A stretch of DNA of 61,605 bases from the NCBI GenBank assembly GCA_035620555.1, contig DASPGQ010000226.1, positions 1 to 61,605 on the forward strand, given 5' to 3'. Made by a program: the position numbers and the translations under genes. Under the pieces are notes generated by a model. That model did not search any database. It was not told the DNA's origin and saw only the letters and a program-made list of their open reading frames with translations. Below are positions 1 through 61,605 of this stretch, piece after piece. This stretch comes from Vicinamibacteria bacterium (lineage in GTDB: Bacteria > Acidobacteriota > Vicinamibacteria > Marinacidobacterales > SMYC01). Position 1 is the first letter of the stretch. Every line of letters starts with the position of its first letter.

Positions 1-716
1 ACCCCTTCCTTTCCGAACCGCTCCTCGATGAACTCGAAGATCGACGAGCCGAAGCTGTAGGCGGCCCGGGCGAAGCCGACGTCGAGGGCCTCGAAGCTCG
101 GGACCTGGTCGGTCACCGCGGCATCCCGCACTACCATCATGTCCAGCGGATCCCACTCGTCCTCCATGTAAGTGGCCATGCCCTCGTCGATCCAGACCGG
201 AACCGAGCGCCGCACGAGGGATCGGGGAATGATGTCGAACTGGAAGATGTGGGTGAGCTCGTGGATGAAGAGCTCCTGGAGCTCGTCCGGCGGATAGTCG
301 ATGGGAAGGACCATCCGGTCGCGCGAAGGCTCGGCGAAGGCGCCGACCCCTTCGGGCACCTCGATGGGGAAGAGGTTCGTCTGAGCGAACTCCGAGAACG
401 TCTTATAGAGGATGAGCGGGATGGGAAAGGAGATCTCGTGTTTCAGGTCGTTCGAGACCTGCTCGTAGGCGCTCTCCGCGTAGCTGACGAGGCGGCCGAG
501 CTCCTGCTCGAACTCGGGATAGTAGTAGATCTCGAAATGGGGCGAACGGTAGACCTGCCACCGGTGCTTGTCGTACTTGACCTTGTTCTTTCCGTAGAAA
601 GGAGCGAAGGAAGCCTGGCCGAAAGCCGTCGCCGCCGCGCCCAGTGACGCCAGAAGGATGATAGACGCGATCCTCGCCCGTGGCGCCGAAGAAGATTGCA
701 TGGTGGTGAACCTCAT
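1..716 (-). CDS. Peptidase MA-like zinc metalloprotease, N-terminal part (gene continues beyond the left edge)
   Basis: Absent from the ORF track because it runs off the window. My reverse-strand translation from ATG 716 gives MRFTTMQSSSAPRARIASIILLASLGAAATAFG (signal peptide), then FIHELTHIFQFD (HExxH, encoded around 249-263), then WIDEGMATYMEDEW. A GAGG Shine-Dalgarno lies about 7 nt upstream. The + ORF 249..647 is its antisense shadow. Confidence 0.7.
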   Translation of the reverse strand, partial: MRFTTMQSSSAPRARIASIILLASLGAAATAFGQASFAPFYGKNKVKYDKHRWQVYRSPHFEIYYYPEFEQELGRLVSYAESAYEQVSNDLKHEISFPIPLILYKTFSEFAQTNLFPIEVPEGVGAFAEPSRDRMVLPIDYPPDELQELFIHELTHIFQFDIIPRSLVRRSVPVWIDEGMATYMEDEWDPLDMMVVRDAAVTDQVPSFEALDVGFARAAYSFGSSIFEFIEERFGKEG

Positions 717-795
717 GAGATACCTCGTATCGTTTTGCCCGGACGACGCGAAAAGCTCGGCGGCGAGAAGCCTAGCGCTCGTGGGTCTCGGTCGC

Positions 796-1611
796 TCACT
801 TCAAGAGCACCCTCGTTCCCCGGAACGTCTGGGGCGACAGGATGCTGAGAAAATTCGGAATCAGCCGATCCATCAGCTCGAAATACGAGGAGAGGGCCGA
901 GGTCTGCTCATCACGGCCGTAGATGACCTCCTCGGTAAAACGTTCGCGATGGATCGTCTGGCCGGTCTCACCGTCGATGAAATAAAACTCGGCGTTGAGG
1001 GTGAAGCCAGTGCGCTCTTCGAACACGTTCGAACGGACGAGGGTGGGCCGGTTGAACGAATCTCTCACGTAGCGGTCGCTCGTCGAGAAGCCCGACCGCG
1101 ACTCCGATCCGAAGGCCAGCTTTCCCGTCACGATCAACGGATTCTGGTATTCCTCTCCAACTCCTTGCCAGTACTCGGAGTCCTCGAGGAGCTTGTCCTG
1201 CTCGAGATCGATCCATTCCTGCCGGGAGATCTCTTCTTCGCCGGCGGAGCGAGCCTGCTCCTCGATCTTCTCGAACTCCGCGAGCATGCCGGTCTGCTCG
1301 AGCGTCTGTTCGGAGAAATCTCCGAGCGGCTCGATGTCGGCATCGAGGACCATGAGGTTCGATCGCATGCGAAGCTGGTTGCGAAGCAGCCGTACCGTCT
1401 CGGCGTCGAGGTCGATGCCCTCGTTGGACTGGGTAGTAAAGCTCGCAACCAGAATCCGATTGTATTTCTCCACGTCGAGCTTGGCCGAGATCGGAACCTC
1501 GATGGGGACCTCGTAATAGCTCGTACAGGCCAACGTCGACGCGAGCACCAACCCGACTGTGAGCCGGCCGACAGGCATCGACCCCCGGCGGCTCGATTTG
1601 CTACGACTCAT
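796..1611 (-). CDS. Hypothetical exported protein, possibly a lipoprotein
   Basis: ORF 796..1872 trimmed to ATG 1611 (MSRSKSSRRGSMPVGRLTVGLVLASTLACTSYY, a signal peptide ending at Cys). The longer 5' extension runs into the upstream TPR gene. No family recognised. Confidence 0.55.
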   Translation of the reverse strand: MSRSKSSRRGSMPVGRLTVGLVLASTLACTSYYEVPIEVPISAKLDVEKYNRILVASFTTQSNEGIDLDAETVRLLRNQLRMRSNLMVLDADIEPLGDFSEQTLEQTGMLAEFEKIEEQARSAGEEEISRQEWIDLEQDKLLEDSEYWQGVGEEYQNPLIVTGKLAFGSESRSGFSTSDRYVRDSFNRPTLVRSNVFEERTGFTLNAEFYFIDGETGQTIHRERFTEEVIYGRDEQTSALSSYFELMDRLIPNFLSILSPQTFRGTRVLLK

Positions 1612-1684
1612 TTGCTTGGCCAAACTCACCTCGTCGCACCCCCAGCAAACCGCCGTCATCCCTCCCGAAACGAGCGGGAACGGG

Positions 1685-2071
1685 CTAGTTCGTCCCCGAT
1701 CTCTGATCCGTCCTTTTCTTTCGCTCATACGCTTCCCTGAAGAGCTCGTAGTTCTGGCGGATGTAGAGGTTGTTCGGATCGATCTCCAGGGCCCGCTCGT
1801 ATTCGACATTGGCCTCGTCGAACTGCCCCGCCTGCTCGTAAGCCACGGCGAGATTGTTTCGGGCGCTCGCATTGCGAGGGTCGAGCTCTACCGCTTTCTC
1901 CCAACGGTAGATGGCTTCGCGCCACAAGCCTCGCTGCGCGACTTCGATGCCGAAGTAGACTTGCTTCTTGGCTTCGTTCTCGCGCTCGTCGGCAACGGCA
2001 TCGAGCGCGAGAGGCGCGGCGAGCAACGCTAGCACCAAGAGCGTGGTCAGTGGGCGGACGCTCGAGGACAA
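1685..2071 (-). CDS. Small secreted TPR-repeat protein
   Basis: 128 aa with a TTG start. Signal peptide LTTLLVLALLAAPLALDA. TPR-like repeats (AIYRWEKAVELDPRNASARNNLAVAYEQAGQFDEANVEYERALEIDPNN). Confidence 0.75.
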   Translation of the reverse strand: MSSSVRPLTTLLVLALLAAPLALDAVADERENEAKKQVYFGIEVAQRGLWREAIYRWEKAVELDPRNASARNNLAVAYEQAGQFDEANVEYERALEIDPNNLYIRQNYELFREAYERKKRTDQRSGTN

Positions 2072-2233
2072 CTCTACCTCGCTCCCAACAGAATCTTTGA
2101 GGTTCGCATCACAATTACGTGATGGCGACGGCAGAGGTATCGTAGCCCAGCTGGCAGGGACGGTGCAAGCAACTTCGTCGCCCTTCCGGGAGGGGCTTCG
2201 TCCCCGATTCCGTCTTCAGGAAAAGAGACGACC

Positions 2234-3310
2234 ATGGACTCCGACGAAGAGCGGCTCGCGGCCTGGGTCCTGTCGCGAGCCCGGTTGCCGCGGACAGCCG
2301 ACCCCTGGGACGCGATCGAATCGGCGGGAAGCTGCGCCGGCGCGCTACAGGGTCTTGCTCCCGTCGTGCCGATCGGGGTGCGCGACGCCGCGGCGCGTTC
2401 CTTCGAAAGAGCGGAAAAGGAGGGCTATCGCATCGTGGCGCTGACCGAACCGAGCTATCCGCGGCTCTTGAGGCAGATCTTCGATCCTCCGATCGCTCTA
2501 TCGGTCTGGGGCACGCTTCGGCCGGAAGATGCGCTCGGCATCTCGATCGTCGGCTCGAGGCGACCGACATCCTACGGGCTTGCCGCGAGCCGCCGGCTTT
2601 CGCGGGATCTGGCTCGTGCGGGACTCGCGATCACAAGCGGGCTCGCGCGGGGCATCGACGCTTCGGCCCATCGAGGAGCCCTCGAAGAAGGCGGGCGCAC
2701 GCTGGCCGTGCTCGGCTCCGGCCTCTGCAGTCTCTATCCGCGCGAGCACCGGCGGCTCGCCGAGGAGATCGCGACATCTGGAGCCGTCCTTTCGGAGTTC
2801 GATTTGAACGAGCCTCCTCTCGGTCGGAATTTCCCCCGGCGAAACCGGGTCATTTCCGGCCTCACCCTGGGGACGATCGTCGTCGAGGCGGCGACCAAGA
2901 GCGGCTCGCTCGTCTCGGCGCGCCTCGCCGCCGACCAGAACCGCGATGTTTTCGCCGTGCCCGGACCCATCGACTCGACCACGAGCGAAGGAGCCCACGA
3001 GCTGATCCGAGACGGTGCACGCCTCGTCGGCCGAGCCGAGCACGTTCTCGAGGAGCTTCGCGAGGACGTTCGAGAGGCTCTGAGAATCAAGGCCTCTCCC
3101 CGGACGGCCCCGACGGCGCCCGAGCTCGACGAGGACGAGAACGCCGTCGTGAGGGCTCTGCGGCAGTCCCTCACGCGACCGCTCGACGTGGACGAGCTTC
3201 TCGAAGCGGTCGCGCTTCCGACCGAGCGCACGCTCGCGGCGCTTTCCCGGCTCGAGGTGGCGAGACGCGTCCGGCGCCACCCCGACGGGCGCTACCGGCC
3301 GGAAATTTGA
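2234..3310 (+). CDS. dprA: DNA processing protein DprA (Smf)
   Basis: Motifs GSRRPTSYG, GLARGIDASAHRGALEEGGRTLAVLGSGL, NFPRRNRVISGL, KSGSLVSARLAADQNRDVFAVPG, and a C-terminal winged-helix-like tail. Confidence 0.9.
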   Translation: MDSDEERLAAWVLSRARLPRTADPWDAIESAGSCAGALQGLAPVVPIGVRDAAARSFERAEKEGYRIVALTEPSYPRLLRQIFDPPIALSVWGTLRPEDALGISIVGSRRPTSYGLAASRRLSRDLARAGLAITSGLARGIDASAHRGALEEGGRTLAVLGSGLCSLYPREHRRLAEEIATSGAVLSEFDLNEPPLGRNFPRRNRVISGLTLGTIVVEAATKSGSLVSARLAADQNRDVFAVPGPIDSTTSEGAHELIRDGARLVGRAEHVLEELREDVREALRIKASPRTAPTAPELDEDENAVVRALRQSLTRPLDVDELLEAVALPTERTLAALSRLEVARRVRRHPDGRYRPEI

Positions 3311-3353
3311 CGCGATGCCGGGTCGCGTGCCACCATATCGCTACACGATTCCC

Positions 3354-5849
3354 ATGACGAAGTCACTCGTGATCGTCGAATCGCCGGCGAAGGCGAAGAC
3401 CATCAACAAGTTTCTCGGACGCAACTACGTCGTACGAGCCTCGATGGGCCATGTCCGCGACCTCCCCAAGAGCAAGCTCGGCGTCGACGTCGAGCACGGA
3501 TTCCAGCCGGACTACGTGGTCATTCCCAAGAAGAAGAAGGTGCTCTCCGAGCTCAAGGAGGAAGCGAAGAAGGCGACTGCCATCTACCTCGCTCCCGACC
3601 CCGACCGCGAAGGTGAGGCCATCAGCTTCCACCTGGCCGAGGAGCTCCAGGCCAAGAACGGCGCCGTCCACCGGGTCCTGTTCAACGAGATCACGAAGAA
3701 GGCGGTGGAAGAGGCCATCCGCAATCCCAAGAGAATCGACCGGGACAAGGTCGACGCGCAGCAGGCGCGCCGAGTCCTCGACCGGCTCGTGGGCTACCAG
3801 ATTTCTCCTCTGCTCTGGGAGAAGGTCCGGCGGGGGCTCTCCGCCGGTAGGGTGCAATCGGTGGCGCTGCGCATCGTCTGCGAGCGCGAGCGGGACATCC
3901 AGGCGTTCCAGTCCGAGGAGTACTGGTCGATCCACGCCGACCTGGAGGCAAAGACTCCCCCAGGCTTCATCGCGAAGCTCACCCGGATCGACGGCAACGC
4001 CGCCGAGCTGAAGGACGAGGCGACGACGCGGGCGATCGCCGACGAGCTCTCCCATCTCGATTTCACCGTCAAGACGGTCACCGCGAAGGAGCGGCGCCGC
4101 AAGCCGGTGCCTCCCTTCATCACCAGCAAGCTTCAGCAGGAGGGGGCGCGCAAGCTCGGCTTCACCGCGAAGCGGACGATGATCGTCGCCCAGCGTCTCT
4201 ACGAGGGAATCGAGCTCGGGAGCGAAGGACCGGTCGGTCTCATCACTTACATGCGCACCGACTCGACCCGCATCGCCAACGAGGCTCTCGACGAGGCCCG
4301 TCAATTCGTCGAAGAGAAATATGGCCGGGATCTGCTTCCCGACAAACCGAACATCTACAAGAGCAAGAAGGGCGCCCAGGACGCCCACGAGGCGATTCGG
4401 CCCACCTCGGTTTATCGAGACCCCGACTCCATAGCGCCCTATCTCGACCGCGACGAGCTCAAGCTCTATCGGCTCATCTGGAACCGGTTCGTGGCCTCTC
4501 AGATGGCGCCCGCTTTGTTCGACGAGACCATCGCCGAGATCGAGGCGGGACGATACATCCTGCGGGCGCGGGGGTCGGTGCTCAAGTTCAAGGGCTTCCT
4601 CGCGGTCTACGAGGAGGGGAAGGACGAAGACACTTCCCCGAAGGCCACCGCGGAGGAAAGAGAGGAAGAAGAGTCCAGAGAAGACGGCAAGGACAAGAAG
4701 CTCCCGCCGCTTTCGGAGGGCGAGCTCTTGAAGCTGCTCGGAGTCCAGCCGGAGCAGCATTTCACCCAGCCGCCGCCTCGATTCACCGAGGCGTCGCTCG
4801 TGAAAGAGCTGGAGGAAAAAGGCATCGGCCGGCCGAGCACCTACGCCAGCATCCTCTCGGTTCTCCAGGATCGACAATACGTACAGAAGATCGAACGGAA
4901 GTTCGTTCCCACCGAGCTCGGATTCCTCGTCACCGATCTGCTGATGGGAAGCTTCGCCGACATCATGGAGATCGAGTACACCGCCAAGCTCGAAGGGATG
5001 CTCGACGAGATCGAGGAGGGTCGGGCCAACTACCTCACGACGATCGACGGCTTCTACCAGAAGTTCAGCAAGGACCTGACCGAAGCCAAGAAGCACATGA
5101 CCAACGTCAAGGCCATGGAGATTGCCACCGAAGAGAAGTGCGACAAATGCGGCAAGCCCATGGTCATCAAATGGGGGCGATTCGGTCACTTTCTGGCCTG
5201 TTCCGGTTATCCCGAGTGCCGCAACACCCGCGAGATCCAGAATTACCAGGACAAAGAATCCGCCGACCCCGACGCGTTCTCCGAAGAGACCTGCGAAAAA
5301 TGCGACAGGCCCATGGTGCTGAAGAAAGGCCGCTATGGCCAGTTCCTCGCCTGCTCCGGCTACCCCGAGTGCAAGAACACCCGGAAGATCTTCAAGGGCA
5401 AGGACGGCTCGCTCGAGACGAAGCGCGACCAGCTGCTCGACGAGACCTGCCCGAAGTGCGGCTCCCGGCTCGTCGTGAAGCATGGACGCTACGGCGAGTT
5501 CACCGCCTGCAGCTCCTATCCCGACTGCAAGTACATCAAGCAGAAAGAGGTCGGCGTCGCCTGCCCCAGGGAAGACTGCCCCGGGCAGGTGGTCGAGCGT
5601 CGTTCGAGGCGCGGCAAGCTCTTCTTCGGGTGCTCGCAGTACCCCGATTGCGATTTCACCAGCTGGCACAAGCCCGTGGCCGAACCCTGCCCCGAGTGCG
5701 GCTATCCCGTCCTGTTCGAGAAATCGACCAAGCGCGACGGGGCCCACTACGCCTGCACCGAGGAAGGCTGCGGATACAAGCGAAGCATCGACGGCGGAGC
5801 CCCGGACGCCGTGAAGGAGCCAGACCCCGAAGAGGTCGCCGCGAAGTAA
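3354..5849 (+). CDS. topA: DNA topoisomerase I with five C-terminal Zn-ribbon repeats
   Basis: MTKSLVIVESPAKAKTINKFLG Toprim start, then GYITYMRTDS-type active-site region (LITYMRTDSTRI). Five CxxC...C..C modules (for example CDKCGKPMVIKWGRFGHFLACSGYPEC). The track ORF starts at 3315; ATG 3354 matches the usual family N-terminus, and either start is possible. Confidence 0.93.
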   Translation: MTKSLVIVESPAKAKTINKFLGRNYVVRASMGHVRDLPKSKLGVDVEHGFQPDYVVIPKKKKVLSELKEEAKKATAIYLAPDPDREGEAISFHLAEELQAKNGAVHRVLFNEITKKAVEEAIRNPKRIDRDKVDAQQARRVLDRLVGYQISPLLWEKVRRGLSAGRVQSVALRIVCERERDIQAFQSEEYWSIHADLEAKTPPGFIAKLTRIDGNAAELKDEATTRAIADELSHLDFTVKTVTAKERRRKPVPPFITSKLQQEGARKLGFTAKRTMIVAQRLYEGIELGSEGPVGLITYMRTDSTRIANEALDEARQFVEEKYGRDLLPDKPNIYKSKKGAQDAHEAIRPTSVYRDPDSIAPYLDRDELKLYRLIWNRFVASQMAPALFDETIAEIEAGRYILRARGSVLKFKGFLAVYEEGKDEDTSPKATAEEREEEESREDGKDKKLPPLSEGELLKLLGVQPEQHFTQPPPRFTEASLVKELEEKGIGRPSTYASILSVLQDRQYVQKIERKFVPTELGFLVTDLLMGSFADIMEIEYTAKLEGMLDEIEEGRANYLTTIDGFYQKFSKDLTEAKKHMTNVKAMEIATEEKCDKCGKPMVIKWGRFGHFLACSGYPECRNTREIQNYQDKESADPDAFSEETCEKCDRPMVLKKGRYGQFLACSGYPECKNTRKIFKGKDGSLETKRDQLLDETCPKCGSRLVVKHGRYGEFTACSSYPDCKYIKQKEVGVACPREDCPGQVVERRSRRGKLFFGCSQYPDCDFTSWHKPVAEPCPECGYPVLFEKSTKRDGAHYACTEEGCGYKRSIDGGAPDAVKEPDPEEVAAK

Positions 5850-5855
5850 AGGCGC

Positions 5856-7172
5856 TTGAGCTCGAGCGAAGTTGCCGTGGTGGGCGCCGGTCTCGCCGGC
5901 TCGGAGGCGGCCTGGCAGCTCGCCAAGCGAGGCATTCCCGTACGCCTCTACGAGATGCGGCCTTTGGTCACGACGCCCGTTCACCGCACCGAGGGTTTCG
6001 CCGAGCTCGTCTGCAGCAACTCCCTGCGCTCCGATTCTTTGAATAGCGCACACGGGCTTCTCAAAGAAGAAATGCGCCGGCTCGGATCGCTCGTCATGGA
6101 AGCGGCCGAGCTCGCCCGCGTACCCGCGGGGCAGGCGCTCGCCGTCGATCGCGATCGGTTCTCCGAACACGTGACCCGGGCCGTACGGTCCGTTTCGGGG
6201 ATCACGTTCTTGCGGGAGGAAGTGCGCGCCGTTTCCGACGGCGGGCTCGTGATACTCGCGACCGGACCGCTCACTTCGGAGACCCTGGCGAGCTCGATCC
6301 GTACATTCACCGGTCGCGACTCCCTGTACTTCTACGACGCGGTGAGCCCGGTGGTTGAAGTGGAGAGCATCGACTTCAGCAAAGCCTTCCGCGCATCGCG
6401 TTACGGGAAGGGTGGAGACGACTACGTCAATTGTCCCATGGACCGGGTCGAGTACCTCCGTTTTCACGAGGCCTTGTCTGCCGCGGCGCGGGTCGATCTC
6501 CACGCCATCGACCAGGCACTCTACTTCGAGGGTTGCCTCCCCATCGAGGTCATGGCCCAGCGCGGGATCGACACCCTGCGGTACGGACCGATGAAACCCG
6601 TCGGCTTGATCGATCCCCGAACGGGAAAAAGACCTTACGCCGCGGTGCAGCTTCGACAAGACAACCTGGCGGCGACGCTCTACAACATCGTCGGTTTCCA
6701 AAACCAGTTGAAGTGGGGCGAGCAGAAGCGGATTCTGCGGATGATTCCCGGCCTCGAGCGCGCCGAGTTCTCCCGCTACGGAATGATTCATCGCAACACC
6801 TACGTCAACGCGCCCACTCTGCTCCGGCCGACTTTTCAGACACGCACGAGAGATTCGCTCTTTTTCGCGGGACAGATCTCGGGCGTCGAGGGCTATACGG
6901 AATCGGCCGCATCCGGGCTTCTCGCCGGCATCAATGCGGCGCGGTTGTCGCGGGGACTCGTTCCGGTCGTGCCACCGAGAACCACGGCTCTCGGCTCGCT
7001 TTGCCACTACATCTCGGAGGCCGATCCCGAGAATTACCAGCCGACGAACATCGCCTTCGGGCTTCTGCCGCCGCTCGAGACCCGCGTCAAGAGCCGGAGA
7101 GAACGCAAAGAAGCGCTGGTCGCACGCGCTCTCGCCGCCATGGACCGCTTCGTCGAAACGGCCGCAGCATGA
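5856..7172 (+). CDS. trmFO: Methylenetetrahydrofolate--tRNA-(uracil-5-)-methyltransferase TrmFO (Gid)
   Basis: TTG start. VAVVGAGLAGSEAAWQLAKRG FAD-binding fold, then TEGFAELVCSNSLRS, then FAGQISGVEGYTESAASGLLAG. Confidence 0.9.
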   Translation: MSSSEVAVVGAGLAGSEAAWQLAKRGIPVRLYEMRPLVTTPVHRTEGFAELVCSNSLRSDSLNSAHGLLKEEMRRLGSLVMEAAELARVPAGQALAVDRDRFSEHVTRAVRSVSGITFLREEVRAVSDGGLVILATGPLTSETLASSIRTFTGRDSLYFYDAVSPVVEVESIDFSKAFRASRYGKGGDDYVNCPMDRVEYLRFHEALSAAARVDLHAIDQALYFEGCLPIEVMAQRGIDTLRYGPMKPVGLIDPRTGKRPYAAVQLRQDNLAATLYNIVGFQNQLKWGEQKRILRMIPGLERAEFSRYGMIHRNTYVNAPTLLRPTFQTRTRDSLFFAGQISGVEGYTESAASGLLAGINAARLSRGLVPVVPPRTTALGSLCHYISEADPENYQPTNIAFGLLPPLETRVKSRRERKEALVARALAAMDRFVETAAA

Positions 7173-8059
7173 GGCGCGACATCGACGCTTTCGCGGAGGA
7201 TCTGCGATACCGCCGTGGTCTCTCCGTGCACACCGTCGCGAGCTATCGCTCGGATCTCGAGCAGCTCGAAGTCTTTCTCGCCGAAGCGCTTACGGTCACC
7301 CGGGTCGAGGACGTGGACGTTCTCGCCCTCCGAGCCTTCCTCGCGCATTTGCACCAAGCGGGCGCCGCTCGCTCCTCGGTCGCGCGCAAGCTCGCCGCCA
7401 TACGAACGTTCTTCCGCTACCTGAATCGAGAAGGGCGGCTCACGAAGAACCCCGCTCGGCTCGTGGGAACGCCCCGGCTCGACAAGAAGATCCCGATGCG
7501 AATCGAGGAGGCCGAGGTAGAGCGTCTGCTCGATGCTCCCGATTCATCGACCCCCTTGGGACGCCGCGACCGTGCACTGCTCGAGCTTCTTTATGCAACC
7601 GGCCTCCGGGTGGGTGAGCTCGTTTCGCTCGACCTCGCGGAGGTCGATCTCGAATCACGTCTTGTCCGCGTCGTCGGAAAGGGCGGCAAGGAGCGCATCG
7701 TGCCGTTCGGTGAGCCCGCCGCGGAGGCGGTCCGGCATTACTTGCCCGACCGCCAGAAGCTCGTCCGCCTCGGCCGCGGCACCGACGCGTTGATCCTCAA
7801 CGCCCGGGGAGGGCGACTGACGGCCCGTAGCGTACGTCGTTTGGTCGACCGGTACCTCAGGCTGACGGCCCTCCGAAAGGGGCTCTCGCCTCACAGCCTC
7901 CGTCATGCCTTCGCAACCCATCTTCTCGAGCGGGGTTGCGATCTCCGCTCCATTCAGGAGCTTCTCGGTCACCAGAGCCTCTCGACCACGCAGAAGTACA
8001 CGACCCTATCGGCCCAGCGGTTGCTCGACGTCTACGAAAAGGCGCATCCCAAGGCTTGA
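7169..8059 (+). CDS. xerC: Tyrosine recombinase XerC/XerD family
   Basis: Track ORF 6431..8059 trimmed to ATG 7169, which overlaps the trmFO stop (ATGA). N-terminal SAM-like domain (LSVHTVASYRSDLEQL). Catalytic signature ATGLRVGELVSL, HSLRHAFATHLLERGCDLRSIQELLGHQSLSTTQKYT. Confidence 0.9.
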   Translation: MRRDIDAFAEDLRYRRGLSVHTVASYRSDLEQLEVFLAEALTVTRVEDVDVLALRAFLAHLHQAGAARSSVARKLAAIRTFFRYLNREGRLTKNPARLVGTPRLDKKIPMRIEEAEVERLLDAPDSSTPLGRRDRALLELLYATGLRVGELVSLDLAEVDLESRLVRVVGKGGKERIVPFGEPAAEAVRHYLPDRQKLVRLGRGTDALILNARGGRLTARSVRRLVDRYLRLTALRKGLSPHSLRHAFATHLLERGCDLRSIQELLGHQSLSTTQKYTTLSAQRLLDVYEKAHPKA

Positions 8060-8072
8060 AAGGCCCGAGGAC

Positions 8073-9425
8073 CTATTGGGTCTGCTCGAGGATGTCCTCG
8101 GCTCCCAGGATCACCAGGCATGGAATGGCCACACCATTCAACTGCGCCGGCGTGAACTTGGCACGAATCACCGACATCAGAACGACGGGAGCCCAGCTCT
8201 CAGCGGCTCTCGTGAGGTGAGCGGCCACGACGCGTCCCTGGTGGTCGATCAAAATCGCGAATCCTCCGCTCGAACCGCGCCGCGATCGCATCGTGCTCGG
8301 CGGTTTGACGATACCACTGATGGCTTCGGGAGGCTCGTAACGCCCGGTGGCCGCCTTGAGGGCGAGAGCGTAGGGCATCAAGTCGTGGAGCAGGTAGTCG
8401 AAGTTCGACTCGAAGGCCGATTCGAAGGCGGCGGCGGCGAGCCCGGCCTCGCCGGCAAGAGCATGATGGTAGCCGATGTGCAAGCTCGCCTCGGCGTCGT
8501 TGGGCACCGCCTCGGCAAGGGCCCGATAAAGGCCGACGGCGTCGGCCGCGTTGCCGTTCTGAGCGTGAGCCCGCGCGAGAAGCCGCAGGGCCCGCCAGTT
8601 CTCGGGGTCTCCCAGCAATACTTCCCCCAGCTCCCGGATGGCCGCAGGATATTGTCGGTCACCGAGGAAGGCCTCGCCGATCAGAAGACGAAAGGTCGAG
8701 CGCTCGTCGTCCGTCGTGGGGAGCTGAGTCTGGAGCCAGGCGATCGCCTGTCGGAACTTACCTTCGGCAATGTAGTCCCGTGCCCGATCGATCGGATCGT
8801 CGAGGGCGGCCGTCAGGGCAGGACTGCCCGATCTCGGCTTGAGGAAGAAATAACGCTCGGGCGCGACGCCCTCTTCAACGAGGCTCGCGACGAGCCGCGG
8901 ATGGGTAAATCTCATGTGCTCCCATGCGTCGACGAACTCGTCGATGATCTCGAGCTCGTGCCCCTCGTAGACGATCCCGCTCCTTCCGACGCTCGAGCGG
9001 AGCGTTCCCAGATACAACGGCATCTCGGTGACGACGGGAAAAGTGGGAAACCCGTCGTCGGCAGACGGCTTGAGGGCATAGCGCTGCTTCACCGGCGGGT
9101 AGCGGTCGGGCTTCATCGGTCGGATCGGCGCAATGTAGACGGCCTCGATCGCCAGGATCTCGTAGGTGCCGGTGGGGAGGGCCGCCCGGAAATAGCCGAG
9201 CCCTTGATCCACGTCGATGACGTGCTCTTCGTTCGTCGTCTCCCGCCGCACGCGGAGCTTCCGCCCACGATAGTCCGGCCCGTCGAAGCGTCCTTCCAGC
9301 CGGCCGAACACGAACGAGCTTCCGGCGGCACGAAGGGATGCCCAGGTGGTCTCGACCTCGAGCTCGTCCGAGAGAACCGAGGAAGCCAGAGACAGAGCCA
9401 GGCTCGTCAGGAGAGCGCTCCGCAT
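8073..9425 (-). CDS. Secreted TPR protein with a tentative TonB-C-like C-terminal domain
   Basis: ORF 8073..9530 trimmed to ATG 9425 (MRSALLTSLALSLASSVLS signal peptide). Central TPR-like helices (AIRELGEVLLGDPENWRALRLLARAHAQNGNAADAVGLYRALAEA). The tail GGFAILIDHQGRVVAAHL...KFTPAQLNGVAIP resembles TonB_C. Confidence 0.6.
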   Translation of the reverse strand: MRSALLTSLALSLASSVLSDELEVETTWASLRAAGSSFVFGRLEGRFDGPDYRGRKLRVRRETTNEEHVIDVDQGLGYFRAALPTGTYEILAIEAVYIAPIRPMKPDRYPPVKQRYALKPSADDGFPTFPVVTEMPLYLGTLRSSVGRSGIVYEGHELEIIDEFVDAWEHMRFTHPRLVASLVEEGVAPERYFFLKPRSGSPALTAALDDPIDRARDYIAEGKFRQAIAWLQTQLPTTDDERSTFRLLIGEAFLGDRQYPAAIRELGEVLLGDPENWRALRLLARAHAQNGNAADAVGLYRALAEAVPNDAEASLHIGYHHALAGEAGLAAAAFESAFESNFDYLLHDLMPYALALKAATGRYEPPEAISGIVKPPSTMRSRRGSSGGFAILIDHQGRVVAAHLTRAAESWAPVVLMSVIRAKFTPAQLNGVAIPCLVILGAEDILEQTQ

Positions 9426-9535
9426 CGTCACCAAGAATATCATGCCGGGTGGAGGCCGAATCCGGGTGCAATTTCGCTTACACTTGCGGGCTGATAAACA
9501 AGTCAGGAGACCAAGCGTCGGGAGAGGCAACCATC

Positions 9536-12019
9536 ATGATCGAGATCCTCTGGCAAGACGTTCGTTACGGTTATCGCATGCTTCGCGCCGCTCCGGTCGT
9601 GGCGCTGACGGCGATTTCGTCGCTCGCGCTGGGAATCGGTGCGAACAGCTCGATGTTTGCCGTCGTGCACGCGGCGCTCTTTCGCCCGCTTCCCGTCGAC
9701 TCACCGGAGGAGCTCTGGTTCCTCTTCACCGGGACGGAAGAAAGCCCGTACGATTCGATCTCCTATCCCGATTATCTCGACTACCGCGACCGCACCGAAG
9801 TGTTTCAGAGCCTGTCCGCCTTTGGAGAGATCGCCGTGAGCCTCGGGGGAGACTCCGCCCCCGAGATATGCCGCGGGCTCATCGTCACCGGCAACTTCTT
9901 CGAGACTCTCGGCCTGCGTCCCCAGCAGGGAAGGCTCCTCACACCCGAAGACGACCGCGTTCCCGGCGAGCATCCGGTCGCGGTGCTCGGCGACGGCCTG
10001 TGGCGGCGCCGCTTCGGTGCGGAGGTTTCGGTCGTGGGACGGATCATCACCCTCAACGGCCGGACGTACCACGTCGTGGGCGTGGCTCCGCGGGGATTTC
10101 GAGGGCCCGATGTGCTCGAGAGCTATGACATTTACGTGCCGATGATGATGCAAGCTTACCTCCGTCCGCCGCGCGGGGGCTTTTCCGGCGAGATGGATCC
10201 CGATCTGCTCGATCGTCGCAACGCGAGCTGGCTCCGCGTCGTAGGACGCCTGCGCTCCGATCGCTCACCCGACGAAGCGGCCATCGCGGTCGGAACCCTC
10301 GCCCGGCAGCTCGAGCGGGTCTATCCCGACACGAACGAGGGAGAATCTGCCACGGTGTTTCCCGTGGAGAAAGTCGACCCCCGGGCATGGCCGTGGCTTT
10401 CGTCGGTTTCCGTCCTTCTCATGGCCGTGGTCGGACTCGTGCTCCTCGTGGCCACGGCCAACGTGACCAGCTTGTTGCTCGCCCGTGCCGTATCGAGGAG
10501 ACGCGAAATCGCCCTGAGGCTCGCTCTCGGCGGCGCCAAGGCTCGCCTGGTGCGTCAGCTCCTCACCGAGAGCCTGCTGCTCAGCGTTCTCGGAGGGGCG
10601 CTGGGCCTTCTCCTCGCGAGTTGGGCCCTGCACGGATTTACCCGGCTCGTACCGGAGGCGGGGATCTTCTCGTTCACTCTCGATTTCCGTGTCGACCTCG
10701 AGGTCGTTCTGTTTACATTTCTCGTGTCCGTCGTCACGGCGGCGCTCGTGGGTCTCGCCCCTGCCCTCCGTTCCTGTCGCGGTGAGCTGGCGAAGACCCT
10801 CAAGCACACCGACGGTGCGGAAGGTCTTCGCGGGCGCTTCGCCGGCCGAAAGGCCCTGGTGCTCGCCCAGCTGGCTCTGTCCATCGTATTGCTCGTGGTG
10901 GCGGGATTGTTCTCGAAGAGCTTCTGGAACTCCCGCGCCGCGGCCCCTGGATTCCGGGCCCACGAAGTCCTCACGGCTCCGCTCCGCATCGACCTGTTGC
11001 GCTACACCAAGACCGACGGCCGGAATCTTTATCGGGACGTCCTGGAGCGCGCCCGGGTGTTGCCCGGCGTCGTGTCCGCCAGTCTGGCACGCGTCGTCCC
11101 CCTCGAGGGCGGAGGCCGAACGACGACCTTTAGGCTCGAGGGCTCGCCGGAGATCGGCCCCGAATGGGACGCCGAACGTCTACCGGTGGTCGGGACCAAC
11201 GTAATCGCGGTCGACTACTTTCGAACGATGGGAATCTCGCTTCTCGAAGGAAGGGACTTTTCCGATCGAGACATCGAGGATGCCCCGTTCGTGGTGGTCA
11301 TCAATGAAACCTTCGCCAAACGCTTCTTCCCCGCCGTCGATGCCCTCGGAAAACGCATTCGACTCGGGGGCGACGAGAGCTCGCGCACCATCGTGGGCGT
11401 CGTGAGCGATTCGAAATACCGTACCGTCGGTGAACCGGCCACCCCGCACGTCTACCAGCCGCTCGCGCAGGTGCACGAAACGGGGATGAGGCTCCTCATG
11501 AGAACCGCCGTTTCTCCCGAGGCTCTCGTTCCCCCATTGCGCAACCTGCTGCTCTCCCTCGAGCCCAACTTGCCGGTGTCGGACATCGTTCCCCTGGAAA
11601 GGCTCGTTCGCAGTGCATTGTTTCCCGCGCGCATGGCGGCAGGGTTGATGACCGTCTTTGCGGTGCTCGCCTCGAGTCTCGCCGCCTTCGGCCTCTACGG
11701 ACTGATGTCGTTCGCCGTCGCCCAACGAAGCCGGGAGATGGGAATCCGGGTGGCGCTCGGCGCGAGTCCGGCGCAGCTCGTGAGACTCGTCGTGGGAGAC
11801 GGTCTGTGGCTCGTGACCGTCGGCGTGGTGCTGGGCTGGGCGGGCGCGGCCGCCATGTCGAGGTTCCTCGCTGGCTTCCTCTATGGCGTGAGCCCGATCG
11901 ACCCGATCACCTTTGGATCCGTTGCCCTTCTCCTCTCGCTGGTCATGCTGACGGCTGCTTACGTACCCGCCCTGCGTGCGGGCCGATCCGACCCCCTGAT
12001 TGCGCTCCGGTACGAATAG
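9536..12019 (+). CDS. ADOP-family duplicated FtsX/MacB-type ABC permease (orphan, no adjacent ATPase)
   Basis: ORF 9338..12019 trimmed to ATG 9536, with a GGAGAGG Shine-Dalgarno 9 nt upstream. Family-typical N-terminus MIEILWQDVRYGYRMLRAAPVVALTAISSLALGIGANSSMFAVV. Two FtsX-type 4-TM modules, each preceded by a large periplasmic domain. Confidence 0.85.
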   Translation: MIEILWQDVRYGYRMLRAAPVVALTAISSLALGIGANSSMFAVVHAALFRPLPVDSPEELWFLFTGTEESPYDSISYPDYLDYRDRTEVFQSLSAFGEIAVSLGGDSAPEICRGLIVTGNFFETLGLRPQQGRLLTPEDDRVPGEHPVAVLGDGLWRRRFGAEVSVVGRIITLNGRTYHVVGVAPRGFRGPDVLESYDIYVPMMMQAYLRPPRGGFSGEMDPDLLDRRNASWLRVVGRLRSDRSPDEAAIAVGTLARQLERVYPDTNEGESATVFPVEKVDPRAWPWLSSVSVLLMAVVGLVLLVATANVTSLLLARAVSRRREIALRLALGGAKARLVRQLLTESLLLSVLGGALGLLLASWALHGFTRLVPEAGIFSFTLDFRVDLEVVLFTFLVSVVTAALVGLAPALRSCRGELAKTLKHTDGAEGLRGRFAGRKALVLAQLALSIVLLVVAGLFSKSFWNSRAAAPGFRAHEVLTAPLRIDLLRYTKTDGRNLYRDVLERARVLPGVVSASLARVVPLEGGGRTTTFRLEGSPEIGPEWDAERLPVVGTNVIAVDYFRTMGISLLEGRDFSDRDIEDAPFVVVINETFAKRFFPAVDALGKRIRLGGDESSRTIVGVVSDSKYRTVGEPATPHVYQPLAQVHETGMRLLMRTAVSPEALVPPLRNLLLSLEPNLPVSDIVPLERLVRSALFPARMAAGLMTVFAVLASSLAAFGLYGLMSFAVAQRSREMGIRVALGASPAQLVRLVVGDGLWLVTVGVVLGWAGAAAMSRFLAGFLYGVSPIDPITFGSVALLLSLVMLTAAYVPALRAGRSDPLIALRYE

Positions 12020-12025
12020 CAGTTG

Positions 12026-13984
12026 TTAGTCGGAAAGCGCGTCGAGCGCTTCGAGGTCGAGCCACTCACGGGACTGCACCGCGGGAAGCTGCAGAGCCCG
12101 TTCGCGGTCGAGGTCCAGGTTTCCCAGGTGCACCGACTGGGGCGCCTGCACCCACTTGAAGATCGATCCGATGAAAAGGCCGCAGAACCGCTTCACCCAA
12201 TCCTTGAGCATGCCCGGTCGATAATCGGGCCGCATCCGCTTCAGCTCTTCGTCGGTCCAGGTCGCGCGCAGCGCCGAGTAGAGCTCCACCGGCATGAGCT
12301 TCTCACCGGCGAAAAGAGCGAAGCAGGCGTCGAGCACGGGAAACGGCATGAGATCCTTCTCGTCTTCCTGATTCTCCGCGAGCTCGGCCGAGGCTTTCGT
12401 TTCGAGAAGCTCGTCGAGAACCTCGATGTCGTGCTTCTTGCGAAGGTAGCCGAGCAGACGGATGACGATCGTCTTGGGAAGGTTCCCCAGGAGTGAATAG
12501 GCTCCCATGAGGTCCCCCCCGATGGTCGTGTAGCCGACCGCCTTCTCGCTCATGTTGCCCGTCTGAATCCAGAGAGCCCGGGTCGCGTTCGCCCAGTTCC
12601 ACATGCGCTGGGCGCGGATGCGAGCTTGAATGTTCTGTCGCGTCAGGGCGGGGAGCTCTTCAGATGGGCCGAGCATCGCCTGCGCCGCCTCGACCTCGCG
12701 CTCGAAAGCATCCTCGATCGGGACTTCCCGGAAGCTGACCCCGAGTGCGGCACAGAGCTTCGTCGAGATCGCTCGGGTCGTCGGTGAATTGAACCGGGTG
12801 GGCATCGAAAAACAGCAGATGAAGTCCCGGATTCGGGCTCGCCGTTCCTTCTCCGGCAGGTCGCGAAACCGCTCGCGGGCGTAGAGCCAGGCGATGACGA
12901 GCGTGAGTGAAGAGTCCTTGCCGCCCGACACAGCGATGCCCAGCTTGTCGAAAGCGCCCGTTTTCCGAAAGTAGCCGTCGAGTCCGGTTCGCATCGCGGC
13001 AACGAGATCTTCGTACCATTGCTTCTCGGGTGGTAGCTTTGGCCCGGGCTCGGGAACGAAGAAGTTCTTGCTCGGGGAAATCTCGGGTCGGAGCTCCGAA
13101 TCGGGAATGTCGACCTCGACGATCCTGACGGGCGGATGCGTTCTCAGATAGGCCTCGGCGCTCGCTCGCCACGTGGTGCTCTCGAAGCGAAGCCGCCGCG
13201 TGCGGTCGAGATCGACCACGAACGAGGACCACCCCTCGCGCCAGCGCTCGGCTTCGTGGAGCAACCGGCCGTTCTGGTTGACATAGGCCCCGCCGTCGAA
13301 CACGAGCGAGTCCTGCCCCCCGACCTGGTTCACGTAGACGAAGGTCACCTGATTGTCCGAAGCCCGCGTGGCAATGAGCTCCCTTCTCGTCTCGGCGATG
13401 CCGGTGCGCCAGGGCGAAGCCGAGAGGTTCAGTACCAGCTCGGCGCCGGAAGCCGAACGGCGCAACAAGGGACCATCGGCGACCCACATGTCCTCGCAGA
13501 CTTCGACCGTGAAGACGCCGAACGGGGCACGGAACAGTAGATCGCCGAACGGGGCTCCGAGCACCGTCCGCGTCTCACCGGGAATGCCTCGCGCGAAGAC
13601 GCGGCTTTCGTAGAACACGCCGTAGGTCGGAAGGTGCTCCTTGGGCACCAAGCCGACGATTTGTCCGGCGGCGACGACCGCAACCGCGTTGTAGACGAAT
13701 CCACGGTCGGCGACCGACAGGCCGAGGGCGAAGATCGTGGGATGGGTGAGCGCTCCCGTGGCCTCGGCGAAACGCTCCAGGGCCCGACCCTGCTGCTCCA
13801 CGAACCCGCGCCACTGGACGAGATCTTCGGTGGGGTATCCCGGGATGACCTGCTCGGTGAATACGCCGATGGCGCATCGATTCGCCGACATCTCGGCGGC
13901 CATCTCGATCAACCGCTCGAGGTTCGAGGGAATCGCCCCGACGGTCGGGTCGAGATTAGCGAGCCCAATCTTTACCGGCTGCAT
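12026..13984 (-). CDS. nadE: Glutamine-dependent NAD+ synthetase
   Basis: N-terminal CN-hydrolase domain (FTVEVCEDMW) plus a C-terminal NAD synthetase with the PP-loop GIAVSGGKDSSLT. The start ATG shares one base with the pncB stop (TGATG). Confidence 0.9.
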   Translation of the reverse strand: MQPVKIGLANLDPTVGAIPSNLERLIEMAAEMSANRCAIGVFTEQVIPGYPTEDLVQWRGFVEQQGRALERFAEATGALTHPTIFALGLSVADRGFVYNAVAVVAAGQIVGLVPKEHLPTYGVFYESRVFARGIPGETRTVLGAPFGDLLFRAPFGVFTVEVCEDMWVADGPLLRRSASGAELVLNLSASPWRTGIAETRRELIATRASDNQVTFVYVNQVGGQDSLVFDGGAYVNQNGRLLHEAERWREGWSSFVVDLDRTRRLRFESTTWRASAEAYLRTHPPVRIVEVDIPDSELRPEISPSKNFFVPEPGPKLPPEKQWYEDLVAAMRTGLDGYFRKTGAFDKLGIAVSGGKDSSLTLVIAWLYARERFRDLPEKERRARIRDFICCFSMPTRFNSPTTRAISTKLCAALGVSFREVPIEDAFEREVEAAQAMLGPSEELPALTRQNIQARIRAQRMWNWANATRALWIQTGNMSEKAVGYTTIGGDLMGAYSLLGNLPKTIVIRLLGYLRKKHDIEVLDELLETKASAELAENQEDEKDLMPFPVLDACFALFAGEKLMPVELYSALRATWTDEELKRMRPDYRPGMLKDWVKRFCGLFIGSIFKWVQAPQSVHLGNLDLDRERALQLPAVQSREWLDLEALDALSD

Positions 13985-15213
13985 CAGTAGCGAACGGCCC
14001 GGGCGTGCTCGTGCTGGTGTCCGAAGATGCGCCGGAAACGCTCGATGTCCTCCTTCGTGCCGGTGGACTTGGCCAGGTTGTCACTGAGCTTCACGGTGCG
14101 GTGGCCGTTCGCCTCGACGGCCTTCACGACGATCGAGATGGGCTCGAAGCCGAGGTCGTTCGTCAGATTCGTTCCCCAGCCGAAGCTCAGCTTGATTCGG
14201 CCATGAAACCGCTGGGACAGCGCGAGGATGGTCTCGAGCTCGAGACCATCGCTGAAAATGAGGAGCTTCTCCCTCGGGTCGATGCCGATGTCCCGGTAGA
14301 AACGGATCGCCTTCTCGCCAAACTCGAACGGATCTCCCGAGTCATGCCGAAGCCCCTTCCAGGCACGTGCCTGCGCCTCGGTCATGTCCCGAAAGAAGAA
14401 GTCGGCGCCATAGGTATCGGTGAGGGCAATGGACAACCCCCAGCCGTACAGATCCCACCAGTCCTCGAGCACCCGATTGTGGGAATCGTGTATCCGATCG
14501 TCGGACTCGTGCATGATGCCGGACATCACCATATAGAGCTCGTGCGCCGACGTCCCCATGGGTACGAGCCCGTGGAGCATTGCGGACTCGGTCGAGGAGG
14601 TCCCGAGAAACTGTGCCGGCATCTCTTCGGCCAGCGTCCGGTCCACGTAGTGCTGCCAGCTCCGGCTGAAGCGACGTCTCGTCCCGAAATCGACGAACTT
14701 GACCTCGGGGTGCTCCCTGAGGACCTCGATCTTCCGTGACAGACGGAGCTTCCCGCGAGCGTCGACCAGATCTTTCTCGAAGCGACTCATGTCCTTCATG
14801 AGGTTTCGATAGTAGAGCTCGTTCACGATGGCGAGGCCGATGGTCTCCCAGTAGATCGTCTCCGACCACCTGCCGCGGAACCGGAGGCGAAAGCTTCCGT
14901 CCACGACCTCGAGCTCGTACTCCGGGAGTTTGAAGTCGCGAAGGAACTCGAGGTAGTCCTCGGCGAACATGCGATCGCCGTACTCGTTCGTTCCCCGGAG
15001 GTAGTGGAGCTCGCTGTTGTTGAAGCGAAGGCTCCTCACGTGATCGAGCTCCTCGCGTAGCTCGGCGCGGTCGACGATCTCCGCGAGGCGAACTCGACGG
15101 GTCCGATTCGTCAAGGAGTAAGTCACCGGCACGTCGCGGTAGCGGAGGAAGACGAGCTGGCCCATCGTGAACTTGTAGAAATCGACATCGAGAAGAGATT
15201 GCACCACCGGCAT
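13984..15213 (-). CDS. pncB: Nicotinate phosphoribosyltransferase
   Basis: ORF 13984..15363 trimmed to ATG 15213. MPVVQSLLDVDFYKFTMGQLVF is the typical PncB N-terminus, followed by FVDFGTRRRFS and MGTSAHE. Confidence 0.9.
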   Translation of the reverse strand: MPVVQSLLDVDFYKFTMGQLVFLRYRDVPVTYSLTNRTRRVRLAEIVDRAELREELDHVRSLRFNNSELHYLRGTNEYGDRMFAEDYLEFLRDFKLPEYELEVVDGSFRLRFRGRWSETIYWETIGLAIVNELYYRNLMKDMSRFEKDLVDARGKLRLSRKIEVLREHPEVKFVDFGTRRRFSRSWQHYVDRTLAEEMPAQFLGTSSTESAMLHGLVPMGTSAHELYMVMSGIMHESDDRIHDSHNRVLEDWWDLYGWGLSIALTDTYGADFFFRDMTEAQARAWKGLRHDSGDPFEFGEKAIRFYRDIGIDPREKLLIFSDGLELETILALSQRFHGRIKLSFGWGTNLTNDLGFEPISIVVKAVEANGHRTVKLSDNLAKSTGTKEDIERFRRIFGHQHEHARAVRY

Positions 15214-15215
15214 CG

Positions 15216-16238
15216 TCAGCCTCGCTTTTCCATGGCCGCTCCCCACTCGCTCATGGGTGTGGACGCGAGCACCCGATGTATTCCCGCGCGCTCGAACTCC
15301 CGAAACATCGCATCGGCCTTTTCGGTGAAGTCCACTCCGGGCGCGACCACCGGTGACGTGCAATCCTCGAGGAGGTACACCTTCTGCGCCAGGGCCGGGT
15401 CACGCTCCCCGATCTCCTCGAGAAGGTCCGAGATGGTGAAGCTCACGCAGTGGCTCTTGGCCTGTCCGGCGACGATCAAGGCATCGTAGCCCAGCAGGGT
15501 GTCCGTGAGAGCGTGGTTCTTTCGCGCGATGATGCCCTCGGGTCCCTCGAGCACCTCGGGGCGGAGAACGGAGTAGTTCTCGGTCAGTGGGTTTTCGCCC
15601 TTCACCTCGAACGAGGCCTGGCTCGAGCGCGCCACGGTGTGGAAGAAAACGGCTTCCTCGATGGCGGAAACGAGCGCGTGACCGATCCCGCCGAGCATCG
15701 CATGGTAGGGCCAGACCATCATTTGGTACTTCCCGTCCCGACTCAGGCGCCGGCAATAATGAACCAGATGCTGCTGCAGCGACTCGCGGTCGCCCCGAGC
15801 AATGGAATCGGCGACGAGGGGGTTCACCCGGTAGCGGCCCGATTCCACGTCTTCGAGGGAGATCGCGGTCATCGGCGCCGGGTGATCTCCTTTCTCGTCC
15901 ACGAGGAAGACCTCGTGGAAGATCTGCATGGCCGTATGGGTGTCGAGCGTGACATGAATGCGGGTGATGTGCTGCAAGTTGCGATAGATGAACTCGGCAA
16001 GGCGCCGGTTGTCTCTCACCGCCCCGTCGCCCGACCGTCCGGCGACGAATAGCTCGAACCCGGGTATGCAGAACGTGTTCTGCACGTCGACGAGGAGGAG
16101 TCCCACGCGACGCTCATCGGTGCGCGCCGGGCGAATGTCGTGCCTCGCCGCGAACGACCGTGCCTCGGCGGCGAGCTCCTGATAGGAAACGCGGTAGATC
16201 TCTCCCACGCGGCCCGGATCGAAGTGCTCGGGGATCAA
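15216..16238 (-). CDS. pncA: Isochorismatase-family hydrolase, probable nicotinamidase (long form, 340 aa)
   Basis: ORF 15216..16787 has no ATG near the domain start. I propose TTG 16238, with GGAGG 4 nt upstream, overlapping the nrtR stop (TTGA). Motifs LLLVDVQNTFC (Asp) and IVAGQAKSHCVSFT (Cys nucleophile). Lies between nrtR and pncB. Confidence 0.75.
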   Translation of the reverse strand: MIPEHFDPGRVGEIYRVSYQELAAEARSFAARHDIRPARTDERRVGLLLVDVQNTFCIPGFELFVAGRSGDGAVRDNRRLAEFIYRNLQHITRIHVTLDTHTAMQIFHEVFLVDEKGDHPAPMTAISLEDVESGRYRVNPLVADSIARGDRESLQQHLVHYCRRLSRDGKYQMMVWPYHAMLGGIGHALVSAIEEAVFFHTVARSSQASFEVKGENPLTENYSVLRPEVLEGPEGIIARKNHALTDTLLGYDALIVAGQAKSHCVSFTISDLLEEIGERDPALAQKVYLLEDCTSPVVAPGVDFTEKADAMFREFERAGIHRVLASTPMSEWGAAMEKRG

Positions 16239-16912
16239 AAGACCTCCACGATCTCCGGCTGCATCTTCTCGAAACGATAGAGCATGGCGGGCCGGTGGCG
16301 CCCACCCGTCGCCCGCTCTCCCGAGGCCTCGACGAGACCGAGCGAGAGTACCTTCTTGCGAAAGTTTCGCTTGTCGAGAGAGCGCTTCAACACGGTCTCG
16401 TAAGCACTCTGGAGCTGTGACAGGGTGAACTTCGACGGAAGAAGCGAGAACATCACATTCGTGTACTGCACCTTCGACTGAAGACGTTTCTGGGCATAGG
16501 CGAGGATCTCTTCGTGATCGTAGGCGAGCGGCCGAGGGCGCCGGTCCAAGTCCCAGAATCGCACCGCTCGGTACTTCTCCGTCGTCTGCAGCGCCACGCC
16601 TCCGGGCGGTACCAGAGAGAAATAAGCGACCGAGACCACCCGGTTGGAAGGATCGCGCTTTCGATCGTCGAAGGTGTAGAGCTGTTCGAGGTATACGTGA
16701 CTGACGCCGGTCTGCTCTCTGAGGATACGCGCCGCCGCCGCGTCGAGGGCTTCTCCGTCCTCGACGAGGCCTCCGGGGAAGGCCCACCGGTCCTCGAACG
16801 GCCTTCGTTTCATCTGGATGAGAAGAACCTGCAGGCTGCCTTCGAGGACGGTGAAGATGCAGTTGTCGACGGCGACACCGATGTTTTGGCGGAGCCTCCC
16901 GTGGTCGGGCAC
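16235..16912 (-). CDS. nrtR: Nudix-related transcriptional regulator NrtR (NAD metabolism repressor)
   Basis: Degenerate Nudix domain (WAFPGGLVEDGEALDAAAARILREQTGV) plus a C-terminal winged HTH (FTLSQLQSAYETVLKRSLDKRNFRKKV). GTG start. First gene of the nrtR-pncA-pncB-nadE operon. Confidence 0.85.
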   Translation of the reverse strand: MPDHGRLRQNIGVAVDNCIFTVLEGSLQVLLIQMKRRPFEDRWAFPGGLVEDGEALDAAAARILREQTGVSHVYLEQLYTFDDRKRDPSNRVVSVAYFSLVPPGGVALQTTEKYRAVRFWDLDRRPRPLAYDHEEILAYAQKRLQSKVQYTNVMFSLLPSKFTLSQLQSAYETVLKRSLDKRNFRKKVLSLGLVEASGERATGGRHRPAMLYRFEKMQPEIVEVF

Positions 16913-16916
16913 GAAA

Positions 16917-16937
16917 TTAGTGTACTCTATACACTAA
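16917..16937 (-). promoter_or_regulatory. Candidate NrtR operator (21-bp palindrome)
   Basis: TTAGTGTACTCTATACACTAA has 8+8 perfectly complementary arms around a 5-nt centre and contains GT-N7-AC. It lies 4 nt upstream of the nrtR GTG, in the 39-bp gap after galU. Confidence 0.55.
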
Positions 16938-16951
16938 CAAAGCGCAAGTCG

Positions 16952-17815
16952 CTAGAGCTTTAGTCCTTTCAAGTAGTTCCGGAAGGCGTTGCCCAGATCG
17001 GGCCGTCTCAGCGCATACTCGACCGTTGCAGTGAGGAAACCCAGCTTGTTCCCGCAGTCGTGTCGAACGCCCCGGAACTCGAACCCATAGACCGGCGTCT
17101 CCGACAACAAAGACTGGAGAGCGTTCGTGAGCTGGATCTCGCCTCTTTGATCGCGGTCGGTCTCGCGAATGTGCCGGAAGATGGATGGAGTCAATATGTA
17201 GCGTCCGATGATCGCGAGATCGGAGGGGGCCTCGTGCTTCGGCGGCTTTTCCACCAGGCCGCTTACCCGATGGAGCCGTTCGCCCTCGGGGGCCGCGGCG
17301 ATGACGCCGTAGCTCGAGATTTCCTCTGGCCTCACGCGCATCACGGCGAGGACCGGGGCCCTCACTCGCTCGAAGACCTCGATCATCTGGGCGATGCAAG
17401 GGACGTCACTGACGACGAGGTCGTCGCCGAGAAGGACGGCGAAAGGCTGGTCGCCGACGATCGGCTCGGAAACCAGCACGGCGTGCCCGAGTCCGAGCGC
17501 CTCCTTCTGGCGAACGTACGAGACGTTGACGAGATCGGAGATGGACCTCACGATGGCGAGCTCCTCGGGCTTGTGCTTCTCCTCGAGGAAGCGCTCGAGC
17601 TCGAAGGAGACGTCGAAGTGGTCTTCGATCGCCGTCTTGCCCCGCCCGGTCACGATGACCACGTCGCTGATTCCGGCTTCGACCGATTCTTCCACGACGT
17701 ACTGAATGAGAGGTTTGTCTACGAGGGGGAGCATCTCTTTCGGTTGCGCCTTCGTCGCCGGGAGGAAGCGGGTGCCGAGTCCTGCAGCCGGAAGAACTGC
17801 TTTGCGAATCATCAT
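16952..17815 (-). CDS. galU: UTP--glucose-1-phosphate uridylyltransferase
   Basis: ORF trimmed to ATG 17815. MMIRKAVLPAAGLGTRFLPATKAQPKEMLPLVDKPLIQYVVEE is the canonical GalU N-terminus. Confidence 0.92.
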   Translation of the reverse strand: MMIRKAVLPAAGLGTRFLPATKAQPKEMLPLVDKPLIQYVVEESVEAGISDVVIVTGRGKTAIEDHFDVSFELERFLEEKHKPEELAIVRSISDLVNVSYVRQKEALGLGHAVLVSEPIVGDQPFAVLLGDDLVVSDVPCIAQMIEVFERVRAPVLAVMRVRPEEISSYGVIAAAPEGERLHRVSGLVEKPPKHEAPSDLAIIGRYILTPSIFRHIRETDRDQRGEIQLTNALQSLLSETPVYGFEFRGVRHDCGNKLGFLTATVEYALRRPDLGNAFRNYLKGLKL

Positions 17816-17965
17816 GTAAGAGTTTCCTTGTCGATTCTTGGAGTTGGGAGTACAAAGCGAGCGATTGCAATAGGTTAGCATGCTCCATCTTCCACGCGCA
17901 AGAGACGGCTCGAGAAGGGGGGCGGCAGTCGGAGGTTTCTCGTTTCAGGGTTAAAATGCGCTTCG

Positions 17966-19252
17966 ATGCTCGATCTGAACTTCGCAACCCAGAACATCGA
18001 CTTCGTCCGTGCGCGCGTGCGCGAGCGCGGCGTCGACGTCGATCTCGACGAGCTCGTCCGCCTGAACGACGAGAGGAAGCGCCTCCAGACCGAGGTCAGC
18101 ACTCTGCGACACGACCATTCGGAGTCCTCCAAACAGATTGGCGCCCTGTTCAAACAGGGGAAGAAGGAAGAAGCCGAGGCACTTCGCGGCGAGCTTCGCG
18201 CCGCGTCCGATCGAATCAAGGAAAAGGAGGAGCGCCAGAGCGAGGCCGAAGAGCAGTGCGAGAGGCTCTTGGCAACGCTTCCCAATCTGGCTCACGAGAG
18301 CGTGCCCGTGGGCGCCGACGCCTCGTCGAACGTCGAAGTGCGAAGGGTCGGCGAGCCAAGGAATTTCCCCTTCGATCCCCGGCCGCACTGGGAGCTCGGA
18401 GAATCGCTCGGCATCCTCGACTTCGACCGCGCGGGGAAGATATCGGGCGCCCGCTTCGCGGTGCTCAGCGGCATGGGCGCGAAGCTCGAGCGCGCTCTCA
18501 TCAATTTCATGCTCGACATACACACCCGCGAGCACGGCTATCGGGAGATTCTTCCGCCGTTTCTGGTGGGCGCCCAGGCGCTCTTCGGAACGGGGCAGCT
18601 TCCCAAACTGGAGGCGGACCTCTTCAAGGTGCGCGAGCGGGATTTGTACCTGGTGCCGACCGCGGAAGTGCCGCTCACGAACCTTCATCGGGAAGAGATT
18701 CTGGAGGCGGACGAGCTTCCCAAACGCTACACCGCCTACACGCCCTGTTTCCGCAGCGAGGCCGGCTCCTACGGAAAGGACGTCCGTGGTCTCATCCGCC
18801 AGCACCAGTTCGACAAGGTGGAGCTGGTGAAGATCACTGAGCCGGAAAGCTCCTACGACGAGCTCGAGAGCCTGACGGCGAACGCCGCCGCGATCCTGGA
18901 GCGGCTCGAGCTCCCCTATCGCCAGGTCACGCTTTCGTCGGGTGACATGGGATTCTCGGCGGCGAAGACCTACGATCTGGAGGTATGGCTACCCTCGCAG
19001 CACACCTATCGCGAGATCAGCTCGTGCAGCAATTGTACGGATTTCCAGGCGAGGCGCGCGGGCATCCGCTATCGGCCATCCCCAAGGGCGAAGCCGCGCT
19101 ACTGCCATACTCTGAACGGTTCGGGCCTCGCGGTGGGGCGCACCTGGCTTGCCATTCTCGAGAACTTCCAGGACGAGGACGGCTCGGTCACGATACCGGA
19201 AGCTCTGCAACCCTACCTCGACGACAACGAGCGGCTGTCTCGAGCACGGTAG
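17966..19252 (+). CDS. serS: Seryl-tRNA synthetase
   Basis: N-terminal coiled-coil arm, then class II motifs ([60 protein letters not shown]). Confidence 0.95.
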
Positions 19253-19267
19253 AATGACATCGGTTCC

Positions 19268-19353
19268 GGAGGGATGGCCGAGTGGTCGAAGGCGGCGGTC
19301 TTGAAAACCGCAGACCGAGAGGTCCGGGGGTTCGAATCCCTCTCCCTCCGCCA
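19268..19353 (+). tRNA. tRNA-Ser (anticodon UGA), CCA encoded
   Basis: Hand-folded. Acceptor GGAGGGA/TCCCTCC, anticodon stem GCGGT/ACCGC with loop CTTGAAA, long variable arm, T-loop TTCGAAT, then G and CCA. Confidence 0.9.
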
Positions 19354-19380
19354 GCCGGCCCCGAACAAAGCTGTACGGAG

Positions 19381-20616
19381 CTATTCGGTCTCGTGGAAGT
19401 GGATGGCGCCGAACGTCACCACGGAGCCGGCGTCGATGTTCCACTGCTCGTAGTGGCGTAGCGAGCCCTCGAGTCCGAGCACCGGCGCCACGGCGTGGAG
19501 AAACGCGTAGAGCGGCGAATAACCGCACCAGTTCAGCTCGTCACCCCCGCGGCTCACGAGATCGAAAAAGCCCTCGGCGTCGCCATCGCATACCATCGCG
19601 AGCCTCTCTCGATCTCTGTCGGCGACTTCGACCATCTCGCCCTCACCGGCACGCGCCGGCATCGGCCCCCCGTAGCGGCGACCGACGTGCGCCATGTCCA
19701 CTCCGAGGACCCAGAAGAGATTCGGGTTCTCCTCCGCCAGCTCGGAGAGGGCGTCGAAGCAACGGCGGTTCGAGTCGAGCGTCTCGGGCCGTTTTCCCGT
19801 TACCAAACTGTCTGCGAAGGCACCGACGAGGATGGGGACGATGCGAAACGGTCGCCGCAGCCGGTGCTGCAGAAAAACGACTTGAAACTCGATGGAGTGC
19901 TCCGGGACGTGGCTATAGTCTTCATCGATGACGGCGTCACCGCCGCGCTCGAGGAGGCGTTCGACGAGCTCGATCGCAACCGGGACTTCCCCGAGGGGAG
20001 AGCGAAAAGGCTTGCGCGTCACCCCGATATGCTCCGGCTCACCGTAGTGCGACGTGCCCAGGACGACGATGTCGAGCTCGCTTCCATCGCGAGCCCCGTC
20101 GAGCTGATAGGCAGCGCGGTAGGACGCTCTTCCTCCGCCCGGCGAGACGTGAGGTGCGGCAATCGCGCGGGGGGTGGGACCGCCCGCTTCGGGACTTCCG
20201 TCAGCGAGGAAAGCATCGATGAAGGTCTCGAGCTCGGCTCTCTCCCCCGGATAAGCGGTTCCGGCGTGGGACGGGACTCGGACCGGCGACGCGCGAAACG
20301 CCTCGTGACGGCGTCTCTTCATCGCCCCGAGCCCCTCGGTCTCGAGAAATCCCGCCGTCTCCAAGGTGTCGACGAACTCGCGCACGTCTTCGCTCGCCAC
20401 GAGCCGGCCACCCTGAAACCGGGTCAACGCGGCCTGGGCATCGAGCTCGGTGTGAAAGCCGTCGAGAAACAACAACAAGCGATCCCAAGGAGGCGCGATG
20501 ACGAGCATGGTCTCGGTATAGCCCATCGGATCCCGAATGAGAACACCGGGCGCATCCGGCAGGGGCGAGGGCATGACGTCGAGGTCGGGTCGAAGCCTGG
20601 GAAGAAGCTCGCTCAA
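19381..20616 (-). CDS. Memo-like protein (AmmeMemoRadiSam system protein B family) with an N-terminal extension of about 130 aa
   Basis: Memo motifs: IAAPHVSPGGG, VVLGTSHYG, EHSIEFQVVFLQ, VLGVDMAHVG, NWCGYSPL. The first 24 codons of track ORF 19381..20688 have low GC3 and overlap a tRNA promoter. I prefer TTG 20616 (GAGGG 4 nt upstream); ATG 20574 is an alternative. Confidence 0.75.
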   Translation of the reverse strand: MSELLPRLRPDLDVMPSPLPDAPGVLIRDPMGYTETMLVIAPPWDRLLLFLDGFHTELDAQAALTRFQGGRLVASEDVREFVDTLETAGFLETEGLGAMKRRRHEAFRASPVRVPSHAGTAYPGERAELETFIDAFLADGSPEAGGPTPRAIAAPHVSPGGGRASYRAAYQLDGARDGSELDIVVLGTSHYGEPEHIGVTRKPFRSPLGEVPVAIELVERLLERGGDAVIDEDYSHVPEHSIEFQVVFLQHRLRRPFRIVPILVGAFADSLVTGKRPETLDSNRRCFDALSELAEENPNLFWVLGVDMAHVGRRYGGPMPARAGEGEMVEVADRDRERLAMVCDGDAEGFFDLVSRGGDELNWCGYSPLYAFLHAVAPVLGLEGSLRHYEQWNIDAGSVVTFGAIHFHETE

Positions 20617-20666
20617 ACCGCCCTCAGTTTGGCGAGCTCGAGCGAGTACGTGAATCGATCGACGCT

Positions 20667-20696
20667 TTGACGCATGAAGATTCAACATTGTAGTAT
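20667..20696 (+). promoter_or_regulatory. Candidate sigma-70 promoter for tRNA-Ser(GCU)
   Basis: TTGACG (20667-20672), an 18-nt spacer, then TAGTAT (20691-20696). The tRNA starts at 20724. Confidence 0.45.
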
Positions 20697-20723
20697 GAAC
20701 GAGCCCTCACCCCACCCCGAAAC

Positions 20724-20818
20724 GGAGAGGTGCTGGAGTGGCTGAACAGGGCTGCCTGCTAAGCAGTTACACGGGTGTTGAGCCTGTGTCGAGGGTTCGA
20801 ATCCCTCCCTCTCCGCCA
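20724..20818 (+). tRNA. tRNA-Ser (anticodon GCU), CCA encoded
   Basis: Hand-folded. Acceptor GGAGAGG/CCTCTCC, anticodon loop CTGCTAA, long variable arm, T-arm GAGGG-TTCGAAT-CCCTC. Confidence 0.9.
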
Positions 20819-20850
20819 CCCGACGCCAGTTCTCGATTGGTTGCCCCTTT

Positions 20851-20879
20851 TTGACAAACCAGCGTCGGACAAGTACTCT
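20851..20879 (+). promoter_or_regulatory. Candidate sigma-70 promoter for tRNA-Gln
   Basis: Perfect TTGACA (20851-20856), a 17-nt spacer, then TACTCT (20874-20879). The tRNA starts at 20901. Confidence 0.4.
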
Positions 20880-20900
20880 GACCTTGCCTTGCGAGCCCGC

Positions 20901-20974
20901 TGGGAAGTCGTCCAACGGTAGGACACGCGGCTCTGGACCGTGGAATCGGGGTTCGAATCCCTGCTTCCCAGCCA
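20901..20974 (+). tRNA. tRNA-Gln (anticodon CUG), CCA encoded
   Basis: Hand-folded, 74 nt. Acceptor TGGGAAG/CTTCCCA, D-arm GTCC/GGAC, anticodon loop CTCTGGA, T-arm CGGGG-TTCGAAT-CCCTG. Confidence 0.88.
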
Positions 20975-20988
20975 ATCGCTCCCGCCGC

Positions 20989-22347
20989 TCACCGACCGGT
21001 CGCGATTCTGAGAGCGCATTCTCGGGCGCTTGCGATCGAGTCGGGAATGCCCACGCCGTCGAGTCCGTTCGCCAGAACGTAAAGACCGGGCCGAGCGGCC
21101 AGCTCTCGATCCCGCGACGACAGGATGGCGCCATGGCCGATCTGGATCTGCGGGGTCCGCAGATCCCACCGGACGACGTGCGAGAACAGAGGATCCCCGA
21201 TTCGACCGATTGCCTGCCTCAGCTCGCCGAGAGAGAGCTCGGCAATCTCGGAGTCTTCGAGCCTCAGGACATCGGGATCCCGAGTGCCCCCGAGAAAAGT
21301 TCTCAACAGCACGTGATCTTTCGCGGCACGGTGGGGGAACTTCGTGGTGACGAAGGTGGCGGCGAGCAAGCGGTTCTCCTCACCGGAAGGGACGACGAAT
21401 CCATAACCGTCGAGTGGATGATCGACGTCGGCCTTTCGAAAACCGTGAAAGACGACCGCCGTCGAAGCCAATGGGATGCGGGCGAGGGATCGGGACAACC
21501 CCGTCGAGACGACTTCGACCAGCCGAGCCGCCGCGGATAGAGGGAGCGCAAGCAGCACCGTACGAGAGCGAATCGACTCACCGGACTCGAGAGCGGTCAC
21601 GAAGCCTCCCGACTCCGACCGAAGCGCGCTCACTCCAGTCCCGAGCCGAAACCCATCGGACGGCAAAGCATCGCCGAGTCGTTCCACGAGCCGGCCCATC
21701 CCGCGCTGAAGCGAGAGAAAGGTAGACCCCTCGGGCTTCGACGTCCTCAGCATCCCCCGCGTCACGCTTCCGTAGTCCTTCTCGAGGGCGACCAATCGAG
21801 GAAAGAGGAAATCCATCGAAAGCTTCTCCGGGTCCCCGCAGTGGATGCCGGCAAGCAATGGCTCGCCCACACGCTCGAGCGCCTCGCGGCCGAAGCGCCG
21901 AGAGACGAACGATGCAATGGACTCTTCGGCCTCTCCGCGCCGGGGCACGAAAGGTTCCACCAGCAGGCGAAGTTTCCCACCGAAGGAGAAGAGGCTCGAG
22001 AACAAAAGAGGGGCGATGCGGGTCGGCGCCGTGAGGCGCATGCCCTCGGGAAGAGGATGAAGCTTGCCGCGATGGAGCACGTAGACGTTCTTCTCGTCGG
22101 GGTTCGTTCCGACGAGCTCTTCGGACAGACCGAGCTCGTCGCACAGGGCCTTCGCATGCGGCTTCGATGCGAGAAAGGCGTCGGGGCCGCAGTCCATCAC
22201 GAAGTCGTCCCGGACTTTGGTGAAGATGAGCCCGCCGATCCGGTTTTCCTTCTCGACGACGAGGCAATCGACACCGCGTCTCGAAAGCTCGTAGGCCGCG
22301 GTGAGACCCGCGATGCCGCCCCCGGCGATGACGACGTCGCAGTTCAC
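20989..22347 (-). CDS. hemY: Protoporphyrinogen/coproporphyrinogen III oxidase (HemY/CgoX family, FAD-dependent)
   Basis: ORF 20989..22773 trimmed to GTG 22347, which overlaps the hemE stop (GTGA). VNCDVVIAGGGIAGLTAAYELSRRGVDCLVVEKENRIGG dinucleotide fold. C-terminal GLYVLANGLDGVGIPDSI. Confidence 0.85.
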   Translation of the reverse strand: MNCDVVIAGGGIAGLTAAYELSRRGVDCLVVEKENRIGGLIFTKVRDDFVMDCGPDAFLASKPHAKALCDELGLSEELVGTNPDEKNVYVLHRGKLHPLPEGMRLTAPTRIAPLLFSSLFSFGGKLRLLVEPFVPRRGEAEESIASFVSRRFGREALERVGEPLLAGIHCGDPEKLSMDFLFPRLVALEKDYGSVTRGMLRTSKPEGSTFLSLQRGMGRLVERLGDALPSDGFRLGTGVSALRSESGGFVTALESGESIRSRTVLLALPLSAAARLVEVVSTGLSRSLARIPLASTAVVFHGFRKADVDHPLDGYGFVVPSGEENRLLAATFVTTKFPHRAAKDHVLLRTFLGGTRDPDVLRLEDSEIAELSLGELRQAIGRIGDPLFSHVVRWDLRTPQIQIGHGAILSSRDRELAARPGLYVLANGLDGVGIPDSIASARECALRIATGR

Positions 22348-23384
22348 TCGCCCGATTCGCGGCTCGAGGCGCGATGAACGTGCTCCACGAGCAGCGATAC
22401 GTTGTCCACCGGCGTGTGAGGCAAGACGCCATGGCCCAGATTGAAAACGTGGCCCGTGCGTCCACCCGCCTGCTGCAGGATCGATTCGATTCGGGAAACG
22501 AGAATCTCGCGGGGCGCGCACAACACGGCCGGATCGAGATTGCCCTGGACCGCGGTTCGCTCGCCCACGGCCCGCCAACCACGCTCGAGGTCGATACGCC
22601 AGTCGAGACCCAGCACGTCCGCCCCGCAAGCCGCCATCTCGGAAAGCAGTCCAGCGGTGCCGGTGCCAAAGAGGATGCGGGGAACGTCGTATCTCGAAAG
22701 GGCAGCGAAGATGGATCGCACGTGCGGAAACACGAGCTCGCGATAGTCGATGGGTGCCAGAGCGCCGACCCACGAATCGAAGAGCTGTACCGCCTGGACC
22801 CCCGCCTCGATCTGAGCCTCGAGGTAGCCGGTAACGGTGGCCGCGAGCCTTTCCGCCAAACGATGCCAGGTGCTCGGCTCCTGGAACATGAGCGCCTTGG
22901 TCTTCTCGAAGCTCTTCGAGGGTCCCCCCTCGATCGCATAGGAGGCGAGCGTGAACGGAGCCCCGGCGAACCCGACGAGAGGGACTTCGAGCTCTTTCCT
23001 CAGGAGTCGAATCGCCTCCAGGGTGAAATCCAACTCTTCGCGGGGATCGAAGTCTCGGAGACGCTCGACGTCCGCCGCACCGTCGATGGGAGATTCGATC
23101 CTCGGACCTTCTCCCCGCACGAACGAGAATGGAATCCCGAGAGGCTCGAGGGGGATCAGGAGATCGGAGAACAGAATGGCGGCGTCGAGCTCGAACCTGC
23201 GAAGAGGCTGCAGCGTGACTTCGACGGCGAGCTCGGGCCGCCGACAGATCTCGAGGAGGCCGTAGCGCTCGCGGACGCTGCGGTACTCGGGGAGGTAGCG
23301 TCCCGCCTGGCGCATGAGCCAGACGGGCGTCGCGTCGACGCTTTCTCGGCGGCAGGCCCGGATGAAACGATCCGGTCTGCTCAA
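22344..23384 (-). CDS. hemE: Uroporphyrinogen decarboxylase
   Basis: ORF 22344..23630 trimmed to TTG 23384, which overlaps the upstream stop (TTGA). SRPDRFIRACRRESVDATPVWLMRQAGRYLPEYR is the canonical HemE N-terminus. Confidence 0.9.
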   Translation of the reverse strand: MSRPDRFIRACRRESVDATPVWLMRQAGRYLPEYRSVRERYGLLEICRRPELAVEVTLQPLRRFELDAAILFSDLLIPLEPLGIPFSFVRGEGPRIESPIDGAADVERLRDFDPREELDFTLEAIRLLRKELEVPLVGFAGAPFTLASYAIEGGPSKSFEKTKALMFQEPSTWHRLAERLAATVTGYLEAQIEAGVQAVQLFDSWVGALAPIDYRELVFPHVRSIFAALSRYDVPRILFGTGTAGLLSEMAACGADVLGLDWRIDLERGWRAVGERTAVQGNLDPAVLCAPREILVSRIESILQQAGGRTGHVFNLGHGVLPHTPVDNVSLLVEHVHRASSRESGE

Positions 23385-23959
23385 TGAGCAGGTTCCGTCA
23401 GACGGATCAGCTTGCCGATGATCAAAGGATAGAGAAGGCGGCAGACGTGGAACTCGGACAGGTTCGCCTCCCGTGCAACCTCCCTCAAGCTGCGTTTGCC
23501 GTCGATCTTCGACAACACCATCCATTCGCTGGTGTTGAGATTGATCTGTCTTCCCGACTGCGAGTCCTCGGGTAGGACGAATTCCGGGACGAACCGGGTA
23601 TCGGGGATGTGCTCGGCGAGAACGCTCCACTCGTCGCTGCGGCGGGCGCTCTCGATGAGAAGAACCGGGCTTCGCTCGCGAACGGTCTTCTTGTCGGCCA
23701 CCTCGTCAGGCCGAAAAATGAACCCGCCGTCGCTCCATCGCATGAGGTCGAAGAAGGCATCCTCGCCCTCGCTCACTCCCACCTCGGCATGAACGACGGT
23801 ACCCGATTCGAAGTAGATGGCCCCCGCCCGGCCCGAGTCCCCTTCGATCAGGCCGAGCTTACCCGTCCTCGCCGAGGAGCTCAGCAGCTGAACGACGTCG
23901 GAAAGAGTGAACTTTGCCAGAGAGCCCTGAAGCTCCACCGTTCGACTCGCTGATGTCAC
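23381..23959 (-). CDS. DUF4388 domain protein with a C-terminal winged-helix-like segment
   Basis: ORF 23381..24085 trimmed to GTG 23959 (GGAGA 7 nt upstream). LQGSLAKFTLSDVVQLLSSSARTGKLGL...GAIYFESGTVVHAE...GEDAFFDLMRWSDGGFIF matches the DUF4388 pattern as I recall it. Confidence 0.65.
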   Translation of the reverse strand: MTSASRTVELQGSLAKFTLSDVVQLLSSSARTGKLGLIEGDSGRAGAIYFESGTVVHAEVGVSEGEDAFFDLMRWSDGGFIFRPDEVADKKTVRERSPVLLIESARRSDEWSVLAEHIPDTRFVPEFVLPEDSQSGRQINLNTSEWMVLSKIDGKRSLREVAREANLSEFHVCRLLYPLIIGKLIRLTEPAH

Positions 23960-24083
23960 GATGAATTCTCCGTTTTTCGCCGCGAGCCTATCACAAACGA
24001 TGCCGTGGGTCGATATACCTCGGCCGCCTCGTAGACTATAATGGCGGCGATTCGGGGCCGCGCAGCCCCGGGGGAGAAGTGCC

Positions 24084-24998
24084 ATGCATCGAAGGCAATT
24101 CGCGACCTTGCTTTCTTGCGCCGTGCTCGGTTGTGCCGTTTCCGCCTCGGCTCAGATGGGGACGGGACGAGTGACGGGCTCGGTCCACGATGTGGAGGGG
24201 AAACCCATCGAAGGCGCCACCATCACCGCAACGAGCCCCGAGAGCGAGCGGACGCTCGAGGTCACATCGGACAAGGACGGAAAATGGGCTCTGCTCGGTT
24301 TCCGTTCGGGAACGTACGAGTTTACGTTCAGCGCCCCGGGGTTCAAGCCTCAGGCCTACAAACAGGCCATCAAACAGATGGGGAGGAATCCCTCGATGGA
24401 TGTCGTGATGGAGCCGCTGGGGCAGGGACAGAGCGGTGGCGCGATGGGCGGGCTGCTCGAAGAGGCAAATACCCTGTTCGAGCAGAAAGACTACGCGGGC
24501 GCGATCGCGAAGTACGAGGCGATCCTGGCGGACGAGCCCACGCTCTACCAGGTTCATTACAATATCGGAAGCGCCCGGCGGGAGATGGGACAGCTCGACG
24601 AAGCCAAGGCGTCGTACGAAAAGGTCCTGGCGCAGGACCCGATGAATACCGCCGCTCTGGTGAGCGTCGGCGACATCCTGGTACAGCAAGGCGACCTCGA
24701 CAAGGCGGTGGAGTATTTCGAGAAGGCGATCGACCAGACTCAGGACGAGATCGTGCCCTTCAACGTGGCGGAGATCTACATGAGCCAGGGCAACGCCGCC
24801 AAGGCGCTCGAGTTCTACCAGCTGTCGTCCTCGCGCAAGCCCGACTGGCCCGAAGCGCATCTCAAGATTGCCTACGCCCAGGTGAATCTTGGCGACCTCG
24901 CCGCGGCGCGGGCATCCTTCGAAAAAGTCGTCGCCATCGCACCGGACAGTCCTCAAGCGCAGGTAGCCGAGCAGATGCTCGCGTCGTTACCGCAGTAA
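24084..24998 (+). CDS. Secreted CarboxypepD_reg-like domain plus TPR protein
   Basis: Signal peptide MHRRQFATLLSCAVLGCAVSASA. GRVTGSVHDVEGKPIEGATITATS...DKDGKWALLGFRSGTYEFTFSAPGF (carboxypeptidase regulatory-like fold), followed by TPR repeats. Confidence 0.8.
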   Translation: MHRRQFATLLSCAVLGCAVSASAQMGTGRVTGSVHDVEGKPIEGATITATSPESERTLEVTSDKDGKWALLGFRSGTYEFTFSAPGFKPQAYKQAIKQMGRNPSMDVVMEPLGQGQSGGAMGGLLEEANTLFEQKDYAGAIAKYEAILADEPTLYQVHYNIGSARREMGQLDEAKASYEKVLAQDPMNTAALVSVGDILVQQGDLDKAVEYFEKAIDQTQDEIVPFNVAEIYMSQGNAAKALEFYQLSSSRKPDWPEAHLKIAYAQVNLGDLAAARASFEKVVAIAPDSPQAQVAEQMLASLPQ

Positions 24999-25111
24999 CC
25001 CAGATCTCACCCCGAGGCGAAATGATTTGGGGGCGGATGTGTCGACGAGAGGGATCGGCTAGCCGCCCCGCGCGAAATCTCGACCCGGATCGCCCCCGAC
25101 AGAGGAGGCCC

Positions 25112-25912
25112 ATGGATACCCGTCTATTCGCTCTCGTGCTGACGACCTCTCTCGCAACCGTCTCACCGGCTTCGGCGCAGAGTCCGGTGCTCGATCGCAT
25201 CCTCGAGTCGCGCGAGCTGAGGGTCGCGACCTCCGGCACCCAGCCACCGTTCAATGCCGTCAGCAGGGACCAGGAGTTGATCGGGCTCGAAGTCGACTTG
25301 GCCCGGATGCTGGCGGACGCCATGAACGTGAATCTGACCTTGACGTCCATGCCGTTTCCCGATCTCCTTCCCGCGTTGAAGGATGGAAAAGTAGACATGG
25401 TTCTGTCGGGACTGGCGATCACCCCGGCGAGAATCCGCGAGGTCGCCTTCGTGGGCCCCTACCTGCTCTCGGGAAAATCCGTTCTGACCGATGGCCGGCG
25501 GCTCACCTCGATGAAAGGACCGCGTGATCTCGACATTCCCGAACTAACGCTCGTGGCGCTCGCAGACTCGACCAGCGTCGACTACGTGAAACGCGTGGCG
25601 CCGAAAGCGAAACTCGTAACCACCCCGAACTACGAGGCCGCGGTGCAAATGATTCTGAGCGACACCGCCGATGCGATGATCGCCGACATGCCCGTCTGCA
25701 TCCTGACGGTGCTGAGGAATCCCAACAGGGATCTCGCCACTCCGTCCCGACCGTTTACGGTGGAGCCCGTCGGCATTGCCCTGCCCACGAGCGACGAGCG
25801 ATTCCGGAATCTCGTGGAGGCCTACGTCGACGCTTTCGAAAAGACCGGCGCTCTCGAAGAGCTTCGCGCGAGGTGGCTTTCGGGCGGCGAGTGGATCGCA
25901 CAGCTTCCCTGA
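25112..25912 (+). CDS. Family-3 (amino-acid type) ABC substrate-binding protein, orphan
   Basis: ORF 24041..25912 trimmed to ATG 25112 (GAGGAGG upstream). Signal peptide, then LRVATSGTQPPFNAVS...GLEVDLARMLA...DMVLSGLAITPAR. No permease or ATPase is adjacent. Confidence 0.8.
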   Translation: MDTRLFALVLTTSLATVSPASAQSPVLDRILESRELRVATSGTQPPFNAVSRDQELIGLEVDLARMLADAMNVNLTLTSMPFPDLLPALKDGKVDMVLSGLAITPARIREVAFVGPYLLSGKSVLTDGRRLTSMKGPRDLDIPELTLVALADSTSVDYVKRVAPKAKLVTTPNYEAAVQMILSDTADAMIADMPVCILTVLRNPNRDLATPSRPFTVEPVGIALPTSDERFRNLVEAYVDAFEKTGALEELRARWLSGGEWIAQLP

Positions 25913-25930
25913 GGAGGCGACGCGGAGGGC

Positions 25931-26019
25931 TTCTTGTGCTCAGTGCCGTGGCGGGACCCGTGGTCGATCGTCCGCCACGGCTCAAGCTGCTTGCGGCGCG
26001 GCCAGCGCGCCGAGCTCGC
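25931..26019. repeat. Dispersed double-hairpin intergenic repeat, copy 1
   Basis: The core 25931-25981 matches 39361-39411 at 45 of 51 positions. Hairpin 1 is GCCGTGGCGG (25945-25954) paired with CCGCCACGGC (25972-25981). Hairpin 2 is GGCGCG (25995-26000) paired with CGCGCC (26006-26011). A degenerate partial copy lies at 26072-26095; it shares GGGACCCGTGGTCG with 25953-25966. Confidence 0.8.
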
Positions 26020-26117
26020 TCCGCTCGCGCAGGGTGGGCTGAATTTTCGTCCACCCTGCTCGTGGTCGGACGGGACCCGTGGTCGTCCCCCCCGGTAGCT
26101 TTCGATCCGCCAATGAC

Positions 26118-27521
26118 ATGCCCTTCGTCGTTCTAGTCATTGGCATCGCCATCGTCATGACGGCGATCATCGCTTTCGAAGTCCACCCGTTCCTCGCCCT
26201 CGTCCTCGCGACGATGATCGTGGGCATCCTTTCGCCCAAGCCGCTCGAGCCGGGAGGCGCTGACCTGCAGGCGGTCCGAGCCGTCGAGCTCACCGCCCAG
26301 GGGTTCGGTGTCACCGCGGGGGGTATCGGCATCGTCATCGTTCTCGCCGCCATCATCGGTCAATGTCTGCTCGAGAGCGGAGCGGCCGATCGGATCGTTC
26401 GCAGCTTTCTCGAGCTTTTGGGGGACAAGCGGGCGGGGTTGGCGTTGATGGGAAGCGGCTACGTGCTGTCGATTCCGGTCTTCTTCGACACGGTCTTCTT
26501 TCTTCTCGTACCCCTGGCTCGCTCGCTCCGTTTGCGAACGGGCAGGTGCTACGCGCTCTACGTCTCCGCCATCTGTGCCGGAGCGCTGGTCACCCACTCG
26601 CTCGTGCCTCCGACACCCGGGCCGCTGTTCATGGCCGAAACGTTCGAGCTTCCGCTGGGAACCGCCATCCTCGGGGGCGCGCTACTGGGGCTCGCGCCGG
26701 CCTTCTTCGGTCTCGCAGTCTCCGGCTGGATCGACCGCCGTCTCGACGTTCCCCTTCGAGACGTCCCGGGGACGGAGAGAAAGGAGCTCGAGGCCATCGC
26801 TCGCCGGGATGCATCGGAGCTCCCCGGTCTGTTCGTTTCGCTCCTGCCAGTCGCGGTTCCCGTCGGGCTCATCTCGATCCACAGCATTCTCGAGGCTTCC
26901 CTGCGGTCGGCGGGGCGGCCCGCGCTTCAGGCGCTGCTCGATTGGAGCGGATTCTTCGGCGACAAGAACATGGCGCTTCTCGCCGGCTCGTTCATCGCGG
27001 CGTGGCTCCTGAGGCGTACCCAGTCGCTGAGCGTAAAGCAGCTGGGGCTAAGGCTCGAGCCTGCCGTTGCCAGCGCCGGTGTGATCATACTCATCACGAG
27101 TGCCGGGGGGGCGTTCGGTCAGATGCTCTCTCGCATCGGTATAGACGAGAGCTTGAGCCAGATCTCCTGGATGGGCGGAGGAAAGGGCATGCTGGTTCTC
27201 GCCTGGGCGATCGCCGCGGTAATGAAGATCGCGCAGGGCTCCGGCACCGTCGCCATGATCACCGCGTCGGCGATCGTGGCGGCGATGATCCCCGACCACA
27301 CCGCTCTGGATTTTCACGTCATCTATCTCTTCGCCGCGATCGGCTTCGGGTCGGCGGTCTTTTCCTGGATGAACGACAGTGGCTTCTGGGTGGTATCCAA
27401 GATGGGAGGTCTCACGGAACCGGAGACACTGCGAGTTTGGACCTTCGTCGTGGCTTCGGTCGGAGTGTTCGGACTCATCGAGGTGCTGGCCCTGGCGTCG
27501 CTGTTTCCTTTAGCAGGCTGA
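26118..27521 (+). CDS. GntP-family permease (gluconate/organic-acid:H+ symporter family)
   Basis: ORF trimmed to ATG 26118. Polytopic membrane protein. MPFVVLVIGIAIVMTAIIAFEVHPFLALVLATMIVGI...GYVLSIPVFFDTVFFLLVPLARSL is typical of GntP. Confidence 0.8.
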   Translation: MPFVVLVIGIAIVMTAIIAFEVHPFLALVLATMIVGILSPKPLEPGGADLQAVRAVELTAQGFGVTAGGIGIVIVLAAIIGQCLLESGAADRIVRSFLELLGDKRAGLALMGSGYVLSIPVFFDTVFFLLVPLARSLRLRTGRCYALYVSAICAGALVTHSLVPPTPGPLFMAETFELPLGTAILGGALLGLAPAFFGLAVSGWIDRRLDVPLRDVPGTERKELEAIARRDASELPGLFVSLLPVAVPVGLISIHSILEASLRSAGRPALQALLDWSGFFGDKNMALLAGSFIAAWLLRRTQSLSVKQLGLRLEPAVASAGVIILITSAGGAFGQMLSRIGIDESLSQISWMGGGKGMLVLAWAIAAVMKIAQGSGTVAMITASAIVAAMIPDHTALDFHVIYLFAAIGFGSAVFSWMNDSGFWVVSKMGGLTEPETLRVWTFVVASVGVFGLIEVLALASLFPLAG

Positions 27522-27588
27522 CGAAAGATGAAATCGAGGGGTTGCTCTTGACTCGAAGCGACGATGAGGCTAGCTTTCGGTCTTGACG

Positions 27589-28587
27589 ATGCAATTCGGA
27601 ATCTGTTTCAAAGGCGATCTCGATCCCGGACGGACGAAGTCGATCTGTCGCCAGGCGGAGCTCGCCGGATTCGAGTACGCCTGGTTCTACGATTCACACA
27701 TTTTGTGGCGCGATCCCTATCCGGTCATGGCGATGTGCATGGAGCACACTCGGAACATGCGCTTCGGCCCCTGTGTGACCAATCCGGACGTCCGCGACTG
27801 GTCGGTGGCGGCGAGCCTCTTCGGCAGCCTTGCGGTGCAGAGTGACGGTCGGATCGACATCTGCGTGGGCCGAGGTGACAGCTCGCGGCGCATGATGGGT
27901 TTCAAGCCTGCGAGCATCAGCCGAATGAACGATTTCATTGCCGCGGTGAAGGCGATGTGCCGGGGCGAGCGCGTCGTTTACGACGGCTGCCCCTCGGGCG
28001 CGCAGTTGACCTGGAGCCAGTTCGACCTGCCTGTCTGGATCGCGGCCTACGGACCCAAGGCTCTTGCCGCCGCGGGAGAGCACGGAGATGGACTGGTCCT
28101 CCAGCTCGGTGAGCCCGGCCTTTGCCGGTGGTTCGTCTCCCAAGCCCTCGAGGCGGGGAAGAAGGCGGGACGGGACATGTCGACTTACCGGGTCATGGCG
28201 GCCGCGCCCGCGTGGATCGGGCCCATGGAGAGCTGCATCGCACAGACCCGGTGGTTTCCCGCCATGGTGGGAAACCACGTGGCCGACATCGTCGAAAAGT
28301 ATGGCCGGGACTCGAACCTCGTTCCCGCAAGCTTCACCGAGTACATCGAACGGCGCAAGGGTTACGACTACCATGAACACGCCAAGAAGGACGCAAGTCA
28401 TCTCGACTTTGTCACCGACGACGTCGTCGAGAGCTTCTCGGTCCTGGGCCCTGCCGAAAACCATGTCGGGAAACTCAAGGAGCTGGAAGCCGCGGGGATC
28501 ACCCAGTTCACCATCTACCTGATGAACACCGAAGAAGAGCGGATCGTGGCCGAGTACGGCGACAAGGTGATCCCGCACTTTGTCTAG
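27589..28587 (+). CDS. Luciferase-like (LLM class) oxidoreductase, probably F420-dependent subgroup
   Basis: MQFGICF...GFEYAWFYDSHILWRDPY...FGPCVTNPDVRDWSVAASLFGSLA...VGRGDSSRRMMG resembles the Mer/F420-type LLM family. The track start TTG 27583 is an alternative. Confidence 0.7.
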   Translation: MQFGICFKGDLDPGRTKSICRQAELAGFEYAWFYDSHILWRDPYPVMAMCMEHTRNMRFGPCVTNPDVRDWSVAASLFGSLAVQSDGRIDICVGRGDSSRRMMGFKPASISRMNDFIAAVKAMCRGERVVYDGCPSGAQLTWSQFDLPVWIAAYGPKALAAAGEHGDGLVLQLGEPGLCRWFVSQALEAGKKAGRDMSTYRVMAAAPAWIGPMESCIAQTRWFPAMVGNHVADIVEKYGRDSNLVPASFTEYIERRKGYDYHEHAKKDASHLDFVTDDVVESFSVLGPAENHVGKLKELEAAGITQFTIYLMNTEEERIVAEYGDKVIPHFV

Positions 28588-28590
28588 CTG

Positions 28591-29007
28591 CTAGCCGGAA
28601 AGGAAGCGCTCGAAGATCGCGCGGAGCTCGTCGTCGAGCGCAACCGGCTCGAAGCTGTCCAGATCGACGAGAACCGTAGTGATGTCGGCGTGGAACGTGA
28701 GCGTGCCATCGCGTTTTCGGCGAATGTCGTAGGCGAAGGTCACCGACGAGCGACCGATCCGGCGAACGACGAGCTCCACGATCGCGACGTCCCCGTAGGC
28801 GAGAGGAGCCTTGAACTCGCTCGTGATCGCGACGGTGGGAAACCCCAGTCTCCTTTCGGCCACCAGGGAAGGGTAAGAGAGCGGCGCCGCCGTGTCGAAA
28901 AAGTCCTCGAAGGCCGCGTGACAGATATGGAAGAACTGGGGGTAATAGACGATTCCTGCCCCATCGACGTCGTCGAAGCGAATTTTCTGTACGCTGACGA
29001 AGGCCAG
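28591..29007 (-). CDS. 4HBT/YbgC-type acyl-CoA thioesterase (hotdog fold) with a non-canonical start
   Basis: The track lists only 28591..28863 (GTG). The same frame stays open upstream and encodes the essential N-terminal part of the fold: ELAFVSVQKIRFDDVDGAGIVYYPQFFHICHAAFEDFF. No ATG, GTG or TTG is available there. CTG 29007 sits 1 nt after the GWxTD stop. Confidence 0.6.
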   Translation of the reverse strand: MAFVSVQKIRFDDVDGAGIVYYPQFFHICHAAFEDFFDTAAPLSYPSLVAERRLGFPTVAITSEFKAPLAYGDVAIVELVVRRIGRSSVTFAYDIRRKRDGTLTFHADITTVLVDLDSFEPVALDDELRAIFERFLSG

Positions 29008-29008
29008 C

Positions 29009-31093
29009 TCAGGAGCCTTTCGACTGACCGAGAGAAGAGAGTCGCTCTTTCACGGTCGCCTGCTCGGGATCGAGCTCGAGCGAGCGTTCGAAGGCTTCCC
29101 GGGCGCGATCGAGATCGCCGAGCCGCAGATGGCTATCCCCGAGTGTATTGAGGAGCATGGTATCGGCAGGGCGGATCTGCCGGGCGCGATCGAGGTAGGA
29201 AGCCGCCTTCGAGAAGTCTCCCTTGAGGTAAAAAGCGAAACCCAGCCCGGAAACGACATCGTACTGGCCGGGAAACGGCTCTTCGAGGGGAAGGAGCAGG
29301 CCGAGCGCTTCGTCGGGCTTTTCCTCGCGAAGATAGGCATGGGCGAGCTTCCAGCGAGCATCGGGCAACCGGGGGTTTCCGGTGGCGACCGCCTTTTCGA
29401 GCGCCGCTTTGGCCTCGTCGAAACGACCCAGGTTCCAGAGCTGTTCTCCCCTGATGAAGTCGAGCAGTCCTGGCACCCGGGTGTTGAAACCTCTGCGGTA
29501 TACGAACGCCGGCCGACTCGCGGCGGAGCGCGGCGAGATGGTCACCGGCACGCTCTTCTCGGAGACGACGCCGCCGTCTCCGGAGAGGAGCCGGGCGGTC
29601 AGCTCGTAATTGCCGCCGACCATCTCGTCGAGCCGGATGTGGTCCAGGACCATTCCGCCGGCGCCGACGCTCGCGTCCAGGGATTTGGCAACCTCCTCCC
29701 CGTTCGCGAGCTCCAAGCGAACCTTCTGACCCGGGCCGGCGCCAAAAGCCTGAACGATGACGTGGACCGTATCGCCGATCACGAAAAGGTTGTCGCTCGC
29801 CGGAAGAAAGCGGGTGGGGCCGACTTGAAACGTGCGAATCTCGTCGTCGGCGATGTCCTTCGCGTCCACGAGCTGGGTATCGAACGCGAGCACGACGTCG
29901 CCCACGAATGCCGGGCTCGCTTCGGGGTCACGAATGCTCAGCTCCCTCTCCGCCACGGTGTACTGATGAATGACGCGGTTTCTCACGACGACGGTCACGG
30001 TGTAGTCGCCGGGAACTAGCGGGAACCCGTCCTGGTAGGCAAAGGGAAAGGCCTTGATCTGATCGACCTGACTCGGGGTGAGCTCGACGTAGGCCTCCTT
30101 GTCGTTTGCGACGACCAGGGATCCCTCTTTGGTCCGTGCTTCGATGGTGACGTCGAGCGTCGTGTAGTACTTGGACTGATTCTCGTCGGTCTCCAAGGTG
30201 AAATTCTGCGGATCGATCTCGACGCTGAACTGCACGACCGGGGTCCCACCCGGCTCGTACAGCACGGCGAAGCTGGAGCGCGACGGAACGAAGTTGAACG
30301 AGTACTCCGCCGAGACGCGATTCCCGTAGCGGAGCCAGGCATCGGCGTAGTCGGTGCGAATCGCTCTCTTGGGCGAGTCCTCGATCCGGGCGAGCATCAT
30401 CTCGGTGCCAAGCGAGGGACGTCCGGTGGTGAAGTCCGGCGGCTCGCTCGTGTCGAACGACAACGAGGCCGCCGCCAGCTCCGGGGATATCTGGCGGAGC
30501 GCTTCGACCGCGGGAGCGTTCTCGGAGCCCGGGGTGAACTGGCTTCCGGTCATCAGAGCCTGAGGACCGTCGACGATAGGATGATAGAGACGATACTCTC
30601 CGATGTCGTTCCTCTTGAAGAACATCAGATAGAAGAAGGAAGGAACACCCAGCAGCGGGTCCCCTTGATAGAACCACAGCTCGGTCGACACGATCTCGGA
30701 ATAGCCTTCGTAACGCTGTGTCTCCCGGGGCTCGCCGAGCAGGATGTAGTAACGACCGCGGTCCGTCCGCCAGCCTTCGCGGAAAGTCTCGCGGCCGAGA
30801 TAAGTATTGGCGTGATCGATGCGTCGGTAGTGCTCGTCCCTGTATTCGTTCGCCGGTGTCGCGGGGTTGGGATCGCGCTTGCGCCAGAAGGCCTCGATGA
30901 ACCGCTCGCGCTCCTCCTCGGTCTCGAGAGACAAAAAGACGTCGCGCTCTCGCTCGGTGATGATGTAGACGACGTCGCGCTCCAGCCAGGAGCGGTGAGC
31001 TTCCGAGAGTCGATCGACGCGGTCGTCCGCCCCGAGGACCGGGGCGATCAGAACGAGCGCGACGAGAAATGCCGGGGCGTTGAAGCTTACCAT
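29009..31093 (-). CDS. GWxTD domain protein with C-terminal TPR repeats (secreted)
   Basis: Signal peptide MVSFNAPAFLVALVLIAPVLGA. FIEAFWRKRDP...REGWRTDRGRYYILLGEP is the GWxTD signature. TPR repeats at the C-terminus. Confidence 0.85.
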   Translation of the reverse strand: MVSFNAPAFLVALVLIAPVLGADDRVDRLSEAHRSWLERDVVYIITERERDVFLSLETEEERERFIEAFWRKRDPNPATPANEYRDEHYRRIDHANTYLGRETFREGWRTDRGRYYILLGEPRETQRYEGYSEIVSTELWFYQGDPLLGVPSFFYLMFFKRNDIGEYRLYHPIVDGPQALMTGSQFTPGSENAPAVEALRQISPELAAASLSFDTSEPPDFTTGRPSLGTEMMLARIEDSPKRAIRTDYADAWLRYGNRVSAEYSFNFVPSRSSFAVLYEPGGTPVVQFSVEIDPQNFTLETDENQSKYYTTLDVTIEARTKEGSLVVANDKEAYVELTPSQVDQIKAFPFAYQDGFPLVPGDYTVTVVVRNRVIHQYTVAERELSIRDPEASPAFVGDVVLAFDTQLVDAKDIADDEIRTFQVGPTRFLPASDNLFVIGDTVHVIVQAFGAGPGQKVRLELANGEEVAKSLDASVGAGGMVLDHIRLDEMVGGNYELTARLLSGDGGVVSEKSVPVTISPRSAASRPAFVYRRGFNTRVPGLLDFIRGEQLWNLGRFDEAKAALEKAVATGNPRLPDARWKLAHAYLREEKPDEALGLLLPLEEPFPGQYDVVSGLGFAFYLKGDFSKAASYLDRARQIRPADTMLLNTLGDSHLRLGDLDRAREAFERSLELDPEQATVKERLSSLGQSKGS

Positions 31094-31100
31094 CTCGAGC

Positions 31101-32504
31101 TCAGCGTGTGGAGGACGGTTCCTTCCTCTCGAGCGAGATATTATAGCGCTTGATCATCTCGTTCAGCGTGGTGGGCTTGAGTCCCAGCAGCTCGGCGGCC
31201 TTTTTCTGCACTCCGCCCGAGGTTTCCAGGCTCGACTCGATGAGGCGTTTCTCCACGGCGTGGATGACATCGCGAAAATCGATTCCCTCTTCGGGAACCA
31301 CGACATTGGGCAATCGGAATGTCGGGCCCGAGCGCACGTGTTCGGGAATCAGGCGCCGATCGATCACCGATCCCTCGGCGAGAACCACGGCCCGCTCGAT
31401 GACGTTCTCGAGCTCCCTCACGTTGCCGGGCCAATCGTAGTCCAGCAGCGATTGAATCGCTTCGCTGGACAGCTCGAGGAGCGGACGGCCGTTCTCCTCA
31501 CCGTACTTCTTCAAGAAGTGCTGAGCGAGGATCGGGATATCTTCCCGCCGCTGGCGCAGGGCGGGGAGCAGTACATTGATGACGTTGAGACGGTAATAGA
31601 GGTCCTCGCGAAACCTGCCCGCGTCGACCAGGGACTTGAGGTCGCTGTTGGTCGCGGCGATGACCCGGACGTCCACTCGGATCGTGTCGACCCCACCGAG
31701 CCTCATGAACTCGCGCTCCTGAATGACTCGCAGGAGCTTCGCCTGAGTCTCGAGTGGCACCGTGCCAATCTCGTCGAGGAAAATGCTCCCCCCGTCCGCA
31801 ACCTCGAAGAGGCCCTTCTTTGGACTGACCGCCCCGGTGAAAGCGCCCTTCACGTGACCGAAGAGATTGCTTTCGAGGAGATCGGGGGGCAGGTTCCCCG
31901 AGTTCACCGGTACGAACTGCTTGGCTCGGCGAGCACTGTGATTGTGTATGGCTTTCGCCACCAGCTCCTTTCCGGTACCGCTCTCACCGGTAATGAGCAC
32001 GGTGCTCTTGGAAGGGGCGATCTGCTGGATCAGGGAATATACGTCCTGCATTCGCGGCGACTTGCCGACGAGCACGTCGAATCGCTGCCGGTCGGAGAGC
32101 GCCTGCCTCAACGAGCGGTTCTCGTCGACCAGCCGGCGCTGTCCCACTCCTTTGGAAACGACGACGCGGACTTCCTCGTTCTTGAACGGTTTGGTGACGT
32201 AATCGAACGCACCACGTTTCATCGCTTCGATGGCGGTCTCGACCGATGCATAGGCGGTGATCATCACCACGACGAGCTCGGGGTCGGCCTTCTTCAGCTC
32301 GTCGAGCACCTCGATGCCGGAACGGTCGGGCAGCATGACGTCGACGATTGCCAGGTCAACCGGCTCCCGGTTGGCGATGGAAAGGCCCTCCCCGCCCGTC
32401 GAAGCGAGCTTGACGCGATAACCTTCCTGAGTCAGCAGCGAGCCCAGGATCTCCCGCATCACGTCCTCGTCGTCGACGACGAGGATGGTTCCCGCGTCAG
32501 ACAT
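31101..32504 (-). CDS. Sigma-54-dependent response regulator (NtrC family: REC + AAA+ + Fis-type HTH)
   Basis: ORF trimmed to ATG 32504, which overlaps the kinase stop (ATGTCTGA). ILVVDDEDVMREIL...DLAIVDVMLPD (REC), GESGTGKE (Walker A), GAFTGA (sigma-54 contact loop), C-terminal AAELLGLKPTTLNEMIKRYNI. Confidence 0.92.
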   Translation of the reverse strand: MSDAGTILVVDDEDVMREILGSLLTQEGYRVKLASTGGEGLSIANREPVDLAIVDVMLPDRSGIEVLDELKKADPELVVVMITAYASVETAIEAMKRGAFDYVTKPFKNEEVRVVVSKGVGQRRLVDENRSLRQALSDRQRFDVLVGKSPRMQDVYSLIQQIAPSKSTVLITGESGTGKELVAKAIHNHSARRAKQFVPVNSGNLPPDLLESNLFGHVKGAFTGAVSPKKGLFEVADGGSIFLDEIGTVPLETQAKLLRVIQEREFMRLGGVDTIRVDVRVIAATNSDLKSLVDAGRFREDLYYRLNVINVLLPALRQRREDIPILAQHFLKKYGEENGRPLLELSSEAIQSLLDYDWPGNVRELENVIERAVVLAEGSVIDRRLIPEHVRSGPTFRLPNVVVPEEGIDFRDVIHAVEKRLIESSLETSGGVQKKAAELLGLKPTTLNEMIKRYNISLERKEPSSTR

Positions 32505-35400
32505 GCTTCGACACGCCGGCCGTGCGGTTCGCCCGCACGAGGTCATCGGCACCGGGAGCCCGGACTCGGTTGTGAGTCGGGAGAAGCAAACGGAAGCTCG
32601 TTCCCTGGTCGACGGCGCTCTCCACTGCGATCTGCCCCGAATGCTCCTGGATGATCCCGTAAGTGATGGAGAGTCCGAGACCGGTCCCACTCGCCCCGGC
32701 CCGCTTCGTCGTGAAGAACGGATCGTAGATCCGCTTGACATCCTCCTGGCGGATTCCGAGACCGGTATCCGATACGGACACCGACACATTGTCCCCTTCG
32801 GTCGCGGTTCGAATGCTCAGCCACCCCCCGGATGGCATGGCATCCTGAGCATTCAAGATCAGGTTCAGGAAGACTTGTTGAAGTTTGTTCTCGTCTCCGA
32901 GCACGTCGGCGAGATCCTCGCCGAGATCCAGCCGGACCTTGATCCGCGCTCGAGTGAGCTGGTGCTCCAGCAGCGACAGAACGTCGCGCACCACGTCGTT
33001 CAGCTTGACGGGGACGAGACTGGATCGGCCCTGCCGCGCGAAATTGAGCAGATTGTTGACGATCTTCGAGGCGCGCTCCGTTTGGCGCTCGATCTTGTGA
33101 AGAAGCTCGGACCGGGGATCGGACTCGGTCGTCTGGTCCCGGAGCATTTGAGTGAAGCTGCTGATTCCCGTGAGGGGGGTGTTGATCTCGTGGGCGACAC
33201 CGGCGGCGAGGAGACCGAGAGAAGCCATCTTCTCGCGAAGTTGCAGCTGGGTCTCGAGCTCGACCCTCAGGGTGATGTCTTCGAAAATGACGATCGTTCC
33301 TTCCGGCCGTTCGTCGCTGGTGAGGAAGGGAGCTACCTGTAGCTTGACGACCTTCTTCTCCTGGCGCATGTTCTGCAGGTTGAGACGCGCGATGCCGCTC
33401 GTCTCCGCCGTCTTCCACCAATCCGCGCCCATCGAAGATCTCAACGCCTCGCGCAGCGGCTCGGGGAAGATGTCGTTGAAGCTCCTCCCGAGCGCCCGAT
33501 CCCGCGGCAGTCCGTAGAATTTCTCCAGCGCGCGGTTCCAGCGAACCACGGTGCCCTCGAGATCGACCACGAGGATTCCGGTCTCCAGAGACTCGATGGT
33601 GTTCTCGCTATGCTCCTTCAGGGCCTCGAACTCGCTCGCTTTACGCTGGAGCGAGCGATACAAACTCGCGTTCTCGAGCGCGGTGGCGGCCTGCGCCGAA
33701 AGCATGACGAGCAGATCCATGTCCTCGCTCGTGAGCGAGCTCTCGTCCCACCTCCGACCCAGCAGGATCACGCCGACCACCTTGCCGTGCGAGCAGCAGG
33801 GAATCGCGTAGGAAAGTCCGGAGATATCGAGGCTCTCGAAGGCTCCGTTCGCCGTGCCCAGCTCCGTCTCGCCCGAATAGACCGCTTCGCCCTCCGACAG
33901 CCGCCGGTAGAGCGAAGACCCTTCCGAAAGCCTCGTGCTCCGCCACTCGCTCTCGCTGAGCCCCCGTCCCGCTTGAACCGCGAGGCCCTCTTCGGAAGAC
34001 GCCGCGAGAAGCGCCACCTTGTCCACCTCGAAAGTGTCTCCGATGCGATCGACGAGCCTCGAGGAGAGCCGATCGAGGTCGAGGTGGGAGTTGAGGTCTC
34101 TCGAGAGCGCCATGAGCGCGCGCCGGTAGTCGTAGCGCTCCCGATAGAAGAGCCGGTCGATACCGACCTGAATTCGGCTCTTGATTGGCGTGAACACCAG
34201 AACCACGATGAGCGCCGCGAGTACCGCCAAGATCGTGGAGTGCTCGTCGCCCACCATGTAGTGGGCGCCCGCGAGGAAGATCGCCAGATAGAGACTGCCC
34301 ACGGCCGCGGTCGCGAGGGTGAAGACCATGCCGCGTTTGAACAGCACCTCCACGTCCATCAGGCGGTACTTGACGATGGCATAGGCGAAGGAAAGCGGGA
34401 TGAGCGCCAGGGGGACGACCGAAAGTTGCATCGTGAGCCCGGGCGCCACTCCGAGGAGATAGGGAATCGCGTAGAACAGGGCGAAGGGAAGCACTCCCAG
34501 GGCGGTGCCCCACACGATCCATTTAGTCTGCTTCTTTACCGTGATGCGTGTCGCATTGCGCTGGGTGTCGACGAACGCGATCAGAGCCGAGACCGACATG
34601 ACCGCGACGAAGGTGGGCAGGATCCGATCGAGGAAGTCGTGGGCATCGATGAGGAACCGATCCCCCCAGGCGAGCGGAGAGAAGAACGCAACCCCCGCGG
34701 CCAGGCTCAAATAGAGCAGGATCGCCGACGGCGCATAGATTGCCCAGAGGATCCATGGGTGCCTGATTACGAGAGTCTTCTTGTCGGGAAAGCACAGAGC
34801 GAAATGCAGAAAGATGGGCGGGAAGAACAACAATCCCGAAAGCTCCATCGAGAAGAACGCGCGGTCCCACCCGTCGAGCTCGCCGGTGAAGGAGAACCCG
34901 TAGGCGAGAAACCAGAACAGGCAGAGCATGTAGAAGTGGGCGGTCGCCGCTTCGCCCCTCCGGCGAACGTAGACGACCGTCCCCACCGCCAGACAGAAGA
35001 TCCCCACCGCGGCGAGGAAGTAGTACGCGGGGACGTTTCCCGTGGGAAGAGGGGTGACGGTCAAGGCCAGCGCCTCGCGGGTATCCTCCCTCAGAATCTG
35101 GTACCGGAGCAGCTGACCCGCACGGGAAGCGTCGAGAGCTTCTCGGACGGCGGCGGCTCGCTCGACCGGCTCGTCTTCGATCAGAACGAGAATGTCGCCT
35201 GGTTGCAGGCCCGCTCGATCCCCCGGACCGTTGGGATCGATGCGTTTGGCGTACACGCGGCCCGCCTGCTCGTCCCAGAAAACGCCGTCGTCGAGGAGCT
35301 CGAAGCGGTTCTTTTCGCGAATGTTATGGAGCGCGCAGGCAAGCAGAAGAGTGCTCGTGATGATCACGAGGCCGATCTTCCACGAACCGAAACGCTCCAT
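32497..35400 (-). CDS. Sensor histidine kinase: TM - periplasmic PDZ - polytopic membrane domain - GAF - PAS - HisKA - HATPase
   Basis: ORF trimmed to ATG 35400. PDZ-like segment GRVYAKRIDPNGPGDRAGLQPGDILVLIEDEPV between TM1 and a block of about 8-10 TM helices. H-box AAGVAHEINTPLTGI. N and G boxes LNLILNAQDAM, DTGLGI, GTGLGLS. Confidence 0.88.
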   Translation of the reverse strand: MERFGSWKIGLVIITSTLLLACALHNIREKNRFELLDDGVFWDEQAGRVYAKRIDPNGPGDRAGLQPGDILVLIEDEPVERAAAVREALDASRAGQLLRYQILREDTREALALTVTPLPTGNVPAYYFLAAVGIFCLAVGTVVYVRRRGEAATAHFYMLCLFWFLAYGFSFTGELDGWDRAFFSMELSGLLFFPPIFLHFALCFPDKKTLVIRHPWILWAIYAPSAILLYLSLAAGVAFFSPLAWGDRFLIDAHDFLDRILPTFVAVMSVSALIAFVDTQRNATRITVKKQTKWIVWGTALGVLPFALFYAIPYLLGVAPGLTMQLSVVPLALIPLSFAYAIVKYRLMDVEVLFKRGMVFTLATAAVGSLYLAIFLAGAHYMVGDEHSTILAVLAALIVVLVFTPIKSRIQVGIDRLFYRERYDYRRALMALSRDLNSHLDLDRLSSRLVDRIGDTFEVDKVALLAASSEEGLAVQAGRGLSESEWRSTRLSEGSSLYRRLSEGEAVYSGETELGTANGAFESLDISGLSYAIPCCSHGKVVGVILLGRRWDESSLTSEDMDLLVMLSAQAATALENASLYRSLQRKASEFEALKEHSENTIESLETGILVVDLEGTVVRWNRALEKFYGLPRDRALGRSFNDIFPEPLREALRSSMGADWWKTAETSGIARLNLQNMRQEKKVVKLQVAPFLTSDERPEGTIVIFEDITLRVELETQLQLREKMASLGLLAAGVAHEINTPLTGISSFTQMLRDQTTESDPRSELLHKIERQTERASKIVNNLLNFARQGRSSLVPVKLNDVVRDVLSLLEHQLTRARIKVRLDLGEDLADVLGDENKLQQVFLNLILNAQDAMPSGGWLSIRTATEGDNVSVSVSDTGLGIRQEDVKRIYDPFFTTKRAGASGTGLGLSITYGIIQEHSGQIAVESAVDQGTSFRLLLPTHNRVRAPGADDLVRANRTAGVSKHV

Positions 35401-35486
35401 TACCGTTCGATCTCTACTCTTTGGGGTACGCCTCGCGGGCGACACGCACCCAGGCGACGAACCGATATCCGCATACGCCAACTCCT

Positions 35487-35502
35487 AGCAATTCTCGTTC
35501 CT
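35487..35502 (-). promoter_or_regulatory. Candidate sigma-54 (-24/-12) promoter upstream of the kinase-regulator operon
   Basis: The minus strand reads AGGAACGAGAATTGCT, against the consensus TGGCACG-N4-TTGCW. GG and GC have the correct spacing, and 10 of 12 specified positions match. It lies 87 nt upstream of ATG 35400. Confidence 0.45.
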
Positions 35503-35644
35503 CCTCATACCCCGATACGAGGTGGATAAGCTATTCTAGCAAAGGGAGTTAATACTTGGTACCTGTCGCACCCCCAATCAAGTGTCCACATATTTGGATC
35601 CAGCATCCAAAAAGCAGGATCCGGGTTTGGGGGAAGAATCGACG

Positions 35645-37396
35645 TCAGAAACGAACGGTGACGCCCCCGAGAACGCGCCGGGGGGCGTCGATGACTGCGA
35701 ACTCGTCCAGCAGGGACGACTTCTCCAGGTCTTCGTAGAAAAGATTGCGCACCGCGACCATGAGCTCCCAACGCGTTCCGTTCCACCCGACGAACGGCAG
35801 CAGCTGGTAGACCTGGACGCTGAAACGGGTATCCAGCTCGCGTCCCGGTGTGAAACCTTTCCGGAGCGTCGCGATCTTGGGGTGGGCGATGACCCGGTAC
35901 GCCGCGTGCAGTCGCGTCCGCGTGCGCTCGATCGAAGTCGCCAGGGTGGTCGTCACGTCGTGGATGTCCTCTCCCGAAGCGAAGCCAAAGGCCTCGTCGC
36001 CGGGAAGGGTCGACAGACTCTGCGCGCGTCCGAACGTGTAACCGACGGTCCCTTCCATCTCGCCCAGATTCTGAAACAAGGACACGCCGATGCCCCGGGT
36101 CTGGAAGTCACCCCGATTCGAGACTCGAAAGTGACCTCCGCCGGACCCCGCTCCACTCTCCGTAAACGTCTTGACGAGCTGAGCTTCCGCGTCCTCTTCG
36201 AAGAGCCTCACGGCGACACGTGTGCGCTCCGAGAGCTGCTGCTCGAGGCCGACCTCGAAGCGAGCCGTCCTTTCCGCGCGAAGGCCCCGATTCGCCGGCA
36301 CCGGCCCATACACGTCGGAGTACGCCACCTGGGACAGGAGGCCGATGTCCTCGCCTCCCGGTGCTTGGATGTGATAATCCACCTTGCCGCGAAGCACGGT
36401 CGTCTCGCCCAGGATGGGCCGGGTGACTTCGATCCGCGGCGACCAGTAGCCAGAGGTATCCAGATAATCGAAATGCTGGTAGGAAAGATTCGTCGACACC
36501 GAGGTCGAGCCCAGGAGAAAGGTATCCGATGCGTAGAGGCTGCCGAACCACTCGGTCGTGCCGGTTGTCGAAACCCCTTTGATGAGGCCGGCCTCCGGCG
36601 GACGAAACCCCTGCACATCGCCGTAGAGATAGTTGCCATAGCTCACGCCACCGGCGACGCGGTGCCCGGAGAGCTCTCCCGTTACGTACTCCGCCCGGCC
36701 CGCCCAGGAGGAAAGTGCCGATTCGAGGAGTTGGGCGCTGACGAACCAGTGCCCGTCCCCTCCGGTGGGAATGAACAGCCGTGCGTACGCGAGCCGTGCA
36801 TCCAGCCCAGCCCCGGCCCCGGGAAACTCGGAGAGTCCCTGTTCGAAATCGGCGGCTCGCACGCCGAGCTCACCGCTGAAGGAAAACGCCGGTTCGTACG
36901 AGTCGCCCCGCGTCTCCAATGTGGTGACGGGAATCCACCGATCCTCTTCCCTGAGGATGTTCCGATCAGCGTGCTGAAGGATCCACTTGAGTTCCGCCAA
37001 GGTGCGCTCTTCGTTCGCTTCGACGTGAACCGTTGGCTCGTCCTGGGTCGACGAAAGACTCATCAGGATCGAGCCCACCTCCTCCGCGCCTTCCTCGACC
37101 ACCACTTTCGTAAACGGCGAAGGGAAGAACCCCTGGAGGTAAGCTCGCAGGCGATAGAGCCCAGGTGGAATGCCAGCGAGAGAGAACCGCCCCTCCTCGT
37201 CCGTAATCGCGGTGCGGGCACCGAGAACGAGATTGTGGCCGAACAACGAGACGATCGCCCCGACGAGGGGCTGGCCCTGCTCGTCGCCGACGAAGCCGGC
37301 AAGCTCGGTGACAGGCGACTCGGTCTCGGCGAGCGCGGTTGCGCTCAGAGCGAGCCCGATCAAGGAAGCCATCAGGACCTTCCGGGCTGCGGTCAT
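35645..37396 (-). CDS. Outer-membrane beta-barrel protein with an N-terminal CarboxypepD_reg-like domain (TonB-dependent-receptor-like, no obvious plug)
   Basis: ORF trimmed to ATG 37396. Signal peptide MTAARKVLMASLIGLALSATALA. GFVGDEQGQPLVGAIVSLFG...DEEGRFSLAGIPPGLYRLRAY. Alternating beta-strand pattern. The terminal ...LGGVTVRF ends in an aromatic residue, typical of OMPs. Confidence 0.75.
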   Translation of the reverse strand: MTAARKVLMASLIGLALSATALAETESPVTELAGFVGDEQGQPLVGAIVSLFGHNLVLGARTAITDEEGRFSLAGIPPGLYRLRAYLQGFFPSPFTKVVVEEGAEEVGSILMSLSSTQDEPTVHVEANEERTLAELKWILQHADRNILREEDRWIPVTTLETRGDSYEPAFSFSGELGVRAADFEQGLSEFPGAGAGLDARLAYARLFIPTGGDGHWFVSAQLLESALSSWAGRAEYVTGELSGHRVAGGVSYGNYLYGDVQGFRPPEAGLIKGVSTTGTTEWFGSLYASDTFLLGSTSVSTNLSYQHFDYLDTSGYWSPRIEVTRPILGETTVLRGKVDYHIQAPGGEDIGLLSQVAYSDVYGPVPANRGLRAERTARFEVGLEQQLSERTRVAVRLFEEDAEAQLVKTFTESGAGSGGGHFRVSNRGDFQTRGIGVSLFQNLGEMEGTVGYTFGRAQSLSTLPGDEAFGFASGEDIHDVTTTLATSIERTRTRLHAAYRVIAHPKIATLRKGFTPGRELDTRFSVQVYQLLPFVGWNGTRWELMVAVRNLFYEDLEKSSLLDEFAVIDAPRRVLGGVTVRF

Positions 37397-37626
37397 CGAG
37401 ATCGCCCCTCTTCCGAGTGCGTTTCGACGTGAAAAGCGATCGACCCGGCCTTCTGTCGACCGTGAGCGTGGGCTCCTGACGCCACACTCATCCCCGGAAA
37501 CCCCTGTCCGATCCGTCGAGAGATGCATGGCGTTAGTGCAGCTAGAGAGACTCCCCTACCATCGACTAGAATATAGCCGAATCGTAACCGACTTTGTTAC
37601 CACAGGCTCGGGAGCGTGTCAATTGA

Positions 37627-39313
<1,687 letters not shown>

Positions 39314-39360
39314 ACTCCTGAGGAAATCTTAGCAAACGCACCCAGGCCCGACAACCAGAC

Positions 39361-39443
39361 TTCTAGTGCTCAATGCCGTGGCGGGACCTGTGTTCGACCG
39401 GCCGCCACGGCTCGGCCTTTGCGGCGCTTGGCGCCGATCTCGC
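39361..39443. repeat. Dispersed double-hairpin intergenic repeat, copy 2
   Basis: Same element as 25931-26019. Hairpin 1 is GCCGTGGCGG (39375-39384) paired with CCGCCACGGC (39402-39411). Hairpin 2 is GGCGC (39423-39427) paired with GCGCC (39431-39435). It lies between two minus-strand genes. Confidence 0.8.
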
Positions 39444-39495
39444 GGCAGACGTTTTGGCCACCGCTCGGCAGGCTGAGTTGTCCTTTTTCATCAGC

Positions 39496-39861
39496 CTAGT
39501 AGGTCAGCGCTTCCACACGGTCCCGAACGTTCCACACGTAGATTTGATTCGGCCAGAAGTTGATGTGCAGCTGGTAGGCGACGTCGATGGAAGTGCGTTT
39601 CGTTTTCGCGTTCCGATCGACGCGGACTTTCTCCGCGAGCAAGGTGATCCCATAACCCTCCGCCAGCTCGACCACACGGCTTCGAATCGTCTCGGAGCTG
39701 TCCTGGACGGGTGCGTTCGCCGCGACGTTGAGATCGCCGAGAAACTTCAGGCGCACGACCACTGCGGGGGTGACCTGGGCGACGAAATAGGCGAGCACGA
39801 AAAGGAAGACCACTTCCAGAAGGGTCCGGACCCGAATCGCCCCCATGTGTCCAGATTTCAT
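39496..39861 (-). CDS. Hypothetical small membrane-anchored protein (DUF4845-like, tentative)
   Basis: 121 aa with one N-terminal TM (LLEVVFLFVLAYFVAQV) followed by a soluble domain of about 85 aa. The family call is from memory of DUF4845 architecture only. Confidence 0.55.
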   Translation of the reverse strand: MKSGHMGAIRVRTLLEVVFLFVLAYFVAQVTPAVVVRLKFLGDLNVAANAPVQDSSETIRSRVVELAEGYGITLLAEKVRVDRNAKTKRTSIDVAYQLHINFWPNQIYVWNVRDRVEALTY

Positions 39862-39949
39862 CAGCCAATTAGTTTCGAAGGCAGAGCCTCGCTAGAATGT
39901 CGCCGGGAACTCCGAATCTCGACTCGACGTTACGTCCATTCGTAAACCC

Positions 39950-40876
39950 ATGTCAATCGTCAAAGCCAGTGCTCTCACGGTTCGCTACGGAAGACACGAA
40001 GCGCTCTCCCATCTGGAACTGGAGATCCCCCGAGGCGTAACCGGTCTTTTGGGCCCGAACGGCGCGGGGAAGAGCACGCTGCTCAAGACACTTCTCGGCT
40101 TCTTGCGACCGAGCGCGGGAACGCTGTCGGTGCTGGGCGTGCCGGCACCAGAGGCAAGGAGCGCCGAGCTCCGGACGCGCCTCGGTTACTTTCCCGAGCG
40201 TTCGGTGTTGGTACCCGGCATGAGCGCCGTCGACACCGTCGCCCTCGCGGGAGAGCTCGGAGGCCTCAGGCGCACGGACGCACTCGAGAGGGCCCACGAA
40301 GCGCTCTGGTTCACCGGGCTCGGCGACGCACGCTATCGCCTGGTGGAGGAGTTCTCCACGGGTATGAAGCAGCGAACGAAGCTGGCCTGTGCTCTGGTTC
40401 ACGATCCCGACCTTCTGCTTCTCGACGAGCCGACCAGCGGGCTCGACCCTTCCGGCCGACGGCAGATGCTCGAGCTGGTTCGCGTCATCGGCGGCGCCGG
40501 TATCTCGGTGATCTTGTCGACGCATTTGTTGAACGACGTGGAGCAGGTCTCCGACGGGGTCGTCTTGCTCGACCGCGGTCGTCTGGTGCTCGAGGGACAG
40601 CTTTCTAGCCTGCGACAACCGACCGGGTGGGTCTTCGACCTCCGCGTGAGGGAAACCCGGCCTGGGGCGTTCAGCGAACGGCTGCGAGAGCACGGAATCC
40701 AGAGTACCGAGGATCGTGACGGCCTCCTTCGCGTGGAGCTGAACGGCGCCGCCACGCGGCCGCTATTCGAGCTCGCCCACCTGGCCGGAGCCGAGATCCG
40801 TCATCTGAAACGACACGAACGCAATCTGAAGGACACCCTCACCACCGCTCTCGACCAGAGCACCCACGCGGGCTGA
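39950..40876 (+). CDS. ABC transporter ATP-binding protein (ABC-2 subfamily), pair 1
   Basis: Walker A GPNGAGKST, signature FSTGMKQR, Walker B LLLLDEPTSGLD, H-loop STHLL. C-terminal accessory domain. Confidence 0.9.
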   Translation: MSIVKASALTVRYGRHEALSHLELEIPRGVTGLLGPNGAGKSTLLKTLLGFLRPSAGTLSVLGVPAPEARSAELRTRLGYFPERSVLVPGMSAVDTVALAGELGGLRRTDALERAHEALWFTGLGDARYRLVEEFSTGMKQRTKLACALVHDPDLLLLDEPTSGLDPSGRRQMLELVRVIGGAGISVILSTHLLNDVEQVSDGVVLLDRGRLVLEGQLSSLRQPTGWVFDLRVRETRPGAFSERLREHGIQSTEDRDGLLRVELNGAATRPLFELAHLAGAEIRHLKRHERNLKDTLTTALDQSTHAG

Positions 40877-41718
40877 TGCCACTTTACGATCGTTCCTACC
40901 AGAGAGTCTCGCGAACGCGCACGGCGCGGCCATCACGCGTGATCGCACTGGCTCGCGAGACGGTGAAGATGCTCCTGCGGCGGCGGGGACTTCTCGCGTT
41001 GCTTGCTTTCTCTTGGATACCGGCGCTCGTACGCGCCGTTCAGATCTATGCGAGTCATCAATTCCCTCAGGCTGCCGACTTCTTCTCGGTGAGCGCGGCG
41101 ACGTGGCAGGAGTTTCTCGGTCAACAAGTACGTTTGTTACCCGTCGTGCTCGTGAGCCTCTATGTGGGTGCCGGCGCCATCTCGTCGGACTTCGCCTCGG
41201 GCGCCTACGTGCTCTACCTCTCGAAACCCATTTCTCAACTCGACTACCTCGCCGGGCGGGCGCTTCCAGTGTTTGGGGCGATCTCCTTCGTGACGCTCGT
41301 GCCCGGGCTCGCTCTTCTGGCACTCGAGCTGACGATTGCGGGAGACGCCTCCATTCTTCGCGAGGGGCCTTGGCTCCCGGTTTCCATTGCCGCTTACAGC
41401 CTATGGCTCGGCCTCTACTTCACGATGCTCGTCCTCTCCATCTCGAGCCTCTCGCGAAGCGGCCGCGTCGCCGGGGCCGGTTTCGCCGCTCTCGTTCTCG
41501 GCACCGAAGTGGTACTTCGAGGCGCAGTCCAGAGATCCACGAGCACCGACCTGCCTTTCAGCCTGGGCATCGTGAGTGCGGCCGTCGACGCCGGGCATGT
41601 CTTCTTCCGAAGCGATTCCCGCTCGTCTTGGAGCTCGATTCTCGTCATGGCGCTTTCGATGGTCGTCTGTGCGCTCGTCCTGAGGCGGCGTCTGGCTTCT
41701 TCGGAGGTCGTCCAGTGA
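40876..41718 (+). CDS. ABC-2-type transporter permease, pair 1
   Basis: About 6 TM helices. The start shares a base with the upstream stop (TGATG). Composition typical of ABC-2 membrane proteins. Confidence 0.75.
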   Translation: MPLYDRSYQRVSRTRTARPSRVIALARETVKMLLRRRGLLALLAFSWIPALVRAVQIYASHQFPQAADFFSVSAATWQEFLGQQVRLLPVVLVSLYVGAGAISSDFASGAYVLYLSKPISQLDYLAGRALPVFGAISFVTLVPGLALLALELTIAGDASILREGPWLPVSIAAYSLWLGLYFTMLVLSISSLSRSGRVAGAGFAALVLGTEVVLRGAVQRSTSTDLPFSLGIVSAAVDAGHVFFRSDSRSSWSSILVMALSMVVCALVLRRRLASSEVVQ

Positions 41719-42644
41719 GCGTCATCGAGCTTCGTCGGGTCTCGCGCTGGTATGGAAGTGCCCTCGGACTGAGGCGAGTCGACCTCGATTTCGATCCGGG
41801 GGTAACCGCTCTGCTGGGCCCGAACGGCGCGGGCAAGTCGACGCTGATCCGAATCGTGGCCGGGCTTCTTCGGCCGAGCTCGGGCGCGGTCTCGGTGGCC
41901 GGAGAAGCACCTTTCGCGAACTCGCGAGTGTTCGAACGGCTCGGCGTCGTTCTCGAGGAGGGAGAGCTGCGACCGCAAGCCCGAATCAGCGTCTCGGATT
42001 GGCTCGTCTTTCTCCTGAGGCTCAACGGCTTCGCCGAAGCCCGGGCCCGAGAGCTCGCGACGAGCCGCCTCTCCGAGCTCGGCTTGCTCGAGGCGCAAGA
42101 TCGCAGCGTGACCACCCTCAGCCGGGGAATGAAGCAGAGGCTGCGGCTCGCGCAGGCCGCCGCCCACGATCCCGATCTGCTCTTGCTCGACGAGCCCTTG
42201 AGCGGCCTCGACCCCCTGGGCCGGCACGAGGTGATCGAGTGGCTGAGAGCTCAGGGCGAAAGAGGAAAGACAATCGTGGTCTCGAGCCACATCCTCCATG
42301 AGGTCGAGCTCATGACCCAGAACGTCGTGCTCATGGCCGAAGGCACCGTGCTCGCGAGCGGGAACCTCCGTGAGATCCGAGCGCTGATCGATTCCCACCC
42401 CCACCGCATCGCGATCCGGACACCGTCCCCCCGCGCGCTTGCACGGCGGCTGCTCGAGGCACCGGCGGTGCTATCGATCGAGTTCTCCGAGCAGCTCGGA
42501 CGGCTCGAGCTCGAGACCAACGATCCCGAGAGCTTCTACGCTTTCGTCTCCGCCCTCGTCCTCGAGGAGAACGCCGTGGTCGACGAGATCCAGTCGGCCG
42601 ACGACGATCTGGAATCCGTGTTTCGCTACCTGGTTGGCCCGTGA
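41715..42644 (+). CDS. ABC transporter ATP-binding protein (ABC-2 subfamily), pair 2
   Basis: ORF 41013..42644 trimmed to GTG 41715, which overlaps the permease stop (GTGA). Walker A GPNGAGKST, signature LSRGMKQR, Walker B LLLLDEPLSGLD, H-loop SSHIL. Confidence 0.88.
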   Translation: MSVIELRRVSRWYGSALGLRRVDLDFDPGVTALLGPNGAGKSTLIRIVAGLLRPSSGAVSVAGEAPFANSRVFERLGVVLEEGELRPQARISVSDWLVFLLRLNGFAEARARELATSRLSELGLLEAQDRSVTTLSRGMKQRLRLAQAAAHDPDLLLLDEPLSGLDPLGRHEVIEWLRAQGERGKTIVVSSHILHEVELMTQNVVLMAEGTVLASGNLREIRALIDSHPHRIAIRTPSPRALARRLLEAPAVLSIEFSEQLGRLELETNDPESFYAFVSALVLEENAVVDEIQSADDDLESVFRYLVGP

Positions 42645-43411
42645 GACTGGCTCCGGTCGCGCTCGTGGCGAAGTTCTCGTTCGAGCAGCTCCTATGGTCT
42701 CCTCGCACGCTCGCCGCTCTGCTCGTCGCCGCGGCGCCAGCGGGTCTCGCGAGTGCCTATCGAGTGGCTCTGTCGCTCGGTTACTCGGAAGCGCCCACGG
42801 CCTTTGAAACGTTCTCCGTGGTCACGGCAGCCGTCGGCTTTCAGTTCGTCGCACCGATGCTCGCCCTGTTCTATGCCAGCGGTGTCATCCTGGACGATCT
42901 CGAGGCGGGAACGTTGCCCTACCTCGCGACTCGGCCGCTGACGCGGACCGAGCTCCTCTCGGGAAAGATGCTCGGAAGCCTCACTCTGTGCCTCGTACTG
43001 TTCCTCCCCTCGATCGTTCTGGCATATTACGTCGCCCTTTCGGCAGAAGGTCTCGACGCAATCGGAGCTCGATTTGGAAGTCTCGTCCTCGATCTCCTGG
43101 CGGGAGTGTTGGGAATCGCGGCCTACCACGGACTTTTCGCGATGCTCGGCACTCTGGTCTCGAGGCCTCTCCTGGTGGGGCTGTTCTTCGTATTCGGATG
43201 GCAGGCGGGCGCCACCTTCGTGCCCGGCTCGGCTCGCTACCTGACGATTACCCATTATCTCTATGCGCTCGTATCTCAGGAGAACCTGTCGGCCGCGAGT
43301 CGGGTCTTCGGACAGCGTCCGGGTGTCGGCCTCGCCCTTTTGGCGTTGATGGCCATTATCGCGGTCACTCACGGAGTCTCCCTCTGGCGATTCGGCCACA
43401 GGGAGCTGTGA
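42641..43411 (+). CDS. ABC-2-type transporter permease, pair 2
   Basis: GTG start overlapping the upstream stop (GTGA). About 6 TM helices. Confidence 0.75.
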   Translation: MRLAPVALVAKFSFEQLLWSPRTLAALLVAAAPAGLASAYRVALSLGYSEAPTAFETFSVVTAAVGFQFVAPMLALFYASGVILDDLEAGTLPYLATRPLTRTELLSGKMLGSLTLCLVLFLPSIVLAYYVALSAEGLDAIGARFGSLVLDLLAGVLGIAAYHGLFAMLGTLVSRPLLVGLFFVFGWQAGATFVPGSARYLTITHYLYALVSQENLSAASRVFGQRPGVGLALLALMAIIAVTHGVSLWRFGHREL

Positions 43412-43481
43412 GTCCTCCTCGGTTGCGGCATAATGGAACTTGGGGTTTCGAGCTTACGTCTTGGGGGCGGAGGGTTTTTCG

Positions 43482-44504
43482 ATGAACCGAACGAAGAAAA
43501 CGCGCTGGATACTCACCATCGCGGCAACCACGCTGGTCTCGGGGCTTTGTATCGGAGCGCTGGCGCACGTGGCGCGCCGGAGCGAAAGCCAGGAGAGCCT
43601 GCCCCTGACCGAGTCCCACCTGAAGTGGGTTCCCAGCTCGGCCACGCTCGCGGGCCATGTGAACCTTCGAGCCCTCGCCGAGAGTCCTCTGTTCGAGGCA
43701 TGGCGTCTTCGCGAAGAGGCCAGGACCGGGCTCGAGGCATTGAGCGAGTTGAGGCGACGGACGGGAATCGATCCGCTGACGGACCTCGACACCGCAACCT
43801 TCTCCGTGGTCGAGTCAGCACAGGCATCGCCGAATTCCCCGCCCGAGCATTGGGGCGTTTCCGTTCGGGGGGCGATCGATGGCACGCACCTGCTGCGGGA
43901 GCTTCGCAAACACGGTGAGGTCGTCTCCGGCGAGTACGAAGGCATTGCGGTGCACGAATTCACCGACCGACGCGGACGTGAGCTGGCCTTCGCGGTGGCA
44001 AGCGCCGATACACTCCTCGTGGGAGGGCCCGATTACCTGCGTCAAATGCTCGATGCCGGAGCCGGCAAAGAGCCGAGCGTGGGCCTCGAGACTCTCCTCG
44101 AAGGCATCGACGGACCGAGCCTCAGAAACGAGACTTTCTGGGTGGTTGGCAAAGCCTCGAAGACGATCGGAAGCCTCCTTTCGACTGGCCCCGGGTCCGA
44201 TCTGCCGTCGATTCGGTCGTTTGCGCTCTCGGGTCGAATCGCCCGCGACCTCCAGCTGAAGGCTCAGGGGAAAGCATCCGACGCCGTCGCGGCGCAGCAG
44301 CTTGCCGACGTGGCCCGAGGAATGGCGGCTCTTGGTCGACTCCGAGAGGGTATGGACCCCACGTTCCTCAGCGTCCTCGAATCGGTCTCGATCGCACAGC
44401 TCGACGATCGGATCGAGATATCCGTGACGGTGCCGAATGCGGCGATGGAGCGTCTTCTGGAGAGCAATCTCGAGAAAGCCCACCCCGATGGTAATTTACG
44501 CTAA
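43482..44504 (+). CDS. Hypothetical membrane-anchored periplasmic protein
   Basis: ORF trimmed to ATG 43482 (GGCGGAGGG upstream). MNRTKKTRWILTIAATTLVSGLCIGALA signal-anchor. No family recognised. Last gene of the ABC cluster. Confidence 0.6.
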   Translation: MNRTKKTRWILTIAATTLVSGLCIGALAHVARRSESQESLPLTESHLKWVPSSATLAGHVNLRALAESPLFEAWRLREEARTGLEALSELRRRTGIDPLTDLDTATFSVVESAQASPNSPPEHWGVSVRGAIDGTHLLRELRKHGEVVSGEYEGIAVHEFTDRRGRELAFAVASADTLLVGGPDYLRQMLDAGAGKEPSVGLETLLEGIDGPSLRNETFWVVGKASKTIGSLLSTGPGSDLPSIRSFALSGRIARDLQLKAQGKASDAVAAQQLADVARGMAALGRLREGMDPTFLSVLESVSIAQLDDRIEISVTVPNAAMERLLESNLEKAHPDGNLR

Positions 44505-45844
44505 TCGACGATGAGGCCCGGTACCTCGGGGATCGTTTGGTGCCCCAAGCTCGGCTCGACGAGACGCTCCTGGGGCCGGGCAAAGAGGTAACCCTGCCCG
44601 TAGGGAATCCCGAGCTCGAGGAGCGTGTGGAGCTCTTCGACTCGCTCGACTCCCTCGGCGATGACATCGGCACCAATATTGGTCGAGAGTGCTTGGATCG
44701 CTTTTAGCATTTCGCGCTTCACGAAGCTGGTATGGATGTCGCGCACCATCATCAAGTCGAACTTCAGGTACCGGGGGTTGAGGCGGACGATCTTCTCCAG
44801 GCCTGAGTAGCCGGCACCCATGTCGTCGATGGCGATGGAGAATCCCATGTCGGTGAACGTCTTCATCGCGTCGAGAAACAGGTCGTAGTTCTCGATCGCC
44901 AGCCGCTCGGTAATCTCCAGTACGATTCCTGAAGGGGAGAGCCCCTTCTGGTCGAGCAACCCGACGATCCGCTCTCCCTGGAACTCGGGGTCGCGAAGGG
45001 TCGTCGGTAACAGATTCACGAAGAGCTTGTGCCCTTGTTTGAGACGCGAGGCATTGCTGAAGGCGCGGCGGCGGCAGAGTCGGTCCAGCTCGAACTGTAG
45101 ATTCGCATCGCTGGCCAGGTCGAACATGACCTGAGGGCTCTCGTAGCGCGCGGCCCGGGGGCCGCGCGTCAGCGCCTCGAAACCGATCGTTTCGAGAGAC
45201 GTCAAGTCCAGAATCGGCTGGAAGACCGTGCGGACGTCCTCGTTGAGGATAATCCTCTGAAGGAGCTCCTTGCTCTTGGCCGCGAGGCGGTATTCCTGGT
45301 ATCTTGACATCGTTCGTGCCTCGTCGATGAGCTGGAGCACGAGTCGTTCCTCGTTGATGAGCGGATTGTGTAGCACCAGGCCGTAGCCGACCGCGACCTT
45401 GAACTTCCCCTTCAGATAGGGGCTGGTCATCCGCGACAGGTGCCGCGTCAAGTCGGCGTGAATCCGCTCGGCCATCGCCTCGAGCTCCGCCGCGCCCGAC
45501 AAGAACACGAGAAACGTATCCCCCCCGGGCTCGCTGACGGTGACGAGATCGTCGCGACGGAATTCGGAGGGCTTGTTGAGCATGAGGTTGGTGAGGAGAC
45601 TTCGGACCTGGTCGTGAATGAGATCTCCGTAGTCGTGCTCGATCTGGGCGAGATTGGATGCCTCGACGTAGAGAAGGGCGAGGCATCGATTCTCGGCGAG
45701 CATCTCGTGAATTTCGTCGGCATGCTCCCGGTAACACCGAATGGGCTCTCGCGCGGCGCGTACGCTTACGGACTCTGCGGAAGACTGCGCGCGTTCCGCC
45801 GCCTCGAAGACATTGCCGATCACGGCGGGCCTGGCAAGGCTCAC
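44501..45844 (-). CDS. Degenerate-GGDEF plus EAL domain protein (c-di-GMP phosphodiesterase type)
   Basis: EAL domain: FQPILDL...IGFEALTRG...VNLLP...VLEITER...AIDDMGAGYSGL...KFD...VIAEGVE...GQGYLFARP. Upstream domain carries GGDTF in place of GGDEF. The track ORF reaches TTG 46033, but codons 45845-46033 have reduced GC3. I prefer GTG 45844, preceded by GGGGAAG. Confidence 0.8.
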   Translation of the reverse strand: MSLARPAVIGNVFEAAERAQSSAESVSVRAAREPIRCYREHADEIHEMLAENRCLALLYVEASNLAQIEHDYGDLIHDQVRSLLTNLMLNKPSEFRRDDLVTVSEPGGDTFLVFLSGAAELEAMAERIHADLTRHLSRMTSPYLKGKFKVAVGYGLVLHNPLINEERLVLQLIDEARTMSRYQEYRLAAKSKELLQRIILNEDVRTVFQPILDLTSLETIGFEALTRGPRAARYESPQVMFDLASDANLQFELDRLCRRRAFSNASRLKQGHKLFVNLLPTTLRDPEFQGERIVGLLDQKGLSPSGIVLEITERLAIENYDLFLDAMKTFTDMGFSIAIDDMGAGYSGLEKIVRLNPRYLKFDLMMVRDIHTSFVKREMLKAIQALSTNIGADVIAEGVERVEELHTLLELGIPYGQGYLFARPQERLVEPSLGHQTIPEVPGLIVD

Positions 45845-46047
45845 GAGGTCTTCCCCTGGATCATGCCGCGATTCGACTCCCGGGCGACAACCTAGCAAGG
45901 CCCGTGCCCACGAGTTCCCGCCGGTGCGGGGATCGTGGATGGTATTGATTCCGTGGAGGTTGACCTCAGCGCCTGGCGGGAGTCGCGAAGGCGCCCTCGT
46001 ACCCAGGTGTGGTGTATGTCCCACGAATCCCAACGCCCTTATGCCGT

Positions 46048-46053
46048 TATAAT
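46048..46053 (+). promoter_or_regulatory. Perfect -10 hexamer TATAAT upstream of the cNMP-binding gene
   Basis: TATAAT at 46048-46053, GGGAAGG Shine-Dalgarno at 46066-46072, ATG at 46081. No convincing -35. Confidence 0.4.
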
Positions 46054-46080
46054 GTGTCCCCCCAGCGGGAAGGTTAGTCG

Positions 46081-46587
46081 ATGCTGTCCTTGATGGAGAT
46101 CATCCTCGCGCTCAAGAGGACTCCAATGTTCCAGGGAGTGCCCGGTGAGGGATTGAAGCGATTGTCCGATTTCATCCAGGAGAAGACCGTCCGGGCCGGC
46201 GAAGTGATTTTCCGGGAGGACGAGCTCGGCGAGGAGATGTACATCGTGCGGTCCGGCCGGGTCAGCGTACATCAGGAGGTAAAGGGGGGACGCGTGTCGT
46301 TGCTCGTAGTGGAGACGGGAGGCTACTTCGGCGAAATGGCGATCATCGACGACCTTCCACGCTCCGCCTCGGCGACGGCCGAAGTCGACACCAGCCTGTT
46401 CGTTCTTCACAAGACCGACTTCCGCTCGGCCGTCCAGGACTACCCGGACATCGCCTTCGAGATCCTGCGTGAGTTCAGCAGACGGTTGCGGCACGCCGAC
46501 CGCCGGCACCGCGAGCTGATGGACGAAGCCAATGCCGTTTCGACGATTCGAGCCAAAGAGGACCGTTCGGGAAAATCCGAGCCCTGA
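46081..46587 (+). CDS. Stand-alone cyclic-nucleotide-binding domain protein (no DNA-binding domain)
   Basis: LKRTPMFQGVPGEGLKRLSDF...GEVIFREDELGEEMYIVRSGRV...GGYFGEMAIIDDLPRSASATA is the canonical cNMP-binding beta-roll with its phosphate-binding cassette. The C-terminus has no HTH. Confidence 0.88.
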   Translation: MLSLMEIILALKRTPMFQGVPGEGLKRLSDFIQEKTVRAGEVIFREDELGEEMYIVRSGRVSVHQEVKGGRVSLLVVETGGYFGEMAIIDDLPRSASATAEVDTSLFVLHKTDFRSAVQDYPDIAFEILREFSRRLRHADRRHRELMDEANAVSTIRAKEDRSGKSEP

Positions 46588-46644
46588 CGGCGGAACCGGA
46601 GCTGGACTTCCGGTCGAACGGGAGCCGCACGAGGCGTCAGGGCT

Positions 46645-49257
46645 TTGAAACTCGCGAGAACCCTCGGCATCCTCGAAGCCGAGGTCGAATTGACGCTCCT
46701 GCTCGGGCTCACCCACTTCCTCGTGGCGGGGGCGCACTCTCTGTTCGACATCGGCGCGACGGCCCTTCTGATCGGCAACCTTGGACCGGATGCTTTGCCC
46801 CAGGTCTATTCGGCCAGCGCGATCGTATTGATCTTTGCGGGCCTCTTCGTGACTCCCCTCGTCGATCGCCTCGACCGTTCCCTGTTTTTCAGCCTGTTGC
46901 TCGCCGGTTCCGCGGCTCTAGTGCTCCTCACCTCGCAGGGCTCCGCCTACCGCGCTCTATACGTCGCGAGCTACCTGATGAAAGGGCTCTTCTTCCTTCA
47001 GTACTGGCTATTCGCGGGAGATCTTCTGGATCTGCGCCAGGCGAAGAGAGTATTCCCGGTGTTGCTCGGCTTCAGTCTCACCGGTGGCCTGGTGGCGAGT
47101 ATGGCCGCGGCGCAGATCCCACGATTTCTTCCCTCGGAGAGCCTGCTCGCTTTCTCCGGAGCCCTGATGGTTGCGGCGATCGTTCCCGTTCAATGGATAT
47201 CCCATCGCTGGCGCCGGCGCTTGCGTTACGCCGGAACGAGATCCCAGAGAGTCCCCTCCCTGGTTCACCGGATCAAGTCCGACATCGATGTCTCGTTCCA
47301 ATCGCCGCTGGTCAGAGCGCTTTCGCTCTACGTGTTTCTTCTCGCGCTGCTCGCTCAGATCCTCGATTTTCTGCTGGGCAAGGCCGCTCACGCCGCCTTC
47401 GCCGCGCCGAGTGGATCCGTTGCCGTCGAGGGACTCGCGAGCTTCTACGCTCTGCTGAACGCCGTGGTCATCGGCGTGGGAGCCCTCGTCCAGTTCTTCA
47501 TCGCCAACCGTCTCATCAACTCCGCGGGCGTCACCCGGGCTCAACTTCTCGCACCCATCACTTTTTTCGTCGTCTTCGCCAGCGCCAGCGTCGTGTGGCT
47601 CGCGGGCGGTGCTTTCTTCTTCACCGTCGTCGCCGCGAGAGCGATCCAGAGAGCATTTCGCATCTCGCTCGTTCGAACGTCGACCGACTTGATCTACAAC
47701 GCGATCCCGGGCGAGCGTCGCGGCCGCGCCAAGGCTTTCAAGGAGACACTCCTCGAGCCACTGGGCGTGCTCGCCGGCGGCCTGTTGCTCATGGCCAGCT
47801 CCGAGCTCCCACTTCAGTACGTTCTCGGCGGGGCGACGGGACTCTCGATCGTTCTCTTCGCCGCCACCGGCAAGCTCAAGGAACACTACATCGCGAGCCT
47901 GGTCCTGGTGCTCAAGGAGAGAAGTCGTTATCGATTCGCTTTTCCTTCGTTCGTCTCGCGGCAGGCCAGAACGCCTGCGGGGAAGACCGGCGTGAGTGGA
48001 CTGCGACGAGCTCTCGATGACGACGAGGCGTCGATCCGGCTCCTGGCCGTGGAAGTCGCCTCGGAGCTCAGAGAGCCGGAGGCCGCAACTCTGCTCGTCG
48101 ACCGGGTTCGCGACGAGCCCGATCCCCAGGTGCGCTCGCGAATGGTCTCGGCACTCGGAAGGATGGTTCGCAACCGCGGAGATCGCGCCGAGAGCGGATC
48201 CGCTACCGAAGTCGACCCCGCGGTGCGCGCCAGCGCCATGGAAACGCTGGCCCGGGACACGCTTCTTGCCGAGATGGGCAGGGAGACAAACGTGTCGCAG
48301 CCTAGCCGGGATAGCGCGCCTCGACGAGTCCTGGAGAACGGTGCGACGAGGAAACGCGCGCTCTTCGCGCTCGCGCGGAGCCAGGAAGAGGGGGCGCTCG
48401 AAAGGCTCGTTCATTACCTCGAGGAAGGCGACGGAGCGACACGACACGTCGCGGCGCGAGCGCTCGAGGGCTGCGGCGAGGCCGCGGTCGGCGTTCTCAC
48501 GCTCGCGCTCTGGAGCTCCGACGTCGAGGCACGCCGTTACGTCATCCGCGCCCTCGATCGAATCGGGACATCGAGCGCGCGCCAAGCGCTCCTGCCGGTT
48601 CTATCTCTGGAGGCGGAAGAGGCCTATTACGAGCTGCTGCGGCTCCAGGCGATTCAACATCTGCCGAGCAACCCCGCACTGGGCCTCCTCGAGGACTCCA
48701 TCGCCCAGAGAGTCCAGCTCGCTCGGGGAAACGCCCACCAGGTACTCAGAGCGGTGTTCATGGGTGAGCCGGGGATGCGTCTGATCCTCAGCAACTTGAA
48801 TCATCCCGACCGCTTCATTCGATCGAGCGCCCTCGAGGCGCTCGAGGTCCGCGTCGACACCGCCCTTCTCGGTGGGGTCTTGCCGCTATTCGAGCACGAC
48901 AGCCCGCGAGCGGTCGCCGAGCAAGGCGCCGAGCTCTTCGATTTCCCTTCGCGCTCCCCTCTCGATGCCCTTCTCGAGCTCACGCGCCATCGCTCGGCCT
49001 GGATTCGAGCGTGCGCCGTCTACGCCGTCGGCCATATGGGAACTCTCGCGTGCCTCGAACGACTCGAACAGCTTACGAGAGACGATTACGAGCTCACGAG
49101 GCTCAACGCCGTCGAAGCGATCGGACGGCTGGGAGACGAAACCAGCCTCCGGTTGCTCGGTCGCCTCGAGACCGGCGGGGACGAGACGATGAAAGCCTAC
49201 ACGCTCGAGGCCATCGAGGCGATCCGTCGCCGGCAGTCGGCACGGTCGGCGGGATAG
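46645..49257 (+). CDS. TLC/Npt-like (ATP:ADP-antiporter-family MFS) membrane domain fused to C-terminal HEAT repeats, paralog 1
   Basis: TTG start. Polytopic N-terminal half with YWLFAGDLLDLRQAKRVFPVLLGFSLTGGLVAS (compare TLC family LFWxFANxxxxxxEAKRxY...G). C-terminal HEAT-like repeats (DPQVRSRMVSALGRM, DVEARRYVIRALDRIG, SAWIRACAVYAVGHMG, TRLNAVEAIGRLGD). Confidence 0.75.
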   Translation: MKLARTLGILEAEVELTLLLGLTHFLVAGAHSLFDIGATALLIGNLGPDALPQVYSASAIVLIFAGLFVTPLVDRLDRSLFFSLLLAGSAALVLLTSQGSAYRALYVASYLMKGLFFLQYWLFAGDLLDLRQAKRVFPVLLGFSLTGGLVASMAAAQIPRFLPSESLLAFSGALMVAAIVPVQWISHRWRRRLRYAGTRSQRVPSLVHRIKSDIDVSFQSPLVRALSLYVFLLALLAQILDFLLGKAAHAAFAAPSGSVAVEGLASFYALLNAVVIGVGALVQFFIANRLINSAGVTRAQLLAPITFFVVFASASVVWLAGGAFFFTVVAARAIQRAFRISLVRTSTDLIYNAIPGERRGRAKAFKETLLEPLGVLAGGLLLMASSELPLQYVLGGATGLSIVLFAATGKLKEHYIASLVLVLKERSRYRFAFPSFVSRQARTPAGKTGVSGLRRALDDDEASIRLLAVEVASELREPEAATLLVDRVRDEPDPQVRSRMVSALGRMVRNRGDRAESGSATEVDPAVRASAMETLARDTLLAEMGRETNVSQPSRDSAPRRVLENGATRKRALFALARSQEEGALERLVHYLEEGDGATRHVAARALEGCGEAAVGVLTLALWSSDVEARRYVIRALDRIGTSSARQALLPVLSLEAEEAYYELLRLQAIQHLPSNPALGLLEDSIAQRVQLARGNAHQVLRAVFMGEPGMRLILSNLNHPDRFIRSSALEALEVRVDTALLGGVLPLFEHDSPRAVAEQGAELFDFPSRSPLDALLELTRHRSAWIRACAVYAVGHMGTLACLERLEQLTRDDYELTRLNAVEAIGRLGDETSLRLLGRLETGGDETMKAYTLEAIEAIRRRQSARSAG

Positions 49258-49261
49258 TTGG

Positions 49262-50008
49262 TTAGGTCTCCTCGAGCTGTCCGGCGACCGCCCTCGCCGC
49301 CTCCGACACCTTCTCGGGATCGCCCAGGTAGTAATGTCGGATCGGCACCAGATCGTCGTTCAGCTCGTATACCAGGGGAACTCCCGTCGGGATGTTCAAC
49401 TCGGCGATCTCGTCATCGGGGACGTGATCGAGGTACTTCACCAGAGCTCTGAGACTGTTGCCGTGAGCCGCGATCAGGACTCTTCGTCCCGATGCGACTT
49501 CGGGGGCGATCGATTTTCGCCAGCACGGGAGGAAGCGCTCGACCGTTTCCTTGAGACTCTCCCCCAGAGGTACCTCGGCGGGCGCCAGAGAGGCATAGCG
49601 AGGGTCGCGGCGGGGATTTCGCGGATCGGACGGATCGAGCGGGGGAGGCGGCGTATCATAGCCTCGCCGCCAGGTCTGGACCTGTTCCAAACCATAGCGC
49701 TTCGCGGTCTCTGCCTTGTTCAAACCCTGGAGAGCTCCGTAGTGGCGCTCGTTCAAACGCCAGCTTCGGTGGACGGGAATCCACATGAGGTCCATCTCGT
49801 CGAGAACGAGCCAGAGCGTCCGTATCGCTCGTTTGAGCACCGAAGTGAACGCCACGTCGAAGAAATAGTCCTGAGCGGCCAGGGTTCGGCCCGCCTCGCG
49901 AGCCTCGGTGACGCCTTTGTCGGTCAGGTCCACATCGGTCCATCCGGTGAAGCGATTGGCTTTGTTCCAGAGACTCTCGCCGTGACGAAGGAGCACGAGT
50001 TTCTTCAT
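49262..50008 (-). CDS. gpmA: 2,3-bisphosphoglycerate-dependent phosphoglycerate mutase
   Basis: ORF trimmed to ATG 50008. [29 protein letters not shown]...[17 protein letters not shown]...[10 protein letters not shown]. Confidence 0.95.
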
Positions 50009-50018
50009 GGCGGCTCGT

Positions 50019-51623
50019 TCATGCCGTCGCCGGCGCGGCGGCACGCACGTCGTCGTCGACGTCCCCGGCAAATCGCTCGAAGTTCTTGTCGAACATGCCC
50101 GCGAGCTTTCTGCCCTGGGCATCGTAGGCATCGGGATCCGACCAGGTCGAGCGGGGATCGAGGATTCCCGGAGGTACATCGGGACAGGATTGCGGGACTT
50201 GGAACCCGAAGATAGGATCGGTGGTGGTCGGGACGGCGTCGAGGGCCCCGCTCAACGCGGCGCGAACGATGGCCCGGGTGTGCGACAGCTTCATTCGGTG
50301 ACCGGAGCCGTAAGCGCCTCCCGTCCAACCGGTGTTCACGAGCCAGGTCACGAGCCGGTGCCGACTCAACCGCTCGCCGAGCATCTTGGAGTAGACCGCG
50401 GGCTTGCGCGACATGAAGGGGGCACCGAAGCAGGCGCTGAAGGTGGCTTGAGGCTCGTCGATACCCCGCTCGGTGCCGGCGACCTTCGCCGTGTAGCCCG
50501 AGAGGAAATGATACATGGCCTGTTGGGGATTGAGCTTCGCGACCGGTGGGAGCACGCCGAACGCGTCGGCTGCCAGCATGAGAACGGTTTTTGGATGCCC
50601 GGCCCAGCCGGTTCTGGAGACGTTGGGAATGTGAGAAACGGGATAGGACGCACGCGTGTTCTCGGTGAAACTGTCGGAGTCGAGGTCGAGCCGCCGGGTC
50701 TTGGTATCGATGACGACGTTCTCGAGGATGGTTCCGAACATTCGGGTGGTGGCGTAGATTTCCGGCTCGCCCTCGGAAGACAGCCGAATGACCTTGGCAT
50801 AGCAACCGCCCTCGAAGTTGAAGACCCCCTGGTCGCTCCATCCATGCTCGTCGTCACCGATGAGGACACGGTCGGGATCGGCGGATAGCGTCGTCTTCCC
50901 CGTCCCCGACAGGCCGAAGAAGATGGCCACGTCGTCCTCGTCCTTGCCGAAGTTGGCGGAACAGTGCATCGGCAGCACGCCGTCGGGAGGGAGCAAGTAG
51001 GTCATGACGGTCAGGATCGACTTCTTGATCTCCCCGGCATAGTCGGTGCCTCCGATGATGACTTCCTTGCGTGCGAAGTTGAGCATGACGAACACTTCCG
51101 AGCGGGTCCCGTCCTCCTCGGGAACGGCCTGGAACCGGGGAGCGCAGATCACGGTGAACTCGGGGACGTGAGACGCGAGCTTGTCGGGGTTCTTCTCGCG
51201 AACGAACATGTTCCTGGCAAACAGGTTGTGCCACGCTCGCGTGTTGATGATCCGAATCGGAATCTTGTAGTCGGGGTGCGTTCCGACATAGCAGTCCTGG
51301 ACGTAGAGATCGCGACCCCTGAGGTACGCGGTCAGCCTGGCTCGCAGTCTGTCGTACTGCGACGTCTCGCAAGGCTTCGCGACGTCCCACCAGATGTGTT
51401 TTTCGCTCCGCGGCTCGCGAACGATGTATTTGTCGTTGGGTGAGCGGCCCGTATATTGGCCGGTATGAACGACGAGAGGGCCCCGGTGAGCGATGAAGCC
51501 CTCGCGGCGCTGAATGGCATGCTCGTAGAGGGCTGCGCTCGAGAGGTTCCACCAGACGGTGGCGTCGAAGATTCCGTGGTTATCGAGTCCGAAACGGCTG
51601 CGAAAAGCTCCCTGTTCCTCCAT
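50019..51623 (-). CDS. pckA: Phosphoenolpyruvate carboxykinase (ATP)
   Basis: [15 protein letters not shown]...[13 protein letters not shown]...LIGDDEHGW...[10 protein letters not shown]. Confidence 0.95.
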
Positions 51624-51703
51624 CCCTTCCGATACTCCTCGTATAAGGCACCGTTTTCCAATCTAACATCAATCGCCGGGGCCGACCACCGGGGATCCGG
51701 CTC

Positions 51704-54349
51704 TCATGACGAGGGGGGCACCCGTCGCTCGAGCTCGGAGAACCAGTCGACGACCACGTGAAGCCGCGTGGCCTCGCTCCCCCGATCCGTTTGTACCATG
51801 ATGAACCCGGTGCCGTCTCGCGTTTTGTCGTAGCCCGCATAGGGAGCACCGGCTTCGTCGAAGGGCGCTTCGAACAGCGGGCGTGGCTTTCCCGCCCGAA
51901 ACTCGGGCTCGGTCTCGATCGAAACCACCATCATGGAGTCCTCGTCGCGGTAGAAGAGCTCCTCGCCGTCGCGGCCCCAGACCGGCTCGTGGCCGCCCTC
52001 GGTCGAGATCGGCCCACTACCTTTCAGCTCCCCGGAAGGAAATTCACGCACGTAGATCTCGTCCCTGATGCCGTTCTCGTCGGATACGTATGCCAGGTAC
52101 CGGCCGTCGGGAGAGAACATGGCGGCGCTTTCGTTGAACGGTGTCGCGAGAAAAGGCTCGGTGCGGCCGTTCACCCAAAGGACGACGTCGAACTGAGTGT
52201 CCGGAGACAACTCGGTAAACGCCAGGTGGCGCCCGTCCGGCGACCAGGAATTGGGGAACTGAGGATTGGGACTGGTCGTGAGGCGAACCGCCGGGGACGA
52301 TCCATCGATGGCCTTAGTAAAAAGGTTCACGATCCCATCTGACTCCCGACCGAACGTCATCTCGCGACCGTCGGGCTTCCAGATCGCCCCGCCGCTGTTT
52401 CCTTCGAACGTGACGCGTCTCATCGACCCGCGATGGGTGTCCAAGAGGAAGATATCGGTCGATTCCCCTTCGGTAACCGTCACGAGGAGCTGATCGCCCG
52501 ACGGAGAGAGTCGGGGCACCTGATAGCCGCGCGAGGTGCGGGTCAGGAGGCTGGCGCCGCCGTTGCGATCGATGAGAAGCAGCCGGCCCGAAGCCTCGTT
52601 CGCCCCATCCCCCCCCTCGGGGACGTAGACGAGCGTGCCATCGCTCGCCAAATCGTAGAAAGATGCACCGGTCAGATCGTCGAATCCCACGCCCGAGAGC
52701 ATCTCGATGGCCGCGCCGCGGATCTCGAGTGCCCGCGAATCGAATCGAGCCGCCATCAGGCTCGTCCCCCGGGCGAATACCAGGTGGCCCCTGGGCGAGT
52801 AGCGCGCGTAGGATCCGTCCTCCACGACGACGCGAGTCTCGGTCTCGCCTGACGCCACGACCTCGATTCGAAACCGTCCACCCGGCATGAGGCTGGTAAA
52901 GAGCACGTGTCCATCGGGCAATACGGTGGGCCATCGATGGCTTCGGGTTTCATCCCCGAGGGTGGTAAGACCGACCATTGCGGGATTGCCGGTCCCCATC
53001 GCCGACAACCCCCCCATCGTGAGGGGAGCGAGAACGATCATACTCGAGCCCCAGTTCGCTCCCCGCGGACTCGGAGCGTCGACCAGCGATTCGACCGCGA
53101 ACCCCGAAAGCGACATGCGTTGCAGCTTCCCTTCGGAGAAAAAGCCCAGCGAGTCTCCGTCGGGAGAAAAAAAAGGGCTCGAGGCACCGGTTGTTCCCGG
53201 AAGCGGAGTCGGATCGAGGCGGTCCATCGCCCGCAGGCGCAGCTCGGTCGTCTCGCCACGGCGGGCGGTGTAGACGAGCCGCGTGCCGTCAGGGGACAGC
53301 GCGAGAGGAGAGCCCGCCTCGAGCGCGACGGGCTCGGTCGGCGGAACGTCGATGGTGAAGACGCGCCCGCTTTTCAGCGACCGGACCTGTCCATCCCAGA
53401 CGCGTCCCACTACGAAACCGACGAGCAGACCGGCCGCCGCGAGAGCGAGCGCGGCCCAGATGGGCATTTCGTGCTTGGGGGGCTCGAGCGGGCCTTCGAG
53501 TGCCTCTTCGATCTCGAGCCGTGCGTCTTCGATGTCGTGGAGCCGCCGGTGCAGCTCCTTGCGAAGGCAACGCTGCAGGAGATGGCGAATGTTGCGCGGC
53601 ACCCATGCGGGAAGCGCCCCGAAGTCGGGCTCGGTGGAGATGACCGCGGCGAGAATGTCGGAGCTCGTTTTCCCCTCGAACGGATGCCGCCCCGAAAGAG
53701 CTTCGAAAAAGCATACCCCGAAGGACCAGATATCGGTGCGCTTGTCGAGACTCTGCCCCCGTGCCTGTTCCGGGCTCATGTAAGCGAGCGTTCCGAGAAT
53801 GTCTCCTTCCATCGTCATCCGGTCCGGCGCTGTCACGGTCTTCCCGCTCGGACCGAGCGGGGTCTCGGCCAGAAGCTCTTTGGCCAGGCCGAAATCCAGA
53901 ACTTTCACGAGGCCCTGCGGCGTCACCTTGACATTGGCCGGCTTCAGGTCGCGGTGGATGATTCCTCTCTCGTGCGCGGCGCCCAGCCCGGCGGCTATCT
54001 GGCGAAACAAATCGAGAGCTTCCCGAAGCGGAAGAGGCCCTTGCTGCATCTTCTCGGCGAGAGTCAACCCTTTGACGAGATCGAGGACGAGAAAAAGCAC
54101 ATCGCCGTCCCTCTCGAGTCCGTGGAGAGTACCGATATTGGGATGACTCAGCGAGGCGAGAAGCACCGCCTCACGTTCGAAGCGCGCGACGCGCTGAGGG
54201 TCCCGGGCAAGATCGTCGGGGAGGACCTTGATGGCCACTTCCCGCTTGAGGTGAGTGTCCCGGGCGAGGTAGACCTCGCCCATTCCGCCCGCGCCGAGTG
54301 TATCGAGGATCTCGAACCCGCCGAGACGACTCTTAGGCTCGAGGGGCAC
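51704..54349 (-). CDS. Ser/Thr protein kinase with one TM and a C-terminal TolB-like beta-propeller region
   Basis: GAGGMGEVYLARD...VAIKVL...IIHRDLKPANV...DFGLAK...YMSPEQ. A TM segment (IWAALALAAAGLLVGFVV), then repeated SPDG...F motifs typical of TolB/WD40-like propellers. Confidence 0.9.
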   Translation of the reverse strand: MPLEPKSRLGGFEILDTLGAGGMGEVYLARDTHLKREVAIKVLPDDLARDPQRVARFEREAVLLASLSHPNIGTLHGLERDGDVLFLVLDLVKGLTLAEKMQQGPLPLREALDLFRQIAAGLGAAHERGIIHRDLKPANVKVTPQGLVKVLDFGLAKELLAETPLGPSGKTVTAPDRMTMEGDILGTLAYMSPEQARGQSLDKRTDIWSFGVCFFEALSGRHPFEGKTSSDILAAVISTEPDFGALPAWVPRNIRHLLQRCLRKELHRRLHDIEDARLEIEEALEGPLEPPKHEMPIWAALALAAAGLLVGFVVGRVWDGQVRSLKSGRVFTIDVPPTEPVALEAGSPLALSPDGTRLVYTARRGETTELRLRAMDRLDPTPLPGTTGASSPFFSPDGDSLGFFSEGKLQRMSLSGFAVESLVDAPSPRGANWGSSMIVLAPLTMGGLSAMGTGNPAMVGLTTLGDETRSHRWPTVLPDGHVLFTSLMPGGRFRIEVVASGETETRVVVEDGSYARYSPRGHLVFARGTSLMAARFDSRALEIRGAAIEMLSGVGFDDLTGASFYDLASDGTLVYVPEGGDGANEASGRLLLIDRNGGASLLTRTSRGYQVPRLSPSGDQLLVTVTEGESTDIFLLDTHRGSMRRVTFEGNSGGAIWKPDGREMTFGRESDGIVNLFTKAIDGSSPAVRLTTSPNPQFPNSWSPDGRHLAFTELSPDTQFDVVLWVNGRTEPFLATPFNESAAMFSPDGRYLAYVSDENGIRDEIYVREFPSGELKGSGPISTEGGHEPVWGRDGEELFYRDEDSMMVVSIETEPEFRAGKPRPLFEAPFDEAGAPYAGYDKTRDGTGFIMVQTDRGSEATRLHVVVDWFSELERRVPPSS

Positions 54350-54514
54350 TTGGGATCACTCTCTATGGGTCATGGCGACGTCGGTCGGAACGTTTCGCGT
54401 GCGCTGCACCGGGCTCGACGTGCTCGGGGCGTGGAGACGCATGTCTCCGAGCAGGCCTACCACGCAAGCGAAGGAAGACTAGCACATTTGGCGATACAAT
54501 AGGCGCGGAGCGAC

Positions 54515-55012
54515 GTGATGCGATACTCTCGATTCGTCGTGGCGTTCACGCTCATCGGAGCGACCACGGCCACTGCTCAGACGGTTCGGGTCCGCTGGGA
54601 GCGGACCGTCGACTTCAGTCGATACCAAAGCTATATGTGGATCGAGGGCGCGCGGGCACTCGACGATCAGGCCCATCGCCTCGTCGTCGACAGCACCGAC
54701 GCGACGCTCGCGGTGGCGGGTATCTTCAAGGACGAGTTCGAGCCCGATCTCTACGTCACCTACTACGCTTCCGTGGACGAGAGCTTCCAGATCAGCGGAG
54801 GTTACCGGCGCGACTGGAACGACGCGCGCGCGGTGACGGTCGAGACCCACGCCGCGGGAACGCTCGTCATCGATTTGGTGGATGCCGCCGAGAACCAGCT
54901 CGTCTGGCAGGCTTCCGCCACCGCGGCTCTCACCAATGACATGAAGAAGAACCGCGACAAGGTTCGCGAAGCTTTGAGCAAGATGTTCGCCGACTTTCCC
55001 CCGTCGAACTAA
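54515..55012 (+). CDS. DUF4136 domain exported protein
   Basis: Signal peptide MMRYSRFVVAFTLIGATTATA. ...AAGTLVIDLVDAAENQLVWQASATAAL... matches the DUF4136 pattern as I recall it. Confidence 0.7.
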   Translation: MMRYSRFVVAFTLIGATTATAQTVRVRWERTVDFSRYQSYMWIEGARALDDQAHRLVVDSTDATLAVAGIFKDEFEPDLYVTYYASVDESFQISGGYRRDWNDARAVTVETHAAGTLVIDLVDAAENQLVWQASATAALTNDMKKNRDKVREALSKMFADFPPSN

Positions 55013-55019
55013 CTCGGCC

Positions 55020-56684
55020 TCATTCCATGGGGAATGACGAAGGCTCGGGGCTCTCTCGGTCGATGCCGACGATCGCGTAGCCCGAGCCTTCCGGTCTCAG
55101 ATACACCTGAGCGCTTCGGGCCCAGTGTGGATTGTCGGAGTTGTGAGAGCGAATCGTCGCCACGAGGAAAAGGTCGGGAGAGGAAATCGAAGGAATGGCG
55201 AGGCGGGTGGACGTCTGACGCTCCGGCTCCACCAGGGTTCGGCTCGCGCCGGTTGCGTTGTCGTAGGATGACCAGTCCACTTCGTAGATCGTCTCCGTCT
55301 GCACGAAGCCGTACTTCTCCGACAGATTCGTGAAGGCGAGCCCATCGCCGTCGATGCGAAACTCGTCCAGCGGGTTCAAGGCGTTGATGCCGAATCTGCC
55401 GCACTCGAGCTGCCGCTCGACGAGGACCTCGAGAAAGTAAGCGGCGTCCTCGGGGCGGCTGTACTCTCCGGTCTCGACGATGGCGGAAAGCTCGTCGCGC
55501 GTGAGCTTCATCAGGATCTTTGCGGCCCAGAAGGCGTCCCGGGCAGTCATCCGGACGAAGGCGGGATTGGGGTAGTCGTTGCGCCACTTCACCGGGTCGA
55601 AAAGCTCGGACTCCCAGCGCCCCACCGCCTCGTACTCGGGGAAGGGTGGCCACTTGGCCTTTCGGTACTCGGGAACGTGAAATCCGAAGCCCAACAAGTT
55701 CTTCTTGGCGAGGCGCAGGTCGAGGGAATAGTGGAAGCTCAGGTGGGCATATTGCATATCCACCGAACCGCTTCCGAACGTCGAGCCGAAATCGAGCAGA
55801 AAGTGTCTCACGTAGTGCGTGCCGTCGTCCTCGACGTAACTATCCTGGGTATTGTGGGCGCGGGTGTCGTCGTGGTTGAGCCAGGCGGCAAAGAGGCGGA
55901 GTCCTCGAAGCTCGCGCCGGTCCTCGTGCGGGATAACGTCGTTGGGGTCGTCGCTGCGCATGCCGTAGTAGCGGAATGGCCCGATCGGCTGTCCGGGAAT
56001 GTATTTGCTCGCCAGGACCCGCATCGTCCCGTCGGCAAGCCGCGGCACCCTGCGGATCATGCGGCGAAAACGAAATTCGGTGAGAGCCATCTTGTCACCG
56101 AAGCGGTCCTCGACCTCGGTCCCCGGCGCGATTTTGAAACGGTCAGGATGGACGCGAACGATGTAGTTCTCGGGCACGTTGTAGCCGAGCGCGTGGAAGA
56201 GCTTGGAAGCGATGACTTCCGCCGCGGAGGCGATCTCGGGTACGTCCACCGGGTCGAGCTTGATCACGTAGCGATCGCCGGCACCGTCGCTGATTTCGAA
56301 CCCCGGAGTCAAGCCCTGGCTCTTGCTCCGAAACACGGTCCAGGTCTCTTGGGGATCGGGACCGTTCCCCTGATTGGCTCCCCGCGACAGCTCTTCGACG
56401 CTCAATCGTCTCTCGCCGAGGCGGTTCGTGAACCAGCTGCTGTTCGGCAGCTCGTCGAGCACGTTTACGTTCGCGGCCTCGGATCCGATCGGTGATTCAC
56501 CCCAATCCTTGAACATGTGTCCGAAGCGATCGTACAAATCCGAGAGCGCGATCGCCTCCGGCTGGGTAGGCACGTCGAGCCGATCGTTGTCCACGACCAG
56601 GGGATCGTCGGGAAAGAACTTGGGCTCATGGGCCTCGCCGCGCACCGGCCCGAGGAGAGCGAGAATCAGAACGAGCTCGTTCAT
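55020..56684 (-). CDS. Hypothetical, probably exported protein with a protein-kinase-like (PKL) motif set
   Basis: ORF 55020..56897 trimmed to ATG 56684, 2 nt after the upstream stop. N-terminus MNELVLILALLGPVRGEA. Motifs in kinase order: GDRYVIKLD (beta3 Lys), AAEVIASKLFHALGY (alphaC Glu), LNHDDTRAHN (HxDxxxxN catalytic loop), FLLDFGSTFGSG (DFG). No family name recalled. Confidence 0.6.
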   Translation of the reverse strand: MNELVLILALLGPVRGEAHEPKFFPDDPLVVDNDRLDVPTQPEAIALSDLYDRFGHMFKDWGESPIGSEAANVNVLDELPNSSWFTNRLGERRLSVEELSRGANQGNGPDPQETWTVFRSKSQGLTPGFEISDGAGDRYVIKLDPVDVPEIASAAEVIASKLFHALGYNVPENYIVRVHPDRFKIAPGTEVEDRFGDKMALTEFRFRRMIRRVPRLADGTMRVLASKYIPGQPIGPFRYYGMRSDDPNDVIPHEDRRELRGLRLFAAWLNHDDTRAHNTQDSYVEDDGTHYVRHFLLDFGSTFGSGSVDMQYAHLSFHYSLDLRLAKKNLLGFGFHVPEYRKAKWPPFPEYEAVGRWESELFDPVKWRNDYPNPAFVRMTARDAFWAAKILMKLTRDELSAIVETGEYSRPEDAAYFLEVLVERQLECGRFGINALNPLDEFRIDGDGLAFTNLSEKYGFVQTETIYEVDWSSYDNATGASRTLVEPERQTSTRLAIPSISSPDLFLVATIRSHNSDNPHWARSAQVYLRPEGSGYAIVGIDRESPEPSSFPME

Positions 56685-56686
56685 CG

Positions 56687-57934
56687 TCAGAAACTGGGCC
56701 CGCCGCCTATATGGAAGCGGAACCCCTCCAGGCTGTGGGCGAGGTCGAATCTCAGGACGAATCCCGCTGGGGCGTGGGCTCTGAGACCGAATCCGTAGCC
56801 CGTGTGCATCTTGTCGAAGTTGAAGTCGTCGCTGTCGCGGAAGACTTTGCCGGCGTCGAAGAACAACGTGCAATCGACATAAGGCAAGACCTCCCATCGA
56901 TACTCGGCGCTAACCAGGAGGTTTCGGGTATCTCGGAAACGGTACTCGCGAAAGCCGCGAACGGTCGCGGCACCTCCCATCGTCTCCATGAGATAGAAGG
57001 GCACGCTCTTGCCGCCCGCAGGGAGTGAGTGCGACGAATAGACGCGGAGAGCCAGGATCCGATTGCGATGGCCAAGGGGAACGTAGCCCTTGATGTCGCC
57101 GATCACGCGAGTGAAGTCGTACAGACTCAAACCCGTGTCCTCGTAGTGGAGCCCCGTGACCCGGGCGACGATTCCCACTGGTGGGGACCCCCATTTCTCG
57201 CGGATGTCGAACTCGACCCACCCGCCGGTAACGGAGTACTGAGTTCTCGGATCGCCGAAACCGGGCACTCCCGCGGGGTCGAAGACCTCCTCGAGGGATC
57301 GATCGGCATCGCCCGAGTCGGTTCGCGTCTGGAAGTAGCCCGCCTGAGCCCCGAAGGACAGGAGACCCCGAGGGTTGAGCCAGACATAGGCCGTGCCACC
57401 CTGATCGTTGAGAAGGTAGGTCGAGCGATCGTCCACGCTCGAGTCGTTGCCGAGACCGTAGAACCGAAGGGATGTGAAATCCCGGTACTCGGCGCGGAAC
57501 TTGAGCTCGATGCGTCTGCCCACGTGAGGAGGTGGGACGACGACCTCGGCGTCCGCCATCGTGAAACCCCTCGTCGAGTAGCGCCCGTTGAGCTGGAACT
57601 GGAAGTACTGGTTCTCGAGTCCGTGAACGTAACCGCCTCCGAGGACGAAGCCGGACCCCGAGGGCATGCCTCCGATGACGGGGCGAAAACCTTGCCATCC
57701 CTTGACAAAGATATTCTGGGGGAACTTCGCCTTCTCGAGACCACGCACCCGGGCTTCCAGGGGGGAGATCCGATAGGGCTCGAGCTCTCGCGCCTTCTCC
57801 CGACGCTTCTCGAGGAGTATCTCCTGGCGGCTCTGGGCGGACGACGTGGAAGGAGCAAGGCCGACGACCGAAACCGCACATCCGACCAAGAGAAACAGAC
57901 GCGAAAAGGCACTCGAACCGGCACGGGGGACCAT
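56687..57934 (-). CDS. Omp85/BamA-family outer-membrane beta-barrel without POTRA domains
   Basis: Signal peptide ...LFLLVGCAVSVVGLAPSTSSA. Short helical N-terminal region, then a barrel with the typical tail: GGAATVRGFREYRFRD...LFFDAGKVF...GYGFGLRAHAPAGFVLRFDLAHS...GGGPSF (terminal Phe). Confidence 0.75.
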   Translation of the reverse strand: MVPRAGSSAFSRLFLLVGCAVSVVGLAPSTSSAQSRQEILLEKRREKARELEPYRISPLEARVRGLEKAKFPQNIFVKGWQGFRPVIGGMPSGSGFVLGGGYVHGLENQYFQFQLNGRYSTRGFTMADAEVVVPPPHVGRRIELKFRAEYRDFTSLRFYGLGNDSSVDDRSTYLLNDQGGTAYVWLNPRGLLSFGAQAGYFQTRTDSGDADRSLEEVFDPAGVPGFGDPRTQYSVTGGWVEFDIREKWGSPPVGIVARVTGLHYEDTGLSLYDFTRVIGDIKGYVPLGHRNRILALRVYSSHSLPAGGKSVPFYLMETMGGAATVRGFREYRFRDTRNLLVSAEYRWEVLPYVDCTLFFDAGKVFRDSDDFNFDKMHTGYGFGLRAHAPAGFVLRFDLAHSLEGFRFHIGGGPSF

Positions 57935-57997
57935 AAGGGCGGGGGATCATAACATGCCTGGAAGTCTCATCGAGAACCTGATAACAAGAAGCGCTTC

Positions 57998-60766
57998 ATG
58001 CCTTTCTTGCGACTCGTGAACGTCCACCCCGGTGAGGGTCGTCGTGTCTTCGGGATGTTTGCCCTTCTCGGGCTCATCATCGCCACGAGCTACATCTTGA
58101 AGCCGGTTCGGAGCTCTGTTTTTCTGAGCCAGTTCGGCGCCGAGAGACTTCCCTACGTCTATCTCCTGGTAGCCCTGGTGCTCGGATTCGTCGCCGCGGG
58201 GTTCGCCAGGCTTTCCTCGCGCACGAACGTGGTTCGGCTCTTCGTCGGTGCCGCGGCGTTGTTCGCTTCCCACATCGTCCTGTTCTGGATCGCCCTCGTG
58301 ATGGATTGGATTTGGACGGGATTCGTCTTCTACGTCTGGGTGAGCATCTTTACGGCGCTCATGCCGTCACTGTTTTGGCTCCTCGCGAACTACGTCTTCT
58401 ACTCCAACGAGGGCCGACGCCTGTTTCCGGTGGTCATGGCGGGAGGGCTGCTCGGTTCCATTGCCGGCGGGGCGCTCACGTCGCTCCTCGTACCCGTCGT
58501 GGGAACATCCGGATTACTTCTTTCCGCGGCCGGTCTCCTGATCCTCGTCGCGTTCCTCGTTCGCTGGAACGTGGCCCGAGAGGCGGAGCGCATCACCGAG
58601 CGTCGCTTCGACCTCGCTCGGAGCGAGCGAAGCCACGCCGTCTCGGATGAATCGAGTCCCCTGGCGCTCGTCGCCCGGTCGCGCTACCTCAGACTCCTCG
58701 CCGCCCTCATCGTGCTTGCGACTCTGGTCTCCACGCTGGTCGACTACCAGTTCAACGTTGCCGCCGAGGACAGCTTCCCGACCCGAGACGCGCTCACTCG
58801 GTTCTTCGGAACGTTCTTCGCAGGGATCAACGTCGTGGCTTTCGCACTCCAGCTGCTCGTGGCAGGACGACTGCTCGGGCGGTTCGGGGTCGCCGCCGGT
58901 CTCGTTCTGCTACCCGCGGCTCTGCTCGGGAGCTCCTTGTTTCTTTTCGCCATGCCGTCGCTTGTGAGTGCCGCGCTCGTCAAGGCCTCCGATGACGGTC
59001 TCAGCAACTCGGTGAATCGGGCAAGTGTGGAGATCTTGTATCTGCCCGTCTCCCTGGCGTTGAAGAATCGGCTCAAGGCGTGGCTCGACATGTTCGTCGA
59101 GCGCGTCAGCCGCGGCCTGGGTGGCCTCACCTTGCTGGCCGCGACGACCCTGCTGTCGATGCCGCCAACTCAGATCGGGCTCCTCGTCGCTTTCCTGACC
59201 GTTCCCTGGCTCGTTCTCGTCGTGTGGTTGAACCGCGAGTACGTGAACACCTTTCGTGACTCCATCGCGCGACGAGACATCACCGACCTCACGGCGCACC
59301 TGACCGACCCCGCGAGTCTGTCCGTTTTCCAACAGGTCCTCGCGGGCGACGATACCCGGGAGATCCTGTACGCTCTCGAGCTTCTCGCCGGAACCGAGGA
59401 TGAGCTGCTGCTGCGACAGGCGGCGAGCTTGACGGATCATCCGAGCGCGGAAATCCGAAGAGCCGCATTCCGGCTGCTGCGCGGGGCGGCGGCTTCGCCG
59501 ATCGACCAGCTGGAACGCCGCGTCCTGGACGAAGAGCCACGGGTGGCGGCCGAGGCATTTGCGCTCTTCCTTCGCGTCGATCCCGACGGCGCCAATCGTA
59601 CGCTCGACTTCGTGATCGAGCGAAACGACGTCGAGAGAATCCGGGCAGTACTCGATTGTCTCGAGCAGTCGGAGACGACCCTTTCCGACCTCGTGCTCGA
59701 GCGCATCGTTCGCGACCGCGTGTACGATGAGACGGCCGGGGCGCGAATGCTGGCAGCACAAGCCCTCGGATTCTTGACGACGCCGCCCGACGCGCTCCCG
59801 AGCTGGCTGGTGAGATTACTGGGCGACCCGGACATCGAAGTCGCGCGCCGCGCCGCCCGCAGCGCCGGCCGGTTGCGCGTCACCGAGGCTTTCCCTGCAC
59901 TGGTCGAGCAGCTTCGCCGGCCTCCGCTCCGGGTCGAGGCGCGACGGGCTCTCGCTAGGTACGGGCCCGAGGCTCTCGACGGGCTCTCGGGTTTGCTTCG
60001 GGACGACACTCAGGAAATCGATCTTCGCCGGGCCATTCCTCAGGCGGTCGCGGAGATCGACGGGCAGGACGGAGTCGAGGTGCTGTTCGACATCCTCCCT
60101 CAGGACGATCAGCGCCTCCATTATCAAGCCATCAAAGGACTTTCCAAGCTTCGATCGCGCAATCCCACCTTGCGCTTCCCCCGTACCGAGGTCGAGCGCC
60201 TCGTCGAGCACGAGCGGGCCGCGCTCCTCGATCTCGCGCGCCTCACGGCGTCGATTCGCCGTTACCCGCCCGAAGAGGGCACGAGCCATGCGCTCCTGCT
60301 CCTCGTCCTCGACGAGCGCATCGAGTTCACCCGAGAACGGATCTTTCGCCTCCTCGGTCTTCAGTATGCCCAAGGCGAGATCGCGAGCGTCTTCAACCGC
60401 CTGGCGCACGCGCGACCGGCGATCCGCTCCGCCGCGCTCGAGTACCTCGCCAATCTGCTGTCGAAGAGCCATCGACGCAGCCTGTTGCCTCTGCTCGAGG
60501 CGGAGAGCTCACCTTCGATCTACCGGCACGGCCTCGAGCTCACGGGGGTTCGTGCTCCCGCGTTTGCCGAAGCATTGGGGCGACTCGCGCTCTCCACCGA
60601 CGACTGGCTCGCGGCATGCGCCATCACTGTGGCGGGTGACAAGGGCCTGGCGGCGAGCCTCCCCGGGCTCGAGGAGCTACGGGAGCACAAGTCGCCTCGG
60701 GTTCGCGAGGCGGTGAAGCATGCCGTGAAGCCCGCTTTGGGCTCACGCGGCCCGGGTCGGCCTTGA
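57998..60766 (+). CDS. TLC/Npt-like (ATP:ADP-antiporter-family MFS) membrane domain fused to C-terminal HEAT repeats, paralog 2
   Basis: FYVWVSIFTALMPSLFWLLANYVFYSNEGRRLFPVVMAGGLLGSIAGG (TLC-type signature region). About 11-12 TM helices. C-terminal HEAT-like repeats (SAEIRRAAFRLL, DIEVARRAARSAGRL, RPAIRSAALEYLANL, SPRVREAVKHAV). Confidence 0.75.
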   Translation: MPFLRLVNVHPGEGRRVFGMFALLGLIIATSYILKPVRSSVFLSQFGAERLPYVYLLVALVLGFVAAGFARLSSRTNVVRLFVGAAALFASHIVLFWIALVMDWIWTGFVFYVWVSIFTALMPSLFWLLANYVFYSNEGRRLFPVVMAGGLLGSIAGGALTSLLVPVVGTSGLLLSAAGLLILVAFLVRWNVAREAERITERRFDLARSERSHAVSDESSPLALVARSRYLRLLAALIVLATLVSTLVDYQFNVAAEDSFPTRDALTRFFGTFFAGINVVAFALQLLVAGRLLGRFGVAAGLVLLPAALLGSSLFLFAMPSLVSAALVKASDDGLSNSVNRASVEILYLPVSLALKNRLKAWLDMFVERVSRGLGGLTLLAATTLLSMPPTQIGLLVAFLTVPWLVLVVWLNREYVNTFRDSIARRDITDLTAHLTDPASLSVFQQVLAGDDTREILYALELLAGTEDELLLRQAASLTDHPSAEIRRAAFRLLRGAAASPIDQLERRVLDEEPRVAAEAFALFLRVDPDGANRTLDFVIERNDVERIRAVLDCLEQSETTLSDLVLERIVRDRVYDETAGARMLAAQALGFLTTPPDALPSWLVRLLGDPDIEVARRAARSAGRLRVTEAFPALVEQLRRPPLRVEARRALARYGPEALDGLSGLLRDDTQEIDLRRAIPQAVAEIDGQDGVEVLFDILPQDDQRLHYQAIKGLSKLRSRNPTLRFPRTEVERLVEHERAALLDLARLTASIRRYPPEEGTSHALLLLVLDERIEFTRERIFRLLGLQYAQGEIASVFNRLAHARPAIRSAALEYLANLLSKSHRRSLLPLLEAESSPSIYRHGLELTGVRAPAFAEALGRLALSTDDWLAACAITVAGDKGLAASLPGLEELREHKSPRVREAVKHAVKPALGSRGPGRP

Positions 60767-60809
60767 CAGGGCAAAACCGAGTGAGGTATCCGTCGCCTGG
60801 AGGTCGAAG

Positions 60810-61605
60810 ATGAGGTGCTGGATTGTTGCGGCGCTCATCGCCTTCACCGGCGGACTTCTCCGAGCGCAGGAGTCACACGTCGTCATCGTCTCGATCGAGG
60901 GTTTTGCCGCTGCTCGGCTCGAGGATTCGGAGCTGGAGCTTCCCAACCTGAGGGGAATCACGCGGTCGGGCGCCCGGGCCGAGGGCATGGAGACCGTCTA
61001 CCCCGCGACCGACCATCCCGCTCACGTCTCTCTCGTGACCGGTGTGCCGCCACGCCAGCATGGGGTCCTCGGCAACCGGCTCTTGAACCGCAGGACCGGA
61101 GAGTATTTTCACGTCACGAACCTGCCCCGGTCGAAAAGCATCCGGGTACCCACGCTGTTCGACGCCGCCAAGGCGAAGGGGCTGCGCACGGCATCGTTCT
61201 TCTGGCCGGGAACTCGCGACGACCCCGCCATCGACCACGCCATCCCCCTGGTCCTGACCGGCGAGGGAAAGGCAGATATCGCCGGGGCGAATCCGCAGTT
61301 TCTGGACGAGCTTCGCGAAAACGGAGTGCCCATCGATTTGTTCTACCAATGGTACGACGACCTCGCGCTGCAGCAGACGGCGGACAGGGTCTTGACGCGG
61401 GCAGCGATCTACGTGCTCACGACTTACCGGCCCCACCTCCTCCTGCTGCGCCTGCCGGCTCCGGACCGCTACCAACATCAGTACGGCCCGCAGCATTACC
61501 TGTCCAAGGCGGCGCTCACGGCGTCGGACTACAATGTCGGACTCGTCCGACGCGCCATCGAAGACTCGGGCCTCGCCAATCAGACGACACTCGTGGTGGT
61601 GTCCG
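60810..61605 (+). CDS. Exported alkaline-phosphatase-superfamily enzyme, nucleotide pyrophosphatase/phosphodiesterase (NPP) type; runs off the right edge
   Basis: Not in the track (no stop within the window). My translation from ATG 60810 (GGAGG 6 nt upstream): MRCWIVAALIAFTGGLLRAQESHVVIVSIEGFAAARL...METVYPATDHPAHVSLVTGVPPRQHGVLGN...ASFFWPG. The P-x-T-x-P-x-H...TG..P..HG..N pattern is typical of the type I phosphodiesterase/NPP family. Confidence 0.7.
   Translation, partial: MRCWIVAALIAFTGGLLRAQESHVVIVSIEGFAAARLEDSELELPNLRGITRSGARAEGMETVYPATDHPAHVSLVTGVPPRQHGVLGNRLLNRRTGEYFHVTNLPRSKSIRVPTLFDAAKAKGLRTASFFWPGTRDDPAIDHAIPLVLTGEGKADIAGANPQFLDELRENGVPIDLFYQWYDDLALQQTADRVLTRAAIYVLTTYRPHLLLLRLPAPDRYQHQYGPQHYLSKAALTASDYNVGLVRRAIEDSGLANQTTLVVVS

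Follow-up and report, generated by a model that had tools for sequence, protein, structure and literature searches.

A PDZ-bearing histidine kinase and its NtrC-type partner in Acidobacteriota: a possible sigma-54 circuit reporting the state of the envelope

Background

Acidobacteriota rank among the most abundant bacteria in soil, and to our knowledge hardly anything has been learned about the way they sense the state of their envelope. The window analyzed here (the whole stretch of 61,605 nucleotides from a Vicinamibacteria bacterium) contains a histidine kinase with a PDZ domain, encoded between an outer-membrane barrel protein and an NtrC-type regulator. What does such a kinase sense, and what does it control? 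A preliminary description of this DNA suggested an envelope-sensing two-component circuit feeding sigma-54. Its range, 29009-35400, stops short of the thioesterase gene at one end and of the promoter and barrel gene at the other. The features of the locus are the following.

35645..37396, minus strand: gene for an outer-membrane barrel protein (signal peptide, CarboxypepD_reg sandwich in the periplasm, barrel with about 18-20 strands and no plug)
35595..35609, minus strand: upstream activating dyad TGGAT-N5-ATCCA at conserved spacing, a probable activator binding site
35487..35502, minus strand: sigma-54 -24/-12 promoter element AGGAACGAGAATTGCT, matching 9 of 11 consensus positions
32497..35400, minus strand: sensor histidine kinase, 967 aa (Pfam domains; H-box, N box, G boxes)
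35047..35298, minus strand: periplasmic PDZ domain of the kinase, residues ~35-118 (Pfam, PDB sequence matches, AlphaFold2, Foldseek)
34135..35034, minus strand: nine-helix membrane block of the kinase, HisKA_7TM-like (Pfam, hydropathy, AlphaFold2)
32575..34080, minus strand: cytoplasmic GAF, PAS, HisKA and HATPase_c domains of the kinase (Pfam)
31101..32471, minus strand: NtrC-type sigma-54 enhancer-binding response regulator, 456 aa (Pfam)
29009..31093, minus strand: secreted GWxTD-domain protein with C-terminal TPRs, 694 aa (TIGR04514, PF20094)
28591..29007, minus strand: hotdog thioesterase, 4HBT_2, YbgC/FadM-like (Pfam; CTG start)

The five minus-strand genes described earlier are all present. 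The overlapping stop and start codons are not: short spacers separate kinase and regulator (25 nt), regulator and GWxTD gene (7 nt), and GWxTD and thioesterase genes (1 nt). The conserved core consists of the barrel gene, the sigma-54 promoter with a dyad at a fixed distance upstream of it, the kinase and the regulator.

Distribution

Of 401 Acidobacteriota genomes sampled, 334 carry the sensor module (206 of 228 genera), and among metagenome proteins clustered at 50% identity the sensor has about 1,000 matching clusters. The regulator adjoins the kinase at every Vicinamibacteria locus with enough flanking sequence (73/73) and at all 20 loci in other families. In Acidobacteriota the pair is nearly universal, as a rule in a single copy, and therefore it is likely to be a core regulatory circuit of the phylum.

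The sensor kinase

TM1 of the kinase is followed by the PDZ domain, nine transmembrane helices, GAF, PAS and the kinase core. GAF_3, PAS_4, HisKA and HATPase_c all score above their Pfam cut-offs, HisKA_7TM reaches 32.3 bits (cut-off 28.6), and the catalytic motifs (H-box AHEINTP, N box and G boxes) can be seen in the sequence. Hydropathy and positive-inside analysis place TM1 at about residues 9-27, followed by a 99-residue loop bearing the PDZ domain and then by nine more helices. Because every K/R-rich loop lies on the cytoplasmic side, the PDZ domain faces outward and GAF inward. Modelled with AlphaFold2, residues 1-430 (mean pLDDT 78.8) have the same layout. The architecture given in the preliminary description, a PDZ domain between TM1 and a polytopic block followed by GAF, PAS and the kinase core, is borne out by Pfam, topology and the model; hydropathy, positive-inside analysis and the model also agree on its periplasmic placement of the PDZ domain.

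The PDZ call itself was sound. PDZ_6 scores 36.3 bits and PDZ_2 33.5 bits (Pfam cut-off 27 each), and PDB sequence matches are DegQ, DegP, DegS and HtrA2 (E 7e-8 to 1e-3). The top Foldseek matches are DegS structures, including peptide complexes (rmsd 1.6-2.1 Å over 85-90 residues), and DegS complexes with YQF and YRF peptides of outer-membrane proteins (OMPs) are among the nearest folds. Judged by sequence and predicted fold, this is a PDZ domain of the HtrA/DegS type, nearest to DegS, AlgW and DegQ. Its most conserved part is the first strand with its loop, DDGVxW, in which D38, G39 and W42 are invariant among 53 sequences; the motif is retained in homologues from Terriglobia, from Bryobacterales and labelled Aminicenantes, at 34-41% identity. 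Such conservation indicates that the domain is under selection. HtrA-type PDZ domains normally bind free C-termini, and their usual carboxylate loop is hydrophobic-G-hydrophobic. Here the loop reads D-D-G-V in all 53 sequences, so that binding of a C-terminal carboxylate is not assured.

The membrane block contains invariant polar residues within its helices (H155, D179, H199, Q291 and several Tyr). PDB sequence search and Foldseek gave no match for it among solved structures, and in the literature we found HisKA_7TM named merely in lists of sensor domains.

Sigma-54 output

Response_reg, Sigma54_activat, AAA_lid_14 and HTH_8 are the Pfam domains of the regulator (receiver 94.3, Sigma54_activat 237.4 and HTH 38.9 bits). 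A GAFTGA loop and the Walker A motif GESGTGKE are readable in its sequence, and it combines the features of the NtrC class: a receiver, an AAA+ Sigma54_activat domain with GAFTGA, and a Fis-type HTH. It scores below all NCBIfam equivalog cut-offs. The source genome has rpoN.

Upstream of the kinase, a sigma-54 element with at least 8 of 11 consensus positions is found at 22/22 loci of clade A, to which the window belongs, and at 34/35 loci of clade C. Clade B lacks it, only 2 of its 20 loci carrying one. The region upstream of the barrel gene, taken as a control, has an element in 11 of 71 cases. Among families outside Vicinamibacteria, 16 of 20 loci have an element with at least 9 of 11 positions. 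From the start of the dyad to the first base of the 16-nt -24/-12 element is 107 nt, and at 17 of 21 clade-A loci the dyad lies at -106 to -108; only four exact copies of it exist in the 7.0-Mb genome. Because the -24/-12 element and the upstream dyad are conserved before the kinase gene, the sigma-54 output proposed for the circuit is, as far as sequence conservation can tell, real.

A second intergenic copy of the dyad in the same genome lies at -109 from another sigma-54 element (C662). In relatives, a site of this type precedes a gene for a transporter-like OMP with CarboxypepD_reg, and it was through a neighbouring TonB_C gene in relatives that the gene downstream of the C662 site was identified. 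Both candidate targets, C662 and C372, run past their contig ends, and no contig overlapping them was found; the genome of a close relative, when searched, did not contain the C662 promoter DNA. One more copy, at C362:9167, was dropped as a target, since it lies inside a coding region for a Ser/Thr kinase. Our literature search found nothing linking Vicinamibacteria with sigma-54. The promoter and dyad provide a ready reporter and a motif for a regulon search.

The barrel protein and other neighbours

The barrel protein has the C-terminus ...PRRVLGGVTVRF and ends in VTVRF, as had been noticed before. The tail is conserved in the barrel family, whose terminal motif PR-x3-GG-x-x-x-x-F is retained although overall identity drops to 23-30%. 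CarboxypepD_reg scores 47.8 bits, Pfam gives no match to Plug or TonB_dep_Rec, and a PDB sequence search yielded nothing besides the CarboxypepD_reg domain. In the AlphaFold2 model (pLDDT 70.7) there are about 18-20 strands, and the N-domain is predicted as a separate sandwich at the periplasmic end. Foldseek matches are barrels of TonB-dependent transporters, with TM scores of just 0.3-0.38. We considered identity with these transporters, which have a plug, a TonB box and a 22-strand barrel, and rejected it given the missing Plug match and the strand count.

The barrel gene is directly upstream of the kinase at 68 of 72 Vicinamibacteria loci and at 12 of 20 loci in other families. It is unlinked or undetected at 8 of those 20, and two genomes have their best barrel match away from the kinase locus. 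The barrel gene and the sensor are each single copy in the source genome, and the barrel gene sits outside the sigma-54 operon. No OMP-like ending is commoner in this genome than 'hydrophobic-R-F', with ...RF in 13 of 46 beta-signal-like ORFs. Because the ending is generic, the tail fails to single out the neighbouring barrel, and this genome-wide tally led us to reject VTVRF as a specific ligand tag.

The GWxTD protein has a signal peptide and scores 105.9 bits for TIGR04514 (cut-off 28) and 54.6 for PF20094 (cut-off 26.9). A PDB sequence search matched nothing beyond its TPRs, and the term 'GWxTD' was not found in the literature. The source genome has at least 14 GWxTD paralogues. The preliminary description had asked whether such genes are regularly linked to the kinase-regulator pair; they are not, since the linkage is limited to certain clades. 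A GWxTD gene follows the regulator in two of the three Vicinamibacteria clades (16/21 and 19/19 loci), a DUF4388 gene replaces it in the third (GWxTD in 1/27), and in other families it is present at only 2 of 20 loci, positioned upstream.

Linkage of the thioesterase gene is confined to the window's own clade. Its product scores 49.5 bits for 4HBT_2 (cut-off 25.5); assignment to the YbgC/FadM acyl-CoA thioesterases (TIGR00051) was rejected at 55.7 bits (cut-off 68.7). The gene is without an ATG, GTG or TTG start; a CTG at 29007-29005, 1 nt past the GWxTD stop codon, aligns exactly with the ATG, GTG or TTG starts of orthologues. In other families the genes downstream of the regulator are envelope genes, namely MlaE/MlaF or ExbB-ExbD-ExbD-TPR. 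Since enolase is syntenic as well, inertia may account for some of the conservation of gene order.

The hypothesis

What computation establishes is the domain architecture and membrane topology of the kinase and the fold of its PDZ domain, that kinase and activator are intact, and that promoter, dyad and gene order are conserved. We tentatively suggest that the locus encodes an autoregulated, sigma-54-dependent two-component system that reports the state of the envelope, with the PDZ domain probably reading either C-termini of OMPs or the barrel partner. We consider this quite possible, while rating it at somewhat less than an even chance; the ligand of the PDZ domain, the direction of regulation and the activator as binder of the dyad are the parts that we infer.

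The circuit might work as follows. The kinase would reside in the inner membrane, with its DegS-type PDZ domain in the periplasm and the nine-helix block in the membrane. The PDZ domain would bind exposed C-terminal beta-signal tails (...hydrophobic-R-F) of uninserted OMPs, with the product of the adjacent barrel gene as the foremost candidate. This would alter the conformation of the helix block and, via GAF and PAS, turn on autophosphorylation. The phosphate would be handed to the NtrC-type activator, which would bind TGGAT-N5-ATCCA about 107 nt upstream of -24/-12 and promote transcription by sigma-54 of the operon to which it belongs, with the genes for kinase, regulator, GWxTD/TPR protein and thioesterase. 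Probably it would also drive at least one gene for a transporter-like OMP elsewhere in the genome.

For this envelope-reporting circuit we count the topology, the DegS-like PDZ domain and the selection on it, the position of the barrel gene, the conservation of promoter and dyad, the second dyad target, the intact activator together with rpoN, and the envelope genes nearby. Against it we count the DDGV loop, the generic ...RF ending, the barrel gene being outside the operon and unlinked or undetected at 8 of 20 loci, the synteny of enolase and the loss of the promoter in clade B. A wider suggestion can be made: Acidobacteriota would monitor OMP assembly by direct phosphorelay, a DegS-type PDZ-kinase reading unassembled tails or a dedicated 'sentinel' barrel and feeding sigma-54, in place of the DegS-RseP-sigma-E cascade of Proteobacteria. 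This we regard as doubtful.

Other explanations

The barrel may be a sensor itself. The adjacency of the barrel and kinase genes across the phylum, the single copy of each and the modelling of the barrel N-domain as a separate periplasmic sandwich would all suit a three-component trans-envelope sensor, in which the folded barrel is a co-sensor and its N-domain, or a ligand passing the barrel, contacts the PDZ domain. The QseE/QseG/QseF system, where QseG activates QseE, is a precedent (PMC6075780). The barrel gene is, however, non-adjacent in the eight other-family loci already mentioned, with the best match elsewhere in two genomes. Moreover, the C-terminus of a folded barrel is its last membrane strand, while an HtrA-type PDZ domain normally takes free C-termini. 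By analogy such a co-sensor is conceivable but rather unlikely. The invariant polar residues within the helices suggest that the primary signal could instead be sensed in the membrane block. It might be a lipid, an LPS precursor, an ion or membrane stress, with the PDZ domain as a structural cap or a negative regulator. The same block with GAF and without a PDZ domain serves PrsK in the source genome, and one family has MlaEF genes after the regulator. Nevertheless, the PDZ domain and its invariant binding-strand motif are kept phylum-wide, which favours a ligand-binding domain over a passive cap, and we think sensing by the membrane block alone unlikely.

The layout of the sensor also resembles that of ComP, so the PDZ domain and helix block might by analogy bind a secreted peptide or a small hydrophobic signal, in cell-cell or environmental signalling. 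Several points make this improbable: the phospho-acceptor domain is of the HisKA type, PF00512, and its partner a sigma-54 activator, where ComP-like kinases have HisKA_3 and a NarL-type regulator; PF16927 has no match in a Bacillus subtilis control genome, so that homology to the ComP membrane block is unsupported; no gene for a small peptide or a prenyltransferase was seen in the conserved neighbourhood, and 28.5-39 kb of the window has no comQ or comX; and a near-universal, single-copy system with a highly conserved PDZ domain is unlike fast-diverging pherotype systems. It is hardly credible that the pair is PrsK/PrsR of the PEP-CTERM/exosortase system with the GWxTD/TPR protein as a PrsT-like partner, even though the chassis is common (HisKA_7TM, GAF and core), the kinase aligns to the genome's PrsK at 22% (E 9e-12) and there is a weak TPR match to PrsT. 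The kinase scores 160.1 bits on TIGR02916 (whole-protein cut-off 300) and the regulator 393.1 on TIGR02915 (cut-off 502.6), and a true PrsK is encoded separately at C245:4688-6799 (385.1 bits on TIGR02916). PrsK/PrsR identity is refuted, and the kinase falls into no known family with a different explanation.

Comparison with known systems

The best NCBIfam matches are the NtrC-class systems AtoS/AtoC and ZraS/ZraR (AtoS 306.8 bits for the PAS-kinase part, AtoC 475.9 for the regulator); no score reaches the equivalog level (646 and 714), and the sensor portions bear no relation to each other. PrsK/PrsR shares with our pair a polytopic HisKA_7TM-like block, GAF, the kinase core and a sigma-54 activator partner, but PrsK has neither a TM1-PDZ head nor a PAS domain.

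In Bacillus ComP, the receptor of the ComX pheromone, TM1 is followed by a PDZ domain in the first outer loop and nine more helices, with both termini inside (PMC9620489). By topology and the AlphaFold2 model the kinase has this layout of TM1, extracytoplasmic PDZ domain and nine helices, so the view that the combination was uncharacterized survives for the circuit as a whole and not for the TM1-PDZ-9TM part. ComP differs in its HisKA_3 core, its NarL-type partner ComA and its lack of PAS, and it belongs to a Gram-positive organism with no outer membrane.

In E. coli the outer-membrane lipoprotein QseG activates QseE (GlrK), which acts on the sigma-54 activator QseF (GlrR) (PMC6075780). There too the genes for a kinase, a sigma-54 activator and a protein associated with the outer membrane lie together, and the output acts by binding to an upstream activating sequence, in the service of envelope homeostasis. 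QseG, however, is a lipoprotein, not a barrel, and the periplasmic part of QseE is a simple loop that lacks a PDZ domain. According to a section title of the same source, the qseEGF operon is not autoregulated (PMC6075780).

DegS and AlgW of the sigma-E and AlgU pathways have an inner-membrane-anchored periplasmic PDZ domain of the HtrA type, which is the nearest solved fold to ours. What DegS reads is the hydrophobic-x-F C-terminus of OMPs that have not been assembled, and its complex with a YRF peptide is one of the top-ranked Foldseek matches. Pfam finds no protease domain in the kinase, in contrast to the trypsin-like protease of DegS. Here the PDZ domain is fused to a polytopic histidine kinase with no RseA/RseP cascade, its carboxylate loop is DDGV, and the output is a sigma-54 activator instead of an ECF sigma factor. 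If this PDZ domain does read OMP tails, the sensing logic of DegS would be wired to a phosphorelay and sigma-54, not to regulated proteolysis.

Organization of the locus

The five genes lie on the minus strand and are read in the same direction, in a window of 62-65% G+C whose closest relatives place it in a Vicinamibacteria MAG (Acidobacteriota). Together with the putative promoter the genes are:

35645-37396, minus strand, outer-membrane barrel protein
35487-35502, minus strand, sigma-54 -24/-12 element AGGAACGAGAATTGCT, upstream of the kinase gene
32497-35400, minus strand, sensor histidine kinase, 967 aa
31101-32471, minus strand, sigma-54 activator (the regulator), 456 aa
29009-31093, minus strand, secreted GWxTD/TPR protein, 694 aa
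28591-29007, minus strand, hotdog thioesterase

The last four genes are separated by 25, 7 and 1 nt, and 244 nt of intergenic DNA lie between the barrel and kinase genes. No ATG, GTG or TTG start was found for the thioesterase ORF. It begins with a CTG at 29007-29005, 1 nt past the GWxTD stop codon, which matches codon for codon the ATG/GTG/TTG starts of eight orthologues (MAFTS...). The CTG is also found in L001, the closest related locus (95% kinase identity).

The kinase sensor

The preliminary description had proposed a kinase with a periplasmic PDZ domain, and this holds. Pfam recognizes the PDZ (PDZ_6, 36.3 bits; PDZ_2, 33.5 bits; cut-off 27 for both), a HisKA_7TM membrane block (32.3 bits, cut-off 28.6) and, in addition, GAF_3, PAS_4, HisKA and HATPase_c. 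In the hydropathy profile a single helix at the N-terminus is followed by a loop of 99 residues that holds the PDZ, and then by nine more helices. The loops rich in K/R are all on the same side, which puts the PDZ in the periplasm and the GAF, PAS and kinase domains in the cytoplasm. An AlphaFold2 model of residues 1-430, built with 53 sequences (mean pLDDT 78.8), agrees with this arrangement.

By sequence, the solved proteins closest to this domain are the PDZs of DegQ, DegP, DegS and HtrA2, followed by RseP and CtpA. Its best fold matches are DegS structures, including the complexes with YQF and YRF OMP peptides (rmsd 1.6-2.1 A over 85-90 residues), and then AlgW, DegQ and CtpA. Sequence and fold searches found no solved structure similar to the membrane block. 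The best-conserved PDZ element among the 53 sequences is DDGVxW. It falls on the part of the fold, a loop and the first strand, with which PDZ domains of the HtrA type grip the carboxylate of their ligand; the loop differs from the canonical hydrophobic-G-hydrophobic.

The sensor is widespread. Full-length matches to a profile of residues 1-430 occur in 334 of 401 sampled Acidobacteriota genomes (206 of 228 genera), mostly as one copy per genome, and 1,015 of 1.84 billion representative proteins match at E < 1e-30. The PDZ is kept in homologues from MAGs labelled Terriglobia, Bryobacterales, Terracidiphilus and Aminicenantes, where Pfam sees it in nine of ten tested. At all loci examined the regulator gene comes next after the kinase gene.

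Could this pair simply be PrsK/PrsR? They do share similarity with the models of that system, but at 160 bits on TIGR02916 the kinase falls short of the cut-off of 300, as does the regulator at 393 bits on TIGR02915 (cut-off 502.6). We therefore reject both assignments. The window's genome has a true PrsK on another contig (C245:4688-6799, minus strand; 385 bits on TIGR02916), which is a distant paralogue of the window kinase. The two align at only 22% across GAF and the latter half of the membrane block, and at 29% across the kinase core; HisKA_7TM-GAF-kinase is therefore their common chassis. The C245 protein has neither PDZ nor PAS, whereas the window kinase carries a TM1-PDZ head and a PAS in addition.

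Promoter and candidate regulon

The regulator combines a receiver and an HTH_8 with an AAA+ domain that carries GAFTGA, and RpoN is encoded in the genome. On its own AGGAACGAGAATTGCT is at chance level in a scan of the window (19 matches versus 13 expected); we take it as a real promoter element because it is conserved across loci. At 8/11 positions or better, an element lies 5' of the kinase gene in 22 of 22 loci of the window's clade and 34 of 35 of the most distant Vicinamibacteria clade; at 9/11 or better, it does so in 16 of 20 loci from other acidobacterial families. The control region 5' of the barrel gene has one in 11 of 71 loci (8/11 or better). The proposed sigma-54 output is thus upheld.

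Upstream of the element is a dyad, TGGAT-N5-ATCCA, with half-sites on its flanks. It starts at -107 from the element in the window; of the 21 loci from the window's clade, 17 have it at -106 to -108. Most probably, the operon is switched on by its own activator. In the middle Vicinamibacteria clade (48-52% kinase identity) only 2 of 20 loci have the element (8/11 or better), so autoregulation there seems, judging from these promoter regions, to have been lost or rewired. This clade is the marine or sponge-associated 'Marinacidobacterium' (L023-L041, L073, L079), in which barrel, kinase, regulator and GWxTD are all kept.

A search of the 7.0-Mb genome for the exact dyad gave four copies. One copy, inside a coding region, was dropped as a target. 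Another is intergenic, 109 nt 5' of a second sigma-54 element (C662:2272-2535); the gene after it, cut off by the contig end, encodes a protein with a signal peptide. In the relatives L180 and L181 the corresponding site also has a sigma-54 element, and precedes the gene for a CarboxypepD_reg transporter-like OMP, itself 3' of a TonB_C gene. A weaker case is C372:1-330, with a 9/10 dyad at -120 from a sigma-54 element and a gene that runs off the contig. The genes behind the C662 and C372 promoters are candidate regulon members.

The barrel protein and other neighbours

The modelled barrel protein comprises a CarboxypepD_reg sandwich and a helix besides the barrel itself, which has about 18-20 strands, no plug and a weak resemblance to the barrels of TonB-dependent transporters (TM 0.3-0.38). 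Its gene is directly 5' of the kinase gene in 20/20, 16/20 and 32/32 loci of the window's, middle and most distant clades, and, by profile, in 12/20 from other families; in two unlinked genomes the top barrel match is elsewhere.

The VTVRF tail had been offered as a clue to the PDZ ligand. The terminal motif PR-x3-GG-x-x-x-x-F, mostly ending VRF, is indeed kept in the family at 23-30% overall identity. However, a tally of all ORFs of the genome of at least 200 aa that have a beta-signal-like pattern and a final F puts 'hydrophobic-R-F' first among the endings (13/46), so the tail is a general OMP signature and no private tag. In this tally R is far ahead of any other penultimate residue (13/46), and the most frequent terminal tripeptides are VRF and FRF.

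A regular linkage of GWxTD to the kinase-regulator pair is not borne out. It is limited by clade: 16/21 in the window's, 19/19 in the middle and 1/27 in the third, most distant clade. The thioesterase is linked in the window's clade (16/21), but not in the other two (0/19 and 0/26). In the third clade (L042-L078, e.g. L067:14275-15333) a DUF4388 (PF14332) protein of 260-350 aa takes the place of GWxTD after the regulator. Two other families have GWxTD upstream, in the orders GWxTD-barrel-kinase-regulator and GWxTD-kinase-regulator. At loci from other acidobacterial families, what comes after the regulator is MlaE/MlaF (L081:6938-8594) or ExbB-ExbD-ExbD-TPR and then enolase (L095:9486-12035); the MlaE/MlaF and ExbB-ExbD-ExbD-TPR genes differ, and all are envelope-related.

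The genome has at least 14 GWxTD paralogues (contigs include C311, C817, C723, C78, C421, C435 and C631). Only the window's copy adjoins an NtrC-type kinase-regulator pair; one on C571 lies within 5 kb of an unrelated kinase and receiver. Several adjoin CarboxypepD_reg or transporter-like OMP genes, e.g. on C421 (GWxTD at 2781-4874, a 1015-aa OMP at 5134-8181), an arrangement which suggests that GWxTD proteins are generally tied to OMPs. From the clade-limited linkage and these OMP-adjacent paralogues, GWxTD appears to be a periplasmic or secreted factor that goes with OMPs and was recruited by the regulon in some lineages. A literature search found no paper that mentions the GWxTD domain.

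Comparison with known systems

What the preliminary description observed is confirmed, and its interpretation stands in part. We consider it likely that these genes form a sigma-54 two-component system that regulates its own operon and is concerned with the envelope. A specific DegS-like mechanism, with the PDZ binding C-terminal tails of un-inserted outer-membrane proteins, is a more tentative suggestion.

The TM1-PDZ-9TM layout is the same as that published for ComP of Bacillus (PMC9620489), and a ComP-type PDZ kinase family is among those listed by Muley et al. (PMC6411480). In place of the HisKA core and sigma-54 activator of the window system, ComP combines a HisKA_3 core with a NarL-type partner. 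PF16927 gave no match in the B. subtilis control genome. In circuit logic the nearest precedent is QseE/QseG/QseF, where an outer-membrane protein, a kinase and a sigma-54 activator serve envelope homeostasis (PMC6075780). For the sensing domain, the nearest precedent is DegS.

Follow-up and report, generated by a model that had tools for sequence, protein, structure and literature searches.

The stretch of DNA analyzed here, referred to as the window, spans 61,605 nucleotides (positions 1-61,605, forward strand) of contig DASPGQ010000226.1 from a Vicinamibacteria MAG (Acidobacteriota; GCA_035620555.1). Two genes follow each other on its plus strand. The first (46081-46587) encodes a stand-alone cyclic nucleotide-binding protein (cNBD) of 168 aa without an output domain, and the second (46645-49257) encodes an 870-aa protein that starts with a TTG codon and combines an NTT/TLC-like, 12-helix MFS carrier domain (residues 1 to ~432; 46645-47940) with a HEAT-repeat solenoid, predicted to be cytoplasmic (residues ~445-870 and the stop codon; 47977-49257). 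They are separated by a spacer of 57 nt on the same strand (46588-46644), as an earlier note on this DNA had stated; the spacer runs from stop codon to next start codon, is in frame with both genes and is stop-free after the TGA. A Shine-Dalgarno-like GGGAAGG can be read directly from the plus strand at 46067-46073, 7 nt ahead of the ATG of the cNBD gene. Divergent from this gene lies an ORF on the minus strand, which at full length covers positions 44501-46033 and, in agreement with the earlier description, encodes a protein with a GGDTF motif and an EAL domain (Pfam, E 2.4e-51).

The divergent region and the EAL gene

The 5' part of this long ORF had been suspected, owing to its lower GC3, to represent regulatory DNA rather than the beginning of the EAL gene (45845-46033). 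The comparison with relatives favors this assignment. Codons 1-63 exhibit a GC3 of ~0.55-0.80 vs. 0.82 for the remainder, and alignment to a 90%-identical relative (L011) revealed three 1-nt indels between ~45910 and 46000, which indicates that this stretch is non-coding. The conservation of the EAL protein starts at “AVIGNVFE,” and a GTG codon at 45844, preceded by AGGGGAAG, is kept in L011. Judged by this conservation, GTG 45844 rather than 46033 is the most likely start of the EAL gene; this would yield a protein of 447 aa (44501-45844, minus strand) and leave positions 45845-46080 as a divergent intergenic, presumably regulatory region.

Within this region, the perfect TATAAT reported previously is present on the plus strand at 46048-46053. 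A -10-like box was found upstream of the cNBD start in 17 of 19 relatives, at a distance of 13-63 nt from the ATG, in the form of TATAAT (12 cases, often as GGTATAATG), TAGAAT (four cases) or TATAGT (one case). Because of this recurrence, the TATAAT is not attributed to chance. A sigma-70 consensus scan of the divergent region did not identify a full -35/-10 pair, and the intergenic region yielded no Rfam match.

The EAL protein of the window contains the full catalytic and metal-binding set of motifs (EALTR, FVN, EITE, IDDMG, KFD, EGVE, and GQG), and 13 orthologs keep these as E[AG]L[TSA]R, FVN, E[IVF]TE, DD[MT]G, KFD, EG[IV]E, and GQG. Its GGDEF domain (PF00990) scores 21.2 bits vs. a cut-off of 23.8 and lacks the GG[DE]EF active site; the motif reads GGDTF in the window and HGD[VTI]F, YGDTF or EGDTF in relatives. 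A degenerate GGDEF domain also occurs in other GGDEF-EAL phosphodiesterases, such as PdeA/CC3396 of Caulobacter. The protein described here shares with these the complete EAL motifs and the degenerate GGDEF motif but differs in that its GGDEF domain falls below the Pfam cut-off and that most orthologs lack the GG (HGDVF). Judging by these motifs, the gene product is probably a functional c-di-GMP phosphodiesterase whose GGDEF domain is dead. GTP binding by the latter is uncertain because of the sub-threshold score and the loss of GG in most orthologs.

The cyclic nucleotide-binding protein

The 168-aa protein matches PF00027 over residues 35-120 with 77.9 bits (cut-off 27.5; E 5.9e-22), and cNMP_binding is its sole Pfam domain, as expected from the earlier reading of a cNMP-binding protein without output domain. 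Only ~45 residues remain after the beta-barrel. Pfam and NCBIfam searches revealed no helix-turn-helix, the DNA-binding feature of CRP/FNR proteins, and the NCBIfam CRP and FtrB models match by their N-terminal part only and far below cut-off. The protein therefore resembles CRP/FNR-type and other bacterial cNBD proteins in its cNBD fold and in the phosphate-binding cassette FGE...R[ST]A but differs from the CRP/FNR type in lacking a helix-turn-helix or any other output domain.

An alignment of 20 cNBD sequences, including that of the window, showed a mean column identity of 69%. In the cassette, which reads FGEMAIIDDLPRSA in the window (residues 83-96, with Glu85, Arg94 and Ser95; 46327-46368, plus strand), all 20 sequences share F83, G84, E85, P93, and R94, while position 95 is occupied by Ser or Thr in 15 sequences, by Pro in four and by Ala in one (L018). 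The motif FGE...PR[ST]A is conserved, and the phosphate-binding cassette of the 168-aa protein (Gly-Glu ... Arg-Ser/Thr-Ala) is intact. Since it is of the canonical cAMP/cGMP type, c-di-GMP was rejected as a ligand. Three genes for class III cyclases are present in the genome, as are 15 PF00027 matches, stand-alone cNBD proteins among them. Two further carrier paralogs of this genome have downstream cNBD partners in which the cassette is degenerate. Intact- and degenerate-cassette receptors thus coexist, partnered with different paralogs of one genome, which argues for sub-functionalization.

The carrier

The assignment of the 870-aa protein as “TLC-like” was upheld by several comparisons, though not by a Pfam match of its own: the N-terminal 440 aa showed no match to Pfam TLC even at E<=1. 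Pfam TLC (PF03219) matches eight of 17 orthologs, with a best E of 2.5e-5. An hhalign comparison of the carrier domain with NTT-HEAT proteins resulted in a probability of 100% (E 4.4e-49, 420 columns). BLASTP against the protein encoded at 57998-60766, which itself matches Pfam TLC with E 1.4e-14, yielded 23% identity and E 2e-9 across the membrane part; the two had been called paralogs, and this holds for what is a distant relationship. The HEAT region (HEAT_2, E 1.9e-23, in three stretches between residues ~450 and 851; Pfam) is collinear with that of the paralog and strongly matches HEAT structures of the alphaRep/PBS-lyase type.

An AF2 model of the carrier domain (pLDDT 77, pTM 0.79) contains 12 long helices. 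The best four Foldseek matches in the PDB, ahead of generic MFS transporters, are all NTT structures (AtNTT1 and CpNTT1): 9j3m, 9j3n, and 9j3l at a query-normalized TM of 0.71-0.76 (E 1e-9 to 1e-8) and the apo structure 9j3j at 0.52 (E 2e-7). The predicted domain thus has the 12-helix MFS topology of AtNTT1 and of Chlamydia pneumoniae NTT1, whereas sequence identity is ~15% without a sequence-level match; these two proteins also lack a HEAT domain and a cNBD partner, in contrast to the 870-aa protein. On the level of profiles and of the modeled fold, the N-terminal domain is classified as an NTT carrier, which a single-sequence Pfam search does not achieve. Nucleotide transport is not assured, as the domain is highly diverged, with neither a Pfam TLC match nor a match of its profile to PDB sequences even at E 10.

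This divergence invites the alternative that the carrier-like domain no longer transports and that the 870-aa protein is a membrane-anchored scaffold or “transceptor” that uses its HEAT solenoid to recruit the cNMP receptor, not to gate a flux but for signaling. Besides a membrane domain that no Pfam model matches above threshold and that has no counterpart among PDB sequences, the long stem of the upstream-cNBD clade in the carrier tree (1.22 substitutions per site) would fit such a loss. However, the twelve helices and the NTT-like fold are predicted to be kept, and the MFS loop motifs RQAKR(L/V)FP and RRGRAKAFK as well as the charged intramembrane residues D35, K113, D241, K246, R339, R344, and D348 are invariant among orthologs down to 39% identity, as expected of a working transport cycle. 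A non-transporting scaffold is therefore regarded as unlikely.

Conservation of the gene pair and its neighborhood

Synteny of the cNMP-binding and TLC-HEAT genes in relatives, proposed earlier as a check, was confirmed: of 22 distinct related loci that could be assessed, 20 have the cNBD gene immediately ahead of the carrier gene, and the pair is intact where the neighborhood has changed to ilvBNC and the EAL gene is absent. In 15 of 18 relatives, the cNBD gene overlaps the carrier gene by 14 nt onto a conserved TTG start; in the window, the 57-nt spacer takes the place of this ancestral overlap, and the TTG is shared with the relatives. This arrangement points to translational coupling, and the position of the start codon inside the overlap suggests a fixed stoichiometry of both products.

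As in the window, the EAL gene flanks the pair in divergent orientation at 15 of 20 related loci, including some whose carrier is as little as 47% identical. It could thus be argued that the phosphodiesterase is the real partner of the receptor, with cAMP controlling c-di-GMP turnover and the carrier merely co-transcribed. Consistent with this, the EAL protein lacks any sensor domain besides the dead GGDEF domain, and in the one subclade without the EAL neighbor the R[ST]A of the cassette has also been replaced by RP[ATN]S. On the other hand, the pair persists without the EAL gene in five loci, and the cNBD gene shares its overlap with the carrier gene rather than with the EAL gene. In addition, fusions of cNBD and carrier are common, while no EAL gene was found at fused loci or at loci with a downstream cNBD, and loci with the EAL gene are confined to one family-level lineage, in which the adjacency may be inherited synteny. 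A partnership of receptor and phosphodiesterase to the exclusion of the carrier is consequently considered improbable. By gene order, the EAL gene is a frequent but dispensable neighbor of the cNBD-carrier pair. For a possible cross-talk between c-di-GMP and cNMP signaling, the adjacency in these 15 loci provides a neighborhood argument only.

Relation to the NTT-HEAT family

The earlier note suggested that other bacteria combine TLC-like, cNMP-binding and HEAT domains in a single polypeptide. Such proteins do exist: approximately 30 distant homologs of the 870-aa protein carry TLC/MFS, HEAT and cNMP_binding in one chain, and both the NTT-HEAT-cNBD fusion and a split form in which the cNBD is encoded downstream have been reported (Major, Embley and Williams, 2017, Genome Biol Evol 9:480; PMC5381601). 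The idea that the split arrangement implies an interaction of both products is accordingly supported by these fusions but not new. In all eight fusion homologs scanned, the cNBD is C-terminal, and this order (carrier-HEAT-cNBD) differs from that at the locus, which therefore did not arise by simple fission of the neighbors. TLC-HEAT-2xcNBD fusions are among the best database matches of the 168-aa protein, in a search of a representative library whose ranking is dominated by multi-cNBD proteins through summed scores, so that the nearest relatives cannot be read from the ranking alone.

With the NTT-HEAT family (PMC5381601), the locus shares its building blocks (a carrier domain of the NTT/TLC type followed by a HEAT solenoid, plus a PF00027 cNBD) as well as the operon logic. 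It differs in gene order, with the cNBD encoded ahead of the carrier (only a downstream gene or a C-terminal fusion had been described), in the divergence of its carrier domain to below the Pfam TLC threshold, and in the presence of an EAL gene in divergent orientation beside the pair. It is also a lineage-restricted form, present in 22 of the 151 genomes sampled from the class and in 16 of 17 in the family of the window. A characterized member of the NTT-HEAT family was not found in the literature searched, PMC5381601 included. The locus is thus a lineage-specific variant of a known, functionally uncharacterized module.

Across the genomes compared, the cNBD is encoded upstream in Vicinamibacteria, downstream in Terriglobia and at the two paralogs of the same genome mentioned above, and fused to the carrier in Actinomycetota. 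This distribution bears on the notion that the adjacency is functionally meaningless and that the 168-aa protein is a free cAMP buffer or receptor sharing the carrier operon by chance. The other stand-alone cNBD proteins of the genome would be in line with it, as would one relative (L007) that has retained the carrier and lost the cNBD gene. But linkage of the same two domains in three independent arrangements across phyla, fusion included, and a conserved coding overlap between the two genes are hard to reconcile with coincidence, and this explanation is given little credence.

Concerning the origin of the upstream cNBD, the nearest relatives of the upstream-cNBD clade in the carrier tree are single-cNBD fusions (branch SH-aLRT 99). 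A quick cNBD tree placed the upstream clade beside the fused cNBDs with a support of 42, a careful tree did not resolve the placement of the clade (39/88), and a single clade of all carrier-associated cNBDs was not rejected by an AU test (p 0.34). The cNBD trees cannot show a descent of the upstream cNBD from carrier-associated cNBDs. A more elaborate scenario would have the upstream cNBD as an independent, second recruitment, following the loss of the C-terminal cNBD in an ancestor of the NTT-HEAT carrier, with the module also wired to the c-di-GMP phosphodiesterase via the shared divergent control region. This scenario is rated as rather improbable. If it were true, the cNMP control of NTT-HEAT carriers would be convergent, and cAMP/cGMP and c-di-GMP signaling would meet at one membrane carrier.

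A model for the cNBD-carrier operon

Based on the domain identities, the conserved adjacency and overlap, the fusions, the intact cassette and the cyclase genes of the genome, the reading that we favor, and consider moderately likely, is that of a two-gene operon in which a soluble cNMP receptor couples the cyclic nucleotide level to the activity of an NTT-HEAT carrier. In this model, both genes would be read as an operon from the conserved -10 box, with transcription predicted to start ~7 nt behind it. The receptor would be the detached equivalent of the C-terminal cNBD in NTT-HEAT-cNBD fusions; as the same two parts are fused in other bacteria, receptor and carrier very probably work together. 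The carrier would consist of an inner-membrane, ATP/ADP-translocase-like MFS domain followed by the cytoplasmic HEAT solenoid, and would probably transport a nucleotide or some other anionic solute. The receptor may bind cAMP or cGMP through its phosphate-binding cassette and may then dock on the HEAT solenoid or on the cytoplasmic face of the carrier. Candidate sites for such a contact are the invariant surface patches GEGLKR and DYPDIAF. This docking would couple the cyclic nucleotide level to carrier activity.

The split pair is handier than a fusion for experimental work, as a small soluble receptor and a separable HEAT domain suit pull-down, ITC, and co-structure approaches, and the state of the cassette serves as a guide to which receptor-carrier pair suits a cAMP-binding test. 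NTT-HEAT carriers are widespread in free-living bacteria, and the link between cNBD and carrier persists across three gene arrangements, two of them in one genome.

Composition of the locus

The window corresponds to contig C226 in a MAG of 7.0 Mb assigned to Vicinamibacteria (Acidobacteriota), and every ORF described in the earlier note was found where it had been placed. The cNBD gene (46081-46587, + strand) encodes a 168-aa protein with cNMP_binding (E 5.9e-22) as its single Pfam domain and no helix-turn-helix, in agreement with the proposed absence of an output domain. It is separated by a 57-nt gap from the carrier gene (46645-49257, + strand), which starts with a TTG at 46645 and encodes an 870-aa protein whose Pfam matches are HEAT repeats only. 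The divergently oriented gene, whose longest ORF runs from 46033 to 44501 on the - strand, encodes an EAL domain (E 2.4e-51) and a sub-threshold GGDEF domain with the degenerate motif GGDTF. The DNA upstream of the EAL gene (39496-44504) encodes an ABC ATPase, an ABC-2 permease and a protein of 340-354 aa that has no Pfam match, while a convergent His_Phos_1 gene and an ATP-PEPCK gene lie downstream of the carrier gene (49262-51623). The upstream neighbour set is common to the window and two related loci (L008 and L009), the downstream neighbours to the window and L008 only.

The 870-aa protein has an NTT-like carrier domain

The N-terminal 440 residues of the 870-aa protein gave no Pfam match even at E 1, and a profile of this domain retrieved nothing from the PDB sequences. 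The description of the protein as TLC-like and as a paralog of the protein encoded at 57998-60766 is nevertheless accepted because four lines of evidence agree. BLASTP aligned the two proteins across the membrane part (23% identity, E 2e-9), with a further collinear match spanning the HEAT part; the 57998-60766 protein itself matches Pfam TLC at 1.4e-14. Pfam TLC was also found in 8 of 17 orthologous N-terminal domains. Profile-profile comparison to NTT-HEAT(-cNBD) proteins, in which NTT is the ATP/ADP-translocase-like domain, yielded 100% probability (E 4.4e-49, 420 columns) and the common loop motifs RQAKRLFP and RRGRAKAF. Finally, an AlphaFold2 model of the carrier domain comprises 12 long helices (pLDDT 77, pTM 0.79), and in the PDB fold search its first four ranks are taken by structures of two ATP/ADP translocators, AtNTT1 and Chlamydia pneumoniae NTT1. 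Query-normalised TM scores are 0.71-0.76 for the three of these that contain ligand, against 0.52 for apo 9j3j. Generic MFS transporters rank below all four. The two window proteins are thus paralogs, although distant ones.

Three arrangements of carrier and cNBD

ORFs were searched with the three window proteins at 35 loci taken from species-representative genomes and at four more taken from metagenome assemblies. Among orthologs of the 870-aa protein from Vicinamibacteria and "Marinacidobacterales" (46-90% identity), the cNBD gene is located directly upstream of the carrier gene in 20 of the 22 distinct loci having upstream DNA, so that the pair is syntenic in relatives. One exception, L007, has no cNBD gene; as it nests inside the upstream-type clade, this absence points to secondary loss. 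At the other, L031, the cNBD is reduced to an out-of-frame fragment. Its first ~53 residues persist at 5868-6026 and overlap the 5' end of a carrier gene with 35% identity; this long-read MAG has either undergone a deletion here or been misassembled.

Distant carrier homologs from Terriglobia and other Acidobacteriota have the cNBD gene immediately downstream, and in Actinomycetota the three domains are fused in one chain. While orthologs of the 870-aa protein (38-90% identity) carry HEAT annotations alone, most members of the next homolog tier (about 25% identity, 950-1030 aa) additionally contain PF00027. The fusions of TLC, cNMP-binding and HEAT domains mentioned in the earlier note do exist: all eight scanned proteins show the order carrier-HEAT-cNBD with the cNBD at the extreme C-terminus, and 1220-aa TLC-HEAT proteins with two cNBDs at their C-terminus occur several times among the top database hits of the 168-aa protein.

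The window's genome combines two arrangements, since it carries the upstream type in the window and two further NTT-HEAT paralogs, both with a downstream cNBD gene, on C277 (1813-5175; carrier ORF 1813-4737, cNBD ORF 4741-5175) and C614 (2003-6581 of the fetched locus L063, with a two-cNBD ORF). On C586 (1560-4322 of locus L061), a 921-aa ORF resembles the HEAT end and cNBD of NTT-HEAT-cNBD fusions in its C-terminal half (hhalign 96%). This ORF has no NTT domain in its N-terminal half, and its cNBD clusters with the fused type (96/90).

At a cut-off of E <= 1e-60, 22 of the 151 genomes sampled from the class contain the 870-aa ortholog, including 16/17 of the window's family, 4/6 of a second and 1/1 of a third; it was not found in the remaining sampled groups (e.g., 0/27 and 0/39). 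The protein is a lineage-specific paralog.

The gene junction

A conserved TTG (cTTGAAACTCGCTAA), located 14 nt ahead of the cNBD stop codon, serves as the carrier start in 15 of 18 relatives. This coding overlap is seen around 6001-6014 in L012-L032 and at 5001-5014 in L008, with the TTG within the last cNBD codons, and this rare start codon is retained through the clade down to about 47% identity. Exceptions are an ATG start in one subclade (L022, L025, L026 and L027) and a 4-nt GTGA overlap at one locus. Such an overlap is a hallmark of translationally coupled genes. No overlap is seen in the window or in L011, its relative at 90% identity; their cNBD tail is different and longer and is followed by the 57-nt spacer, although the TTG and its surrounding context are kept. 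In the window (46585-46644), both ORFs lie in one frame, split by a TGA and 19 sense codons with no other stop, and the same holds for L011, whereas other relatives overlap in different frames. Read-through of the TGA, if it occurs, would yield an N-terminal cNBD fusion; the shared frame is, however, probably due to chance (roughly 1 in 5).

The cNBD pocket

The phosphate-binding cassette of the 168-aa protein reads FGEMAIIDDLPRSA. The 20 aligned cNBD sequences all have Gly84, Glu85 and Arg94; at residue 95, 15 of them have Ser/Thr, four have Pro and one has Ala. By its residues, the pocket is of the canonical cAMP/cGMP type. The canonical cassette also occurs in fused cNBDs, whereas downstream-type cNBDs retain neither the Glu nor the Arg-Ser/Thr pair. 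In the window's genome, the three downstream-type cNBDs (one on C277, two on C614) have degenerate cassettes, unlike the upstream-type cNBD. In the subclade with the ATG start, PRP[ATN]S takes the place of PR[ST]A in the cassette. The window's genome encodes three class III nucleotidyl cyclases, and therefore a ligand for the 168-aa protein can be made.

The divergent EAL gene and the adjoining noncoding DNA

Of 20 related loci, 15 have an EAL ortholog as the divergent neighbor; the gene is missing from one short contig and from the four loci of the ATG-start subclade, where ilvB/ilvN/ilvC replaces it as neighbor of the cNBD-carrier pair. No EAL gene was found near downstream-type or fused loci. 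The EAL link is a neighborhood conserved within one lineage and may reflect inherited synteny. All EAL catalytic motifs are conserved and the GGDEF motif is degenerate throughout the orthologs (GGDTF, EGDTF, HGD[VTI]F and YGDTF); the encoded protein probably combines phosphodiesterase activity with an inactive cyclase domain. In L016, L024 and L030, three long-read MAGs, the ortholog is broken into two overlapping ORFs, representing either frameshift pseudogenes or homopolymer sequencing errors.

The suggestion that 45845-46033, with its lower GC3, is not the 5' end of the EAL gene was borne out. Codons 1-63 of the long ORF contain three 1-nt indels relative to the 90% relative and are non-coding; protein conservation starts at "AVIGNVFE," and a conserved GTG with AGGGGAAG ahead of it is present at 45844. 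The gene most likely spans 44501-45844 (447 aa). A ~65-nt noncoding block at 45935-46000 is near-identical to L011, with indels in the flanks, in these two close genomes.

The TATAAT reported at 46048-46053 is present, and the identical hexamer, often as GGTATAATG, occurs in 12 of 19 relatives, with TAGAAT in four and TATAGT in one. These boxes are located 13-63 nt before the cNBD ATG. In L016, L013, L008, L018 and L009, the TATAAT box is only 13-17 nt from the ATG, a spacing that would imply leaderless or near-leaderless cNBD mRNAs. In the window, the predicted leader measures about 20 nt and includes GGGAAGG as Shine-Dalgarno sequence. Scans of the divergent region gave no -35 element, no terminator and no Rfam match.

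Origin and meaning of the upstream arrangement

In the carrier-domain tree, the upstream-type clade is monophyletic (SH-aLRT 100) with a long stem, and a 99% branch places it together with single-cNBD fusions, opposite the downstream-type, double-cNBD and 57998-60766 proteins. In a quick cNBD tree, upstream cNBDs adjoin fused cNBDs with a support of 42; a careful tree gave 39/88 at their position, and the grouping of all carrier-associated cNBDs into one clade was not rejected by an AU test (delta lnL 0.32, p 0.34). The upstream arrangement could have originated either from fission plus relocation or from independent recruitment.

A monophyletic NTT-HEAT clade, cNBD genes a few nucleotides after the NTT-HEAT gene and three-domain NTT-HEAT-cNBD fusions have been described, and cAMP tuning of ATP uptake was proposed while the function was stated to be unknown (Major, Embley & Williams 2017; PMC5381601). 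No characterization of the family was found in the later literature. The window differs from the published cases, a downstream gene or a fusion, in that its cNBD gene lies upstream. The locus is a variant of a known, published module rather than a new kind of system. The cNBD-carrier pair is co-located and coupled, is fused elsewhere and retains an intact pocket. The best-supported reading is that the 168-aa protein is a detachable cNMP-sensing subunit of the NTT-HEAT carrier, for which we infer receptor-carrier contact, ligand, substrate and sign of regulation.

What the first reader, a model, noticed from the sequence alone, without database searches (positions are those of the whole stretch)
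55020..57934. Two-gene operon: a POTRA-less Omp85-like barrel followed by an apparently exported protein with a full protein-kinase motif set
The 415-aa gene is an Omp85/Bac_surface_Ag-type barrel with no POTRA repeats. Two nucleotides after its stop begins a 554-aa protein with a hydrophobic N-terminus. That protein carries, in kinase order, VIK (GDRYVIKLD), an alphaC-like Glu (AAEVIASKL), an exact HxDxxxxN catalytic loop (HDDTRAHN) and DFG (LLDFGSTFG). A kinase fold placed in the periplasm or at the surface is unusual, because ATP is not expected there. Genetic coupling to an Omp85 barrel suggests two-partner-style export or surface display. I cannot place the protein in a named family from memory.
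Basis: partly seen in the sequence, partly recalled or inferred. Interest (0 to 1): 0.75.

Follow-up and report, generated by a model that had tools for sequence, protein, structure and literature searches.

The report
Exported kinase paired with Omp85 barrel
A widespread but unnamed bacterial gene pair encodes an outer-membrane Omp85 barrel and a kinase-fold enzyme that is sent out of the cytoplasm; it usually sits beside an ATP/ADP-exchanger-type transporter, which hints that some bacteria deliberately feed ATP to an enzyme in the cell envelope.

Summary
On the minus strand, a 415-aa POTRA-less Omp85 barrel (56687..57934) is followed 2 nt later by a 554-aa protein (55020..56684). That protein has a hydrophobic leader and the motifs VIK, AAE, HDDTRAHN and DFG.

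- **Kinase fold:** the AlphaFold model (pLDDT 82.6) matches mostly kinases. The best match is the secretory-pathway kinase Fam20C, but the match is weak. No Pfam or NCBIfam model claims the protein.
- **Family size:** the family is large (more than 3,000 clusters at 50% identity), and every named member is called "hypothetical".
- **Export:** the window's clade carries Sec-type leaders. A second clade (Zixibacteria, Calditrichota and others) carries lipoprotein lipoboxes.
- **Pairing:** the barrel lies directly upstream in 67/69 and 51/51 loci, across several phyla.
- **New finding:** an NTT/TLC nucleotide-antiporter homologue, often the uncharacterised NTT-HEAT fusion, lies within 8 kb in 31/54 and 19/21 fully flanked loci. 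It occurs in at least four gene arrangements. In the window it is the divergent neighbour (57998..60766).
- **Accessory gene:** some lineages add an exported purple-acid-phosphatase-like enzyme.

Best reading: an envelope kinase docked to a no-N-terminus Omp85 barrel and supplied with ATP by the antiporter. The kinase's exact location, its substrate and the ATP supply are inferred, not shown.

The parts
56687..57934 (-). Gene for a 415-aa Omp85-superfamily outer-membrane barrel without POTRA domains ('noNterm' type). Signal peptide at about residues 1-33 (57836..57934), three short periplasmic helices (residues 36-78), then a 16-stranded barrel (residues 83-413).
   Evidence: ORF. Pfam Omp85 52.7 bits against a cut-off of 24. 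AlphaFold pLDDT 81.9 with 16 strands. Foldseek finds BamA/TamA barrels at E about 1e-13, TM 0.53-0.61. The L6 motif TVRGF (R326) and the beta-13 motif FFDAG (F358, D360, G362) are invariant in 53 homologues.
55020..56684 (-). Gene for a 554-aa exported protein-kinase-like (PKL) protein of an unnamed family. Its ATG lies 2 nt after the barrel's stop codon.
   Evidence: There are 5366+ homologues, none with a Pfam domain and every named one called hypothetical, and 3169 representatives at 50% identity. AlphaFold pLDDT 82.6, pTM 0.86. Foldseek hits are mostly kinases.
56619..56684 (-). Leader of the PKL protein (MNELVLILALLGPVRGEA|HEPK). It is the hydrophobic, variable segment that ends just before the conserved mature N-terminus KF(Y/F)PDDP.
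   Evidence: 97% of 150 family members have a hydrophobic 10-mer (Kyte-Doolittle score >= 1.8) in the roughly 25 residues before the conserved motif. A sister clade has lipoboxes instead.
55380..56351 (-). Kinase-like core (about residues 112-435). N-lobe strands carry K142 (VIK) and the alphaC-like helix carries E156. The catalytic loop is H271-D272-D273-T-R-A-H-N278 (55851..55874) and DFG is residues 298-300 (55785..55793). An invariant basic helix, PHEDRRELRGLR (H253, R256, R257, R260), is also present.
   Evidence: Secondary structure of the model. Conservation. Coordinates checked by translation.
55056..55370 (-). C-terminal beta-sandwich domain (about residues 439-543) of the PKL protein. 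Its function is unknown.
   Evidence: All-beta segment with pLDDT 87-97. Weak local Foldseek hits to fibronectin-III-like receptor domains (ranks 44 and 48).
57935..57997 (.). 63-nt divergent intergenic region between the barrel gene and the NTT-HEAT gene; presumably a shared control region.
   Evidence: The scan found no sigma-70 consensus, which is uninformative for this phylum.
57998..60766 (+). Gene for a 922-aa NTT/TLC-type nucleotide transporter domain fused to HEAT repeats (NTT-HEAT), divergent from the barrel gene. Proposed ATP/ADP exchanger serving the exported kinase.
   Evidence: Pfam TLC 54.3 bits against a cut-off of 21, and HEAT_2 at 5e-16. NCBIfam NTP/NDP exchange transporter, sub-threshold. 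Residues 98-416 align to solved 'ADP,ATP carrier protein 1' 9j3n at E 2.5e-6. An NTT-like gene lies within 8 kb of PKL in 31/54 and 19/21 fully flanked loci.
46645..49257 (+). Second, divergent MFS/NTT-like plus HEAT-repeat paralogue about 6 kb from the pair. Whether it belongs to the system is uncertain.
   Evidence: HEAT_2 at 1.8e-23. Its N-terminal domain is 23-31% identical to NTT domains of this and other loci. These are the only two NTT-like genes in the 61.6-kb window.

Best explanation
**Proposed system.** The two genes form the core of a conserved cell-envelope module.
1. The first gene encodes a 16-stranded Omp85 barrel with no periplasmic POTRA arm (the 'noNterm' type).
2. The second, translationally coupled gene encodes a catalytically competent kinase-fold enzyme of a new family. 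It is remotely HipA-like and Fam20-like.
3. The Sec pathway exports this enzyme: as a soluble periplasmic protein in the window's clade, and as a lipoprotein in a sister clade.
4. The enzyme works at or on the barrel, as a separately encoded functional arm.
5. The periplasm has no ATP of its own. A nucleotide antiporter of the NTT/TLC family in the inner membrane therefore swaps cytoplasmic ATP for periplasmic ADP. Here that antiporter is the divergently transcribed NTT-HEAT protein.
6. The kinase can then phosphorylate an envelope substrate (protein, lipid or glycan; unknown).
7. In some lineages an exported purple-acid-phosphatase-like enzyme encoded next to the kinase would reverse the modification.

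**Shown here:** the gene structure, the kinase-like fold with its conserved catalytic residues, export signals of two kinds, the near-universal barrel-kinase pairing, and the strong genomic linkage to NTT genes.

**Inferred:** the location (periplasm rather than cell surface), physical docking to the barrel, kinase activity, ATP as the transported nucleotide, and the direction of transport.
For: **Fold and catalysis**
- AlphaFold pLDDT 82.6, pTM 0.86.
- The three Foldseek PDB hits with E <= 0.001 are all Fam20C (prob 0.98); most weaker hits are other kinases, such as Rio2, PI3K-like kinases and APH. Viral-library hits include annotated kinases.
- K142, D273, N278 and D298 are invariant in 62 close homologues and E156 is conserved in at least 90%. 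The K/D/N/D set is intact in about 140 of 165 loci.

**Export**
- A hydrophobic leader precedes the conserved mature N-terminus in 97% of 150 members.
- At least 39/144 representatives of other clades carry lipoboxes, such as LAITAGC|ASS.

**Pairing with the barrel**
- The barrel is directly upstream on the same strand in 67/69 loci and 51/51 loci.
- Taxa include Acidobacteriota, Eiseniibacteriota, Myxococcota, Zixibacteria, Calditrichota, Krumholzibacteriota and Latescibacterota.
- The distance from the barrel stop to the mature-protein motif has a median of 95 nt. That leaves room only for a leader.
- The pairing persists in catalytically degenerate members.

**ATP supply**
- An NTT-like gene lies within 8 kb in 31/54 and 19/21 fully flanked loci.
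- It occurs in four arrangements: upstream in the same operon, upstream divergent, immediately downstream with a 2-50 nt gap, and downstream convergent.
- A family present in even 10 copies per 5-Mb genome would fall within such a 16-kb span only about 3% of the time (my own arithmetic).
- The window's NTT domain passes the Pfam TLC cut-off and aligns to a solved ADP/ATP carrier.
- NTT-type carriers export ATP from cyanobacterial cells challenged with external ADP (PMC11632070).
- NTT-HEAT fusions are a monophyletic family of unknown function in free-living bacteria (PMC5381601).

**Phosphatase**
- An exported Metallophos enzyme, related to purple acid phosphatase / TRAP, lies beside PKL in 15 + 7 loci.
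Against: - No experiment or localisation predictor was available. The leader in this particular window is short and lacks a basic n-region.
- Foldseek similarity to Fam20C is weak (TM 0.20-0.26, E 3e-4). No sequence profile links the family to any kinase family above threshold.
- About a third of fully flanked loci show no NTT gene within 8 kb (23 of 70 with intact catalytic residues).
- The window has no purple-acid-phosphatase-like gene.
- The substrate specificity and transport direction of NTT-HEAT proteins are unknown. Some operon-encoded relatives score only as generic MFS transporters.
- ATP released into the periplasm could leak through porins.
- The prediction that degenerate kinases lack NTT could not be tested. 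Only 3 informative loci were available.
Confidence: 0.45

Rival explanations
1. **Two-partner-like secretion or surface display.** The Omp85 barrel acts as a dedicated translocator. It moves the kinase-fold protein across the outer membrane, where it acts on the cell surface, in the medium or on other cells.
For: - The operon order and tight coupling resemble TpsB/TpsA and other Omp85-passenger systems.
- The partner has a Sec leader and a long, conserved, mostly unstructured N-terminal segment (residues 23-110, pLDDT 65-93) that could engage a barrel.
- There is a weak ShlB/FhaC Pfam hit on the last barrel strands, E 0.0056.
Against: - There are no POTRA domains, which TpsB proteins use to recognise their cargo.
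- The partner has no TPS/Haemagg_act domain.
- The ShlB score is below its cut-off, and the closest structures are BamA/TamA barrels, not FhaC.
- A 500-residue folded kinase plus beta-sandwich would have to cross unfolded.
- The strong linkage to an inner-membrane nucleotide antiporter is unexplained if the enzyme works outside the cell.
- A whole clade consists of lipoproteins. That fits an anchored envelope factor, although surface lipoproteins do exist.
Confidence: 0.2
2. **Structural partner without phosphotransfer.** The kinase-fold protein is an accessory subunit of a specialised Omp85 assembly or lipid-handling machine, comparable to BamB-E or TamB. The conserved 'catalytic' residues would serve ligand or nucleotide sensing, or a different chemistry such as AMPylation or use of another phosphoryl donor. 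It would need no ATP supply.
For: - The pairing with the barrel survives in branches that have lost K142, D273 or DFG (P0206, P0259).
- H253, R256, R257 and R260 are more conserved (46/46) than the catalytic lysine (39/46).
- One clade consists of lipoproteins, like the BAM accessory proteins.
- Neighbours in some loci are lipid-related: a BON-domain protein in 12 loci and PAP2 in one.
Against: - The complete K/E/HxD..N/DFG set is kept in about 85% of loci, across phyla and down to about 33% identity. That argues for catalysis in most members.
- The NTT linkage and the adjacent exported phosphatases fit a phosphoryl-transfer cycle better.
Confidence: 0.15
3. **Nucleotide or phosphate scavenging module.** The NTT transporter imports nucleotides, which is the classical direction in intracellular parasites. 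The exported phosphatase and the kinase-fold enzyme would process extracellular nucleotides or organophosphates that enter through the barrel.
For: - All characterised NTTs are importers in parasites or plastids (PMC5381601).
- Purple-acid-phosphatase-type enzymes are classical phosphate scavengers (for the relationship; the physiological role is from my own knowledge).
- The components are all extracytoplasmic or membrane-bound.
Against: - A kinase still needs a phosphoryl donor outside the cytoplasm, so the ATP problem remains.
- Omp85 barrels are not known as solute channels, and this one keeps the lid-lock motifs of closed barrels.
- The phosphatase is present in only about 22 of 160 loci, and not in the window.
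- No Pho-regulon or nuclease genes recur in the neighbourhoods.
Confidence: 0.08
4. **Ordinary cytoplasmic kinase beside an unrelated outer-membrane protein.** The hydrophobic N-terminus is not an export signal and the adjacency is inherited synteny.
For: The window's own leader is short and has no basic n-region. No dedicated signal-peptide predictor could be run.
Against: - The hydrophobic leader is conserved in character but not in sequence in 97% of members.
- Other clades have unmistakable lipoboxes.
- The pairing holds in 118 of 120 loci with enough upstream sequence. These span at least seven phyla, and the surroundings are otherwise unrelated.
Confidence: 0.02

Closest known systems
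Fam20C / Fam20 secretory-pathway kinases (Golgi casein kinase; PDB 4KQA, 5YH0)
   Same: - Best structural match to the model.
- An atypical kinase fold that works outside the cytosol after Sec-type export.
- Depends on a membrane nucleotide exchanger for ATP (my own knowledge).
- Opposed by secreted acid phosphatases of the purple-acid/TRAP type. An enzyme of that type is encoded beside PKL in some lineages.
   Different: - No detectable sequence relationship: no PF06702 hit at E <= 1 in 46 members.
- TM-score is only 0.20-0.26.
- The protein has a single cysteine, so none of the disulfides typical of Fam20.
- It is bacterial, coupled to an Omp85 barrel, and carries a C-terminal beta-sandwich.
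- This is an analogy in logic, not family membership.
HipA-like kinases (Pfam HipA_2 PF20613, HipA_C PF07804), in the PI3/4-kinase-like branch of the kinase superfamily
   Same: - They are the only recurrent, though weak, sequence-profile hits: 9 and 6 of 46 members.
- The window protein scores 17 bits over the N-lobe.
- The order of catalytic loop, beta-hairpin and DFG is the same.
   Different: - All scores are below the Pfam cut-off of 27 bits.
- HipA proteins are cytoplasmic toxins of toxin-antitoxin pairs. They have no leader, no barrel partner and no beta-sandwich.
'noNterm' Omp85 subfamily (Heinz & Lithgow 2014, PMC4104836; Leptospira paralogues, PMC11358297)
   Same: - A 16-stranded Omp85 barrel with the lid-lock motifs (L6 RGF, beta-13 FxDxG).
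- Only a short periplasmic stub.
- The function of this subfamily is unknown in the literature.
   Different: - The described Leptospira and Cytophagales members carry DUF5982 and have other neighbours, such as DUF1566 or Big-domain lipoproteins.
- One search found no occurrence of 'kinase' in the Leptospira paper, so no kinase-fold partner is described there.
- Here the stub forms three conserved helices.
Two-partner secretion (TpsB/TpsA, e.g. FhaC/FHA) and type Vd PlpD
   Same: An Omp85-superfamily barrel is encoded next to (or fused with) an exported enzyme or adhesin. The operon coupling is similar.
   Different: - No POTRA domain and no TPS domain.
- The ShlB profile scores below its cut-off.
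- The barrel is structurally closer to BamA/TamA.
BAM and TAM machines (BamA with lipoproteins BamB-E; TamA with TamB)
   Same: - The barrel's best structural matches.
- The concept of an Omp85 barrel working with separately encoded periplasmic or lipoprotein partners. One PKL clade consists of lipoproteins.
   Different: - No POTRA arm.
- The partner has a kinase fold, unlike any BAM or TAM subunit.
- These machines are not known to use ATP in the periplasm.
NTT / TLC nucleotide transporters and the NTT-HEAT fusion clade (Major et al. 2017, PMC5381601)
   Same: - The window's neighbour passes the Pfam TLC cut-off and has C-terminal HEAT repeats.
- In other loci it is followed by a cNMP-binding protein, exactly as described for NTT-HEAT(-cNBD).
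   Different: - Characterised NTTs import ATP or nucleotides into parasites and plastids. The role proposed here (ATP out, ADP in, across a free-living bacterium's inner membrane) is untested.
- The association with Omp85 plus an exported kinase appears in none of the three papers that mention NTT-HEAT.
CotH spore-coat kinases (Fam20-related atypical bacterial kinases)
   Same: Atypical bacterial kinases that act on extracytoplasmic structural proteins. They are remote relatives of Fam20 (my own knowledge; mentioned in papers listed).
   Different: - No CotH (PF08757) hit.
- CotH acts in the mother-cell cytoplasm, where ATP is available, and has no barrel or NTT partner.

Membership tests
Protein-kinase-like (PKL) superfamily, fold level | Bilobal fold: a beta-rich N-lobe with an alphaC helix, and a helical C-lobe | tested here: met
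   The AlphaFold model (pLDDT 82.6) has N-lobe strands at 115-143, helix 151-166, and helices 257-269 and 323-433. The Foldseek PDB hits with E <= 0.001 are all Fam20C, and most weaker hits are kinases (Rio2, alpha-kinase, APH, PI3K-like). The viral library returns a PI3K/PI4K-domain protein and several Ser/Thr kinases among other hits.
Protein-kinase-like (PKL) superfamily, fold level | Beta3 lysine and alphaC glutamate | tested here: met
   K142 is invariant and E156 is >= 90% conserved in 62 sequences. In distant representatives K is 39/46 and E/D is 37/46.
Protein-kinase-like (PKL) superfamily, fold level | Catalytic loop HxDxxxxN and metal-binding DFG | tested here: met
   H271, D273, N278, D298 and G300 are invariant in 62 sequences. 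In distant representatives D273 is 41/46, N278 42/46 and D298 44/46. The K/D/N/D set is intact in about 140 of 165 loci.
Protein-kinase-like (PKL) superfamily, fold level | Phosphotransfer activity with ATP | not testable with these tools
   Needs biochemistry.
Fam20 family (Pfam PF06702) | Sequence-profile match above the Pfam threshold | tested here: not met
   No Fam20C hit at E <= 1 in any of 46 members. A profile of the family against PDB sequences finds nothing.
Fam20 family (Pfam PF06702) | Close structural superposition | tested here: inconclusive
   Top Foldseek hit with prob 0.98, but E is only 3e-4, TM 0.20-0.26 and rmsd 13-15 Å.
HipA-like kinases (PF20613 / PF07804) | Profile match above the gathering score | tested here: not met
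   17 bits against a cut-off of 27, N-lobe only. There are sub-threshold hits in 9 and 6 of 46 members.
Omp85 superfamily | PF01103 barrel domain | tested here: met
   52.7 bits against a cut-off of 24. 119 of the 120 listed homologues carry PF01103.
Omp85 superfamily | 16-stranded barrel with the L6 (V/I)RG(F/Y) and beta-13 FxDxG lid-lock motifs | tested here: met
   16 strands in the model. TVRGF and FFDAG are present. R326, F358, D360 and G362 are invariant. The motif definitions come from PMC11358297 and PMC4490367.
noNterm Omp85 subfamily | Absence of POTRA or any other N-terminal periplasmic domain | tested here: met
   Only helices 36-50, 58-68 and 71-78 lie between the leader and strand 1. 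Homologues are 393-468 aa.
noNterm Omp85 subfamily | DUF5982 region of the Leptospira/Cytophagales subgroup | tested here: not met
   No such Pfam hit at E <= 0.1, so this is a different noNterm subgroup.
Two-partner secretion (TpsB/TpsA) | Two POTRA domains in the transporter | tested here: not met
Two-partner secretion (TpsB/TpsA) | ShlB/FhaC-type barrel profile, and a TPS domain in the cargo | tested here: not met
   ShlB scores 16.6 bits against a cut-off of 22.7. The PKL proteins have no TPS/Haemagg_act hit. FhaC is absent from the top 50 structural matches.
NTT / TLC nucleotide transporters (PF03219; TC 2.A.12) | TLC profile match above the gathering score | tested here: met
   Window protein: 54.3 bits against 21. 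L149 operon member: 88 bits. L048: 50.6 bits. L072 NTT-HEAT: 31.9 bits. The L034 and L072 upstream members score only as MFS or not at all.
NTT / TLC nucleotide transporters (PF03219; TC 2.A.12) | Homology to a structurally solved ADP/ATP carrier of the family | tested here: met
   Residues 98-416 align to 9j3n residues 141-495 at E 2.5e-6. The alignment to 9j3j (chloroplast NTT1) has E 3.3e-4.
NTT / TLC nucleotide transporters (PF03219; TC 2.A.12) | Conserved charged nucleotide-binding residues; adenine-nucleotide counter-exchange | not tested
   The paper describing the structures was not found. Transport needs experiment.
NTT-HEAT fusion clade | NTT domain with C-terminal HEAT repeats, often followed by a cNMP-binding protein | tested here: met
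   HEAT_2 at 5e-16 in the window protein. A cNMP_binding gene follows NTT-HEAT in L081, L128 and about 10 other loci. Described in PMC5381601.
Bacterial lipoproteins (SPase II substrates) | Lipobox [LVI][ASTVI][GAS]C at the end of the leader | tested here: not met
   The window protein has no cysteine in its leader. The feature is met in the sister clade: >= 39/144 representatives, and 14 of the 16 A5 members by my reading of the printed N-termini.
Anti-phage defence systems (PADLOC) | Match to any defence-system model | tested here: not met
   No hit for the barrel, the PKL protein or NTT-HEAT.

The most novel reading that the evidence does not exclude
Diderm bacteria of several phyla run an ATP-dependent phosphorylation system in the periplasm. 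An NTT(-HEAT) antiporter exports ATP in exchange for ADP and is gated from the cytoplasm by its HEAT and cNMP-binding modules. A Sec- or lipoprotein-exported kinase of a new family, docked to a POTRA-less Omp85 barrel, uses that ATP to modify an outer-membrane or envelope substrate. A purple-acid-phosphatase-like enzyme reverses the modification. This would be a bacterial counterpart of the eukaryotic secretory-pathway kinase system (Fam20C, lumenal ATP/ADP exchanger, TRAP phosphatase). It would overturn the assumption that the periplasm is devoid of ATP-driven enzymology, and it would assign first functions to both the NTT-HEAT and the noNterm Omp85 families.
Probability: 0.35. Interest if true: 0.92.

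Novelty: new variant of a known kind. Interest (0 to 1): 0.8.

Why it matters
Three protein families of unknown function turn out to be genomically linked:
- a very large family of exported kinase-fold proteins, with more than 3,000 clusters at 50% identity and no Pfam or NCBIfam model;
- the noNterm Omp85 barrels;
- the NTT-HEAT transporters of free-living bacteria.

The linkage gives each family a concrete, testable hypothesis. It also bears directly on a textbook assumption: that no ATP is available beyond the inner membrane, so that all outer-membrane processes must be powered from the cytoplasmic side.

If the model holds, it would reveal a new way of energising and regulating the Gram-negative envelope. 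It would also be a striking convergence with eukaryotic secretory-pathway kinases. If only the pairing holds, it still defines a new kind of Omp85 partner.

Tried and rejected
- **PDB sequence searches.** Searches with the protein and with a 62-sequence profile found nothing usable.
- **Family libraries.** Pfam, NCBIfam and PADLOC gave no family for the kinase-like protein.
- **ORF clustering.** Single-linkage clustering of all ORFs merged true genes with high-GC shadow ORFs and was discarded. Greedy gene picking was still noisy. The final counts therefore rest on tblastn and HMM detection.
- **Alignment A4.** The 46-sequence alignment was too diverse to seed a locus scan. The narrower A5 alignment was used instead.
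- **His_Phos_1 gene (49262..50179).** I considered it as a periplasmic phosphatase partner and rejected it. It is a GpmA-type phosphoglycerate mutase with a spurious N-terminal extension. Together with PEPCK, it is syntenic only in close relatives.
- **DUF4136 gene and the Ser/Thr-kinase/TolB fusion.** These neighbours are not conserved next to the pair.
- **Degenerate kinases and NTT.** Testing whether catalytically dead family members lack NTT neighbours failed for lack of data. Only 3 informative loci were available.
- **Promoter and terminator scan.** It was uninformative.
- **Literature.** Searches for periplasmic kinases, for Omp85 together with kinase-like proteins, and for the NTT structure paper returned nothing relevant.
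- **Recent preprint.** A 2026 preprint on new PKL families in oral bacteria describes other families, none with an Omp85 partner.

Full report
**1. The observation**

The window is a contig of a Vicinamibacteria (Acidobacteriota) metagenome-assembled genome. The 554-aa protein is 100% identical to an NCBI "hypothetical protein" on a 61,605-nt contig.

On the minus strand, a 415-aa ORF (56687..57934) ends in TGA. After two nucleotides (cg) comes the ATG of a 554-aa ORF (55020..56684). A longer 625-aa reading of the second ORF overlaps the first by 211 nt. It is a high-GC artefact, because homologues begin at the internal ATG.

**2. The barrel**

- Pfam Omp85 is matched above threshold (52.7 bits against 24). 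ShlB/FhaC and the NCBIfam BamA/TamA models are matched only weakly.
- An AlphaFold model built on 53 homologues (pLDDT 81.9) shows a leader, three short helices (residues 36-78) and 16 strands. There is no POTRA domain.
- Foldseek places it next to BamA and TamA barrels (E about 1e-13, TM 0.53-0.61).
- The two Omp85 lid-lock signatures are present and invariant: TVRGF in loop 6 and FFDAG on strand 13.

This is the "noNterm" Omp85 type. The literature describes its function as poorly understood (PMC4104836; PMC11358297).

**3. The second protein**

- *Sequence.* No Pfam or NCBIfam family reaches threshold. The only recurrent hits are sub-threshold matches to HipA-like kinases. PDB sequences give nothing, even with a profile.
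- *Family size.* One search returned 5,366 hits before its cap. There are 3,169 representatives at 50% identity, 845 of them below E 1e-30. Every member that carries a name is called hypothetical.
- *Structure.* An AlphaFold model on 62 homologues (pLDDT 82.6, pTM 0.86) has an extended conserved N-terminal segment, a bilobal core and a C-terminal beta-sandwich.
- *Structural matches.* The three Foldseek PDB hits with E <= 0.001 are all the Golgi casein kinase Fam20C (prob 0.98, but TM only 0.20-0.26). Weaker hits are mostly kinases: further Fam20C entries, Rio2, an alpha-kinase, APH and PI3K-like kinases. The viral library also returns annotated kinases.
- *Conservation.* The catalytic residues sit on the expected elements. 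They are invariant in close homologues, largely conserved down to 32% identity, and intact in about 140 of 165 loci.
- *Degenerate members.* A minority of distant members have lost these residues. In contrast, H253, R256, R257 and R260 are conserved in 46/46.

[quoted passage not shown] It is not a member of Fam20 or HipA by any tested criterion.

**4. Export**

No signal-peptide predictor was available, so I relied on two independent lines of evidence.

- In 150 family members, the roughly 25 residues before the conserved mature N-terminus (KFYPDDP) contain a strongly hydrophobic 10-mer in 97% of cases. Their sequence is otherwise unconserved, and they typically end in ..EA|Q.
- A sister clade has textbook lipoprotein lipoboxes, for example LAITAGC|ASS and LTLVGC|GHS. 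At least 39 of 144 representatives have one. NCBI names place this clade in Zixibacteria, Calditrichota, Krumholzibacteriota and Latescibacterota.

A family that switches between a Sec-type leader and a lipoprotein leader is extracytoplasmic. The window's own leader (MNELVLILALLGPVRGEA) is short and lacks a basic residue, which is a caveat for this particular gene.

**5. The pairing is the core of the system**

| Locus set | Barrel directly upstream, same strand |
|---|---|
| 80 loci from species-representative genomes (Acidobacteriota, Eiseniibacteriota, Myxococcota) | 67 of 69 with enough upstream sequence (64/69 with an HMM method) |
| 80 metagenome loci of the lipoprotein clade | 51 of 51 |

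- Single look-ups of distant representatives agree. These include two degenerate, pseudokinase-like members.
- The distance from the barrel's stop to the start of the conserved mature domain has a median of 95 nt. That leaves room for a leader and almost no spacer.
- Some genomes carry two such pairs side by side.

**6. The unexpected third partner**

The gene divergent from the barrel (57998..60766) encodes an NTT/TLC nucleotide-transporter domain fused to HEAT repeats.

- It matches Pfam TLC at 54.3 bits against a cut-off of 21.
- It aligns to the solved ADP/ATP carrier 9j3n at E 2.5e-6.
- NTT-like genes lie within 8 kb of the kinase in 31/54 fully flanked loci of the window's clade and in 19/21 of the lipoprotein clade. 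That is 47/70 among fully flanked loci with intact kinases.
- In the 61.6-kb window, the only two NTT-like genes both lie within about 6 kb of the pair.

The arrangement differs between lineages:

| Arrangement | Example loci |
|---|---|
| NTT-barrel-kinase operon | L034, L048, L072 |
| Divergent upstream | window, L001, L067 |
| Barrel-kinase-NTT(-NTT-HEAT-cNBD) operon, gaps of 2-50 nt | L108, L149, L155 |
| Convergent downstream | many Vicinamibacterales |

 Repeated linkage in different arrangements argues for function rather than inherited synteny.

NTT-HEAT fusions are a known monophyletic family of free-living bacteria with no assigned function (PMC5381601). NTT-type carriers are exchangers, and they can export ATP from cyanobacterial cells when ADP is supplied outside (PMC11632070).

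It remains an inference: neither the substrate nor the direction of transport was tested, and about a third of loci show no NTT gene nearby.

**7. Accessory genes**

- In 15 loci of the lipoprotein clade and 7 of the window's clade, an exported calcineurin-like phosphoesterase lies beside the pair. It carries a leader or a lipobox. It is most similar to purple acid / tartrate-resistant acid phosphatases. The window has none.
- Other recurrent neighbours are a cNMP-binding protein after NTT-HEAT, response regulators and PAS kinases, a triple-BON protein (12 loci), and once a PAP2 phosphatase.
- These neighbours fit a regulated, reversible phosphorylation in the envelope. They do not identify the substrate.

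**8. Mechanism and rivals**

*Best-supported model (confidence about 0.45 for the whole chain).* The kinase is exported by Sec and works at the periplasmic face of, or together with, the POTRA-less barrel. It uses ATP delivered by the NTT exchanger. Where present, the acid-phosphatase-like enzyme opposes it.

*Rivals.*
- Two-partner-like secretion to the surface (0.2). This is weakened by the absence of POTRA and TPS domains, by the BamA/TamA-like barrel and by the NTT link.
- A non-catalytic accessory subunit of an Omp85 machine (0.15). This is favoured by the pairing surviving in degenerate members. It is weakened by the strong conservation of the catalytic set and by the NTT and phosphatase links.
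- A nucleotide or phosphate scavenging module (0.08).
- Chance adjacency of a cytoplasmic kinase (0.02).

**9. Comparison with known systems, and novelty**

In logic, the closest system is the eukaryotic secretory-pathway kinase system: Fam20C, a lumenal ATP exchanger and the TRAP phosphatase. In sequence, the closest relatives are HipA-like kinases. For the barrel, the closest group is the noNterm Omp85 subfamily. For the transporter, it is the NTT-HEAT clade.

No defining sequence feature of Fam20, HipA or TpsB is met. The Omp85, noNterm and TLC criteria are met.

The paper library returned no paper combining Omp85 with a kinase-like protein, none on periplasmic kinases, and no functional work on NTT-HEAT.

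I rate the finding as a new variant of known kinds: a new kinase-like family in a new three-part genomic module. It has a realistic chance (about 0.35) of being a categorically new envelope energisation and phosphorylation system.

Noticed in passing
window 57998..60766 (+) and 46645..49257 (+): The window holds two NTT/MFS-like plus HEAT-repeat proteins, both within about 6 kb of the barrel-kinase pair and nowhere else in the 61.6 kb. The first became part of the main finding. The second is only 23% identical to it, and its role is unclear.
   Followed up: partly
window 51704..54349 (-): An 881-aa Hanks-type Ser/Thr kinase (Pkinase 3e-46) is fused, via a hydrophobic segment that looks transmembrane (my reading of the sequence), to PD40/TolB-like beta-propeller repeats. 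It is a classical cytoplasmic kinase with a periplasmic sensor. It is not conserved next to the pair.
   Followed up: partly
window 49262..50179 (-) and 50019..51623 (-): The His_Phos_1 ORF is a GpmA-type phosphoglycerate mutase. Its listed start adds a spurious 56-aa extension; the true start is [11 protein letters not shown]. It sits next to ATP-dependent PEP carboxykinase. This housekeeping synteny is shared only with 8-9 close relatives.
   Followed up: yes
window 54515..55012 (+): A DUF4136 protein with a leader converges on the kinase gene; only 7 nt separate the two stop codons. It is conserved only in L001 and L011, so it is probably unrelated.
   Followed up: partly
window 55020..56897 (-) and many overlapping frames: Long shadow ORFs lie on several frames in this 62% GC region. 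Examples are the 625-aa extension of the kinase ORF and a 531-aa ORF opposite the Ser/Thr kinase. They are artefacts that confuse naive gene calling and clustering.
   Followed up: yes
L019 4085-5560; L020 3-1448; L041 3171-6071: Some Vicinamibacterales genomes carry a second, divergent copy (31-41% identity) beside the first: barrel plus kinase in L020 and L041, where it is inverted, and a second kinase-like gene in L019. This indicates duplication and divergence of the module.
   Followed up: partly
L096 9011-10258; L140 9669-10820; L149 14279-15457; L047 5377-6534 and about 18 other loci: Exported metallophosphoesterases (Sec leader or lipobox), most similar to purple acid / tartrate-resistant acid phosphatases, are encoded directly beside the kinase gene in two clades and in different orientations. 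The window has none.
   Followed up: partly
L015 3344-4180 (-) and 11 other Vicinamibacterales loci: A protein with three BON domains (OsmY-like, envelope or lipid-associated) lies convergent, immediately downstream of the kinase gene.
   Followed up: no
L081 1-8000; L089 1931-6667; L091, L103, L137: Signalling genes recur upstream of the barrel in the lipoprotein clade: a cNMP-binding protein after NTT-HEAT, a PAS histidine kinase, a response regulator fused to SpoIIE phosphatase, and a single-domain response regulator. This suggests the module is regulated.
   Followed up: no
L083 8001-9608 (P0206); P0259; L087; L088; L082: A minority of family members have lost the catalytic Lys, Asp or DFG (pseudokinase-like). 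P0206, P0259 and L082 still have an Omp85 gene directly upstream. No NTT gene was seen near the few examples, but there are too few to test.
   Followed up: partly
L108 5323-6516 (+): A PAP2-superfamily lipid phosphatase is encoded immediately upstream of the barrel-kinase-NTT-HEAT operon in one locus. This hints at a possible lipid substrate.
   Followed up: no
PKL residues 23-110 and 253-260 (window 56355..56618 and 55905..55928): The mature N-terminal 90 residues (KFYPDDP...NVNTLDEVPDSSWFTNR) are highly conserved but mostly without secondary structure. The basic helix PHEDRRELRGLR is conserved even more strictly than the catalytic lysine (46/46). Neither feature is explained.
   Followed up: no
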